From NCBI GenBank assembly GCA_041746255.1, contig JBGTHM010000095.1, positions 1 through 37,320 of the forward strand: a stretch of 37,320 nt of DNA, in the 5' to 3' direction. A program made the position numbers and the translations under genes. This document shows positions 1 through 37,320 of the stretch, one piece after another (the stretch's first letter is position 1; every line of letters begins with the position of its first letter). The notes below the pieces were generated by a model, which ran no database searches, was not told where the DNA came from, and was given only the letters and a program-made list of their open reading frames with translations. This DNA comes from Fibrobacteria bacterium. Lineage in GTDB: Bacteria; Fibrobacterota; Fibrobacteria; UBA11236.

Positions 1-1
1 G

Positions 2-1795
2 GTGCTGGACGGGGCCATCCTGGTGCTTTGCGGCGTTTCGGGCGTCCAGTCCCAGTCCATTACGGTGGATCGGCAAATGCGCCGCTATAACGTGCCTCGC
101 CTCGCCTTCATCAATAAACTCGATCGTTCGGGAGCCAACCCCTTTCGCGTCATCGATCAATTGCGCGAAAAATTGAGCCACAATGCCGTGGCCATGCAGA
201 TTCCCATCGGCGCCGAAGACAAGCTCCAAGGCGTGGTCGATTTGATGACCATGAAGGCCTACACTTTTTCCGGCGATAACGGCGAAATCATCACCGAAGT
301 GCCGATTCCCGAAGATTTGATGTCCCTCGCAAAAGAGCGCCGTATCATGCTGCTTGACGCGCTTTCCGTGCATTCGGACGAATTGACCGAGCTCATCCTG
401 GATGAAAAAGACATCCCTCTCACCTTGCTCAAAGACGTGGTCCGCGAAGTCACCTTGAAAATGGAAATCACTCCGGTTTTCATGGGATCGGCTTTCAAAA
501 ACAAAGGCGTCCAGCTCCTGTTGAATGCCATTACCGACTATCTTCCCAGCCCATACGACGTGGCCAACTGGGCGCTCGACATCGATAAAGACGAGGAAAG
601 GCTGCAGCTTTCGCCCGACCCGGCCAAGCCTTTCGTAGGTTATGCCTTTAAACTGGAAGAAGGCCGTTTCGGTCAGTTGACCTACTTACGCGTATATCAG
701 GGAAAAGTGGACAAGGGCAAGCCCATTTTCAATATGTCCACCAAGAAAAAACACAACGTCGGCCGATTGGTGCGCATGCACGCCAACGAAATGACGGATA
801 TCACCAGTGCGGAAGCCGGCGATATCGTAGCTCTTTTCGGAATCGATTGCGCCACGGGCACCACCTTCACCGATGGTACCATGTCGGTTAACATGACTTC
901 GATGCACGTTCCCAGCCCGGTTATCGATATCGTAATCGAGGCCAAGAACCGCGATCACCTGGCCAATCTCTCCAAAGCGCTTAACCGTTTTACCAAGGAA
1001 GACCCCACTTTCCGCGTCAAACTCGATGAGGAAAGCGGCCAAACGGTCATCTCCGGAATGGGCGAATTGCACCTCGACGTCTATATCGAGCGCATGCGGC
1101 GTGAATACGGAGTTGAGCTCACCACCGGTCGCCCCCAGGTGGCCTATCGTGAGACGATTACCCAAAAGGCCAATTTCAACTTCACCCATAAGAAACAAAC
1201 CGGCGGTTCGGGTCAATATGCCCGCGTGGCGGGTTTCATCGAGCCGAACACCGAAGGAAACTACGAATTCATAGATGCTATCGTCGGCGGCGTGATTCCC
1301 CGTGAATTCATTCCCTCTTGCGATAAGGGTTTCCAGGCCTGCTTGCCGAATGGCGCATTGATCGGATTTCCCATCATCAACGTCAAGGCCACCATTAACG
1401 ATGGTCAAACCCATCCGGTCGATTCGAGTGACATCGCTTTCCAATTGGCTTCCCGCGGCGGTTTCCGCGAAGCCTATAACAAGGCGGGTCCTCAGATTCT
1501 CGAGCCCATCATGAAGCTCGAAGTTTCTACGCCAACCGAATTCCACGGCACGGTGTTGGGTCAAATCAACCAGAAGCGCGGCATGATTACCGGCTCGAGC
1601 GAAGAGCATGCCTTCACCATCATCACCGCCGAGGTTCCCCTGTCGGAGATGTTCGGATACGCGACGGAGTTGCGTTCGCTGACCCAGGGAAAAGCCGAAT
1701 TCTCCATGGAATTCGAGAAGTATTCCCCGGTGCCCAAATCGGTTTCCGAAGAGCTCATCAAGAAGTTCGGGGCCAACAAGCGCGCCGAGTCCTGA
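2..1795 (+). CDS. fusA: Elongation factor G (5'-truncated by the window edge), spdEFG1/mtEFG1-like subtype
   Basis: G4 motif [66 protein letters not shown]. Confidence 0.97.
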
Positions 1796-1831
1796 TCCCC
1801 CTACCTAAGGGGATTCATCGACAAAACCTTG

Positions 1832-1859
1832 AAACGACTCCTAACGGGGTCGTTTTTTT
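1832..1859 (+). terminator. Rho-independent terminator after fusA
   Basis: AAACGACTCC-TAAC-GGGGTCGTTT hairpin followed by a T run. Confidence 0.85.
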
Positions 1860-1958
1860 ATGGATTTTTCTCCGCCCGTGTAGGCTTCGGGCCAATTGCT
1901 TGGGGTTAGAGCGCTTTTTCATAAACCGATTTTCGAATATTTGCCTATCATTAGACAC

Positions 1959-3002
1959 ATGACAACCCATTACAGCCTTCCAATTCTGATGCTGGCGGTG
2001 GTTTATCCAATCCTCTCGGCGCCGACCCGTATTATCGATACGCATATCCATATCTTCGACCCCTCGCGTCCGGGAGGAGTTCCCTTTCCAGCCAAGGGAT
2101 CGCCCCTTTACAAAACCACCCTTCCAGAGCATTTCGATGCCGTAGCCAAGCCGGCAGGAGTCACCGGTACGGTGGTGGTGGAGGCCAGTGGAATCCTGGA
2201 AGATAATCAATGGGTCTTGGACCGGATACGCGACTTACCCCATTACCCCGGGATGGTGGGAGCTCTGGACCCTGGTAAGTCGGGGTTCTCAACGCATTTA
2301 CAGCGTTTTTCCGCTGATCCCAAATTTCTGGGAATCCGCGTCAGGGCGAACGGCATGCAGCCTACCCACCGGACGGCGGCTTTCTACCGGGATTTGCGGG
2401 AACTGGCGGAGAAGGGCCTCATTCTGGATTTACAGCTGACCAGCATGGAAAGCCTGGCGCGCGATGCGGCAGCGATAACGAAGGAAGTGCCGGAAATACC
2501 CATTATGTTGAATCACTTGGCGCATGGCCCCGTTGACGGCAAGACTCCCAATTCGGAATGGACACAAGCTGTGAAAGCGATAGCCGAAAATCCCCGGGTA
2601 TACTGTAAAGTTTCCGCCCTGGTGAATCTATCGGCTAAGAAACCCGCACCGACCGAAACATCCTATTATGCACCGGTGCTGGATGTGCTCTGGGAGGCGT
2701 TCGGTTCGGAACGACTGGTATATGGCAGTAACTGGCCGGTTTCCGATCTCGGTGGAACTTTTGCCAATCAGCAGGAAGTGGTGATTGCTTATTTTCGGGC
2801 CAAGGGCGATTCCGTTCTGGAGAATGTGATGTGGCGGAACGCTGAAAAATTTTATTTGAAGCAATTACCTACCGCGATTTCATTGAAGCCGGTTTTTCGT
2901 TCCGACGGCGCCGCTCAGATGCCCCGATTGGTACCCGCCGATCTTCTCGGTCGCAGATACTCCGAATTGAGGTCCAACCGCTGGGTAACGTATCGAAATT
3001 GA
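1959..3002 (+). CDS. Secreted amidohydrolase family protein (Amidohydro_2, sugar-lactonase-like) with a short C-terminal tail
   Basis: Signal-like N-terminus from ATG 1959; IIDTHIH metal motif, LNHLA, YCKVSA, FGSERLVYGSNWP, NAEKFY; tail ending DLLGRR. Confidence 0.85.
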   Translation: MTTHYSLPILMLAVVYPILSAPTRIIDTHIHIFDPSRPGGVPFPAKGSPLYKTTLPEHFDAVAKPAGVTGTVVVEASGILEDNQWVLDRIRDLPHYPGMVGALDPGKSGFSTHLQRFSADPKFLGIRVRANGMQPTHRTAAFYRDLRELAEKGLILDLQLTSMESLARDAAAITKEVPEIPIMLNHLAHGPVDGKTPNSEWTQAVKAIAENPRVYCKVSALVNLSAKKPAPTETSYYAPVLDVLWEAFGSERLVYGSNWPVSDLGGTFANQQEVVIAYFRAKGDSVLENVMWRNAEKFYLKQLPTAISLKPVFRSDGAAQMPRLVPADLLGRRYSELRSNRWVTYRN

Positions 3003-3128
3003 TACGGGGCATTCCCAAATTTGGGACGGGGATGTTGAAATACGACCTGGAACAACGCGCTTCGACGCCTGAATAGCCTACCCGATTGGCATGCCAATTG
3101 ATTACCCATCCGTTATGGGGGGTAACCG

Positions 3129-3965
3129 ATGGTCAGAATGCTTTTACCGGTTTTGCTGGGATGGAATTTCGGGTGGGGACAAGGGCCGTTTAGCCGCTTG
3201 ACCCGGGATTTTGAAGTTTTGATGCGTACCCATGGCGAAGTCACTTTCGCGCCCTATGTTCACGGTGATTACCGGCGCTTCAATCCCGAGCCCGGCTATC
3301 GCTCCGATTTTCAGGCCTATGTAGACTTCTTTGCTTATAAAGGTTTCGTCTCGACCTGGCTAATCGCCAATTCCACCCTGATGGAAAGGAACCAACAGGC
3401 TTCGCTGGCGTTGGATAAAATCCGATACACCCTTACGCCCGGCTACCGTTATGAGCTGAAGAATTTTCTGCTAAACGGACGGCTTCTACATGAATGCATC
3501 CACACCATCAGCAAGCCGGAAGAGCAAGGATCGATATGGTGGAACTCTTTTCAGTTCGGTTTCGGAAGCAAGGCGGCTTACCCTCAGTATTTTCTGAAAA
3601 CATTTAAATCGCGGCGCTCCGGTATAATTCCAACCTTCGATTTCAACATCAACATCGGTGCGTTTTTACACGGAGATCAATCGGTATGGATCGGGCAGAA
3701 TCATGATTACCGCTACGAAACCTTTTACATGATACGCAGCCATTTGGCGAAGTACGGAAATTGGGGGATGTACGCAGACTGGAACCATCATTCCTGGTTA
3801 GACAAAAATTACGGGGTGGAGCATAAGCTATCGATTTCCCTGAACATACTTTTGGCGGGTAGGCTGAATTTCGCTTCGGTATACTATGAGTATTTTCCTT
3901 ACGATTCCTTTTCCAAGGACAATCAGAATCGGTTGGGGGCGGCGGGATTCAAAATCGTGTTTTGA
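3129..3965 (+). CDS. Hypothetical protein, probable outer-membrane beta-barrel
   Basis: 278-aa ORF with a signal-like start, aromatic-rich alternating strands and C-terminal GFKIVF. Confidence 0.6.
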   Translation: MVRMLLPVLLGWNFGWGQGPFSRLTRDFEVLMRTHGEVTFAPYVHGDYRRFNPEPGYRSDFQAYVDFFAYKGFVSTWLIANSTLMERNQQASLALDKIRYTLTPGYRYELKNFLLNGRLLHECIHTISKPEEQGSIWWNSFQFGFGSKAAYPQYFLKTFKSRRSGIIPTFDFNINIGAFLHGDQSVWIGQNHDYRYETFYMIRSHLAKYGNWGMYADWNHHSWLDKNYGVEHKLSISLNILLAGRLNFASVYYEYFPYDSFSKDNQNRLGAAGFKIVF

Positions 3966-4286
3966 ATGTTGAAGGTAGATGAAGCTACCGTAAAAATTAT
4001 CTGATAGACTCCCAGTACATTTCCTAAATCGGGCCATCATCCTCTTCGTTAGGCCACCTTTGGAACATCAAAAAATCTGATCTTTACAGTTTCCTTTGAT
4101 ACGCGCTTTTTCGTGCAAAATTGCCCTGATCTCCTAATTGGGCAGCAGTCCACTGCCCAATTGCCATAGCACCATATTCTCGTCCTCGATCAGCGCCGCA
4201 ACAAAACCCGCCTTCACCTGCAAGGCCTCAAATTGTAATTAAACACCGAATTTAGTCAAAAAAAAGGCTTTATAACATATTTATTG

Positions 4287-4313
4287 AACGATAACATATA
4301 TTATGTTATCGTT
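4287..4313. promoter_or_regulatory. Perfect 12-bp inverted repeat, putative autoregulatory operator
   Basis: AACGATAACATA-TAT-TATGTTATCGTT just upstream of ORF 4322; additional half-site ATAACATAT at 4272-4280. Confidence 0.7.
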
Positions 4314-4321
4314 TCAAAACA

Positions 4322-5326
4322 ATGTTAATTAGTAGGACTAAAGCCCATCGTCTCGTGCAGCAATTCGAGGCCTACCTCCAAGAGGTACTCGGTGTTTCAC
4401 TCAAGGTGAAGAAATGGAGTGGAGATGTGCGTCTTCCGGCGTACTTGCGTGACCAGTACGCTTTTTATCAGACTAAAATCCTGGAGGATGAAGCCGTACT
4501 CATGCTTGTGAAAGGAGAGACGGAACCGAGCCCGGTTGCTTTGGCCAAGCATATGTTAAAGGTCAGGGAAAAATGGGAGCATGATGTGATTTTTCTGAAC
4601 GAGGCTGCATCCAGGGTGGATCGAAAGCGGATGATGGAACGAAAAATCCCGTTTGTCATTCCCGGAAACCAGATGTACCTGCCCATATTGGGTATGGATC
4701 TCCGCGAGCATTTCAAAAAAATCCATACGCACCGCGAGGGGTTCAGTCCATCCACCCAGGTACTGGTACTGGATGCCATTTATCGACGGAAGGAAAATTC
4801 CTATACCCCCACGGAATCGGCCAAGCGGTTTGGGTATTCCATCATGACCATGTCGCGGGCTTTTGATGAATTGGAGCAGGCCGGGATAGGCGAATATACA
4901 GTGCGGGGCAAGGAACGATGCCTCCAATTTCCGGAGATGGGTAAAAACCTATGGGAAGCGGCGCTGCCGCATTTGAAATCGCCTGTGAGGAAGATGCTAT
5001 ATGTTTTGGGATATGAAAATAAAGTCGACACAATCTTATCGGGTTTTAGTGCATTGGCCGTTTATACCGACCTTGCCGAGCCGGAAAACAGAATCCTAGC
5101 AATCGATCATGGCGATAGGAAATTAATATTGCAAAGTCCAAACTTGGAGGTTGTGAACCAGCCTGAGCCAGGAGCGGTGGAAATCGAACTTTGGTCCTAT
5201 CCACCGGCACTTTTCGCCCGGGATAATCTTGCCGACCGTTTATCACTCTTTTTGTCACTGGAGGCAAAAGGGGATGAGCGGATTGAAGCCGCCAAGGAGC
5301 AACTATTGGAGGAAATGAAGTGGTAA
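4322..5326 (+). CDS. HTH (MarR-like) regulator, putative AbiEi-like type IV antitoxin; start may be GTG ~4355
   Basis: IPFVIPGNQMYLP, HTH-like PTESAKRFGYSIMTMSRAFDEL, SGFSALAVYTDL, DRLSLFLSL, DERIE; stop overlaps the next gene. Confidence 0.7.
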   Translation: MLISRTKAHRLVQQFEAYLQEVLGVSLKVKKWSGDVRLPAYLRDQYAFYQTKILEDEAVLMLVKGETEPSPVALAKHMLKVREKWEHDVIFLNEAASRVDRKRMMERKIPFVIPGNQMYLPILGMDLREHFKKIHTHREGFSPSTQVLVLDAIYRRKENSYTPTESAKRFGYSIMTMSRAFDELEQAGIGEYTVRGKERCLQFPEMGKNLWEAALPHLKSPVRKMLYVLGYENKVDTILSGFSALAVYTDLAEPENRILAIDHGDRKLILQSPNLEVVNQPEPGAVEIELWSYPPALFARDNLADRLSLFLSLEAKGDERIEAAKEQLLEEMKW

Positions 5327-6078
5327 AGGGACTGGGCCAATTCAAGGAGCATTTCCAGGAGCATACCGATCAATATGTGCTGATTGGTGGAACTGCTTGC
5401 GATCTGGTCATGACGGATGCCGGTCTGGATTTCCGGGCAACCAAAGACCTGGATATCGTCCTCCTCCTCGAGAGCCTGTCGCCCGCATTTGTCCGAGCGT
5501 TCTGGGAATTCATACGGCTGGGAAATTATGAAAACAGGGAAAAGGCATCCGGAGGGAAACAATATTATCGCTTCACAAAGCCAACGAATCCGGAATTCCC
5601 TATCATGCTGGAACTCTTTTCCAGAGTCCCCGATGCGCTCGAGCTGACAGAAGGAACTGCGCTTACGCCCATCCCCATGGGAGAAGAAGCAAGCAGCTTA
5701 TCGGCGATACTCCTGGACGAAGCCTATTATGGATTTCTGCAATCCGGCAAAAAGCAATTGGAAGGCCTTTCCACCATCGGGGCGGAACACTTGATGAGTC
5801 TCAAAGCCAAGGCCTGGATGGATCTAGCGGAACGTAGAGACCAGGGTGAAAGCATTGACCGGAGAAATATCCTCAAACACAAAAACGACTTTTTCAGGTT
5901 GTACCGAATTGCGGATCCGGATTTTGCCGTGGCCATTCCGGAGGCAATCCAAGCGGATATGGAGCGCTTCCTGGTAAAAATGGAAACCGAGAATATTGAT
6001 CTAAAAAGCCTCGGAATGAGAGGATTGCAACTGGATTTCGTACTAAATGACGTTCGCAGAATATTCAGAATTAAGTGA
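5320..6078 (+). CDS. Nucleotidyltransferase-fold protein, putative AbiEii-like toxin
   Basis: YVLIGGTAC...RATKDLDIV pol-beta NTase motif, LKAKAW, KHKND; translationally coupled to the upstream regulator. Confidence 0.72.
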   Translation: MVKGLGQFKEHFQEHTDQYVLIGGTACDLVMTDAGLDFRATKDLDIVLLLESLSPAFVRAFWEFIRLGNYENREKASGGKQYYRFTKPTNPEFPIMLELFSRVPDALELTEGTALTPIPMGEEASSLSAILLDEAYYGFLQSGKKQLEGLSTIGAEHLMSLKAKAWMDLAERRDQGESIDRRNILKHKNDFFRLYRIADPDFAVAIPEAIQADMERFLVKMETENIDLKSLGMRGLQLDFVLNDVRRIFRIK

Positions 6079-6168
6079 CGTTTTGTAAATAATCGAGGAT
6101 TAAGCCCATAAATACAGTCGGCCAAATCATGAGAAAGCCCCAGGACCGCGTGATCGGTTGAAAAACGC

Positions 6169-7356
6169 CTACCGCTTCGAAGCCCCCTTCAAAAACCACT
6201 CATTGATATCCATCCCCGGCGGAGGAGCCAGCCTTCGCGCCTCCACGCCTGCCTGGGACAGCACCGCAAGCACCCGCTCCGCCCCCTTTTCCCCGGGCTC
6301 GTCCGAATCGAAAACCACATGTACCGTCTTGCCTTTGAACAAAGAGGCCCACTGCGGTTTGAAATTCTGCGCGCCCGGCACCGCCGCCGCGGGAAAGCCC
6401 TGTTCCAGCAAAGTAAGCGAATCGATAACCCCTTCACATAAATAAATGTGGCCCGGCACGCAGTCGAGAATGCGCACATTGTAGGGTAGGGGAATAGGGC
6501 CCTTCAACGAAAGCTCTTTGGGCACCATGTCTTCCAAGGCCCTGGCCTGCAAGTACACCGGTTTACCCGTAAAATCATAATAGGGAAAGATAAGGGTGTG
6601 GCGGTAAAAACGAAGATGCTCCTGCTTACTGAAAAAGCCGGCGTCTTCCAACTCGGGAACGGGAAACAGAGCACGCAAGCGTCTATCCGTTTCGGAATAA
6701 TTTTTGATCTGCAGGATTTTTTGGGCGTCCCAGGTCTTTTTGAAGATACGTCGTTTTTTCAAATAGGCCGCGGCTTTGCCGTCCACGGGTTCCAACAATT
6801 GCAGGAAGCGGGCCAGGATTTCCAGTTTGCGCGCTTCCGAAACCGAAGCGGTTGCCGATGCCGAAGACGCCTGCGGAGACGAGGGGGTTCCCGTGAGAAA
6901 CCCTTTTTCGAAAAGTCCGGTTTGGCGGGCGTCCGGTTGTGAAGGCGATGATTTTTCGGGAGGGTGTGTGCGAGAACCGCTCGGGGGCTGCCCCGCGGGA
7001 TGCGGAGGAACAGGTCGGGCCTTGGGATCCGCATGGGATCCCGGCGCACGGTTTTCCAGGTATCTAACCGCCTCGCGGAACGAAAACCCTTTCGTCTGTT
7101 TGAGCAAATCGATAACGTCGCCCTTAAAATCCGGGCACACCCAGCATTTGAAAAATCCCCGGTCCGGCCATATCGATACCGAAGGGGTGCGGTCGCCGTG
7201 CTTATGGTTCTGGGGGTTGAGGCAGTTGAACCGGTTGTTCACAACGGAAATCCCCAGTTCCGCCAGCACATCCGGTAGCGGATTGGCCGCTTTGAGGGCC
7301 TCCAAATCGCCGGTGCCGCCGGAGCTGCCGAAGTTGCCTGAGGAAAAGAGGGCCAT
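6169..7356 (-). CDS. DnaG-like primase (CHC2 zinc finger + TOPRIM) with no DnaB-binding domain
   Basis: CLNPQNH..DRTPS...FKCWVC..GDVIDL zinc finger, YLKKRRI, LIFPY, LCEGVIDSL, VFDSDEPG; probable start ATG 7356. Confidence 0.8.
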   Translation of the reverse strand: MALFSSGNFGSSGGTGDLEALKAANPLPDVLAELGISVVNNRFNCLNPQNHKHGDRTPSVSIWPDRGFFKCWVCPDFKGDVIDLLKQTKGFSFREAVRYLENRAPGSHADPKARPVPPHPAGQPPSGSRTHPPEKSSPSQPDARQTGLFEKGFLTGTPSSPQASSASATASVSEARKLEILARFLQLLEPVDGKAAAYLKKRRIFKKTWDAQKILQIKNYSETDRRLRALFPVPELEDAGFFSKQEHLRFYRHTLIFPYYDFTGKPVYLQARALEDMVPKELSLKGPIPLPYNVRILDCVPGHIYLCEGVIDSLTLLEQGFPAAAVPGAQNFKPQWASLFKGKTVHVVFDSDEPGEKGAERVLAVLSQAGVEARRLAPPPGMDINEWFLKGASKR

Positions 7357-7461
7357 GTATGTTAAATTTGCAGAGGTTAACGGATGGGGTTTGGGCCTCC
7401 GGCTTCCCTTTCTTCTCAATGAGATTTTCAAAATAGAAATTGCGGAAACAGCATTCGAATC

Positions 7462-8349
7462 ATGGCCCTACGCATCCAGGAAAACGTACCCCTTGCTCCC
7501 CTGATTTCCTTCAAGGTGGGGGGAGCGGCTAGGTATTTATGCGAGCCGACTTCGGCGCAGGATTTCGCCGAGGCCCTGAGCTGGGCGGCGCGTGAAGGCC
7601 AGCAAACCTACATCTTGGGGCGGGGAACCAACCTGGTTTTTTCGGATCGCGGGTTTGATGGGCTTATCGTCCATAGCGGAAAGTCCTTCCAAGGTATTCG
7701 ATGGGACGGCAACCGGGTTACGGCCCAGGCCGGAGCCTTGCTGCATTCGGTCGTAGTGGATTCGGTTAAACGGGGCTATTCGGGAATCCAGAACCTGGCG
7801 GGAATTCCGGGCACCCTGGGCGGGGGAACCTATATCAATGCCGGTGCCTTCGGGCAGGAGTTATGCCAAGTCATCGTTAGCGTAAAATCGAGCACGTATT
7901 CCGGTGAAATCCGGGAACGCAGTAATGTCGAATGTGAATTCAGTTACCGACATTCCAAATTTTTTTCCTTGGGTGAGGTCATTCTGGAAACCACTCTGGA
8001 ATTGATTCCGGGGGAAACCGAGGTGTTGCAGGCGGAGATGCGTGAGACTTTGCTCAAGCGGAAATCGAAACAACCGTTGCAATTACCCAATGCTGGTAGC
8101 ATGTTTAAGCGTCCCCCGGGAAATTACGCCGGTACCCTGATTGAAGAGGCGGGTCTTAAGGGCATGCGCCGCGGCGGCGCGCAAGTATCGGAATTGCATG
8201 CGAACTTCATTGTAAACACCGGCGATGCCAAGGCTCAGGACATTTACGATCTCAGTTCCGAAATCATCGCCTTGGTAAGGGAAAAGTCGGGTGTCACCTT
8301 GGAGCGCGAAGTGATTTTCATCGGAGATTTCCTCCCCTGGCCGAGGTAA
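7462..8349 (+). CDS. murB: UDP-N-acetylenolpyruvoylglucosamine reductase
   Basis: FKVGGAA, LGRGTNLV, GIPGTLGG..INAGAFG, FSYRHS, PNAGSMFKRP, HANFIVN, LEREV. Confidence 0.97.
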   Translation: MALRIQENVPLAPLISFKVGGAARYLCEPTSAQDFAEALSWAAREGQQTYILGRGTNLVFSDRGFDGLIVHSGKSFQGIRWDGNRVTAQAGALLHSVVVDSVKRGYSGIQNLAGIPGTLGGGTYINAGAFGQELCQVIVSVKSSTYSGEIRERSNVECEFSYRHSKFFSLGEVILETTLELIPGETEVLQAEMRETLLKRKSKQPLQLPNAGSMFKRPPGNYAGTLIEEAGLKGMRRGGAQVSELHANFIVNTGDAKAQDIYDLSSEIIALVREKSGVTLEREVIFIGDFLPWPR

Positions 8350-9176
8350 CCGTAGTAATACCCACTTTCGATCGTGCGGAATTGTTGCCGCGCGCGGTGG
8401 AGTCGGTGCTCAGCCAGCAAAACGCCGATTTCGAACTTATCGTAGTGGATGACGGTTCGCGTGACCGTACCTGCGACTATTTAAAACCTTTGGAAGATGC
8501 CGGGCGATTGCGGGTATTACGCCAATCCCATCAAGGGGTGAGCGAGGCGCGTAACGCGGGAGTGGCTGCAGGGCGGGGAGAATTCATCGCTTTCCTGGAT
8601 TCCGACGACGAATGGCTTCCGGGAAAGTTAAGCGCGCAGGTTGAATTTCTGCGAGCGGGCGAATACGCGATAGTCCAAACCCGGGAAATTTGGATTCGCA
8701 AAGGCAAACGCGTGAACGCCCCTGTCCATCTGGAAAAAGTGTCCGGAAATATATTTTCCGCCTCCCTGAGAAATTGCATGATTACGCCTTCCTCCGTAAT
8801 GCTCGCCCGCAGATTATGGGAACAATCCGGCGGTTTCGATCCGGCCTTTCCCGCCTGCGAAGACTACGATCTCTGGTTGCGGATTTGCCGCAAGCATCCC
8901 GTAGGACTCATTCCCATGAACCTGATGGTCCGCCACGGCGGTCGCGCGGACCAGCTTTCGGCGCTTTACCCGGGCATGGACAAGTACCGGGTAATGGCTA
9001 TTGTGAAATTGTTGCGATCCGCCGCATTAAGTCTTTCCCAAAAGGCGGAAGCCATATCCGTAGCCCGGGAAAAACTTCGGATTTACCGGCTCGGCTGCGA
9101 AAAACGCGATCGGCTCGAAGAGATTGCATGGTGCGGGGAGATGGAGTCGGAGCTTTTAGGGCCATTTGGTAATTGA
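8337..9176 (+). CDS. Glycosyltransferase family 2 (probable CTG start at 8337; first canonical start TTG 8382)
   Basis: In-frame VTVVIPTFDRAELL, IVVDDGSRD, GVSEARNAG, FLDSDDEW, EDYDLWLR. Confidence 0.9.
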   Translation: MAEVTVVIPTFDRAELLPRAVESVLSQQNADFELIVVDDGSRDRTCDYLKPLEDAGRLRVLRQSHQGVSEARNAGVAAGRGEFIAFLDSDDEWLPGKLSAQVEFLRAGEYAIVQTREIWIRKGKRVNAPVHLEKVSGNIFSASLRNCMITPSSVMLARRLWEQSGGFDPAFPACEDYDLWLRICRKHPVGLIPMNLMVRHGGRADQLSALYPGMDKYRVMAIVKLLRSAALSLSQKAEAISVAREKLRIYRLGCEKRDRLEEIAWCGEMESELLGPFGN

Positions 9177-9289
9177 TTTAACCCAATAACTCCCGATTTC
9201 CACTCAGAAATCGTACTTGTGAGTTTTATTTGCAGGACGAATTACATGCTAATCTTAATCGGCTTGACGGGCCGTTGGGGATGGACTTC

Positions 9290-9726
9290 ATCCTGACCAG
9301 GGAAATCCCGTATTCCCGTGCGGGGGCCCATTGGGCCGCCCGACGTATACTCAGGTGCATTTTCTCCTGCAGCAAGTGCAGCCAATCGGGCCAATTGTCC
9401 GCCGATCCAATTCAGGGTTCATTGGATACTTCATAAAGGACATTCCTCCTGTTCTGGTATCGGGACGCGAGGTAGTTCCAGAATTCGCGAAGATCATCGG
9501 GGAGTTTGATGGTACGGGGCCCGCTCATGAGTTTGTTTCCATAACTCAGTATCAGGTACATGGAAAATTCACCTGTCCAGACTACCAGCGAGTCGATGAT
9601 GGGAGCGGCCTTTTTACGCGCTGCGGCTCCGACCGGCATGGATAGAAAGAGGAACAAAAGTGAAAAGCCCAATCCCGCCATCTTAACCATGATGTTACCT
9701 CCCGATGCAAACATGAAATGAATCAT
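9290..9726 (-). pseudogene. Degraded glycoside hydrolase family 5-like gene
   Basis: Signal peptide, then FWNYLASRYQNRRNVLYEVSNEP (GH5 acid/base NEP motif) immediately followed by a stop; most of the barrel is missing. Confidence 0.6.
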
Positions 9727-9958
9727 ATCCGTGGCATCTCACAAAGATTCGATGTGCCAAAGGGAATCCGTTCAGTGGGTTAGAGGTGTGGTGCTTTCGG
9801 CGTAAATGTGCCGATTTTTGGTGCGGTTCCGCTCTGCACGGATGCTCCAGATACCCAATCTTCACCAAAGAATCTTTTTCCGGTTGGCGCGCCAACGATA
9901 TGGAGGCTAAGCGTCCGAACCAGCCGGAATTTCCTCGCCGCCACGTTATCTTTGGACC

Positions 9959-10640
9959 ATGAATATTCGGTTCCTTTTTCTTCTCGCTTCTGGAGCAATC
10001 ACCTCCTGCGCGCAATCGCAGCCCAACTTCATCGTCATTTTCGCGGATGGCCAGGGCCATGCGGACGTCGGCGCTTACGGATCCGGCAGCGCTCCGGCCG
10101 GAGGCGACTGGAATGCCTGGGGAATGGGGTATTCTGGCCAAGTGACGAAACCGGTCTCAACCAGAATGAAGTCACTTTGGCGGAACTGCTCCAGGCAAGG
10201 GGGTATGCCACCGGAATGTTCGGCAAATTGCACCTGGGACATAAAAACCTTTCCTGCCAACCAGTCACGGCTTCGACGAGTATTACGGAATGCCTTTCAG
10301 CAACGATATGTTCACCAATCCCCATACTCCGCTGGCTGCGGACGCAACCTTACGCGAGGGTTGGACGCAGGAGAAGTTCCTGGCCTTGAAGAGTCTTTCC
10401 TATGACCAAATCAAAAGCCGGCATCGGAATCTAATGCCTATGATGCGCAATGTGGAAATCGTGGAATTTCCCGTCGATCAATCCACCATCACCCGCCGCT
10501 ATACGGAAGAGGCCATTGGCTTCATCAAGAAGAATGCCGCCAAACCTTTTCTGATTTATCTCCCACATAACATGCCGCATACCCCTATATTGGCTTCCTC
10601 GCAATTCAAGGGAAGGTCCCTGCGGCTCAAGTTGCCCCAG
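9959..10640 (+). pseudogene. Frameshifted, internally deleted sulfatase (arylsulfatase A-like)
   Basis: Pieces in three frames: PNFIVIFADGQGHADVGAYG; TLAELLQARGYATGMFGKLHLG; FDEYYGMPFSNDM...TRRYTEEAIGFI..PFLIYLPHNMPHTP; CxPxR motif and C-terminus absent. Confidence 0.85.
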
Positions 10641-11450
10641 TTATTTGCGGACCTCCACTTTCAGGGTATTGAATGAGTTGAAAAAGGCGGTCGACAACTC
10701 CCTATATGCCGCCGGATTATGGTTGCCATCAAAGATCATTACCTCTTTATCATTACTATCCCTCCACGCTTTCGCCTTGGTAAAGACTGGATTCTCAGCC
10801 CATAAATAGCCGTAAAACATGAATTCGCAATGATACCCTTCCTGCGAATGCCATTTCTCCAATGCTTCTTTCGAGTAGATGAGCTCCACTCTCCGGGCGG
10901 CAGGAAGGGCGAATAGGAAGGGTTTTTGTTTCCCCCCGACATAGGCGATTCCCTTCATGTATCGGCGGTCGGCGAAGGTATCGAAATCCAGGGTATCGGT
11001 CAGCAGGGTATGGGCCTGGGCGAGGCGGAATTGCAACTTGATGGTATCGGCCGTTAGGGACACCACCCTTTCGGCCGGCAGCGTGGCCGCCGCATCCTTC
11101 CCCGTGAAATCCACATCGACACCAGCGGGATTTTTCCAAAGGTGCGTTTCAAAGTATTCTCCAGTCGTCGAATCCATGGCATAATATTCGGCTTCGCGCA
11201 CTCGCAGATAAAGCTGTTGGATGATCAACGAGTCAAGGGTCGGAGAAGGCGACGCGATGGAATGGAGGTCTTTCGCCCCGCTTCGCGGAAGCGGTTGGGA
11301 GCTGACGGCATAGTCGATGCTGAAATTGGCTTTGACCAATTGCCCGTCTTCGGCATTTCCCACTTCGGTAAAGCACGCGTCGAGACCGCACAGCATACCA
11401 ATCAGCATTGCCGCCGACCAAAGGGGTGAAAGTGTCTTATTCATAGGCAT
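10641..11450 (-). CDS. Hypothetical lipoprotein downstream of the TIGR02147 gene
   Basis: Signal peptide with LDAC lipobox followed by FTEVGN; starts 1 nt after the TIGR02147 stop. Confidence 0.75.
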   Translation of the reverse strand: MPMNKTLSPLWSAAMLIGMLCGLDACFTEVGNAEDGQLVKANFSIDYAVSSQPLPRSGAKDLHSIASPSPTLDSLIIQQLYLRVREAEYYAMDSTTGEYFETHLWKNPAGVDVDFTGKDAAATLPAERVVSLTADTIKLQFRLAQAHTLLTDTLDFDTFADRRYMKGIAYVGGKQKPFLFALPAARRVELIYSKEALEKWHSQEGYHCEFMFYGYLWAENPVFTKAKAWRDSNDKEVMIFDGNHNPAAYRELSTAFFNSFNTLKVEVRK

Positions 11451-11451
11451 G

Positions 11452-12330
11452 CTACCGAGTCCCCTTGGTTACGGGAAAAAGTTGGATGTTGACCTGGACG
11501 ATACGATCGCCCTTGCCGCTTTCGGCCTCGAAACCTCTCAATTCCTTCCGCATGAGCTGAACCTGCTTTTTCAGATTCGGCAAATCCGATTCCCGGATGG
11601 GAAAGCATACCGAGGAAATGTCCCGCTCCGGGCCGGGGATCTCATCCTGCGCCAGGGCTGCCAATTTCAGCAGCTGCGCATGATAGTCTTTCACCAGAAA
11701 GGATTTGACCTCGTCATCCGTCGTGATATCCGGATCGGCGGATTTGTACCCGTTGGCCGTTTTTTTGATCATCCCCGAGGCAACCAGCAATTCCAGGGAT
11801 TCCTGGACCTGTGAAGGTTCAACCATAGTCAGCAGCTGTTCCGCAATCCACCTGGGATTATTCCGGAAGCCTTTCAAATTCAACATCTCCCGTATGGCAA
11901 TAGTATACCAGTGCCGGAAGATTTGCAGTTGGGAAGATTCCAGTTTCCGGAATCGGGTTTTGCCCGGCAGCCGCATCAGCTTCTCATAGAAGAATTTCTT
12001 CTCATCGGATGTGCGTGCCTGGTTGAAATAGACCAGATTTTCAAAATATTGGGTTTGATTGGCGTCCAATTTCAAGGCGGCCACGATTTTGGTGAGGGAT
12101 TTCTGGCTAAGGTTGCGTTTACCCTCCATTAAATACTTCAACAAGCCATGACTGGGAAAATTCGCCTTTTTGGCAAAGAAGCGCAGTGAGAATTTGGGAT
12201 CGGCACGCTTATGGGCTGAATAATAGTCTTGCAGGAACTGGCGGTAATTGGTGTAATTCAGAAGGTTTGGGAATTTAATCGATAGCTTGGGCAGCGAGTC
12301 GGATTCGGTTTTGCGCGTCGAATTGGGCAT
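11452..12330 (-). CDS. TIGR02147 family protein (HTH + DUF4423)
   Basis: YTNYRQFLQDYY, FSLRFFAKKA, GKRNLS, YFENLVYFNQA, WYTIAIRE, ERDISS, QVNIQLFP; probable start ATG 12330. Confidence 0.88.
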   Translation of the reverse strand: MPNSTRKTESDSLPKLSIKFPNLLNYTNYRQFLQDYYSAHKRADPKFSLRFFAKKANFPSHGLLKYLMEGKRNLSQKSLTKIVAALKLDANQTQYFENLVYFNQARTSDEKKFFYEKLMRLPGKTRFRKLESSQLQIFRHWYTIAIREMLNLKGFRNNPRWIAEQLLTMVEPSQVQESLELLVASGMIKKTANGYKSADPDITTDDEVKSFLVKDYHAQLLKLAALAQDEIPGPERDISSVCFPIRESDLPNLKKQVQLMRKELRGFEAESGKGDRIVQVNIQLFPVTKGTR

Positions 12331-12525
12331 AAGTCTATTCCCGGTCAACCCTTCTCCTCGAACCTGCCGCATGAACTGGGTATAACATCGGATTCAATTA
12401 TAATTAAACCTCCCAAAATCCTTTCCAGCCGGATATTCACTCCCATGGCTCCGCTCCCATCCTGCCGGGCATCCTTCATTACAATAGGAAGATTTCGTGC
12501 AATAGCTTGGTACTCCCTTGTGAAG

Positions 12526-12545
12526 CTGTACACATTTGTGTACGG
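12526..12545. promoter_or_regulatory. Palindrome in the divergent promoter region, putative operator
   Basis: GTACACA-TT-TGTGTAC (12528-12543) between the TIGR02147 gene and the DUF4266 operon. Confidence 0.45.
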
Positions 12546-12597
12546 ATAGTTCTTTGGGGAAGGCGCGCTCCGGAAAATTTCCCGGTAAGTTTTCCCC

Positions 12598-12846
12598 ATG
12601 AAAATTCCGATTCCCTGGAAAAAGTCACAGCGGTTGTTGAAAATGGCCTTGTTGGGGGCTAGTTTCGGCGCCGGAGTGTTCACCGGCTGCGCGATGGTAC
12701 CCCAGGTGGAACGCGAATATTTAAGCGACCCGGTCATGCTGCGTCAAGAGGACGCCCTCGAAGGCGCTTTGGAAGGCCATGATTTTCCCCGTCGCGAAGG
12801 TTCCGTCGGCGGAAGTTCGGGTTCCGGAGGTGGCTGCGGGTGCTGA
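12598..12846 (+). CDS. DUF4266 family lipoprotein
   Basis: FTGC lipobox, V..EREYL.DP.M, REGS.GG..GGGCGC C-terminus. Confidence 0.88.
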   Translation: MKIPIPWKKSQRLLKMALLGASFGAGVFTGCAMVPQVEREYLSDPVMLRQEDALEGALEGHDFPRREGSVGGSSGSGGGCGC

Positions 12847-14069
12847 AAAGTTTCCTCCATTCGGGCACCCGGGTTCGCCGTGCCGGACGGTTCCTAGGGA
12901 CGACTGTACTGGCACTATTACTGCAGACGCCCTCCCTTGTGCAGGCCGCCGGCGCGGGCAACACCTTGGCCTTCAAACACGAATATTTCTGGGATCGCAA
13001 TGGTGTATGGAATCACACTCCCGCATTTTCGTTCAATTGGGCTCTCTCCCGCAAATGGAGCTTCAATTGGGAGCAGGAAGTGGATGTCGTTACCGGTGCC
13101 TCACGGATGTTGGGTGCGGATAAAGTCGGCCCCTTTGGCGATCGTAAGTTGGACGCGGTTTCCGGAGCCTCCAAGGTGGAGACACGGCATTCCGAAAATC
13201 CCGGTATCGTCTATTCCCACAAAGGAGTCGTAGCCGGCGCCTCATTCTATCATAGCAGGGAGCCGGACTATTTTTCGTTGGCGCCGGCCGCTTCCCTCGC
13301 GTGGGATTTCAATGAACGCAATACTACCCTCGGGGTCAGCTGGGCCCAGTTTTTTGACGATTACCGCCCCTTCGGAGCCTATTCCGGCCAGGGCGGGAAA
13401 AAACGGATCCGTAGCCTGGGTGCTACTCTAGCTCAGTCCGTCACACCTTTGACCCTATTGGGCCTGACCGGTTCCTACATTTCCAGTTGGGGCTATCTGG
13501 GGCGTCCCTACAACCCACCCGTCGATATCAACGGCGTGATCATGATCGAGTCCGTGCCGGACCGCAGAACGGCCCTGGCCGTTGCCGGCCAAATTGTCCA
13601 GGGATACCATCTGGGAGAAAAGCTGGGCTCGATGAACCTGGACGTACGCCGCTTCCAGGATACCTGGGGAATCCGCTCCACCACCGCCGATGTCAAAATC
13701 AGCCAGTATTTCGCGGAAGGCGCTTTTTTCCGGATACGCGGCCGCTACTACAATCAAACCGGCGCGTTGTTCGCCAAGGAAGCCTACTCCGGGGCGGAGA
13801 AATACCATACGGCCGACATTCGGTTTTTCCCGTTTTCCTCTTGGCTGGTGGGCGCCAAGCTCTCCACCGCCTTCCCGGAATCGTGGGGGGAATTCATGCT
13901 CCTGCCCGACCGTTGGGATATCAAATACGACCATGTGATCCGGAATACCCGCGGTGATCCGGTAGGGTCCGTGGACGGCCGGCCCCCACGTGTACTCTAC
14001 CAATTGTATGGACCCGACGAGTATTACCTCCAGGGAACCCTGATGTTGGGACTAGTGTTCAACCTATAA
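12840..14069 (+). CDS. DUF3570 family outer-membrane protein with two flavinylation motifs
   Basis: DVVTGAS (13083-13103), DAVSGAS (13152-13172), SREPDY, FNERNTTL, GYLGRPY, PDRR, DTWGI; overlaps DUF4266. Confidence 0.85.
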   Translation: MLKSFLHSGTRVRRAGRFLGTTVLALLLQTPSLVQAAGAGNTLAFKHEYFWDRNGVWNHTPAFSFNWALSRKWSFNWEQEVDVVTGASRMLGADKVGPFGDRKLDAVSGASKVETRHSENPGIVYSHKGVVAGASFYHSREPDYFSLAPAASLAWDFNERNTTLGVSWAQFFDDYRPFGAYSGQGGKKRIRSLGATLAQSVTPLTLLGLTGSYISSWGYLGRPYNPPVDINGVIMIESVPDRRTALAVAGQIVQGYHLGEKLGSMNLDVRRFQDTWGIRSTTADVKISQYFAEGAFFRIRGRYYNQTGALFAKEAYSGAEKYHTADIRFFPFSSWLVGAKLSTAFPESWGEFMLLPDRWDIKYDHVIRNTRGDPVGSVDGRPPRVLYQLYGPDEYYLQGTLMLGLVFNL

Positions 14070-14084
14070 CGAAAGGACTGAAAA

Positions 14085-14615
14085 ATGATACCGGAAAAAT
14101 CCGTTAAAATTCGGGGAAAATCCTCGACGCTGAGAGCCTGCACAGTCCTGGTTCTGACCCTGTCCCTGTCCGTTGCTTCCATGCTGCGCGCGGAGAATTC
14201 CGAGACATTGCCGTCCTTCACCTTGCCGGATCTGGACGGCAAACAATGGAGCAGTGAAGATTTCAAAGGGAAGCCGGTGATATTCGACTTCTGGGCCACT
14301 TGGTGCACGGTATGCGAGGAGACCATTCCCAAGCTGTCCGAACTCAGCAAGAAGTACAAGAATAAGGGATTGACAGTCGTGGGAATCAGCGTGGACAAGG
14401 GCTCCCAACGGAAAATCCAGCGGACGGCCAAGAAGTGGGGCATCGACTATCTGGTTCTGCACGACAAGGAGAATACCCTGGGAAGTGTTTTCGGATTCAG
14501 CGGCATTCCTTCTGTGTATGTCTTTGATCGCAAAGGAAAACGCACCTTGGCCATGCCGGGATATGATCCGGATCACGATGAACAATTGGACGCCGCCGCC
14601 GAAAAGGCGCTTTAG
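14085..14615 (+). CDS. TlpA/ResA-like thioredoxin (disulfide reductase)
   Basis: PSFTLPDLDG, FWATWCTVC, VGISVD, GIPS..FDRKG. Confidence 0.92.
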   Translation: MIPEKSVKIRGKSSTLRACTVLVLTLSLSVASMLRAENSETLPSFTLPDLDGKQWSSEDFKGKPVIFDFWATWCTVCEETIPKLSELSKKYKNKGLTVVGISVDKGSQRKIQRTAKKWGIDYLVLHDKENTLGSVFGFSGIPSVYVFDRKGKRTLAMPGYDPDHDEQLDAAAEKAL

Positions 14616-14641
14616 GCCAAACCGGGAAACAAGTAAAACTA

Positions 14642-15346
14642 ATGAATATTTTCTCCCCCGAAAACTTATCGTCCTCACTTTCCACCGGATCCCTCGGGGT
14701 GATATTTCTCTGCTTCGTGGCGGGCGTGGCTTCCAGTTTCACACCGTGTATCTATCCTTTGGTACCGGTAACCATCAGCATTCTTGGATCCCGGCAAGTC
14801 GGTTCCAAGTTACGCGGGTTCTTTCTGACTATGGCCTATGTAGGCGGTATTTCGGTCACCTACGCGACCCTGGGATTCATCGCAGCTTTGACGGGTTCTC
14901 TTTTCGGATCCTTCAGCGCCAACCCCTGGGTGATGCTGGGAATCGCGGCTGTGGTGATGGCGCTGGCGCTGAACATGTTCGACGTATTTCAGATTCGTTT
15001 CCTCGGTCTGAATTTCTGCGGAGCGGGGGAGCATAAACCGGGCTTTTTCTCGAATTTCGGATACGGGCTCACCTTCGGGCTGGTGGCGTCGCCTTGCACC
15101 GCTCCTCCCCTGGCCGTGATACTTACCTGGGTGGGAACCACCCGCAGCATGGTGATGGGCCCGTTGTTGCTCTTCACCTTCGCCTTGGGCATGGGAAGCA
15201 TTCTCATTCTGCTTGGAACTTTTTCCTCCTTTTTGACGCGGATTCCCAAATCCGGAATGTGGATGGTCGCCATCAAGAAGGGCATGGGATATCTGATGGT
15301 CATCATGGCCGGCTATTTCGCCTTCAAGGCGGGGACCCAATGGTGA
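14642..15346 (+). CDS. DsbD/CcdA transmembrane electron transporter
   Basis: AGVASSFTPCIYP and ASPCTAP redox cysteines, ~6 TM helices, PKSGMWM. Confidence 0.92.
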   Translation: MNIFSPENLSSSLSTGSLGVIFLCFVAGVASSFTPCIYPLVPVTISILGSRQVGSKLRGFFLTMAYVGGISVTYATLGFIAALTGSLFGSFSANPWVMLGIAAVVMALALNMFDVFQIRFLGLNFCGAGEHKPGFFSNFGYGLTFGLVASPCTAPPLAVILTWVGTTRSMVMGPLLLFTFALGMGSILILLGTFSSFLTRIPKSGMWMVAIKKGMGYLMVIMAGYFAFKAGTQW

Positions 15347-16083
15347 AGTGGATTGCCGCCATCGCGGTGTTGTCGGGTTGTTTGGTCGGCTGCCTCAACC
15401 TGAAGCCGGATGAGGTCGAGTTGACTTCCCCATCCACCTCGAGGGTTTCGCTTTCGATACCGGATTGCGCGGGTTGCCATTCGTATCCGTTGAATGACGT
15501 CAACCATAATTTTCACCTGCGCTCTGCCAGTACCCGCGAAAGCATGGAAAGTATTTTCCCCTACGAAAGGAAGACCGGGGTCATGGTCTGCATGGATTGC
15601 CACTTCGGGTCCATGGCGCATCGCGGCTACACTTGGTACGACACGCTTTGGGGCACTGCGGACGACCTCCGCGTCACTGCCGACAAGCTGCCCGGCGATC
15701 CCATTTACCGCATCGATTCCATACCCGGATTCCTGCCCATGCCCGCAGGCGTGCCCGAAGCCGAAATAACCGCCGGAAAAGTCGACCATTTGATGGACAG
15801 CGCGGCCAGCATCGGGGCCGTTGTCGCTTGGCTGACGTCCCTGGACCATATGAACGGCGTGGTGGATGTGGAATTCTCCCCCAATATCGTTCTGGATACC
15901 TCCCTTTCTAAAATGGCATTCCAGCCCAGGGACCTCAGTTGTTCGGCCATTGAATGCCACAATGCGCCCAAGAAGGTATACCGATGGGCGTCCCATGAAT
16001 TGCGGCTTCCGGGGTGTCCCACACCCATACACACGCCTGAATTGGATTCGAGTTGCCGATATTCACCAAACCAGGAACCCTAA
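15340..16083 (+). CDS. c-type cytochrome lipoprotein (CxxCH x2 + CxxxxCH)
   Basis: ATG 15340 overlaps the ccdA stop; LVGC lipobox; CAGCH, CMDCH, HMNGVVDVEF...CSAIECH. Confidence 0.8.
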   Translation: MVKWIAAIAVLSGCLVGCLNLKPDEVELTSPSTSRVSLSIPDCAGCHSYPLNDVNHNFHLRSASTRESMESIFPYERKTGVMVCMDCHFGSMAHRGYTWYDTLWGTADDLRVTADKLPGDPIYRIDSIPGFLPMPAGVPEAEITAGKVDHLMDSAASIGAVVAWLTSLDHMNGVVDVEFSPNIVLDTSLSKMAFQPRDLSCSAIECHNAPKKVYRWASHELRLPGCPTPIHTPELDSSCRYSPNQEP

Positions 16084-16109
16084 TGTTCAGTCAATACAAG
16101 GAGATTTAC

Positions 16110-17228
16110 ATGCAGAAGGCCAGAGCTTTTTTCGTACCCTGCATCCACAAGAAAAACAGGACCGGATTGTGGTTTTTTTTGGGGGCGGCGGTTCTCGCGG
16201 GATTCTCCGCTTCGGGGTTGGATGCATCTTCCAATGCCGCCTTTGCCGGCGCCTATGCCGCAGCGGCCTGCGATGCCACCACCGGCGCCTCCTGCAAGGT
16301 GGTGGGCGTGAAAACCACTCTCAGTAGTGCTACTTTGACGTGGACGGAAAAGCACAGGAACGGCACCCGGAATTTCTGCTACGGAATCGGTTCCCCCAGC
16401 AAATGCGCAAAAGTAACCTCCCGCGCCCGCGGCACGAAAGAGCAGGTAGTCAATGGCCTCAATGCGAATACGAAATATTCCTATAAATTTTTCGGAATCT
16501 GGAAAGGAAAAACCAAATCGGTGGTGACGGGTACCTTTACCACGAACAGTTCCGCCTGCGGAACCAGCGTCATCTCCGTGGTGGAGGTAGGCGGGGTGGT
16601 CCTGTCCGTGAGCGGTGATTCGCTGGAAAACGCCTTGGTGACCCTGACCCGGAAATCGGACAACCAGGCGATTGCGGTGGATACCACCGATCTTTCCGGA
16701 GGCTATTTTTTCGAGGTGGATCCAGGTACCTATGAGATCACGGTTTCCCATCCTCCTTTCACTTCCCCCGCGCCCTATACCGCCACGGTAATCGCCAAAA
16801 AACCCCTGGATGTTCCCGACTTCGTGCTTTCCGGCGCTTTCCAAATCGGCGGAACCTTGGTATCGGAAAACATGCTTGACTCCCTTTCGGGAGCTACCAT
16901 CACGGCGGTTAACGCCGCGGAACCTTCCGAGACCTATACCCGCATCACCGATGACGAAGGACATTTCACTTTCGGAATGAAGCAGGGTGAGTATATGCTG
17001 ACCGCAACTTATAATGGAAAATCCATGGCCAGCCCCTTGCGTATATCCGTCACCAGGAGCATGGAATTGCCTCCCTTCTCACTGGCTTATGTGGCCGCCG
17101 TCCGGGGGCGGGAAGGCCGACTTTTCGGGTCCACCAACTCCCTGAAGCAAAAGCAATACGATGCCAAAGGAGTACGAAATCCCGATGCGCCGGTTTCGCG
17201 ATGGAGGAGGCTGTTTGGCGCGCCCTGA
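16110..17228 (+). CDS. Secreted protein: FN3-like domain + two carboxypeptidase-regulatory-like domains; candidate flavinylation substrate
   Basis: GGAG RBS before ATG 16110; signal peptide; CDATTGASC; VNGLNANTKYSY (FN3); TTDLSGGYFF..PGTYEI and TDDEGHFTF..GEYML repeats; tail YDAKGVR. Confidence 0.75.
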   Translation: MQKARAFFVPCIHKKNRTGLWFFLGAAVLAGFSASGLDASSNAAFAGAYAAAACDATTGASCKVVGVKTTLSSATLTWTEKHRNGTRNFCYGIGSPSKCAKVTSRARGTKEQVVNGLNANTKYSYKFFGIWKGKTKSVVTGTFTTNSSACGTSVISVVEVGGVVLSVSGDSLENALVTLTRKSDNQAIAVDTTDLSGGYFFEVDPGTYEITVSHPPFTSPAPYTATVIAKKPLDVPDFVLSGAFQIGGTLVSENMLDSLSGATITAVNAAEPSETYTRITDDEGHFTFGMKQGEYMLTATYNGKSMASPLRISVTRSMELPPFSLAYVAAVRGREGRLFGSTNSLKQKQYDAKGVRNPDAPVSRWRRLFGAP

Positions 17229-18270
17229 ATGGATCCGTTTCGCCCCGCTTCTGGGCCTGGCCTTTGTCCAGTGCCGGGAAGTGGTGCGAACCCATAATTG
17301 GTTCGCCATGGATACCAATATGTCCGTTTCCCTTTACGGCGAATCCTCGCTATCGGACGAGGAGGTTTTTGCAAGGCTTGAAGCGGAGACGGAGCGTCTC
17401 GGCAATCTTTTCAGCGACTACTCTTTGGCGTCCCCGGTGGCGAAAATGATCGGTAGCTTGGGAGATACGCTGGCCGTGGATCCGGAGATTTACCCGGTCC
17501 TGGCAGCCGCTCTGGAGGCGGGCGAATCCGCCCAGGGTGTCTTTGACATCACATTGCATGATTTGAAGGCGCTGTGGGGAATCGGGTCCGGAGAAAATAA
17601 TCGTGTACCGGATTCATCGGAAATCGATTCCGTGATGGCGGGAAACCCCGTTTACCGGCAGGCTTTCGAAGGCTTTTCCTGGCAACCGCCTTTGCTGCTA
17701 TTGCCGGATAACCGGGCCGTGCTGCTGCGCGAAAATTGCCGCCTGGACCTGGGGGCTATCGCCAAGGGGCATATCGTGGATCGTCTTCATGCGATATTGG
17801 ACTCTCTCGGCCTTTCCGATCATATTATCCAGGCGGGGGGCGATATCCGCCTGGGCGGCAAGAAAAGTTCCGGTCCCTGGATCCTGGGAATCCGCCACCC
17901 CCGGTCCGCCGATTCATTGAGCGGTAGGATAAGCCTTTCCACCGCCATGGCGGTATCCACGTCCGGGGATTACGAGCGTTTCTTCGAAGCGAATGGCGAG
18001 CGCTACCACCATATCCTGGATCCACGCACCGGTCGCCCGGCCCGCGGGGTTTCCTCCGTCACCGTCCTGGCCGGCTCCGGCATCGTGGCCGATGTCCTTT
18101 CCACTTCCCTGTTTGTGCTGGGACCGGACAAAGGCGCCGAATTGGCTCGGCGATACCAGGCCTCCGCCGTCTGGTTCAAAGCGCTTCCGGAGGGAATTTG
18201 CGCCATCGCCATGCCGGAGATCAGCGACTGGTTACAATTGGGGGGAGTCGCTTCCTGTCCCTCGATGTGA
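17215..18270 (+). CDS. apbE: FAD:protein FMN transferase
   Basis: AMDT, GVFDIT, LDLGAIAKG, AGGDI, VSTSGDYER, YHHILDPRTG, ADVLST; lipobox; TTG 17215 follows GGAGGAGG. Confidence 0.95.
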   Translation: MARPEWIRFAPLLGLAFVQCREVVRTHNWFAMDTNMSVSLYGESSLSDEEVFARLEAETERLGNLFSDYSLASPVAKMIGSLGDTLAVDPEIYPVLAAALEAGESAQGVFDITLHDLKALWGIGSGENNRVPDSSEIDSVMAGNPVYRQAFEGFSWQPPLLLLPDNRAVLLRENCRLDLGAIAKGHIVDRLHAILDSLGLSDHIIQAGGDIRLGGKKSSGPWILGIRHPRSADSLSGRISLSTAMAVSTSGDYERFFEANGERYHHILDPRTGRPARGVSSVTVLAGSGIVADVLSTSLFVLGPDKGAELARRYQASAVWFKALPEGICAIAMPEISDWLQLGGVASCPSM

Positions 18271-18291
18271 GGGCGGGATTGCGGAAGACCC

Positions 18292-18672
18292 ATGTTTCGC
18301 CCGGGCGGTTGGTTTCGGCCTATGGATGCTTTCGTGATTCTCGTGGCGGCATCCGCTTCTTGTTGGGGTTTTCTCGGTTATAAGCTGGAGGGCGACGCCA
18401 AGGCCATGGTCTATTTGGACGGTGTCAAGCATGCCGTGTTCGACCTTGCCGATAAACGGCATGAGGCTGAAGTTTCCACCCATATCGGCCCTATGCGGTT
18501 GGAGGTTGGCGATGGGTCGGTGCGCATCCTCAAATCACCCTGCCCCAATCATCTTTGTATGAAGTCGGGAGCGGCCCGGTATGTGCATTCGGAAATCATC
18601 TGCGTTCCCGCCCGGCTGCTGATTGTCGTCGAAGGTAAGGGAATCGGGGAACTCGATGTCATTACTTATTGA
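18292..18672 (+). CDS. NusG domain II-containing protein (DUF1312)
   Basis: N-terminal TM, SPCPNHLCMKSG, IICVPARL. Confidence 0.88.
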   Translation: MFRPGGWFRPMDAFVILVAASASCWGFLGYKLEGDAKAMVYLDGVKHAVFDLADKRHEAEVSTHIGPMRLEVGDGSVRILKSPCPNHLCMKSGAARYVHSEIICVPARLLIVVEGKGIGELDVITY

Positions 18673-19939
18673 ACCGGCTGAAATGGCGCCGGCTGAAGGT
18701 GTGCGGCTTGAACCCGCGCGCCTCCACCGCAAGCAGCCCCGAAGGGTTTTGCGGCGCCACCAATACCCGTCCCGGCTTCCCCGTTCCGAGCCGGCGGCTT
18801 CCCATGCCGTCGGCCTTACCGCCGGAGTGTTCGCCCTGGCCCTGGTGGCCGCCTCCAGTCTCCAGATCATGGAAATTCTGATTCCCCGTTTCCCCTTGTT
18901 CCCCTGGATGCGACTGGGATTATCCTATATCATAATCCTGCCGTTCTTGCTGCGATATGGCGGCCGGGCGGCATTCGCATTGCTGGTGGCCCGAAATCTG
19001 ATCACCCTGCTCTATGGTGGCCAGCCGTTCTCGACCTTTCTTATCGGTACGGGGGCGGGAGCCGTCGCCTTGCTATCCATCGGCCCACTGTTGCGCGCGG
19101 CATACTCCCGGGACCTGCTGGGGATAACCGGCATCAGCGTCTGTCTCGCGTCGGTTTTCAATCTTTCCCAACTCACCCTGGTCAATCTGGCTTTGATCCG
19201 GCATGCCGGATTTTTTGTGCAATTGGGTCCTATCCTCGCATGGTCCTTGTTTTCGGGCGTCTTGGTAGCTGCCTTGATCCGTCTCTCCGAAAAGGAGATT
19301 CCGGCCTTTCTCACCGTTGCGCCCAAAACCGCGTCTGCCACGCCGCAAGCCAACCCCCTCAAGGAGGGAAATGTGTGGATTTTCCTGGTTGGGTTGATGG
19401 GAATGGCGGGAATTCTCCTGGTTCCCTCGGCAAGCCTTCAGGTTACGGCACTGCTGGTGCTGGCTCTGGTTTCGCGGGACAGGGGCAAAGCACTATTGGT
19501 GGCCTGGCCTTTTCTCTTTTATCTGGCCTGGCTGCATCTTTTTCATACCTCCGGTGAGTATCTCATCGGGGACTGGGTGACGCGCGAAGGACTGCGGGAT
19601 TTCGTCTGTCATGCCGCGCGTCTTGGAAATCTCATTCTGCTGGGTCGATGGGTGTCGCGCCGGTTTCCCTGGCAATGGACGCGCCATTCGCAAAGCGGTT
19701 CAACAGGCCGGCAATCCCTCTATGTCCAAGGCTTCCTGCTGGCGCTTCCGTTGTTGCCGAATCTTTTCAAGCCAAGCCTGGAGCTGGGAAGGATTGTGGT
19801 CCGGAAATTATGGACCGGGAACCACACGGATGCCATGTCCCCGGCTTTTTCCGCTTGGCGCAATCTGCTGGAGGTTCCCGCCGCGCCCTCAGTAGAGGCA
19901 AAGACGGCCGACGTTCATTCCGACCGCAACCATTTATAG
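18656..19939 (+). CDS. Gx transporter / heptaprenyl diphosphate synthase component I family domain fused to an EcfT-like membrane domain
   Basis: LQIMEILIP..PWMRLGLS, GITGISV..SVFNLSQL; C-terminal LHLFHTSGEYL...VTREGL....ARL resembles an EcfT N-terminus. Confidence 0.7.
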   Translation: MSLLIEPAEMAPAEGVRLEPARLHRKQPRRVLRRHQYPSRLPRSEPAASHAVGLTAGVFALALVAASSLQIMEILIPRFPLFPWMRLGLSYIIILPFLLRYGGRAAFALLVARNLITLLYGGQPFSTFLIGTGAGAVALLSIGPLLRAAYSRDLLGITGISVCLASVFNLSQLTLVNLALIRHAGFFVQLGPILAWSLFSGVLVAALIRLSEKEIPAFLTVAPKTASATPQANPLKEGNVWIFLVGLMGMAGILLVPSASLQVTALLVLALVSRDRGKALLVAWPFLFYLAWLHLFHTSGEYLIGDWVTREGLRDFVCHAARLGNLILLGRWVSRRFPWQWTRHSQSGSTGRQSLYVQGFLLALPLLPNLFKPSLELGRIVVRKLWTGNHTDAMSPAFSAWRNLLEVPAAPSVEAKTADVHSDRNHL

Positions 19940-20472
19940 GCCGCGTATCCGGCCAAAGATCCCGCCAGGGAACCCGCCAAGGGCATGCCGGTAGCCAATA
20001 CCTCGCCGGTGCGCAGGCGTTTTCCCGCGCCCTGGTTTTCCGCTTCACGCGGCTTGAAGAGATCGCCGTCGGTGAGCTCGGCCGAACGATGCTGGAAATT
20101 CCCTGGATGGGCAAGACGTCATTTCCGCCGGTCCAGATCCTATTTTTGACGTTGGTTTTCTTCCTCACCGCTTTCCACAACGGCTTGTAGTACATCCGAT
20201 TTCCCCGACAATTGCCGTCGCAAGGACCGGCATTCCTCCGAGGATTTTCGGTGGGAAGAACGCATTTTCTCCAAGCGCGCATCCGTTCCGACTGTATCTG
20301 GCGAGCCCTCCTGGGCCAGGTGCCGGCGATTGATTTCCAGGATGGCGATTTCGTTGCGTTGGTGATCGGCGGCGGAGCAGACCTTCTCGGCCCGGTAGCG
20401 CAAGTGAGGGCTGACGCAGGAAAGCAGGGGGAAAATTCCCAGGATGCAGATAAGCAAGGGTCCGGCCAACAT
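19915..20472 (-). pseudogene. Lipoprotein gene with two in-frame stops (or a 110-aa lipoprotein, 20140-20472)
   Basis: MLAGPLLICILGIFPLLSC lipobox; same frame continues past TAG (20140) and TGA (20119) to ...LAGSLAGSLAGYAAYKWLRSE*. Confidence 0.5.
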
Positions 20473-20608
20473 GGTACTACTCCTTGGGTGGGACATAAAG
20501 GATAAGAAAAGCGACACGTCTCGTTTTCGAGAGTCCGGTAAAATATCGATATTACCCACAAATGACGCCCGAAGCTTAAGTCGAAGCTGAATTAGTAGGG
20601 AGGCCTTT

Positions 20609-21510
20609 ATGGTTGAAGATGGCGCGTTCACCCCGGTGGATGAGGATGAAAGACTTTCCGTACCCAGGGGATTCCGGAAAATGCTGGAAATCCCCTTCTT
20701 GGAGGCATTGCAGGGAAGACGGTCCCGCCGCTTTTTTACAGGTGCCGAAATTCCGGACGGAGTCTTCGCCTATAAATCCAAAATTCTTCCCGAGCCGCTG
20801 TCGGAACTGGAGCGCCTCCTGGTGGTGGGCGCCTGCGGTGGCGGCATCGGGTGATGGTAACGGCCCTCCCGATTAGGAGCAGGTAATCGGAGCGTTACAG
20901 GGTAACATCTGCGAATTACAACATGGACGCTTGCATATTCCTGCCGCGCCCCCGTTTATGGAGCCCCACAATACCTGGGCTGTCAACCGCCCGGGTACCC
21001 TGCTGATCATTCCCGTGGGAGACCTGGCCCATAACCTTCCTGGAACAATTGTCGCTGGCCGAGGTGAGGGCGCATCTGGACACCAGTTGTTATGGTGGTA
21101 TGCTGATGCTGCGGACCATCGGACTGGGATTCCACTTCGATAGTGGCGATCGATGACCCTATCCCAATGTCACTGGTCTGGAGGGGGTGATGGAAGCCTT
21201 CTGCCCGCCACATTATGCCACTATGCGCGAGGCGGTGGAAGCGGCGCATGTCCGCAAATTCGGCGCGGGAGGGCCGTTCCATCCGGAGACGCCCGGCCCC
21301 TGGAAAAATTCCGCCCGCGTACGCTCGGCCGCCCAGGTCCATAACGAGGAATTCAAGGAATGCGTCGCCCCGCAGGCGCAGTATGTTTTCGATACCTTCG
21401 GAAAAGTTCCGGGCAAGGTGCCTTCGATATTCGTCATGCAATAGCTCCAGGCCCATCATCTCGATTTGGAATTCTACGATAAATTCTTCGAGCCGGGCGC
21501 CTTTGCGTTC
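20609..21510 (+). pseudogene. Fragmented nitroreductase-like conserved protein
   Basis: Protein-like pieces in different frames: LEALQGRRSRRF..GAEIPDG..PLSELE; HNTWAVNRPGTLLIIPVGD; FCPPHY...KFGAGGPF; LQAHHLDLEFYDKFF; stops and deletions. Confidence 0.6.
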
Positions 21511-21516
21511 GTCGCA

Positions 21517-21669
21517 GAATCGTTTTGTAAGCTAAACGATTTTTCCCCGGCCCGTCCAATCCCTCCAAAACCGGAATGGGAAAGAGCGATACATTCTCAT
21601 ATCGAAAAATTGTTTAAATATGTTTGTATAGTAACGTCAGTAAAAAAATTAGTCATCGAATATCCATTT
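21517..21669 (+). repeat. Dispersed non-coding element, copy 1
   Basis: Aligns by eye at roughly 85% identity over 153 nt with 25280-25432. Confidence 0.9.
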
Positions 21670-21685
21670 AATTTCCGGGGGACGT

Positions 21686-22249
21686 ATGTCAAGAAAAAAT
21701 CACATCACAAGTGTGGCGATAGGGGTACTGGTCGTGTCGTTATCGCTTGGCTATTCTAAAACAATTGAAATTAAATCATCGGGGCACTCCTTTGTTCCCA
21801 AAGTAATCAACATCACTACCAAGGACAGTGTCGAATTTGTACTTGCCCGCAGTCATAATGCCGTTGAGATAAGTAAAGCAACGTATGATGCTGGAAAAAG
21901 AACTCCCTTGAGTGGAGGCTTCAAAGTGCCTTTTGGTGGTGGAACGATTGGGGGGATACCTGGGGGAACCCACTATTATACTTGCACAAATCACGCTAAC
22001 ATGAAAGGTGTGATTGTCGTGTCCAATACAACGGGTATTAAACCGGGTAATACTTATGACGACTCAAATACCCCACTTAAAATTTTGATTTTCGATGCTG
22101 CCGGGCGTTTACGGGAAGAGAAGACAACAGCTTCTGAAATATTTTCTGTTCGGGAGCTTAATAAATCAGCTCTCCAGTCGCAACCTTCTGGACCCTATTA
22201 TATGCATGGATGGACTAAAAAAGGCATGAACTCCTATTCTATTGTATAG
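21686..22249 (+). CDS. Secreted cupredoxin (plastocyanin/azurin-like) with a C-terminal sorting-like domain
   Basis: Signal peptide; FVP, HNAVE, YYTCTNHANMKG type-1 Cu ligands (H, C, H, M); tail IFDAAGR...GPYY; AT-rich. Confidence 0.85.
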   Translation: MSRKNHITSVAIGVLVVSLSLGYSKTIEIKSSGHSFVPKVINITTKDSVEFVLARSHNAVEISKATYDAGKRTPLSGGFKVPFGGGTIGGIPGGTHYYTCTNHANMKGVIVVSNTTGIKPGNTYDDSNTPLKILIFDAAGRLREEKTTASEIFSVRELNKSALQSQPSGPYYMHGWTKKGMNSYSIV

Positions 22250-22370
22250 CCTTAGTTTAGGGCCAAAAAGGATTAAAGAGTCCCTCGTTTTCCCGGGCGA
22301 CGGCTAACCGAGATTTGGAAATCAGTGGTGACAAGCTTGGGTCATCAGCATAAGTAAATCGAAGGCCTTT

Positions 22371-22577
22371 TTAAATGCCTCCGTTGAAAAACACTGCGTC
22401 GGGTCGCAGGTAACCTTGCGTTTTCCCTGCGGGAGTCGCTCCCGCGCTGTTTTTGAAAGCGGCGCTTTCGATGCGTTTGGCGATGGCGAAAATCCACAGC
22501 CCCGACAGGAAAAGGGCCACGCCCAGGAGAGTGCCGCCTCCGGCCTGTCCTAAAGCGGTGATGTTTTCGGGTTTCAT
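22371..22577 (-). CDS. Small hypothetical membrane protein or gene remnant
   Basis: MKPENITAL...LLGVALFLSGLWIFAIAKR, single TM. Confidence 0.35.
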   Translation of the reverse strand: MKPENITALGQAGGGTLLGVALFLSGLWIFAIAKRIESAAFKNSAGATPAGKTQGYLRPDAVFFNGGI

Positions 22578-22668
22578 GGGGTTATAAAAAAAATGCGGGG
22601 GCGGGGTGAAAGAGCGCAATTTGGGGCATGGCTTGCTTGGGCGGGGTCGGCCCGAAGGAAGGGAAGAG

Positions 22669-25047
22669 TCACCTGCCAACTACGGGAGTGCCGGCTTTCA
22701 GGGGTTCCACGACGGAACTGAAGGGCCTTTGCTCGGAAAACAGCCGAATCTCATTCGTGAGCGATTGCACCTCTTCGCCCAGACCCTGCTGCCGGGCCAG
22801 ATTCAGCCCGGTTTGCGCAATTCCAACCGCCTCGCGGAATTTCCCCATCTCGGAATAGGCGCGGGCCAGCGTTTTCAAAATGGAAGGCTCGCGGGAATGG
22901 GTGAGGCGATTCGCTTCTTCGGCCATCTCCACGGCCCGCTTGCGATCCAATAGCCGCGGGTCTTCGGATAGCATATAAATGCGCGCCAGGCTGACGCGGG
23001 CCCAGGCATTGTTTGGATCGATGTCAATCGAGGCCAGGTAACTTTTTTCCGCCTGCCGCCAGTCGCCCGTTCTTTCAAAGAATCCGCCCAGATTAAAGAA
23101 TGCCAAGGGGTTTTCCGGGTCAGTAACCGTGGAGCGCCGCGTCCAGGCGATGCTGGAGTCGAGGCTTTCCTGCAGCCATCCCAGCAGCATCTGAACTTCG
23201 GAGCGGAATTTCATGTCCTCGGATTCTTCCGCCAGAGCCTGGTGCATTTTCACCTTCGCCTGGGCGGGGTTATCCCGTTCGAGCAGTTCGTAGGCATCCT
23301 GCAATAGTTGCATATGGCTTACCGCCGGCACTTCGATGCGCCGCAAACTGTCGTAGGAAATATTCACGAATTCAGGCAGGTTGACGGCACGGTTGGCGGC
23401 CGTGGCGTTTTCAATCAGGATGGGAGGACTATCGTTCCCATTTTCATCCAGATGCGTCAGGAACATCTGGGTGTAAGATGAAAAACCTTTGGAGGAAAAA
23501 ACCATCCAGCGGCCATTGGGAGAAAAGCTATGCCAGGAATTCATTTCAGGAGTGTTGCAGTTCATGAGGCGGGCCTCGCCGCCCTCGATGGGAACAATAT
23601 GAAGCATGGCGTCGGGACGCAGCAATTGTCCGTTCTGGTTTTTTACAAAAACGATGAAGCGTCCATCGGGACTGACTTTGGGAAAATTATTACTCATCCC
23701 GTTATGGGACGCGCCCTCAATGGGGACGGCTTTTCCGCCCCGACCCTGGTTGAAGGGAATCTTATAAAGGTAGTACTGGATCTGGGTTTCATTGGGATCG
23801 TTCGGATACTTCGGGTCGGGCCGCCCCTCTACATATGGATCCTTGGCGGGAGCGCGCGCGAAAACGATGGATTTCCCGTCCGGGCTCCAGGTCGGATCGC
23901 AATGCACGAAAGCGGTATCGTCGGCGCCGGGCAATTTGCGAATGGCTCCGGTTTTCCTGCTGTAAACCGCCAAGACTCCCCGGGTCGGATAAAAAACCTG
24001 GATGTACTTCGTATCCAAATAGTTGTGAATGAAGACGGCCTCGTTGACGGTGGTCACCACGTATTCCCCGTCGGGAGAAACCTGCGAGGAAAATCCGATG
24101 GTCTTTTGACCCTTGGGCTTGTCCTTGAAATCATAGTTCCAGCTGAAAACGCCGGCGCGCTCGAACCGGGTTTCCGGCTCCAGTCGCGTAAGTCCATAGG
24201 AGCCCTTGTCGGCTTGGGGCCCGTCAATATCCATGCCCATGAATTTTCCGTCTTGGGAAAAGGAATGGCAATTCGCGCAGGTGGGAAGGTCTTTCAGAAC
24301 AACCTTGCTGCGCGATTCCGCCACGCTGCGCAAGCTCCATTGGATGAGCCTTTCAGCCGCGCGGGACAAGGGTTGCACACGCCCCGACTCGTTCTTGACC
24401 GGCATGATGGGAACATCGCGGTAGAAAATGGGCGCTCCCACCGAATCCCGCGAAGTCTTGAACATGACCTCCCCCCGCGAACGAGGGACGAGCGGGTTAT
24501 CGCGCCGGAAACCTTGAATGCGAACCGTCAGCCATTTTTCCCGCGACATTTCCTTGAGCGACTCCCATATCCGCGCGGGAGGCGTCCAGTTCCGGTATCG
24601 GTTCGGGTCGGGAATTTCCGCCAAGCCCTGCCGGGGGATAACCGCCGAATCGAGCATGGGTTCCGCCAGCGGAGGGCTGGCGGTCACCGTAAACAGGGAT
24701 TGCCCGCTTTCGGAAAGGCACTCCACCATCCAAAAATCAGCCTCAGCTGAAGAATCCATCCACTGAAACCGGGGAGCGGCAAAGTCCGGAGGAAAAATGC
24801 TCCGGTTTTGCGGGTAGGCGATTTCGAGGGGGGGGTGCGGGCCGGCGGAAGTAGGAGGGCGCTTCAGGCTTTCGCTCAGGGAATCCAGCCACAGCGAGGC
24901 CTGGGCTGGCGGGCGGAGATCCCGGGGAACTGGCTCTCCCTCGTACCTGCCTTCCAGGGTAGAGATGTCAGGCATGGCCGGCGCGGACTTTTTACCGCCG
25001 GAGCACCCTCCCATGAAAAGGATCCCGCCCAGGAAAAGCAGTAGCAT
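22669..25047 (-). CDS. Lipoprotein with TolB-like PD40 propeller, single CxxCH and C-terminal TPRs
   Basis: MGGC lipobox; CANCH; PTWSPDGK, PKVSPDGR, HSFSPNGRW repeats; TPRs DPENPLAFFNLG, DPNNAWARVSLA. Confidence 0.85.
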   Translation of the reverse strand: MLLLFLGGILFMGGCSGGKKSAPAMPDISTLEGRYEGEPVPRDLRPPAQASLWLDSLSESLKRPPTSAGPHPPLEIAYPQNRSIFPPDFAAPRFQWMDSSAEADFWMVECLSESGQSLFTVTASPPLAEPMLDSAVIPRQGLAEIPDPNRYRNWTPPARIWESLKEMSREKWLTVRIQGFRRDNPLVPRSRGEVMFKTSRDSVGAPIFYRDVPIMPVKNESGRVQPLSRAAERLIQWSLRSVAESRSKVVLKDLPTCANCHSFSQDGKFMGMDIDGPQADKGSYGLTRLEPETRFERAGVFSWNYDFKDKPKGQKTIGFSSQVSPDGEYVVTTVNEAVFIHNYLDTKYIQVFYPTRGVLAVYSRKTGAIRKLPGADDTAFVHCDPTWSPDGKSIVFARAPAKDPYVEGRPDPKYPNDPNETQIQYYLYKIPFNQGRGGKAVPIEGASHNGMSNNFPKVSPDGRFIVFVKNQNGQLLRPDAMLHIVPIEGGEARLMNCNTPEMNSWHSFSPNGRWMVFSSKGFSSYTQMFLTHLDENGNDSPPILIENATAANRAVNLPEFVNISYDSLRRIEVPAVSHMQLLQDAYELLERDNPAQAKVKMHQALAEESEDMKFRSEVQMLLGWLQESLDSSIAWTRRSTVTDPENPLAFFNLGGFFERTGDWRQAEKSYLASIDIDPNNAWARVSLARIYMLSEDPRLLDRKRAVEMAEEANRLTHSREPSILKTLARAYSEMGKFREAVGIAQTGLNLARQQGLGEEVQSLTNEIRLFSEQRPFSSVVEPLKAGTPVVGR

Positions 25048-25245
25048 GATTTTACCCTTCTCAATGTATCGGGAAGGGTACAGTCTCCCCAAGCCGTGGC
25101 GATCGCGGCCTTGAAGGCATAATTTGTTTTTTCCAGAATTCATGCTCTGTTATTGCCGCCAGGGCGGATTTATGCCTTTGCCACAGCCTGAATTGATGGG
25201 CAACGATAAAATACAAAATCTCCATAGCAAGGTTGGTGCAGCTTG

Positions 25246-25432
25246 CCTGCAGCGGGTGTGACGCCCCATTCTCCACATCGAATCGTTTTGTGAGCTAAAC
25301 GGTTTTTCCCCGACCCGTCCAATCCTTCCAACACCGGAATGGGAAAGAACGGTACATTTCTTATATCGAATATTTGTACAAAATGTTTGTATAGTCACGG
25401 CAGCAAATATTTTAGTTATCGAATACCCATTT
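25246..25432 (+). repeat. Dispersed non-coding element, copy 2
   Basis: 25280-25432 matches copy 1; 25246-25312 matches 37236-37302. Confidence 0.9.
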
Positions 25433-25510
25433 GAACTTATGGATTTGGGAGTGTAAAAGGCGGTTAATATTTACACAAGCGGGTGTTTTTCTGGATCACG
25501 GAGAATTGAT

Positions 25511-26614
25511 ATGCGAACCAACTTGATACGTGCAATGTTTTTAGGGTTGATGGCCGGGGCGCCCTTATGGGCTCTGGATACCCAACCCGGCGCCGACCCA
25601 GGGCCGGGAATTCCGGATTGTAAAGCGGAATCCAAGGCGGATTCCGGCTGGTTCGCCTTATTCGACGGCACCCAGGCTTCACTCGAAAAGTATTGGTTCA
25701 AGAGCAATGCCAGCCATGGAGACGGGGGCAAATGGTGGGTTGAAAACAATCTCCTCAAATCCAATCAGAATCCCGGCGGCAACGGCGGTCTCCTCTATAC
25801 GCATCGCAAATATTCCAATGTGGAAGTGAAAGTCGATATCAAGCCCGATTGGGAGAATGACGGCGGACTCTTCCTGCATTCCAACGGCAAGGGCAGTGCC
25901 TACCAAGTGGTCATCGATTATAAAAAGGGGAAAACCATAGGCGGCATTTATGGCGAGAAGATATACACTATCAATTACAAACCCTTCTTCCTGGAAAGCC
26001 CAACCCAAATCCGCATAAACTTCTGGAAGGAAAAAACTCCCTGGACCACGATTTGGGATGCGAATGGATTCAATGAAATCCACGCCAAAATCTTCGAAGG
26101 TAATCCTCCCCGCATCGTCAACTACATCAATGGCTATGAATCCGTGGACTATAAGGCTCCGCAGCAGGCGACCGAGTTGAAGAATGACGGCTATATAGGG
26201 TTGCAGATTCATGGAGGCACCAAATCCTGGGGGGGCGGGGCCAATGAGTATAAGTCCGTCAAGGTTCGTGAACTGACCAATAAGGGCGAACCTGTCATCG
26301 ACCCGGCTTGGAGCAATGCCTGCATGACTTCCACTACCCTGTCCGCAAACCAGGAAAAACCATCTTCGCACTTCCGGTCTTTTGCCGAAATTGGGAATCG
26401 CATCCGGATCACCGGTTGGGCCGAAGAAAAATATGAGCTGCAGGTTACAAATGTGACAGGCCGAATACTATACTCCACCCGGGGCCAAACCGGCGCCATC
26501 AACCATGTCGTGCCGATGGACCGGCAAGGGATGTATCTCGTCACGCTCAAGGGGCGGAACTTCCATCGTAACGCCAAGGTATTGGCAAAACACATTTCCG
26601 GCCTGGGCAACTAG
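25511..26614 (+). CDS. Secreted DUF1080 (3-keto-disaccharide hydrolase-like) protein with C-terminal sorting-like domain
   Basis: GWFALFDG, W.VEN, GGLLYT, NDGGLF, YQV, GGIY, GYIGLQIHGG, VKVREL; tail VTNVTGR...GMYLVTL. Confidence 0.88.
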   Translation: MRTNLIRAMFLGLMAGAPLWALDTQPGADPGPGIPDCKAESKADSGWFALFDGTQASLEKYWFKSNASHGDGGKWWVENNLLKSNQNPGGNGGLLYTHRKYSNVEVKVDIKPDWENDGGLFLHSNGKGSAYQVVIDYKKGKTIGGIYGEKIYTINYKPFFLESPTQIRINFWKEKTPWTTIWDANGFNEIHAKIFEGNPPRIVNYINGYESVDYKAPQQATELKNDGYIGLQIHGGTKSWGGGANEYKSVKVRELTNKGEPVIDPAWSNACMTSTTLSANQEKPSSHFRSFAEIGNRIRITGWAEEKYELQVTNVTGRILYSTRGQTGAINHVVPMDRQGMYLVTLKGRNFHRNAKVLAKHISGLGN

Positions 26615-26688
26615 GCAATCTCTTAAATTCAAAACCACAGCGCAGGAATCCCCCCGCCCAAGGCGAGGGGCTATTCCCTGAGGGACCA

Positions 26689-28143
26689 ATGCGATTGATT
26701 TCTCCATTCAACTTGTTGCTCATTTCTGCTACGGCCATGCTGGCGCATGCCCAAGAAGACGTGCGATTGAAACTCAACGGCTCCGGGTGGTTACAGTTCG
26801 GGCGCGTGATGCACAGTAGCGATACGCTGGACAGGACCTATAATTATAACGACAACTGGTTCCAGAGCTCCGGCGCCCAATTCACGGTATTGGCCGATAT
26901 CGACCAAAACTGGGAGGGAGCCATGGGTCTGGGCGGATTCCAGGTGCACAATGGACAGGGGACCGAATTCTCCGCCCTCACCACCAGCCTGGGATTTTCT
27001 CCTTTTATCACCGAAGCGCGCATCACCTATTTTCTGGACGACAAGGAAAGTTCCCCCCTGGAGCTCACTTTCGGCCTCTTTCCCTACCATTACAACCGCG
27101 ATGTCAAAAACCTCGGGCAATACCTTTTTCGCGGCCCGGTCTACCCGGGATTCCTGATATCGGAATTCGAATCCTCGTCCATTGATACCACAGTCGCAAA
27201 CATGCTGGGCATGCAAGCCCGCCACCGTATCGGCAATTTCACCCACGATCTGATTCTCCGCAGCGAAACCGAACTGCCACCCGTTTTCGACTTCTCCCTG
27301 GGATATTTGGCCCAAATCGATTTCGGTGGAATTTTGGAGTTGGGCATGGGCGTAAACTTCCATCGCCTGATGCCCATCAAAGGCGACCTGACCAATTTGC
27401 GGGACCGCGATATTTTCCCCGTCCGCAACCCGAATGCCGGGGCCGGCCCCTACGACGGCTCCTATGCCCATGTCTCCACCGATACCTCCATCATTCCGGC
27501 AGCCCAGCGCGCGACGCCGGACGACAGCCTCCAGGTAATCCGCGATACCACCTTCCTTTCCCACCAGGGCGCCAAGCTCATGGGCCGCATGGCCTTCCAT
27601 CCCGGGCGGCTGCTGGAATCGGACCTGATTGGCCCCAATGACTTCAAGCTGTACACCGAAATCGGCGTTATCGGCGTCCGTAATTACAAAGGTGTGTATC
27701 CGGATATAAAACAGCGCATACCCGTCCTATTCGGGTTCAATATTCCCACCTTCCGCCTTTTGGATGAGGCCGCGCTGGAAGTGGAATGGTATGGCGCCCC
27801 CTACCGCAACGATTATTACCGGCTGGTCAATGAAACCTCGCCGGTTCCGGTAAGCAATTCGGGCCTCGGCCGGGAAGCCGACGCTTTTGGAAGGCTGGAC
27901 GGAGACAGTACCGTGGTCTTCGGCGATCCTTTCGACGTCGAGAATATGCGCAAGGACAACTGGAAGTGGTCTCTCTATTTGGCCAAGACCTTTCAAAACC
28001 ATGTGCGTTTCAGCATGCAAGTGGCCAATGATCATTTTCGCCCCAATACCCTCGCAACCGATGCGAAATCCGCCCAATTCAATACGGCAACCACAACCTT
28101 GAAGGACTGGAATCTGATGTTCCGGCTGGGTTTTCTTTTTTGA
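26689..28143 (+). CDS. Outer-membrane protein, paralog 1 of 3
   Basis: Signal peptide; KNLGQYLFRGPVYPG, DNWKWSL, ANDHFR; C-terminal LGFLF. Confidence 0.8.
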   Translation: MRLISPFNLLLISATAMLAHAQEDVRLKLNGSGWLQFGRVMHSSDTLDRTYNYNDNWFQSSGAQFTVLADIDQNWEGAMGLGGFQVHNGQGTEFSALTTSLGFSPFITEARITYFLDDKESSPLELTFGLFPYHYNRDVKNLGQYLFRGPVYPGFLISEFESSSIDTTVANMLGMQARHRIGNFTHDLILRSETELPPVFDFSLGYLAQIDFGGILELGMGVNFHRLMPIKGDLTNLRDRDIFPVRNPNAGAGPYDGSYAHVSTDTSIIPAAQRATPDDSLQVIRDTTFLSHQGAKLMGRMAFHPGRLLESDLIGPNDFKLYTEIGVIGVRNYKGVYPDIKQRIPVLFGFNIPTFRLLDEAALEVEWYGAPYRNDYYRLVNETSPVPVSNSGLGREADAFGRLDGDSTVVFGDPFDVENMRKDNWKWSLYLAKTFQNHVRFSMQVANDHFRPNTLATDAKSAQFNTATTTLKDWNLMFRLGFLF

Positions 28144-28145
28144 TT

Positions 28146-29600
28146 ATGGAACCCGGTATGGAGAAAAGGCTTTATTCCATGCAATCACCTGCAATGAAAT
28201 CCGAATTACCCCTTTGCAAGCACCGGAGGATGGGCCGCCGGACCGCTGCGGCTCTCGCCGCGGCCGCTCTGATGTTTCCTCTGCATGCCGGCGCCGATAC
28301 CTTCGACAACCTCGACGTCAAATTTCGCGGCGCAGGCTGGTTCAAGTCCGGCATGATCATGCAAAGCTCCGATACCGTAACCGGATCCGTGCAGAACAAC
28401 TATAACGGAAATTGGTTGCAGGACGCCGGCGCCCTTTTGACAGGCGTCGTAAACCTCAGCGAAAATTTCGAAGGCGCCTTCGGAGTGGGCGCAATCCAGA
28501 AGCATGCCGCCCAGGGGGTTCTCGACCAGGCCCGATTCGTGAAATTGGGCATGAACATCTTCCTCACCCAATCCCGCTTCACCTGGTTTCCTGAAGGCAA
28601 GCAGGATTTCAATCACAAGGTGACGCTCGGATGGTTCCCCTACAAATATGATCACAATATCAAGAACCTGGGGTTGTATCTCATTCGTGGACCGGTATAT
28701 CCGGGCATTCTCTTCTCCGGCTTCGAGTCGAAAGAGATGCTGAACACCGCGAATATGCTGGGCGGCCACGTCCAGAATAAATTCGGGCCTTACACGCAGG
28801 ACCTGCTGCTCAGCAGCGAAGTGGACTTGAAACCGCTTTTCGATTTTTCCTTCCTCTATGTCGGCACTCTGAAATTGGGAAGCGCTTTCGAAATCGGAGG
28901 CGGGGCGAATTTCTACCATTACCTCCCCGTCCGGCCCGGTTTGACCAGCCCTTCGGAGGAAAAGGGATTCAACCCGAACGTAAAGGAGCAGGGGAATTTC
29001 CAGGAACACCCCAACGATTACCTGTACGCCGTCCCCTTGGATTCCGCCGGCACCCAATTTCAATGGGTAACGCATAAGGGCATTAAAGTCATGGGGCGCT
29101 TCGCGCTGGACCCGAAGGCCCTTTTCGACGGTGCGGGATCTTTGGGACCGAATGATTTGAAGCTGTATGGCGAGGTCGGCATCCTGGGAACCAAGAACTA
29201 TCCCGGCGTTTACGACAAGGTTGCCGAAAGGATGCCCATGATGCTGGGCTTCAATTTGCCGGCCTTCGGCCTGCTGGATAACCTCTCCTTCGAGGTGGAA
29301 TATTACAATTCGGAAGTCGTGCCGGATTATCGGAAAATCGTGGAACGATCATCGGCCATCCCGCAAACGCCCTATATCAATCGCGGTCCGTCTAATCCCG
29401 AACCTTACCGGGTCCATGCCGATGATTGGAAATGGTCCTTGTATTTCAACAAGGTCATGGCCGGCCATGTCAAGCTCAGCGGCCAATTGGCAAACGATCA
29501 CTTCCGAACCGGGGGAACGGCGGGTTTTCCGTCTTACGAAGAAGCAATGACCGCCTTGTATGATTGGTACTGGATGTTAAAACTGAGCTACTTCTTTTAA
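28146..29600 (+). CDS. Outer-membrane protein, paralog 2 of 3 (start uncertain, 28146-28230)
   Basis: KNLGLYLIRGPVYPG, DDWKWSL, ANDHFR; C-terminal LSYFF. Confidence 0.8.
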   Translation: MEPGMEKRLYSMQSPAMKSELPLCKHRRMGRRTAAALAAAALMFPLHAGADTFDNLDVKFRGAGWFKSGMIMQSSDTVTGSVQNNYNGNWLQDAGALLTGVVNLSENFEGAFGVGAIQKHAAQGVLDQARFVKLGMNIFLTQSRFTWFPEGKQDFNHKVTLGWFPYKYDHNIKNLGLYLIRGPVYPGILFSGFESKEMLNTANMLGGHVQNKFGPYTQDLLLSSEVDLKPLFDFSFLYVGTLKLGSAFEIGGGANFYHYLPVRPGLTSPSEEKGFNPNVKEQGNFQEHPNDYLYAVPLDSAGTQFQWVTHKGIKVMGRFALDPKALFDGAGSLGPNDLKLYGEVGILGTKNYPGVYDKVAERMPMMLGFNLPAFGLLDNLSFEVEYYNSEVVPDYRKIVERSSAIPQTPYINRGPSNPEPYRVHADDWKWSLYFNKVMAGHVKLSGQLANDHFRTGGTAGFPSYEEAMTALYDWYWMLKLSYFF

Positions 29601-29635
29601 ATGATTACCGCAAAAAAAGGCCTGGTTGGAATCAG

Positions 29636-31120
29636 ATGGATATGACTTACCAAAATGCGAACAATACGAGTTTTGCCGGATTGATCCTCGCGGCATGGAT
29701 CCGAAAAGGCGCCAGGCTCCTGGTCCTGCCGGCCCTAGGGCTGGCCTGGCTGGCCTGCCCGTCCTCGCCGGCGGCCGCGGAAAACCTTGAGGTGCGCGTA
29801 AATGGCCTCGGGTATGTCCAAGCCGGGCGCATCATGCACTCCTCCGATTCCATCGACTACAATTACAACGGCAACTGGTTCCAGAAGGCGGCGGCCCAGA
29901 TTACCGCGCATGCGCAAATCAACAAGAACCTGGAAGGAGCGTTGGGAATAGGCGCCAGGCAGGCGCACAAGGCCCAGGAGCGCCTCGATGCCGCCCGGCG
30001 CCTGCAGGTAGGCGTGGAACCTTATATCTCCGAGGCCCGGTTTACCTATACCCGCGGCGACATTGAAGCTCCTTCACTGCAAATCACCTTCGGGTATTTC
30101 CCTTACAATTACAACCCTTCCGTGCGAAACCTGGGACTGTACCTGCTGCGGGGAACGGTCTATCCCGGCTTCCTTTTTTCCGGGTTCGAAACCGATGAAA
30201 CCATGCCGATAGCCAATACTCTGGGCGCCCGCCTGCATGGCGCCACCGGGCCCTTTCAGCACGATGTCATCCTTTCGAGCCAGACCAATGTGCGTCCCCT
30301 GTTCGATTATTCCCTCGCCTATATCGGGCGCTATGCCAACTCCGTTTTCGAAATCGGCGCCGGGGTCAATTTCTACCGCCTGATTCCCATCGTGCCCGAA
30401 TTGACCACTCCTCGCGATACCACGGTTTTCACCGAAAGGTATTCGGATAGTGAGATCTTGAGCAAATACGACCGCAACCATCTCTATATCGAAAATACGC
30501 CTACGGGGCCCGATACGACCCGGTTCACGCTCAAAGGCACGAAGCTGGCCTCTTTCATGTCTTTGGACTTGAAGGCCTTGACGGGCCAGGGCGCCATGGG
30601 CGACAAGGATTTGAAACTGTATTCCGAAGTCGCTCTCATCGGGGTAAAGAGTTACAAGGGGATATATGACGACATTCTCCAGCGGATACCGGTAATGTTG
30701 GGATTCAATATTCCCGCCTTCAAGCTGCTGGACCACCTTTCCCTGGAAGTGGAATGGTATGGCGCCCCATATAGGAACGATTACCAGAAGCTCGAAAATG
30801 AATATTCTCCCATCCCGGTTTCGAATCAGAACTTGCAAAGGGTTCCCGAGACCGATTCCACCGGGCAATTGGTTATCAGCCGCGGGCCTGGAGAATCCTA
30901 TCCCTATGCCGACCCCTTTGATGTTGAAAATATGGTCCAGGACAATTGGAAATGGTCCCTGCACGGCGCTAAAACCATCAAAAACCAGATCCGCATCAGC
31001 GCGCAACTGGCCAACGACCATTTCCGCACTGGAGGAAGCACCAATTCGGATACCTTTGAATCGGCATTCAGCACCCTGAAGGACTGGTATTGGATGACGA
31101 AAATCAGCTATTTCTTTTGA
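29636..31120 (+). CDS. Outer-membrane protein, paralog 3 of 3
   Basis: RNLGLYLLRGTVYPG, DNWKWSL, ANDHFR; C-terminal ISYFF. Confidence 0.8.
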   Translation: MDMTYQNANNTSFAGLILAAWIRKGARLLVLPALGLAWLACPSSPAAAENLEVRVNGLGYVQAGRIMHSSDSIDYNYNGNWFQKAAAQITAHAQINKNLEGALGIGARQAHKAQERLDAARRLQVGVEPYISEARFTYTRGDIEAPSLQITFGYFPYNYNPSVRNLGLYLLRGTVYPGFLFSGFETDETMPIANTLGARLHGATGPFQHDVILSSQTNVRPLFDYSLAYIGRYANSVFEIGAGVNFYRLIPIVPELTTPRDTTVFTERYSDSEILSKYDRNHLYIENTPTGPDTTRFTLKGTKLASFMSLDLKALTGQGAMGDKDLKLYSEVALIGVKSYKGIYDDILQRIPVMLGFNIPAFKLLDHLSLEVEWYGAPYRNDYQKLENEYSPIPVSNQNLQRVPETDSTGQLVISRGPGESYPYADPFDVENMVQDNWKWSLHGAKTIKNQIRISAQLANDHFRTGGSTNSDTFESAFSTLKDWYWMTKISYFF

Positions 31121-31260
31121 TTACCGAATAGGTCATCTGCAATGAGTTGCTTGGATGCCAGGCAGTCCCCGCTCCGCACCTTTGCTTTGCGTCCTATAGC
31201 GACAATAAGCCGCCTCTGGACCCGAAGTCGCTTCAGAAGATAGGGGATGTGAGAAAAGTT

Positions 31261-31276
31261 GTTTATTCCACAAAAC
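31261..31276 (-). promoter_or_regulatory. GTTT-N8-AAAC motif, putative operator
   Basis: Reverse strand reads GTTTTGTGGAATAAAC, matching the repeat core GTTTTGTGAGCTAAAC. Confidence 0.45.
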
Positions 31277-31381
31277 AGGTTCTTGCGTGGACGCAATGCG
31301 ACCGATCGCCTTCAGCATTAGATTGGAGTGGAATTGATTATGAGTTTCCCTCTGTAGATCCCTTGTCCCACGAGGTTGATT

Positions 31382-33202
31382 ATGGCACGAATGGACATCC
31401 ATTGGCTGGTGTTGCTGGGCCTAATGGTCCCAACCGCGGTGTCTCCGGTGAACGGGCAACCCGTTGGTTGGAAAGGCCCAGGCAATTTCGATTATACGAA
31501 GCATTTGGCCAAAACACCCTCCCAGGCTGCGGGCCTTCCGGACATGCCCCCGGGATTCGAGGCATCCCTGGCGCATCCCAACAACTTCAATCCGCTTGTG
31601 AGCGGATTGGACTTCCTATCCGATGGGCGCATGGTGTTATTGCATTCCTCCTACACGGATAAAGGAAGCATCATTTATCTGGTTGACGGCGCCGCCGGTC
31701 CCAGAGAGCAAATGAAATTCACGAAAATTGCCGGCGACATCCTGGGATCATTCGGAGTAGAGGTTCTGGATAATGAAATCTATTACTTGGCGCAGGATGG
31801 AATTTGGAAACTGGTGAAAAAATCGGGCACACCGGAAACATGGGAACAAAAGTTCATCGCCAAGTACATCGTCCCCGGCATGGAAGGAGGGCACAATAAC
31901 GGGTCCCGCTATCCCATGTTCAATCTGGTGCATGCCAAGGGAAGCCTCTACTTCGGCAACGGCGCCTATAAAAATTTCAACGTTCCCGGCCGGAACGAGG
32001 GTTATGGTCTCAAGCTTGACCTGGCTACCGGTGAGCAGGAAATTCTGGGCAGGGGCCTCCGCATGCCCAATGGGATGGGAGCCAATGCCGCCGGAGACGT
32101 TTTTTTCACGGATAACCAGGGGGAATACCGGCCCGGCAGCCCGGTATACCATCTTGTGAAGGGACGGCATTATGGCATGGCGGCTCCGAGAGGCGTTACC
32201 GGAAATCAGGGCGGGACTATGACGGATATGTTTCCGCTACCGACGGACGAGCCCCTCTATTCTCCGGCGATATGGGTGCCTTTCGGGAGCGAAAGCCGCT
32301 CGCTCACCAACATGCTGTACCTGGAGCACACTGCCTTCCAAGGGCAATTCCTGGCCGGCGACAATGCCAGGGGCGCGGTGCACCGGATTCAATTGGAAAA
32401 AGTCAAAGGTGAATACCAGGGCGCGTATTTCCAGTTCAGCGGCGTATTGGAAGCCGGCGTTCAAAGTCTTACCACGGGCCCGGACGGCACGATATACGGA
32501 GGGGCGCTCGGCCGGGGAACAGGCGGACATAGCTGGCTGGGGCGAACAGCAGGCTTGATGAAGTGGAAGCCCACCGGAGGCCCACTGCAATCCATCAAAC
32601 GCGTTTCTTCACAGCGGGACGGCTTCGATATGGAATTCACCGAAGCGCTGTCGGCCCCTGCCGTGGCGCCGGAAAATTTCTGGGTCCTGTCCTATTACTA
32701 TAAACCCACCCCTGCTTATGGTGGTCCTCCCCTGGATATACGCAACCATAAAATCACCGAGTTGCAAACTTCCGCGGACCGCCGGACCCTTGCCATCTCT
32801 GTTGACGGTCTGGAAGCGAATCGCATCTACCGCATCATGTTGGCCCCCGGCATCAAAACGGCGGACGGGCTTCCCTTGTTCACGTTGAATGCCTGGTATA
32901 CTTTGAATCAAATCAATGAAGCCGGTCCCCTGACCACATCGATGATTTCACCGGTGCGCGCCGTGGAAAACTTTTCCAAAGCCATTTTCCAACGCAGGGA
33001 CGGAGTCCTGCGTATCCGCGTGCCGGATGTGGGCGCTTACACCCTGAAGCTGGTGGATTTGCGCGGAATTTTGGTATCGACTGTTTCCGGCGCGGGCGCG
33101 GGAAGCCATGTTTTGCAGCTCGGAACGAGTTCCCCCCTGGTTGCGGTCTTGAACACGCCTTCGGGAATTTTCTCCCAGATTGTTCCTCCGGAAGAACTGT
33201 AA
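31382..33202 (+). CDS. Secreted beta-propeller protein (glucose/sorbosone dehydrogenase-like) + Ig-like domain + sorting-like tail
   Basis: GAGG RBS; signal peptide; GLDFLSDGRM, GLRMPNGMG, FFTDNQGEY, FQGQFLAGD, GEYQGA, GPDGTIY, YYYKPTPAYGGP; tail LVDLRG. Confidence 0.75.
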   Translation: MARMDIHWLVLLGLMVPTAVSPVNGQPVGWKGPGNFDYTKHLAKTPSQAAGLPDMPPGFEASLAHPNNFNPLVSGLDFLSDGRMVLLHSSYTDKGSIIYLVDGAAGPREQMKFTKIAGDILGSFGVEVLDNEIYYLAQDGIWKLVKKSGTPETWEQKFIAKYIVPGMEGGHNNGSRYPMFNLVHAKGSLYFGNGAYKNFNVPGRNEGYGLKLDLATGEQEILGRGLRMPNGMGANAAGDVFFTDNQGEYRPGSPVYHLVKGRHYGMAAPRGVTGNQGGTMTDMFPLPTDEPLYSPAIWVPFGSESRSLTNMLYLEHTAFQGQFLAGDNARGAVHRIQLEKVKGEYQGAYFQFSGVLEAGVQSLTTGPDGTIYGGALGRGTGGHSWLGRTAGLMKWKPTGGPLQSIKRVSSQRDGFDMEFTEALSAPAVAPENFWVLSYYYKPTPAYGGPPLDIRNHKITELQTSADRRTLAISVDGLEANRIYRIMLAPGIKTADGLPLFTLNAWYTLNQINEAGPLTTSMISPVRAVENFSKAIFQRRDGVLRIRVPDVGAYTLKLVDLRGILVSTVSGAGAGSHVLQLGTSSPLVAVLNTPSGIFSQIVPPEEL

Positions 33203-33242
33203 AGCCCTGTATAAATCGTCAGGTTATGCAAAGAAATCCTGC

Positions 33243-33290
33243 TTTGCGCGAATATATTGTTTTGTGAACAAAACGATATTTTCGCGCAAA
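33243..33290. promoter_or_regulatory. 48-bp near-perfect palindrome containing the GTTT-N8-AAAC core
   Basis: TTTGCGCGAATATATTGTTTTGT-GA-ACAAAACGATATTTTCGCGCAAA, 21/23 positions complementary. Confidence 0.7.
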
Positions 33291-33570
33291 TGGGCGAACC
33301 ACTGACAGCGCGGGAAAGGCCCGGCGATACCGTAGATGTTAACCATCCGGGGGTGGCACGATGGCGGAAAGGCGCTAGAGCAGGGCTTTCGAATCCAATC
33401 CAATCCAATGGTCCGCGCACCAACCTTTCGGGGCCGGAAAAATTCAGAAAATAATTGGATCACGCCTTAACAAAAAAGAATGCATATTAAATGAACACAG
33501 AAATGCAGCATAAATTGCTATCCACTTTCTGTGGGAAGGATTCAAAAACTAACCATTACTCAGGAGGTTT

Positions 33571-34641
33571 ATGATGAGAGTATTTGCAAAATCAGGTATT
33601 GTAATTATGGCGGCATTTATAGCTTCATTTGGTTATAAAGGCAGAATCGCCATTGCACAAGATGGAAATACACGTGACAAAGATGATATAGGCGCCAGCG
33701 CATGGGCGCAAGCCATCATTAAAAAAGGAGGCGCCAAATTGGTTCATCATCATTACAATCATATGTTGTGCCAAAATAATCCAAGCCAGGCTAAGGAAAT
33801 GAGAACTAGTGTGAGAGGCGCGGCATCCAGGTTTTTTGGAACAACATCTTTTACTTACGATATTCTGACTCAAAGTTCCGCCGCAAAATCAGACATGGTA
33901 AAGCAGATAAATGCGTCTTCATCCTCCAGTCCTCTCAAATATCTTATGTTCGGACGTATGGAAGTTCCCTGGCAGCACATCATGGCTTCGTCTTCCTCCA
34001 AACGGAAGTATGTTACTGCTATTTCCCATTCAAAAATCAATGATAATTTTACAGCCAAATGTATGACTCATACGTGGGCAGATATAAAAAGAACAGGAGT
34101 GAAAACCATCCATATCAGTGACCAAAACACCAATTTAAGAGTTACCACGGCCAGCCGCTGGGCCTGGGCAAAGAATTCCTCAAATGCGAATATCAGATGG
34201 CTTTACAGCCGCATGGAGGCCGGTGTTTTTGGAGATATATCAGATGCAGGTTTAGCTTGGTATGCGATAAAAGGCGATCAAAATGGCACACCAGAAAAGC
34301 TAAAAGCATTTTTTGGCAACATACTGCCCAAACAAGGACTCATGGAGGAAAGTACGGTTGCTTCCGGGATGCTGTTTCCGGAGCAGCTGGAAATGTCCGC
34401 TTTGCAAACCCGGGGGAACAACAACGTGCAATTCTCCCTGGCGCTTCCGGAAAGCGGTCCCTTTACCTTATCGGTTTTTGATATACAAGGTCAACGGCTT
34501 TTCCATGATCAGAGAAATGGAGATGCCGGTTATCAGACCATCGATTGGAACATGATGGAATCCCGGCCCACAGGAATGCTCATTGCTGTGCTACAGCAGG
34601 GTAATATGCGTGTTTCGAAAAACTTACGCATGAAACAATAA
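33571..34641 (+). CDS. Secreted protein with nucleoside-hydrolase-like Asp motif and T9SS-type C-terminal domain; paralog of 36120-37088
   Basis: AGGAGG RBS; DGNTRDKDDIGA; tail LSVFDIQGQ...WN...GMLIAVL. Confidence 0.75.
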   Translation: MMRVFAKSGIVIMAAFIASFGYKGRIAIAQDGNTRDKDDIGASAWAQAIIKKGGAKLVHHHYNHMLCQNNPSQAKEMRTSVRGAASRFFGTTSFTYDILTQSSAAKSDMVKQINASSSSSPLKYLMFGRMEVPWQHIMASSSSKRKYVTAISHSKINDNFTAKCMTHTWADIKRTGVKTIHISDQNTNLRVTTASRWAWAKNSSNANIRWLYSRMEAGVFGDISDAGLAWYAIKGDQNGTPEKLKAFFGNILPKQGLMEESTVASGMLFPEQLEMSALQTRGNNNVQFSLALPESGPFTLSVFDIQGQRLFHDQRNGDAGYQTIDWNMMESRPTGMLIAVLQQGNMRVSKNLRMKQ

Positions 34642-34782
34642 ATATTTCCTCGGCAGCGCAGCAACTTTCGGGCTGCGGTCTTGCATAAATATTAAGCTTA
34701 CCAAAACAAGCTTCATGCGAGAGCCGCACCCATACAGATTCAAGAAAATCCCGGAAAAGACAGCGTGAAATAAAACCGGGAT

Positions 34783-35430
34783 TTATTTTCCCTTTCTCCA
34801 TTCGGGCATTATTTCCAAGTGGTGCACCACAACCCCGGTGTTTTCCATGAATACCTCTATGGAATCGCCGGCTTCTCTGAAATCGATAACCCACGGTATA
34901 CCCGGGTGCATGAATTCTTCAATGTAGCGGTAGGGAGGGCCCGAAGCGCTGGAGGAATCTTTTACATTGTCCCTCCGGTAAATAAAGGCACGGGTTTGTG
35001 TCTGTTCCACCGGCACTTCCACGGAAATGAAGGTGAATTGTCCACAGGACAGCACGGTACCAAACCCGCCAGAGGAAGAACCGTATCCAGGTACTTCCAG
35101 CTCGTCGAGGTAATCGATAAGGAGCGGGAAAGTTGGGAATTCTCTCTTAGGCTTAATATTCATTAAGTCGGACAGGATGTTCTGGAGTTGAAGTGGAGTA
35201 TAACTGGGGTCCTTTGAATCCATTATTAAATAGGTCTTGCCCAGATAAGTTTTTTGTATCTGCCGCGGCAAATCTTTCGGGCTTTGCAGGGGAGGCGCGG
35301 GATGTGGAACGGACACTGGCCTGTTGTGGGTTTGTATCCAAATAGCGGAGATGGTAATTACTGCGAGTATAGCCGCTCCAAACGACAGGGACTTTTTCAG
35401 CATGCTGTTTTGATGAGAGTTGTTTTTCAT
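34783..35430 (-). CDS. Hypothetical membrane-anchored protein
   Basis: 215-aa ORF with an N-terminal TM and a Pro-rich linker. Confidence 0.6.
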   Translation of the reverse strand: MKNNSHQNSMLKKSLSFGAAILAVITISAIWIQTHNRPVSVPHPAPPLQSPKDLPRQIQKTYLGKTYLIMDSKDPSYTPLQLQNILSDLMNIKPKREFPTFPLLIDYLDELEVPGYGSSSGGFGTVLSCGQFTFISVEVPVEQTQTRAFIYRRDNVKDSSSASGPPYRYIEEFMHPGIPWVIDFREAGDSIEVFMENTGVVVHHLEIMPEWRKGK

Positions 35431-35481
35431 TTTAAATTTTATCCCTTAAAAATAATGCTTTTTATTCTGTGGTGATAGTTA

Positions 35482-35810
35482 TGAACTGTCCCCTCTGATC
35501 CGGACAGATTATGCTGCCCACCTCGCTACGTTTTCGGCCGGGCGGCAATAGCCGATAAAAGTATGTCTCCTTCGCAGATTGTACCAGGTTTCTATCCAAT
35601 CAAAAGATACCTGTTCCACTTCAAGGCCTGCTAAAGGGCCGAGAGATCCAAATCCGTATCGGGATTTCTCGACTCCGGCCATCCCGCCACTTTTCGGGAA
35701 TAGAGATCCAGAATAACAGCCGGATAGACCCATCCGCTTTGGGTCCACATGTAGGTGATGTCAGACGTCCAGGTTTTATTGAGTCCCGAAGGTTTGAAAT
35801 TCCGATTCAA
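35482..35810 (-). mobile_element. IS3-family remnant (right end + internally deleted integrase core)
   Basis: Terminal IR-like TGAACTGTCCCCTCTGATCCGGACA (35482-35506); LNRNF...WTSDITY...GWVY..VILDLYSRKVAGW; WIETWYNLRRRH..IGY..P. Confidence 0.85.
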
Positions 35811-36060
35811 GCGATGCTGAAGGCCATTCACGTTCAGGAAGATCTTGCGGCAGCACAAGCGAAAGCCAAGCTTGTTGTATTCAGGCTTCGGGAAATGAAG
35901 CTACCTGAGGCTGCAATGCGAGTGGAATCAGGCATTGAAGAGATGCTCACATATATGCGATTTCCTCGAGAGCATTGGGTACGGATCCGCACCAACAACA
36001 CCGTTGAGCGGTTGAACCGGGAATTTAAACGGGGGACACGCGTCGTGGGAAGCCTTCCGA
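35811..36060 (+). mobile_element. IS256-family transposase C-terminal fragment
   Basis: MLKAIH.QED...LTYMRFPREHWVRIRTNNTVERLNREFKRGTRVVGSLP. Confidence 0.88.
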
Positions 36061-36119
36061 TTACCTTTTTGCGTACCCTTCACAATGGGGCACCCGTGGA
36101 GCTTGGAACTAAGCGCGGC

Positions 36120-37088
36120 TTATTTTGGAATCGAGATCTGAACGCCATTGATTGAAACAAATTTTCCGCCATCCTCCCTATTGGCGCCCGGCACTTGGAA
36201 AAAGTTGGAATTTCCCATTCTCATAACCAGTAGGTTACGGGAAACCATTGGATTCAATGGGACAATCGACGTGGTGACGGGTGCAGTTGGATTCTTGAAT
36301 TTTGCGATGACCTGGGCCGGTGTCCCCCTTTGATCTCCGGTCAGGCCGTACCACATCATGCCTGCGTCAGATACATCTCCGGGTTTTGCCGTTTGCGTTG
36401 TATAAAGCCATTGGTAATCCGCTGACATGCTCTTGAGTGGATCCCATTTTCCCGCTGCGGATTTTCCCATGAGATCGTTCTGGTCCGATATCTGAACGAA
36501 GCGGGCTCCGCCGGGTAAAGCCTTCAAGTCATTCCAGTCATGAGTCATAGCCGGTGGAATGACCCTTTTGTTATTGACTGTGGAATGTGAAACAAAGGTT
36601 AAGAATTTGCGCTTGTCCACCGCAACTTCTTTCAAACACCTATAAAGGACTTCCATAGGTCCGGCGGCCAGTATTATCAGGGGGTCGTCGGCCGAGGACG
36701 CTTCCGCCACCTTTTTGAAGTTGGCGATGGCGCCTTTTAAATCTTTCAGATCATTAAAAAAGATGCCTTCTGGGAAACCGAAACGTTTGGCGCCCTCCAG
36801 GGTAAACTTTTCCATCCGTTTATCCCAATCGCCATTGGACCTGGTGATTTTGTTATTATAGTCAAAATGAACGCAATTCTTTTGGACCCCAAAGGCATGT
36901 GCCATGGCTATTGCGAATGGAGTGGCTCCCCAATCATCATTATCAATTAAATTCCCATCGCAACTATACGCATAGCGTGTGTTCGCCTTTATAAGCTGCG
37001 CTTCCACCGGCTTAATCGCCAATAACATCAAGGCCATTAGCAATACGGCATATAAGGAAGTTCTTATTCTACTGATATTCTTTATCAT
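36120..37088 (-). CDS. Secreted protein with nucleoside-hydrolase-like Asp motif; paralog of 33571-34641
   Basis: GGGAG RBS before ATG 37088; signal peptide; DGNLIDNDDWGA, AAGPMEV, SHS, ISDQN, GDVSDAG. Confidence 0.75.
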   Translation of the reverse strand: MIKNISRIRTSLYAVLLMALMLLAIKPVEAQLIKANTRYAYSCDGNLIDNDDWGATPFAIAMAHAFGVQKNCVHFDYNNKITRSNGDWDKRMEKFTLEGAKRFGFPEGIFFNDLKDLKGAIANFKKVAEASSADDPLIILAAGPMEVLYRCLKEVAVDKRKFLTFVSHSTVNNKRVIPPAMTHDWNDLKALPGGARFVQISDQNDLMGKSAAGKWDPLKSMSADYQWLYTTQTAKPGDVSDAGMMWYGLTGDQRGTPAQVIAKFKNPTAPVTTSIVPLNPMVSRNLLVMRMGNSNFFQVPGANREDGGKFVSINGVQISIPK

Positions 37089-37235
37089 ATTGACTCCCGA
37101 TTTTACTTCTTGTTGTACAGCATCCACAACCGGATGTTCACCGATTATTTGCATTCGCCTCAGGATCGCTTCGTCAATACCGTGCTTCGGTTTTTGGCCT
37201 GCTACAAAAATAGGTTGTAAAACTATGGACGTTCC

Positions 37236-37302
37236 CCTACAGCGGGTCTGACGCCCCGTTCTCCGCGTCAAACCGTTCTGTGAGCTAAACGATTTATTCC
37301 CG
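37236..37302 (+). repeat. Dispersed non-coding element, copy 3 (partial)
   Basis: CCTACAGCGGGTCTGACGCCCCGTTCTCCGCGTCAAACCGTTCTGTGAGCTAAACGATTTATTCCCG matches 25246-25312. Confidence 0.85.
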
Positions 37303-37320
37303 GCGCGATGCCGTCCGATT

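Follow-up and report, generated by a model that had tools for sequence, protein, structure and literature searches.

Nine genes lie side by side on the + strand at positions 12598..19939 of contig JBGTHM010000095.1 from a Fibrobacteria bacterium, the window being the whole 37,320-nt stretch. An ORF check found all nine intact with zero internal stops and, when the likely starts are used, neighbouring genes overlap or are 15–26 nt apart, in agreement with the tight, co-oriented packing noted for this putative operon in a preliminary description of the DNA. Its gene identities were also borne out by a Pfam check: eight of the nine scored above the family cut-offs, the exception being the cytochrome, which is below every family cut-off and was identified by its heme motifs. 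Scans for promoters (1 promoter-like site versus 4.2 expected) and terminators (11 terminator-like sites versus 11.6 expected) were uninformative.

The first four genes encode lipoprotein, barrel and thiol proteins. Gene 1 (12598..12846, +; Pfam, 49 bits) encodes a DUF4266 lipoprotein of 52 aa when mature, with the lipobox at Cys31 and a C-terminal CxC: the protein ends in G-C-G-C, and C50-G-C52 is invariant in 30/30 sequences. Gene 2 (12840..14069, +; Pfam, 89 bits) encodes a DUF3570 protein predicted to form a 16-strand beta-barrel (model pLDDT 87; Foldseek matches are porins), which supports the outer-membrane location assigned earlier. Its two ApbE motifs, DVVTGAS and DAVSGAS, are present as first reported and, in the model, flank the loop that connects strand 3 to strand 4. 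This loop is poorly modelled (pLDDT <50 at 56–79) and, according to the general topology rule for barrels, would face outward. At least two strict motifs were found in 30 of 33 close DUF3570 homologs; of the genome's 22,031 six-frame ORFs, 9 match the strict pattern, four of them being three DUF3570s and gene 6. By analogy with a Chlorobium DUF3570 protein, which is flavinylated at both motifs (PMC8238504), the protein of this locus would carry covalent FMN. No account of DUF3570 as a 16-strand barrel that bears its two flavin sites on a single loop was found in print, within the accessible text of the sources. Gene 3 (14085..14615, +; Pfam AhpC-TSA, 88 bits) encodes a TlpA/ResA-like periplasmic thioredoxin with a CxxC, conserved as W-C-x-x-C in 26/26 close homologs; the top NCBIfam match is ResA, below cut-off. 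Gene 4 (14642..15346, +; Pfam DsbD_TM, 145 bits) encodes a DsbD transmembrane protein of CcdA size; it has two membrane cysteines, and both Pro-Cys motifs are kept in 17/17 sequences. DsbD-family proteins move thioredoxin electrons outward (PMC8238504).

Gene 5 (15340..16083, +) was identified from its motifs and an alignment of 29 homologs as a c-type cytochrome lipoprotein. It bears two CxxCH and one CxxxxCH motifs, three distal histidines and a lipobox cysteine, all invariant in 29/29 aligned homologs except for the first cysteine of the first (and second) motif, and spaced as expected; the product is predicted to bind three hemes. Family scores are below cut-off (Cytochrome_C7, 19 bits; TIGR01904, 17 bits), with a weak TIGR01904 match (E≤0.1) in 29/29 homologs. 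A sequence search of the PDB gave no match under E 0.01, and an Atlas match (0.85) serves as a lead only. The cytochrome is encoded within 5 kb of 51 of the 57 barrels of one DUF3570 subclade, which forms a single branch (support 95/96), versus 0 of 33 other DUF3570 genes. A triheme lipoprotein marking one barrel subclade was not found in print. Complex prediction of the cytochrome with the barrel and DUF4266 scored 0.45 (best of 3 controls, 0.00), with contact agreement of at least 59% and partner pLDDT of at least 67. Of 157 solved complexes, 116 passed the mark applied to such predictions, as did 2 of 215 mismatches; at scores ≤0.60 these include only 18 of the 157 solved complexes and both passing mismatches, and the docking support is therefore weak.

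Gene 6 (16083..17228, +; the start may be 16110) encodes a secreted protein comprising, in order, a signal peptide (read by eye), an N-terminal flavinylation-type tag, an FN3-like domain, two CarboxypepD_reg domains (Pfam, 72 bits) and a short basic tail. The tag, DATTGAS, conforms to the strict D-x-x-[ST]-G-A-[ST] pattern; in the family the aspartate and the final S/T are present in 38/38 members and the strict motif in 19/38. Of 68 weaker FN3 matches, 66 begin downstream of the tag. The possibility that the tag is nothing more than a signal-peptide cleavage site was rejected because the aspartate is invariant and an earlier evident cleavage site precedes the tag in several members (by eye, in L220 and L221). 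The DSLSGAT sequence in gene 6 was also rejected as a second flavin site, being unconserved. ApbE is encoded in 24 of the 25 genomes having the family, a seven-residue flavin motif is sufficient for modification and works best at termini, and a G-to-A change in the motif retains about 50% (PMC12052999). The described ApbE substrates are FMN_bind, DUF2271, DUF3570, Flavodoxin_4 and FMN_red proteins (PMC8238504, PMC11334425). Like them, gene 6 combines the D-x-x-[ST]-G-A-[ST] motif with predicted export and a position beside apbE; unlike them, it carries the motif in a short N-terminal leader ahead of an FN3-like domain, a setting undescribed in the accessible text of PMC8238504, PMC11334425 and PMC12052999. 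With a natural tag at one terminus, the gene 6 family is a new candidate group of ApbE substrates, whose members would be flavinylated. We found no secreted FN3-like family with an N-terminal flavin-type tag in print.

Gene 6 was also compared with the cargo of type IX secretion. Basic tails have been proposed as a secretion signal (PMC6851124), and the short basic tail of gene 6 may be one of this Fibrobacter type. Tails resembling it occur on other secreted proteins, and the genome encodes the secretion-system protein SprA; the tail pI exceeds 9 in 29 of 36 family members, and an x-D-x-x-G-[RK]-like word occurs in 24 of 28 family tails, the pattern being derived from those same tails. As for the TIGR04183-type C-terminal domain of such cargo, gene 6 has no TIGR04183 match in NCBIfam (it is absent from the 70 TIGR04183 matches of the genome), and with a tail profile built from the genome its tail scores overlap those of shuffles. 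An Atlas match (0.89, FN3) is a lead only, and when the gene 6 domain was searched against representative proteins, large repeat proteins took up the results, so that no range for the family emerged.

The last three genes form a flavin-supply cassette. Gene 7 (17161..18270, +; the start may be 17185) encodes an ApbE FAD:protein FMN transferase (Pfam, 240 bits), gene 8 (18292..18672, +) a NusG domain II protein (Pfam NusG_II, 66 bits) that data set S1 of PMC9973259 lists as EetA, and gene 9 (18656..19939, +; ORF open from 18623) a fusion of an ECF-S-like EetB domain (Pfam Hpre_diP_synt_I, PF07456, 67 bits) with an EcfT-like half. The PF07456 domain was found in 25/25 homologs. In a wide structural search with the gene 9 model (pLDDT 89), the S half matched RibU (Z 11.6, rmsd 3.5, 165 aligned) and the T-like half matched EcfT 5d3m_D (Z 8.5, rmsd 7.2, 181 aligned) and CbiQ (Z 6.3). 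The EcfT-like half noted in the preliminary description resembles EcfT in structure and not in sequence: it has no Pfam or CbiQ match (hhalign probability 1.7%) and lacks the conserved x-R-G motif. The whole model gave no Foldseek match at E≤0.001, the sequence no match in the PDB and tblastn no match in plasmids; of the structure and PDB searches, the wide structural one alone was informative. In the genome, rated 100% complete in 130 contigs, no ECF ATPase was found above cut-off (top TIGR04520 match 161 bits versus a cut-off of 315) and no TIGR01166 match at E≤1e-40, a divergent ATPase being possible; an ABC ATPase occurs in only 1 of 32 loci.

The preliminary description counted the NusG-II and Gx genes as a second module type, that of the Listeria EET locus. 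That locus includes Ndh2 and demethylmenaquinone genes, neither of which was found among the operon proteins or the scanned neighbours, and the genome has no FMN_bind (PplA-type, PF04205) match. The two genes correspond instead to EetA and EetB, which make up an FAD-export module rather than one for electron transfer, EetB exporting FAD for ApbE (PMC9973259), and they occur without DUF3570 in 8 of 21 informative genome loci; this part of the earlier account is not supported in its original form. The locus shares with the EetB/FmnA/EcfAA' exporter (Rivera-Lugo et al. 2023, PMC9973259) the PF07456 S component, the eetA and apbE neighbours and a fusion of S and T-like parts. It differs in its diderm host, in a T-like half without CbiQ match or x-R-G, in the lack of a detected ECF ATPase, and in the tie to the DUF3570/DsbD system, which is not listed in the accessible text of that paper. 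By analogy, gene 9 is a putative FAD exporter, a candidate diderm version that may do without the usual ATPases; a fusion of ECF S and T-like parts for which no ECF ATPase was found has not been met with in print.

The neighbourhood survey confirmed that the gene set is co-conserved in Fibrobacteria, 8 of 21 informative relatives, from two families, having all nine genes together at a single locus, and that the cytochrome and the motif-bearing secreted protein are regular members. The DUF3570 cluster adjoins EetAB in 13 of the 21 informative loci, and again in L156 and L259. EetA–EetB without DUF3570 occurs across the phylum, and among 8 close loci from metagenomes that include 9 kb upstream, 6 have ApbE–EetA–EetB apart from DUF3570. 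The most stable unit is the cytochrome–DUF4266–DUF3570 trio; since many trios have no adjoining DsbD, the cytochrome is more tightly linked than DsbD is.

All five core genes of the published DsbD system (ApbE, DUF3570, a thioredoxin-like protein, DUF4266 and DsbD; Meheust et al. 2021, PMC8238504) are found here, and two [ST]GA[ST] motifs in DUF3570 and a C-terminal CxC in DUF4266 are common to both. The triheme lipoprotein, the tagged FN3 protein and EetA/EetB are additional here, and our thioredoxin scores with AhpC-TSA/Redoxin rather than PF13899; a barrel fold, a cytochrome and an exporter are not given in the accessible part of that account. The earlier view that the combination is undescribed stands for the full set, for which a literature search found no paper (the supplements of PMC8238504 and PMC9973259 could list such clusters), but not for its core. 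Known porin–cytochrome conduits offer a further comparison. In Shewanella MtrAB, a larger barrel encloses a membrane-spanning decaheme cytochrome. Both systems combine an outer-membrane barrel (here by model) with a multiheme c-type partner (here a putative one), whereas the present locus has 16 strands, three heme motifs, putative covalent FMN on the barrel and a thiol relay alongside.

From the gene identities, co-conservation, folds and motifs observed here, we tentatively favour a reading in which the operon both builds and runs a conduit that takes electrons outward through the outer membrane at low flux. The EetB/T-like fusion would, with EetA, export FAD into the periplasm, and ApbE would place FMN on the two DUF3570 serines and on the N-terminal tag of gene 6 before insertion or export. 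The CcdA-type DsbD, whose family provides a low-flux route, would take electrons from cytoplasmic thioredoxin across the inner membrane to TlpA, from which they would pass to the DUF4266 lipoprotein, at its CxC, and to the triheme lipoprotein, both seated on the DUF3570 barrel, whose FMN loop would relay them outward. The tagged FN3 protein would be a flavin carrier, at the surface or in the periplasm. The path supposed in the preliminary description is thus plausible, and the nine genes probably act jointly in bringing electrons to the cell surface. It is doubtful that they define a new conduit class, one whose 16-strand barrel would use covalent FMN in place of the heme wire of porin–cytochrome systems, while a triheme lipoprotein and a thiol relay would feed it, an exported tagged FN3 protein would receive the electrons, and a single-chain ECF S–T FAD exporter would operate without ECF ATPases.

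Other readings assign the parts differently. Given the TlpA match to ResA and a fused-size cytochrome c assembly protein in the genome, DsbD and TlpA could be CcdA/ResA-type assembly factors for heme attachment, leaving the cytochrome–DUF4266–DUF3570 trio as a small porin–cytochrome conduit tied to the respiratory chain and passing electrons out to external acceptors or in from external donors. The CcdA size of DsbD, the stability of the trio, often without DsbD, and the weak docking (0.45 versus 0.00) are in keeping with this. We nevertheless consider it rather unlikely: DUF3570 has thioredoxin, DUF4266 and DsbD beside it in published clusters for which the accessible text mentions no cytochrome (PMC8238504), and likewise in L066, L093 and L140, which have none, the genome encodes two further DsbD-type proteins, and the operon includes no quinol oxidoreductase.

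The conduit reading was also weighed against two proposals that we regard as improbable. The barrel might be a redox-coupled uptake channel, through which some substrate would pass, probably an ion or complex of a metal, to be reduced or released by the loop flavins, electrons staying in the cell and gene 6 being periplasmic. The barrel is indeed porin-size, 25 published DUF3570 clusters include a VIT1 iron transporter (PMC8238504), and gene 6, whose tail scores are not above shuffles, has only putative export; yet the operon encodes neither an inner-membrane metal transporter nor any TonB part, and three hemes with a second flavoprotein seem more than simple gating requires. Alternatively, ApbE–EetA–EetB would be a housekeeping cassette placed for convenience beside its main clients, with DUF3570 and gene 6 as separate substrates sharing no pathway. 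The phylum-wide EetA–EetB genes without DUF3570 agree with this, as do 8 of the 34 matches to the gene 6 family, which have neither a barrel nor a cytochrome gene within 5 kb. The other 26 have one within that distance, however, and gene 6 keeps company with the barrel or cytochrome while ApbE and EetAB are elsewhere (L068, L065, L075, L123 and L128), so that convenience accounts well for the cassette and not for the cytochrome or gene 6.

If the conduit operates as proposed, its likely use would be assimilatory or maintenance reduction at the surface, for example of Fe(III) or Cu(II) for uptake, rather than respiration. Against this, the operon encodes no transporter for iron or copper. The source genome has four heme-copper oxidase-family matches, and the organism therefore need not respire via the conduit. 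A strict tie of the operon to oxygen respiration was rejected because four carriers of seven to nine of the genes (G104, G201, G205 and G208) have no COX1 match, so lifestyle gives no clear pointer to use. A lytic polysaccharide monooxygenase (LPMO) was discarded as surface acceptor, the genome having no LPMO_10 match. DUF3570 systems, of as yet unexplained function, are found widely (PMC8238504, accessible text). Here, a supply line, a transferase, a barrel and named candidates for donor and acceptor all lie within 7.3 kb, which makes the question testable by heterologous expression. Were the conduit real, environmental Fibrobacteria would have a surface redox route that one family mostly lacks (present in 1 of its 95 genomes). 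Upstream of the operon and divergent from it lies a TIGR02147/DUF4423 gene (11452..12372, −; TIGR02147, 280 bits). It is possibly the operon's regulator, its membership being uncertain; the source genome has 22 paralogs, and a homolog flanks many related loci.

From 12598 to 19939, the positive strand carries nine intact open reading frames that, with likely starts assumed, overlap or lie 15 to 26 nt apart; the close packing noted in the preliminary description thus holds, and it suggests that the nine genes are co-transcribed. The gene identities were confirmed by Pfam matches above cut-off for DUF4266, DUF3570, thioredoxin fold, DsbD_TM, CarboxypepD_reg, ApbE, NusG_II and Hpre_diP_synt_I, except that the cytochrome (gene 5) fell below every family cut-off in Pfam and NCBIfam scans. 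Genes 1–4 (DUF4266, DUF3570, TlpA-like thioredoxin, DsbD) and 7 (ApbE) are the DsbD system described in PMC8238504. EetA/EetB has been published as a FAD-export module for ApbE (PMC9973259), so genes 8 and 9 form a cassette that supplies cofactor; the previous reading of the NusG-II/Gx genes as a Listeria-type electron-transfer module is therefore not supported. Both halves are already in print. Literature searches gave no account of the two halves joined, nor of the triheme partner, the tagged FN3 family or the fusion that seems to lack an ATPase, although subscription papers and supplements could contain them.

The gene set recurs in relatives. The gene 9 fusion is present in 37/151 genomes of the class, and 32 of 40 fusion matches in relatives were surveyed, 21 of the loci having at least 5 kb upstream. 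All nine genes were found in 8 of these 21 (L063, L069, L071, L076, L081, L082, L083 and L090), spanning two families and three genera, and also in L156 and the metagenome locus L259. In the rest of the 21 loci the DUF3570 cluster was partly present (5) or wholly absent (8). Close metagenome loci that extend 9 kb upstream had it in 2 of 8 cases, and more distant EetA-EetB pairs lacked it. As kin are not independent, these counts show inheritance and are not a statistical test. The cytochrome usually comes first, and follows DsbD in the window, L125 and L126. Genome tallies (fusion, cytochrome, DUF3570, ApbE) and linkage counts include the unpublished genome G194 (one cytochrome, two DUF3570 and two EetB rows), on which no nine-gene locus or alignment rests.

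Modelled from 34 sequences, DUF3570 folds as a barrel of 16 strands (pLDDT 87, pTM 0.84) whose Foldseek matches are outer-membrane porins; literature searches on DUF3570 and DUF4266, and word searches in PMC11334425 and its preprint, turned up no printed statement of this fold. Two or more strict flavinylation motifs occur in 30/33 close homologs, and three in 6/33. The two motifs lie on either side of the loop that joins strands 3 and 4. This loop is modelled at pLDDT under 50, and from the general topology rule for barrels we infer that it faces outward. Variants in L123, L132, L139 and L141 have a longer loop with a third motif-like word.

The lipobox cysteine, three heme motifs and three more histidines are invariant or nearly so among 29 cytochrome sequences, all of which (29/29) match TIGR01904 weakly. 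After removal of two partial sequences from 69 genome matches, 56/67 cytochromes had a same-strand DUF3570 within 5 kb; as 29 of the 56 had built the search profile, the unbiased linkage is 27/38. Some cytochromes lacking such a neighbour sit near contig ends. The 90 DUF3570 matches split at a score gap into 57 close and 33 distant (two of them fragments), and the cytochrome lies within 5 kb of 51/57 close compared with 0/33 distant members, the close set forming one branch (support 95/96). Prediction of cytochrome, barrel and DUF4266 together scored 0.45 (best of three controls, 0.00), with contact agreement of at least 59% and partner pLDDT of at least 67. The proposed contact thus exceeded its controls, but within the weak range: scores of 0.60 or less comprised 18/157 solved complexes and both passing mismatches of 215, a calibration from which the three-chain job differs. 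The model weakly supports docking of the cytochrome on barrel and DUF4266. Tandem cytochrome-DUF4266-DUF3570 units or doubled cytochromes occur in L131, L141, L101 and L135, and single genomes reach six cytochromes and six barrels.

Gene 6 (16083–17228) encodes a signal peptide, recognised by inspection, followed by D-A-T-T-G-A-S and an FN3-like domain; its homologs are mostly 170–200 aa and do not share its CarboxypepD_reg domains. The minimal ApbE motif is D-x-x-[ST]-G-A-[ST], best at termini, and a G-to-A change still leaves about 50% modification, according to PMC12052999. The tag D and final S/T are kept in 38/38 distinct members and the strict motif in 19/38; an additional member in L259 has D-A-V-N-G-A-S. 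The family comprises 34 of 102 matches (E≤7e-15), 26/34 of them with a barrel or cytochrome within 5 kb, and ApbE occurs in 24/25 genomes carrying it. Among the weaker matches, 66/68 start directly behind the tag; most of them belong to long proteins from a family of 95 genomes, in 8 of which ApbE was found. Gene 6 and its relatives are good candidates for a new family of ApbE substrates. The tag is also kept in FN3 protein copies away from the operon (L220, L221, L222, L225, L209 and L129), once as D-A-V-A-G-A-S. The gene 6 product may be exported past the outer membrane. The genome encodes SprA and 70 TIGR04183 matches; gene 6 is not among these, and its tail has just one short basic word in common with other secreted proteins, basic tails being a secretion signal proposed in PMC6851124.

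The Gx/EcfT-like fusion proposed for gene 9 (18656–19939; model pLDDT 89) held for its S half: residues 5–175 match RibU (Z 11.6), and residues 192–372 resemble EcfT in structure (Z 8.5, rmsd 7.2). Such Z values are common for helical proteins; the S half has the support of Pfam and of 13 more S-component rows. The case for the T half is weaker: sequence and profile searches gave no CbiQ match (profile probability 1.7%), and the terminal x-R-G motif of 15 CbiQ/EcfT proteins of the class has no conserved counterpart there. No ECF ATPase reached cut-off in the window's genome, any ABC ATPase occurs in only 1/32 loci and any CbiQ-family match in only 4/31 relatives in the family, so that gene 9 may be an ATPase-free or differently energised exporter.

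How these parts work together is best explained, if tentatively, by a barrel and a gene 6 protein that are loaded with flavin, with electrons from thiols and heme passing over the flavins to the surface. FAD export and ApbE would load FMN on both proteins. Electrons from thioredoxin would travel through DsbD and TlpA to DUF4266 and to the cytochrome, both located at the barrel, and the flavins would then carry them to the cell surface, where they would serve a low-flux reduction, e.g., metal assimilation. It is less probable that DsbD and TlpA merely mature the cytochrome, the cytochrome-DUF4266-DUF3570 trio being tied to respiration. We consider it improbable that the barrel is a redox-coupled uptake channel, and equally so that unrelated ApbE clients have gathered beside the cassette. 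Support for the architecture far exceeds that for any stated acceptor.

Elsewhere in the genome, a second DUF3570 locus (L096, 9570–13672; contig G000:C34) lacks ApbE and encodes TlpA, DUF4266, a DUF3570 with a single motif, and a lipoprotein that has two CxxCH and, in its middle, a hydrazine-synthase-alpha domain. The third DUF3570 (L097, 9499–12392; G000:C100) is divergent, has a His-rich loop and adjoins a 560 aa protein without Pfam match, and a second ApbE (L095, 9488–10543; G000:C5) has no known substrate family adjoining. Possible partners for the cytochrome are two exported proteins (G000:C83:48239–50590 and G000:C21:5243–7597), which are related to each other and each bear eight CxxCH. 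In the window, short ORFs in several frames on both strands at 20609–21535 resemble the remnants of a single decayed gene; two pieces gave no Pfam or NCBIfam match, and the region no plasmid match. At 26689–33202 on the positive strand lie four or five long ORFs (484–608 aa), all in one orientation and without Pfam match. Divergent from the operon and upstream of it lies a TIGR02147/DUF4423 gene (11452–12372, negative strand), possibly its dedicated regulator, although the genome holds 22 paralogs of it; many relatives, too, have a homolog beside the operon, oriented one way or the other.

Follow-up and report, generated by a model that had tools for sequence, protein, structure and literature searches.

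We propose that an uncultured Fibrobacterota bacterium secretes a fibronectin type III (FN3) protein that is probably (we put the likelihood at about 60%) a new class of substrate for the flavin transferase ApbE, i.e. a natural flavin-tagged secreted protein. The 372-aa protein is encoded in the window, by which we mean the whole stretch of 37,320 nucleotides analyzed here, by an ORF whose ATG at 16110 follows a strong AAGGAG Shine-Dalgarno sequence at a distance of 7 nt (Table 1). The segment D55ATTGAS61 fits the published ApbE motif D-x-x-[S/T]-G-A-[S/T] (PMC12052999) exactly, with S61 as the predicted FMN attachment residue, and flavinylation at this site would be chemically plausible because engineered "flavin-tags" of 7 residues perform best at the ends of proteins.

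Table 1. Genes of the operon and features of the FN3 protein, with positions in the window
Feature	Position	Strand	Basis
DUF4266 lipoprotein, ends in CGC (CXC motif)	12598..12843	+	PF14086, 43.6 bits against a cut-off of 27; genome-search match at 12703-12843
DUF3570 protein, motifs DVVTGAS and DAVSGAS	12840..14069	+	PF12094, E 3.5e-25
TlpA/ResA-like periplasmic thioredoxin-fold protein	14085..14615	+	PF00578, PF08534; NCBIfam ResA/TlpA matches below their own cut-offs
DsbD/CcdA-type transmembrane thiol-disulfide transporter	14642..15346	+	PF02683, E 2e-42
Tri-haem c-type cytochrome (CxxCH twice, CxxxxCH once); probable lipoprotein, LSGC	15340..16083	+	
Putative flavin-tag/FN3/2x CarboxypepD_reg secreted protein, 372 aa	16110..17228	+	
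Signal peptide, cleavage uncertain, near AFA/G	16110..16247	+	Inspection of sequence
C54-D55ATTGAS61-C62 (CDATTGASC); motif D55-A-T-T-G-A-S61 at 16272-16292	16269..16295	+	
FN3 domain, residues 62-144, with the C90/C99 pair	16293..16541	+	AF2, Foldseek, PDB profile search
A149-C150-G151	16554..16562	+	Short isolated strand 149-151 in AF2 model
Two CarboxypepD_reg beta-sandwich domains, residues 158-241 and 244-325	16581..17084	+	PF13620, two stretches, E 7.4e-20; AF2
Disordered C-terminal tail with Y350DAKGVR356 (17157-17177)	17097..17225	+	pLDDT below 50
ApbE flavin transferase	17161..18270, start 17161 or 17185	+	PF02424, E 4e-71, profile positions 1-264 of 266
NusG_II-domain protein, probably EetA-like	18292..18672	+	PF07009, E 3e-18
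PF07456 (EetB-type) membrane protein, putative FAD-exporting ECF-S subunit	18623..19939, true start probably later	+	PF07456, E 2.8e-18

The original prediction had described a secreted protein with DATTGAS at 16272-16292, flanked by two cysteines (here C54 and C62) and near the mature N terminus, and the sequence confirms this arrangement. A basic n-region (KKNR), a hydrophobic stretch (L20-F32), and AxA-type cleavage sites are evident by inspection, and the AF2 model has a helix at residues 19-33 followed by disorder; we conclude that the protein is exported. Because these elements precede the motif, DATTGAS would lie ~8-12 residues from the mature N terminus. Both the AF2 model and the PDB profile search place it in a low-confidence N-terminal tail just before strand A of the FN3 domain. 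The FN3-like domain of the original prediction is borne out by seven strands in the AF2 model (pLDDT 74), by Foldseek, where the top matches are all FN3 (E values of 2e-4 and up, TMt 0.6-0.77), and by the family profile, which matches FN3 chains in the PDB from profile position ~17-24 on, i.e. past the motif (best E value 5e-28, titin). The domain of the window does not reach the PF00041 gathering score and gives no fn3 match even at E values up to 10; a short-form relative (P0163) passes the fn3 Pfam model with 27.4 bits against a cut-off of 25. The two domains previously described as stalk-like are two CarboxypepD_reg domains, for which PF13620 scores 71.5 bits against a gathering score of 32.3. 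The absence of an FMN_bind domain also holds, as neither Pfam (whole protein, E values up to 0.01) nor NCBIfam detects FMN_bind or any other known flavinylated domain, and residues 45-161 match none of the known flavinylated Pfam domains at E values up to 10.

The YDAKGVR sequence in the C-terminal tail, which is kept in homologs, is a candidate sorting or anchoring tag. It had been likened to the tails of other secreted proteins in this DNA; residues 350-356 are present as described, and the pattern [YFW][DN]..G..[RKQ] occurs near the C terminus of 28 ORFs genome-wide versus 11 at a control position, but no other ORF of the window has such a tail. Only 19 residues follow YDAKG, and NCBIfam gave the FN3 protein no match, the T9SS C-terminal sorting domain (Por_Secre_tail) included. 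We note that two distant relatives (L040 and L050) have longer C-terminal tails, CTD-like in look.

Three other assignments within the protein were considered and rejected. A second motif, D257SLSGAT263 (16878-16898), is not retained as a flavin site: its -3 Ser is not conserved (Met, Glu, Ala, or Gln in orthologs), and the sequence GATVT is typical of CarboxypepD_reg domains. C54 is not taken as a lipoprotein Cys; it lies ~20 residues past the hydrophobic core and lacks a lipobox-like context in most homologs. Finally, the D55 segment does not fit the Bacteroidota-type O-glycosylation motif, D-[ST]-x, because Ala or Val comes after the Asp.

The FN3 gene belongs to an operon of nine genes on the forward strand (12598-19939), encoding, in order, DUF4266, DUF3570, TlpA-like, DsbD, tri-haem cytochrome, FN3, ApbE, NusG_II, and PF07456/EetB proteins. 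It lies directly upstream of apbE, as had been stated, with the start of the PF02424 gene overlapping its 3' end. Without the cytochrome and FN3 genes, the operon is the "DsbD system" of 2021 plus a putative FAD exporter, and the FN3 gene is a new part. The original prediction had missed the DUF3570 and DUF4266 genes and the tri-haem cytochrome encoded by the gene upstream. All three haem motifs of this cytochrome are kept in all 14 homologs examined, and its matches to Cytochrome_C7 (Pfam) and TIGR01904 (NCBIfam) are weak only. We infer that the NusG_II protein is like EetA, the Pfam family of which is not named in the passages of PMC9973259 that deal with it; eetA colocalizes with eetB in 3,328 genomes, and EetB belongs to PF07456 and works in FAD export in Listeria (PMC9973259).

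The DUF3570 family is a proven substrate of ApbE, a Chlorobium homolog having been shown to be flavinylated (PMC8238504), so the adjacency of apbE is not specific to the FN3 gene: DUF3570 alone can account for it. On the side of a flavin tag, the genome (100% completeness) has two ApbE genes and no FMN_bind domain, and its ApbE substrates are therefore non-classical in any case. A purely structural explanation, which we regard as unlikely, builds on the DUF3570 protein being the only substrate of ApbE here. The FN3 and CarboxypepD_reg domains would then form a flavin-free envelope or surface spacer or an adhesin, and the D-x-x-[ST]-x-x-[ST] segment would serve folding, processing, or contact with a partner. 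The FN3 fold, which has no known flavin pocket, is compatible with this explanation and is a point against a flavin tag, as is the non-specific apbE adjacency.

The frequency of the motif in the genome is likewise what a structural role would allow. D..[ST]GA[ST] occurs 13 times versus 3-12 times in five shuffles (stop-to-stop frames of at least 100 aa), and the motif by itself is not beyond chance. What is above chance is the clustering of 4 of these 13 occurrences inside the operon of the FN3 gene, together with conservation in relatives. Among the 12 long-form orthologs, 10 have the strict motif and all have the relaxed form D-x-x-[ST]-x-A-S; C54, D55, T57, and A60 are invariant, and the residues preceding them vary. 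The motif is thus kept in orthologs, and its absence from them, which the original prediction had named as its refutation, did not occur. We further aligned the N-terminal domains of 32 diverged Fibrobacterota relatives, which are 22-69% identical to that of the window (25-35% in most of the distant ones), and read the alignment by eye. The motif always comes directly after the signal peptide and ahead of FN3 strand A; its Asp and its final Ser/Thr are present in 32/32 and a Ser or Thr at the -3 position in 31/32, and the sole invariant columns are the motif Asp and an FN3 Tyr. The invariant or class-fixed Asp and terminal Ser/Thr are the first and the attachment residues of the ApbE motif, which argues against a merely structural segment, and so does the resemblance of the variants to DUF3570 motifs of the same clusters (DVVSGAS and DAVSGAS). 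We note, in favor of the structural explanation and against a flavin tag, that strict [ST]GA[ST] is found in only 10 of the 32 family members, with the motif Gly replaced by Ala, Ser, Thr, or Gln in 15 and the motif Ala by Ser or Gly in 9. In 42 of 45 further short forms, D-x-x-[ST]-A-A-S stands right past an AxA cleavage site, which counts toward conservation of the segment and its position; yet this subfamily has fixed [ST]AAS and not [ST]GAS, and its clusters lack apbE, both of which again favor the structural explanation. Because the DUF3570 proteins of the same clusters are mostly canonical ([ST]GAS, with one protein carrying two variant motifs), the FN3 motif may be under a different constraint. 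For one enzyme, G-to-A and A-to-V substitutions gave only ~50% flavinylation (PMC12052999). A search of 1.84 billion representatives with the N-terminal-domain profile returned 33,888 matches, headed by giant multi-FN3 proteins, and was uninformative on the motif because the profile behaves as a generic FN3 profile.

Gene order and phyletic distribution tie the FN3 family to the flavin machinery. In the window and in L035, L038, L039, L042, L046, and L054, the FN3 gene has apbE on one side and dsbD or the cytochrome gene on the other; L034 has it after the cytochrome gene, on a contig that stops before any apbE; and in L043, L047, and L052, it lies between dsbD and the NusG_II/PF07456 genes, with no apbE nearby. 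The gene hence stays beside apbE and/or FAD-export genes across families, which a flavin-free spacer does not readily explain. Of 45 DUF3570 loci of the Fibrobacterota type, 20 contain it, versus 0 of 24 DUF3570 loci of other phyla. ApbE is encoded in 22 of 24 genomes with a bona fide family member (the other two are 82% and 69% complete) versus 127 of 296 genomes of the phylum, which also speaks against the structural explanation. A crude scan of 69 DUF3570 loci for a canonical motif soon after a hydrophobic N terminus yielded 20 candidates, which are only DUF3570 and FN3-tag proteins, and no candidate in the 24 loci of other phyla. The many paralogs outside any redox cluster (L033, L040, L041, L044, L048-L051, L053, L055, and L056) are, however, more readily accommodated by a structural role. 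Pfam annotation of 77 ORFs around six of them (L033, L040, L048, L049, L050, and L055) and in the flanks of L031 and L032 revealed no consistent neighbor or redox partner; the neighbors were GH9, GH16, SPOR, TonB receptor, FeoAB, multicopper oxidase, and DUF4423 genes.

The predicted complex of ApbE with the N-terminal tail plus FN3 domain offers weak support for the FN3 protein as a substrate. The median ipSAE was 0.49 (0.49, 0.60, and 0.43) versus 0.00 for the best of three controls, with a partner pLDDT of at least 64 and runs sharing at least 20% of contacts. Of 157 solved complexes, 116 reach the ipSAE mark, as do 2 of 215 mismatched pairs, but at 0.60 or under only 18 of the 157 solved complexes and both passing mismatches do so; because custom alignments were used, these counts hold only roughly. 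The same weak pass would also suit a segment that mimics the DUF3570 sites and, itself unmodified, binds ApbE or DUF3570, and thereby regulates the flavin machinery or holds the FN3 protein to it. The similarity of the motif to DUF3570 motifs agrees with such docking, as do the non-canonical GSS, GGS, and AAS sequences of those forms whose linkage to the clusters is tightest. We nevertheless consider docking very improbable: a mere docking peptide would not need the attachment residue, which is Ser or Thr in 32/32 relatives, and the papers on ApbE flavinylation that we consulted offer no precedent.

The original prediction had further set the flavin site in a disulfide loop that TlpA/DsbD could control. 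In this scheme, FMN at S61 would sit within a C54-C62 loop that TlpA/DsbD open or close, switching flavinylation or electron transfer. The motif does lie between C54 and C62, and 8 of the 12 long-form orthologs have the two; L037, L040, L041, L044, L050, and L051 enclose the motif with a different Cys pair (C-x3-D...C); the genes of the thiol-reducing pair stand third and second before the FN3 gene; and the number of Cys in the mature protein, five, is odd. In the long forms, however, C54 and C150 are each present in 12/12, and C62 is missing in 4, which suggests that C54 may instead pair with C150. One homolog (P0009) has no Cys at the positions of C62, C90, and C99 and keeps the equivalents of C54 and C150, and no Cys occurs near the motif in the most tightly embedded short forms, those flanked by dsbD and apbE/eetA. 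The Cys "clamp" is lineage-specific. Moreover, TlpA/DsbD could equally serve haem attachment to the adjoining cytochrome, CcdA and ResA having a role in the attachment of haem to cytochromes. The TlpA-like and DsbD genes also go with DUF3570/DUF4266 in phyla that lack the FN3 protein (PMC8238504), and so belong to that system regardless. If it formed, a C54-C62 disulfide would close a 9-residue loop that might hinder ApbE. We therefore find the redox-gated disulfide weakly supported and distinctly unlikely, and of the overall interpretation we retain an exported protein beside apbE with a conserved motif and no known flavin domain and set aside the TlpA/DsbD-controlled loop.

If the FN3 protein is a natural flavin-tagged substrate, the operon could work as follows. 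Export through Sec and removal of the signal peptide would leave a flexible N-terminal arm of ~10-15 residues holding D55-A-T-T-G-A-S61. The NusG_II/PF07456 (EetA/EetB-like) pair would deliver FAD to the periplasm, where the ApbE lipoprotein would transfer FMN as a phosphoester to S61 and likewise modify the two motifs of the DUF3570 protein. The FMN would then be carried on a mobile arm ahead of the FN3 domain, the two CarboxypepD_reg spacers, and a C-terminal tail that probably acts in sorting or anchoring. The arm might carry electrons between the redox parts of the operon (DsbD to TlpA-like to DUF4266-CXC/DUF3570-FMN, plus the tri-haem cytochrome) and some acceptor or donor. For the Fibrobacterota family as a whole we go further only tentatively, at odds somewhat short of even: covalent FMN on a disordered N-terminal arm before FN3, with no flavin-binding fold, may turn the arm into a swinging redox carrier, connecting the DUF3570 protein and tri-haem cytochrome of a DsbD-type system with a substrate located either at the outer membrane or past it. 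The [ST]AAS and [ST]GSS forms would then widen the ApbE rule, and in the lineage of the window a C54/C62/C150 thiol triad beside the flavin would tie thiol chemistry to that of the flavin.

ApbE flavinylation is a widespread and partly charted bacterial route for electrons outside the cytoplasm, and the passages of PMC8238504 on the DUF3570/DsbD system assign it no function. If modified, the FN3 protein would provide the first example from nature in which ApbE tags a peptide at the end of a generic scaffold domain rather than a site within a flavin-binding fold, and the orphan DUF3570 system would gain a testable candidate electron partner. The [ST]AAS and GSS variants would, in that case, be natural experiments on ApbE specificity, useful for flavin-tag labeling. 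Should the protein prove to be unmodified, its strictly conserved N-terminal segment still identifies a module, not described before, in an envelope operon of the Fibrobacterota.

The operon most closely resembles the "DsbD system" clusters of ApbE with DUF3570, a thioredoxin-like protein, and DUF4266, with or without DsbD (Meheust et al. 2021, eLife 10:e66878; PMC8238504), as it holds every member: DUF4266, DUF3570 with two [ST]GA[ST] motifs, a thioredoxin-fold protein, DsbD, and ApbE. It differs in adding the tri-haem cytochrome, the FN3 protein, and the NusG_II/PF07456 genes, neither FN3 nor a cytochrome being part of the published description in the passages on these clusters, and in a thioredoxin-like protein of PF00578/PF08534, where PMC8238504 names PF13899. 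The words "fibronectin" and "Fibrobacter" are absent from the text of PMC8238504, and literature searches returned nothing relevant that links ApbE with fibronectin type III, flavinylation with Fibrobacter, or NusG domain II with ApbE. In the texts of the DUF3570 papers retrieved, no FN3 partner appears.

Known ApbE substrate domains comprise FMN_bind1/2 (NqrC, RnfG, and PplA), NqrB/RnfD, DUF2271, DUF3570, Flavodoxin_4, and FMN_red (PMC8238504; PMC11334425). Like these, the FN3 protein is extracytosolic, has the same motif, and is encoded beside apbE; unlike these, it has none of their domains detectable, and the motif lies on a tail before a generic FN3 domain rather than within the fold. The Listeria EET locus, with FmnB (ApbE), PplA, EetA/EetB, and FmnA (PMC9973259), similarly encodes a secreted flavinylated carrier, putative in our case, together with ApbE and a PF07456 (EetB) gene, which in Listeria exports FAD. 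PplA, however, is an FMN_bind lipoprotein of a Gram-positive bacterium, whereas our candidate carrier is an FN3 protein of a diderm, and the operon has no ECF-T/A or NADH dehydrogenase genes. The closest parallel to the site itself is the Flavin-tag (Tong et al. 2021, as described in the review PMC12052999), a 7-residue D-x-x-[ST]-G-A-[ST] sequence at a protein terminus, outside a flavin-binding fold, that is flavinylated by ApbE. The protein in the window has its motif at the mature N terminus in the same arrangement; unlike the man-made tag, its modification is a prediction, and its motif, Cys-flanked in some relatives and degenerate in others, is natural and conserved across a family.

By inspection, the protein encoded by the FN3-tag gene starts with a basic n-region and a hydrophobic core spanning L20-F32, with several AxA sites, which would place its DATTGAS motif, a match to the D-x-x-[ST]-G-A-[ST] pattern of the FMN transferase ApbE with S61 as the predicted attachment residue, approximately 8-12 residues from the mature N terminus. 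Its position there, between two cysteines and upstream of apbE, is as the original prediction had described it. Pfam matched only two CarboxypepD_reg domains (residues 160-240 and 247-305; 71.5 bits against a cut-off of 32.3), which correspond to the two stalk-like domains noted earlier, and NCBIfam returned no match, in line with the claim that no FMN_bind domain is apparent; nor did Pfam place the protein in any known flavinylated domain family. By itself, this type of motif is unremarkable genome-wide, as open frames of at least 100 aa contain 13 D..[ST]GA[ST] sites versus 3-12 in five shuffles. Four of the 13 sites lie in this operon: two in DUF3570, DATTGAS itself and DSLSGAT in the second CarboxypepD_reg domain, the last of which was set aside because it is not conserved among orthologues.

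Features of the window and of the FN3-tag protein
Feature	Window position	Residues	Strand	Remarks
DUF4423 gene	11452-12372		-	divergent, upstream of operon
Operon	12598-19939		+	nine genes
Gene 1			+	DUF4266 lipoprotein, CGC at its end
Gene 2			+	DUF3570 with DVVTGAS and DAVSGAS
Gene 3			+	TlpA/ResA-like thioredoxin-fold protein
Gene 4			+	DsbD/CcdA
Gene 5	15340-16083		+	Cys-rich lipoprotein, two CxxCH and one CxxxxCH
Gene 6 (FN3-tag)	16110-17228	372 aa	+	strong AAGGAG Shine-Dalgarno 7 nt upstream
DATTGAS	16272-16292	55-61	+	C54 and C62 on either side
Signal helix		19-33		full-length model; then disorder to ~52
FN3		62-144		full-length model
Short strand		149-151		full-length model
Sandwiches		158-241, 244-325		full-length model
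Disordered C-terminal region		330-372		full-length model; contains Y350DAKGVR356
Tail DNA	17157-17225		+	YDAKGVR at residues 350-356
Gene 7 (ApbE)	start 17161 or 17185		+	PF02424, E 4e-71; overlaps 3' end of gene 6
Gene 8			+	NusG_II protein
Gene 9			+	PF07456 protein
Tandem paralogues	26689-31120			484, 486 and 518 aa
Transposase fragment	35739-36155			Mutator family, PF00872, profile positions 273-356 of 379 only

Genes 1-4 and 7 of the operon correspond to the "DsbD system" described by Meheust et al. (2021; PMC8238504), who report that DUF3570 is flavinylated at two [S/T]GA[S/T] sites and that the role of the system is not known. PF07456 is EetB, the FAD-exporting ECF-S subunit of Listeria, for which PMC9973259 counts 2,169 genomes with colocalised apbE and 3,328 with colocalised eetA; we infer that the NusG_II protein is EetA. 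The apbE frame begins within the final 44-68 nt of the FN3-tag gene (overlap at 17161-17228), so that one stretch of DNA codes both for the C-terminal tail of the FN3-tag protein and for the ApbE signal peptide, which points to translational coupling of the two genes. The window's genome (100% complete) has two ApbE genes and three DUF3570/DUF4266 loci, and a search of it for FMN_bind domains found none. The other two DUF3570 paralogues of this genome, both close to a DUF4266 gene, lie on contigs C100 (168498-169712, minus strand) and C34 (45569-46951, minus strand); in the C100 copy, a His-rich stretch (HAGHNHGDHGGHD) just ahead of DAVSGAS suggests a metal site adjoining the flavin. The gene 5 product and its homologues in the fetched neighbourhoods L031-L054 form a conserved tri-haem cytochrome family (all three motifs in 14/14 homologues) that reached no Pfam or NCBIfam cut-off; the genes are always within or beside these DUF3570 clusters and, in 6 of 7 loci, directly upstream of a long-form FN3-tag gene. 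DUF4423, found upstream of the operon and as three genes surrounding an unlinked FN3-tag paralogue (L050), may be a lineage-specific regulator.

The FN3-like domain expected from the sequence was borne out by modeling. Residues 45-161, modelled with AF2 from 32 aligned relatives, form a seven-strand sandwich (pLDDT 74). Most of the motif falls within the first 15 residues of this model, where pLDDT is below 50. Its top Foldseek matches are all FN3 domains (E from 2e-4, TMt 0.6-0.77), and the family profile matches FN3 chains in the PDB from profile position ~17-24 onward, i.e. after the motif. The motif therefore sits on a flexible arm ahead of a generic FN3 domain and not within a flavin-binding fold. 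The full-length model (12 sequences, pLDDT 70.3, pTM 0.39) gave the layout in the table.

Close long-form orthologues come from Fibrobacteria MAGs (36-51% identity over the whole length). Alignment of 12 long forms showed C54, D55, T57, A60 and C150 to be invariant, and the concern that orthologues might lack the motif was not borne out, the strict motif being kept in 10 of them (the others have DATSAAS and DATTSAS). A wider search with residues 54-157 gave matches in 27 of 296 genomes of the phylum; those in G125, G172 and G188, generic FN3 domains starting at query residue 19-27 in open frames of 129, 1,959 and 1,976 aa, were discarded, leaving 24 carrier genomes. Across 32 aligned N-terminal domains, only the motif Asp and the FN3 Tyr are invariant columns; read by eye, the last motif residue is S/T in 32/32 and the -3 residue in 31/32, while Gly occurs in 17 (replaced by A in 5, S in 3, T in 6 and Q in 1), Ala in 23 (replaced by S in 8 and G in 1) and strict [ST]GA[ST] in 10. 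The suggested CDxxTGASC signature held for its first two residues and, largely, for the motif among long forms, but not for C62 (8/12) or for the wider family. A word-index search with the same alignment found 45 short forms of 97-203 aa, 42 of which carry D-x-x-[ST]-A-A-S straight after an AxA site (30 SAAS, 12 TAAS; of the other three, two have DAVSADS and DAVSAPS and one is truncated at its N terminus). A well-populated short-form subfamily of ~170-180 aa (P0160-P0204; L043, L047, L052) begins after this site with [KRE]-P-D-[AV]-[VI]-[ST]-A-A-S in 42 of 45 members, a segment that is either a relaxed version of the ApbE motif or a signal of another kind. No curated family covers FN3-tag proteins, which NCBI names "fibronectin type III domain-containing protein".

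We compared the operon's proteins with 26 fetched neighbourhoods by tblastn. The FN3-tag gene is flanked by a cytochrome or dsbD gene on one side and by apbE on the other in L035 (long form) and in L038, L039, L042, L046 and L054 (short forms, another family); it follows a cytochrome gene in L034, where the contig ends before any apbE, and dsbD in L045. It stands between dsbD and the NusG_II/PF07456 genes in three clusters without apbE (L043, L047, L052), beside a cytochrome only or beside DUF3570 in L031, L032 and L036, and, as three paralogues, 2.4 kb from DUF3570-TlpA-DsbD in L037; in L033, L040, L041, L044, L048-L051, L053, L055 and L056 it is outside any such cluster. A DUF3570-alignment scan with one genome per species gave 69 loci, several of them contigs of the 26-neighbourhood set, so that the two data sets are not independent. 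By an HMM of the N-terminal domain, 20 of the 45 loci of Fibrobacterota type (44 bear that title and one is titled "uncultured bacterium") contain an FN3-tag gene, which in 19 of the 20 shares the strand of DUF3570 and lies 1.1-2.6 kb beyond it; the count for loci of other phyla is 0 of 24. ApbE occurs in 22 of 24 carrier genomes (the other two being 82% and 69% complete) and in 127/296 genomes across the phylum, counts that are descriptive only because the genomes are mutually related, and that include the unpublished genome G254, on which no other result depends. Very few genomes of the phylum's largest family in the collection (f6, 9/151) and of genus g6 (2/12) encode ApbE, which is common in the other lineages; f6 and g6 seem to have lost envelope flavinylation.

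The original prediction further proposed that the flavin site lies in a disulfide loop, formed by C54 and C62, that TlpA/DsbD could control. The two cysteines do flank the motif, and in one other branch (L037, L040, L041, L044, L050, L051) a different Cys pair also encloses it; however, C62 is missing in 4/12 long forms and the cluster-embedded short forms have no enclosing pair. C90 and C99 are present in 11/12 long forms, and P0009 keeps the equivalents of C54 and of C150, which lies just past the FN3 domain, but is without Cys where C62, C90 and C99 would be. Because C54 and C150 are invariant and C62 is not, a C54-C150 bond is at least as likely as C54-C62, and would leave C62 as a fifth thiol, possibly free or exchanging, adjoining S61. 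The TlpA/DsbD pair could act as well in attaching haem to the cytochrome encoded next to it, a role of CcdA/ResA. Further, the pair is part of the published system (PMC8238504) in phyla without the FN3-tag protein. We consider a gated loop improbable, conceivable in the window's lineage but not a family feature.

The YDAKGVR tail had been likened to those of other secreted proteins, and similar ends are common in the genome: [YF][DN]..G[RK] plus ~12-25 residues ends many signal-peptide-bearing ORFs, with 28 ORFs having this tail genome-wide versus 11 at a control position (e.g. on contigs C1, C10, C23, C32, C37, C57, C83, C97, C99, C108, C110 and C120). The end of the C83 ORF (...YDALGKTATPYSKWKRLFGWN) is close to that of the FN3-tag protein (...YDAKGVRNPDAPVSRWRRLFGAP), whose tail matched no NCBIfam family; tails of this kind may serve the lineage as a short C-terminal sorting tag. 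Elsewhere in the window, the last residues of three tandem paralogues without a Pfam match (...DWNLMFRLGFLF, ...DWYWMLKLSYFF and ...DWYWMTKISYFF) look like the C termini of outer-membrane barrels.

Overall, we put the probability that ApbE flavinylates the window's FN3-tag protein at roughly 0.6. In favour are the exact motif, the fixed first and attachment residues across the family, the resemblance of the motif variants to DUF3570 motifs of the same clusters, the persistence of the gene beside apbE and/or FAD-export genes, and the statement in PMC12052999 that a 7-residue tag is enough for flavinylation, with the best results at protein termini. When ApbE was modelled in complex with tail+FN3, binding was weakly backed: ipSAE was 0.49 (0.49, 0.60 and 0.43 in the individual runs) against 0.00 for the best of three controls, partner pLDDT was no lower than 64 and the runs had at least 20% of their contacts in common. 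The mark is reached by 116/157 solved complexes and 2/215 mismatched pairs and, at ipSAE of 0.60 or below, by only 18/157 and by both passing mismatches, calibration counts that hold roughly only, with our own alignments as input. Against flavinylation, DUF3570 already explains apbE, the FN3 domain is without a known flavin pocket, three clusters are without apbE and many paralogues are unlinked to any cluster. Further, most family members do not retain the Gly and Ala, and labelling of one enzyme reached only ~50% after G-to-A and A-to-V changes (PMC12052999); the DUF3570 proteins of the same clusters mostly have canonical [ST]GAS, one having two variant motifs.

The main text of the two Light-lab papers mentions neither FN3 nor Fibrobacter, and a literature search on an FN3 partner of ApbE, Fibrobacterota flavinylation, NusG_II with ApbE and DUF3570 returned nothing relevant. 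The protein is probably a new class of ApbE substrate, specific to Fibrobacterota. Judged by its gene content, the operon is a member of the known DsbD system, and its FN3-tag protein is, by domain searches, a member of no known flavinylated domain family; in how tagging would work, the protein is like the engineered flavin-tag.
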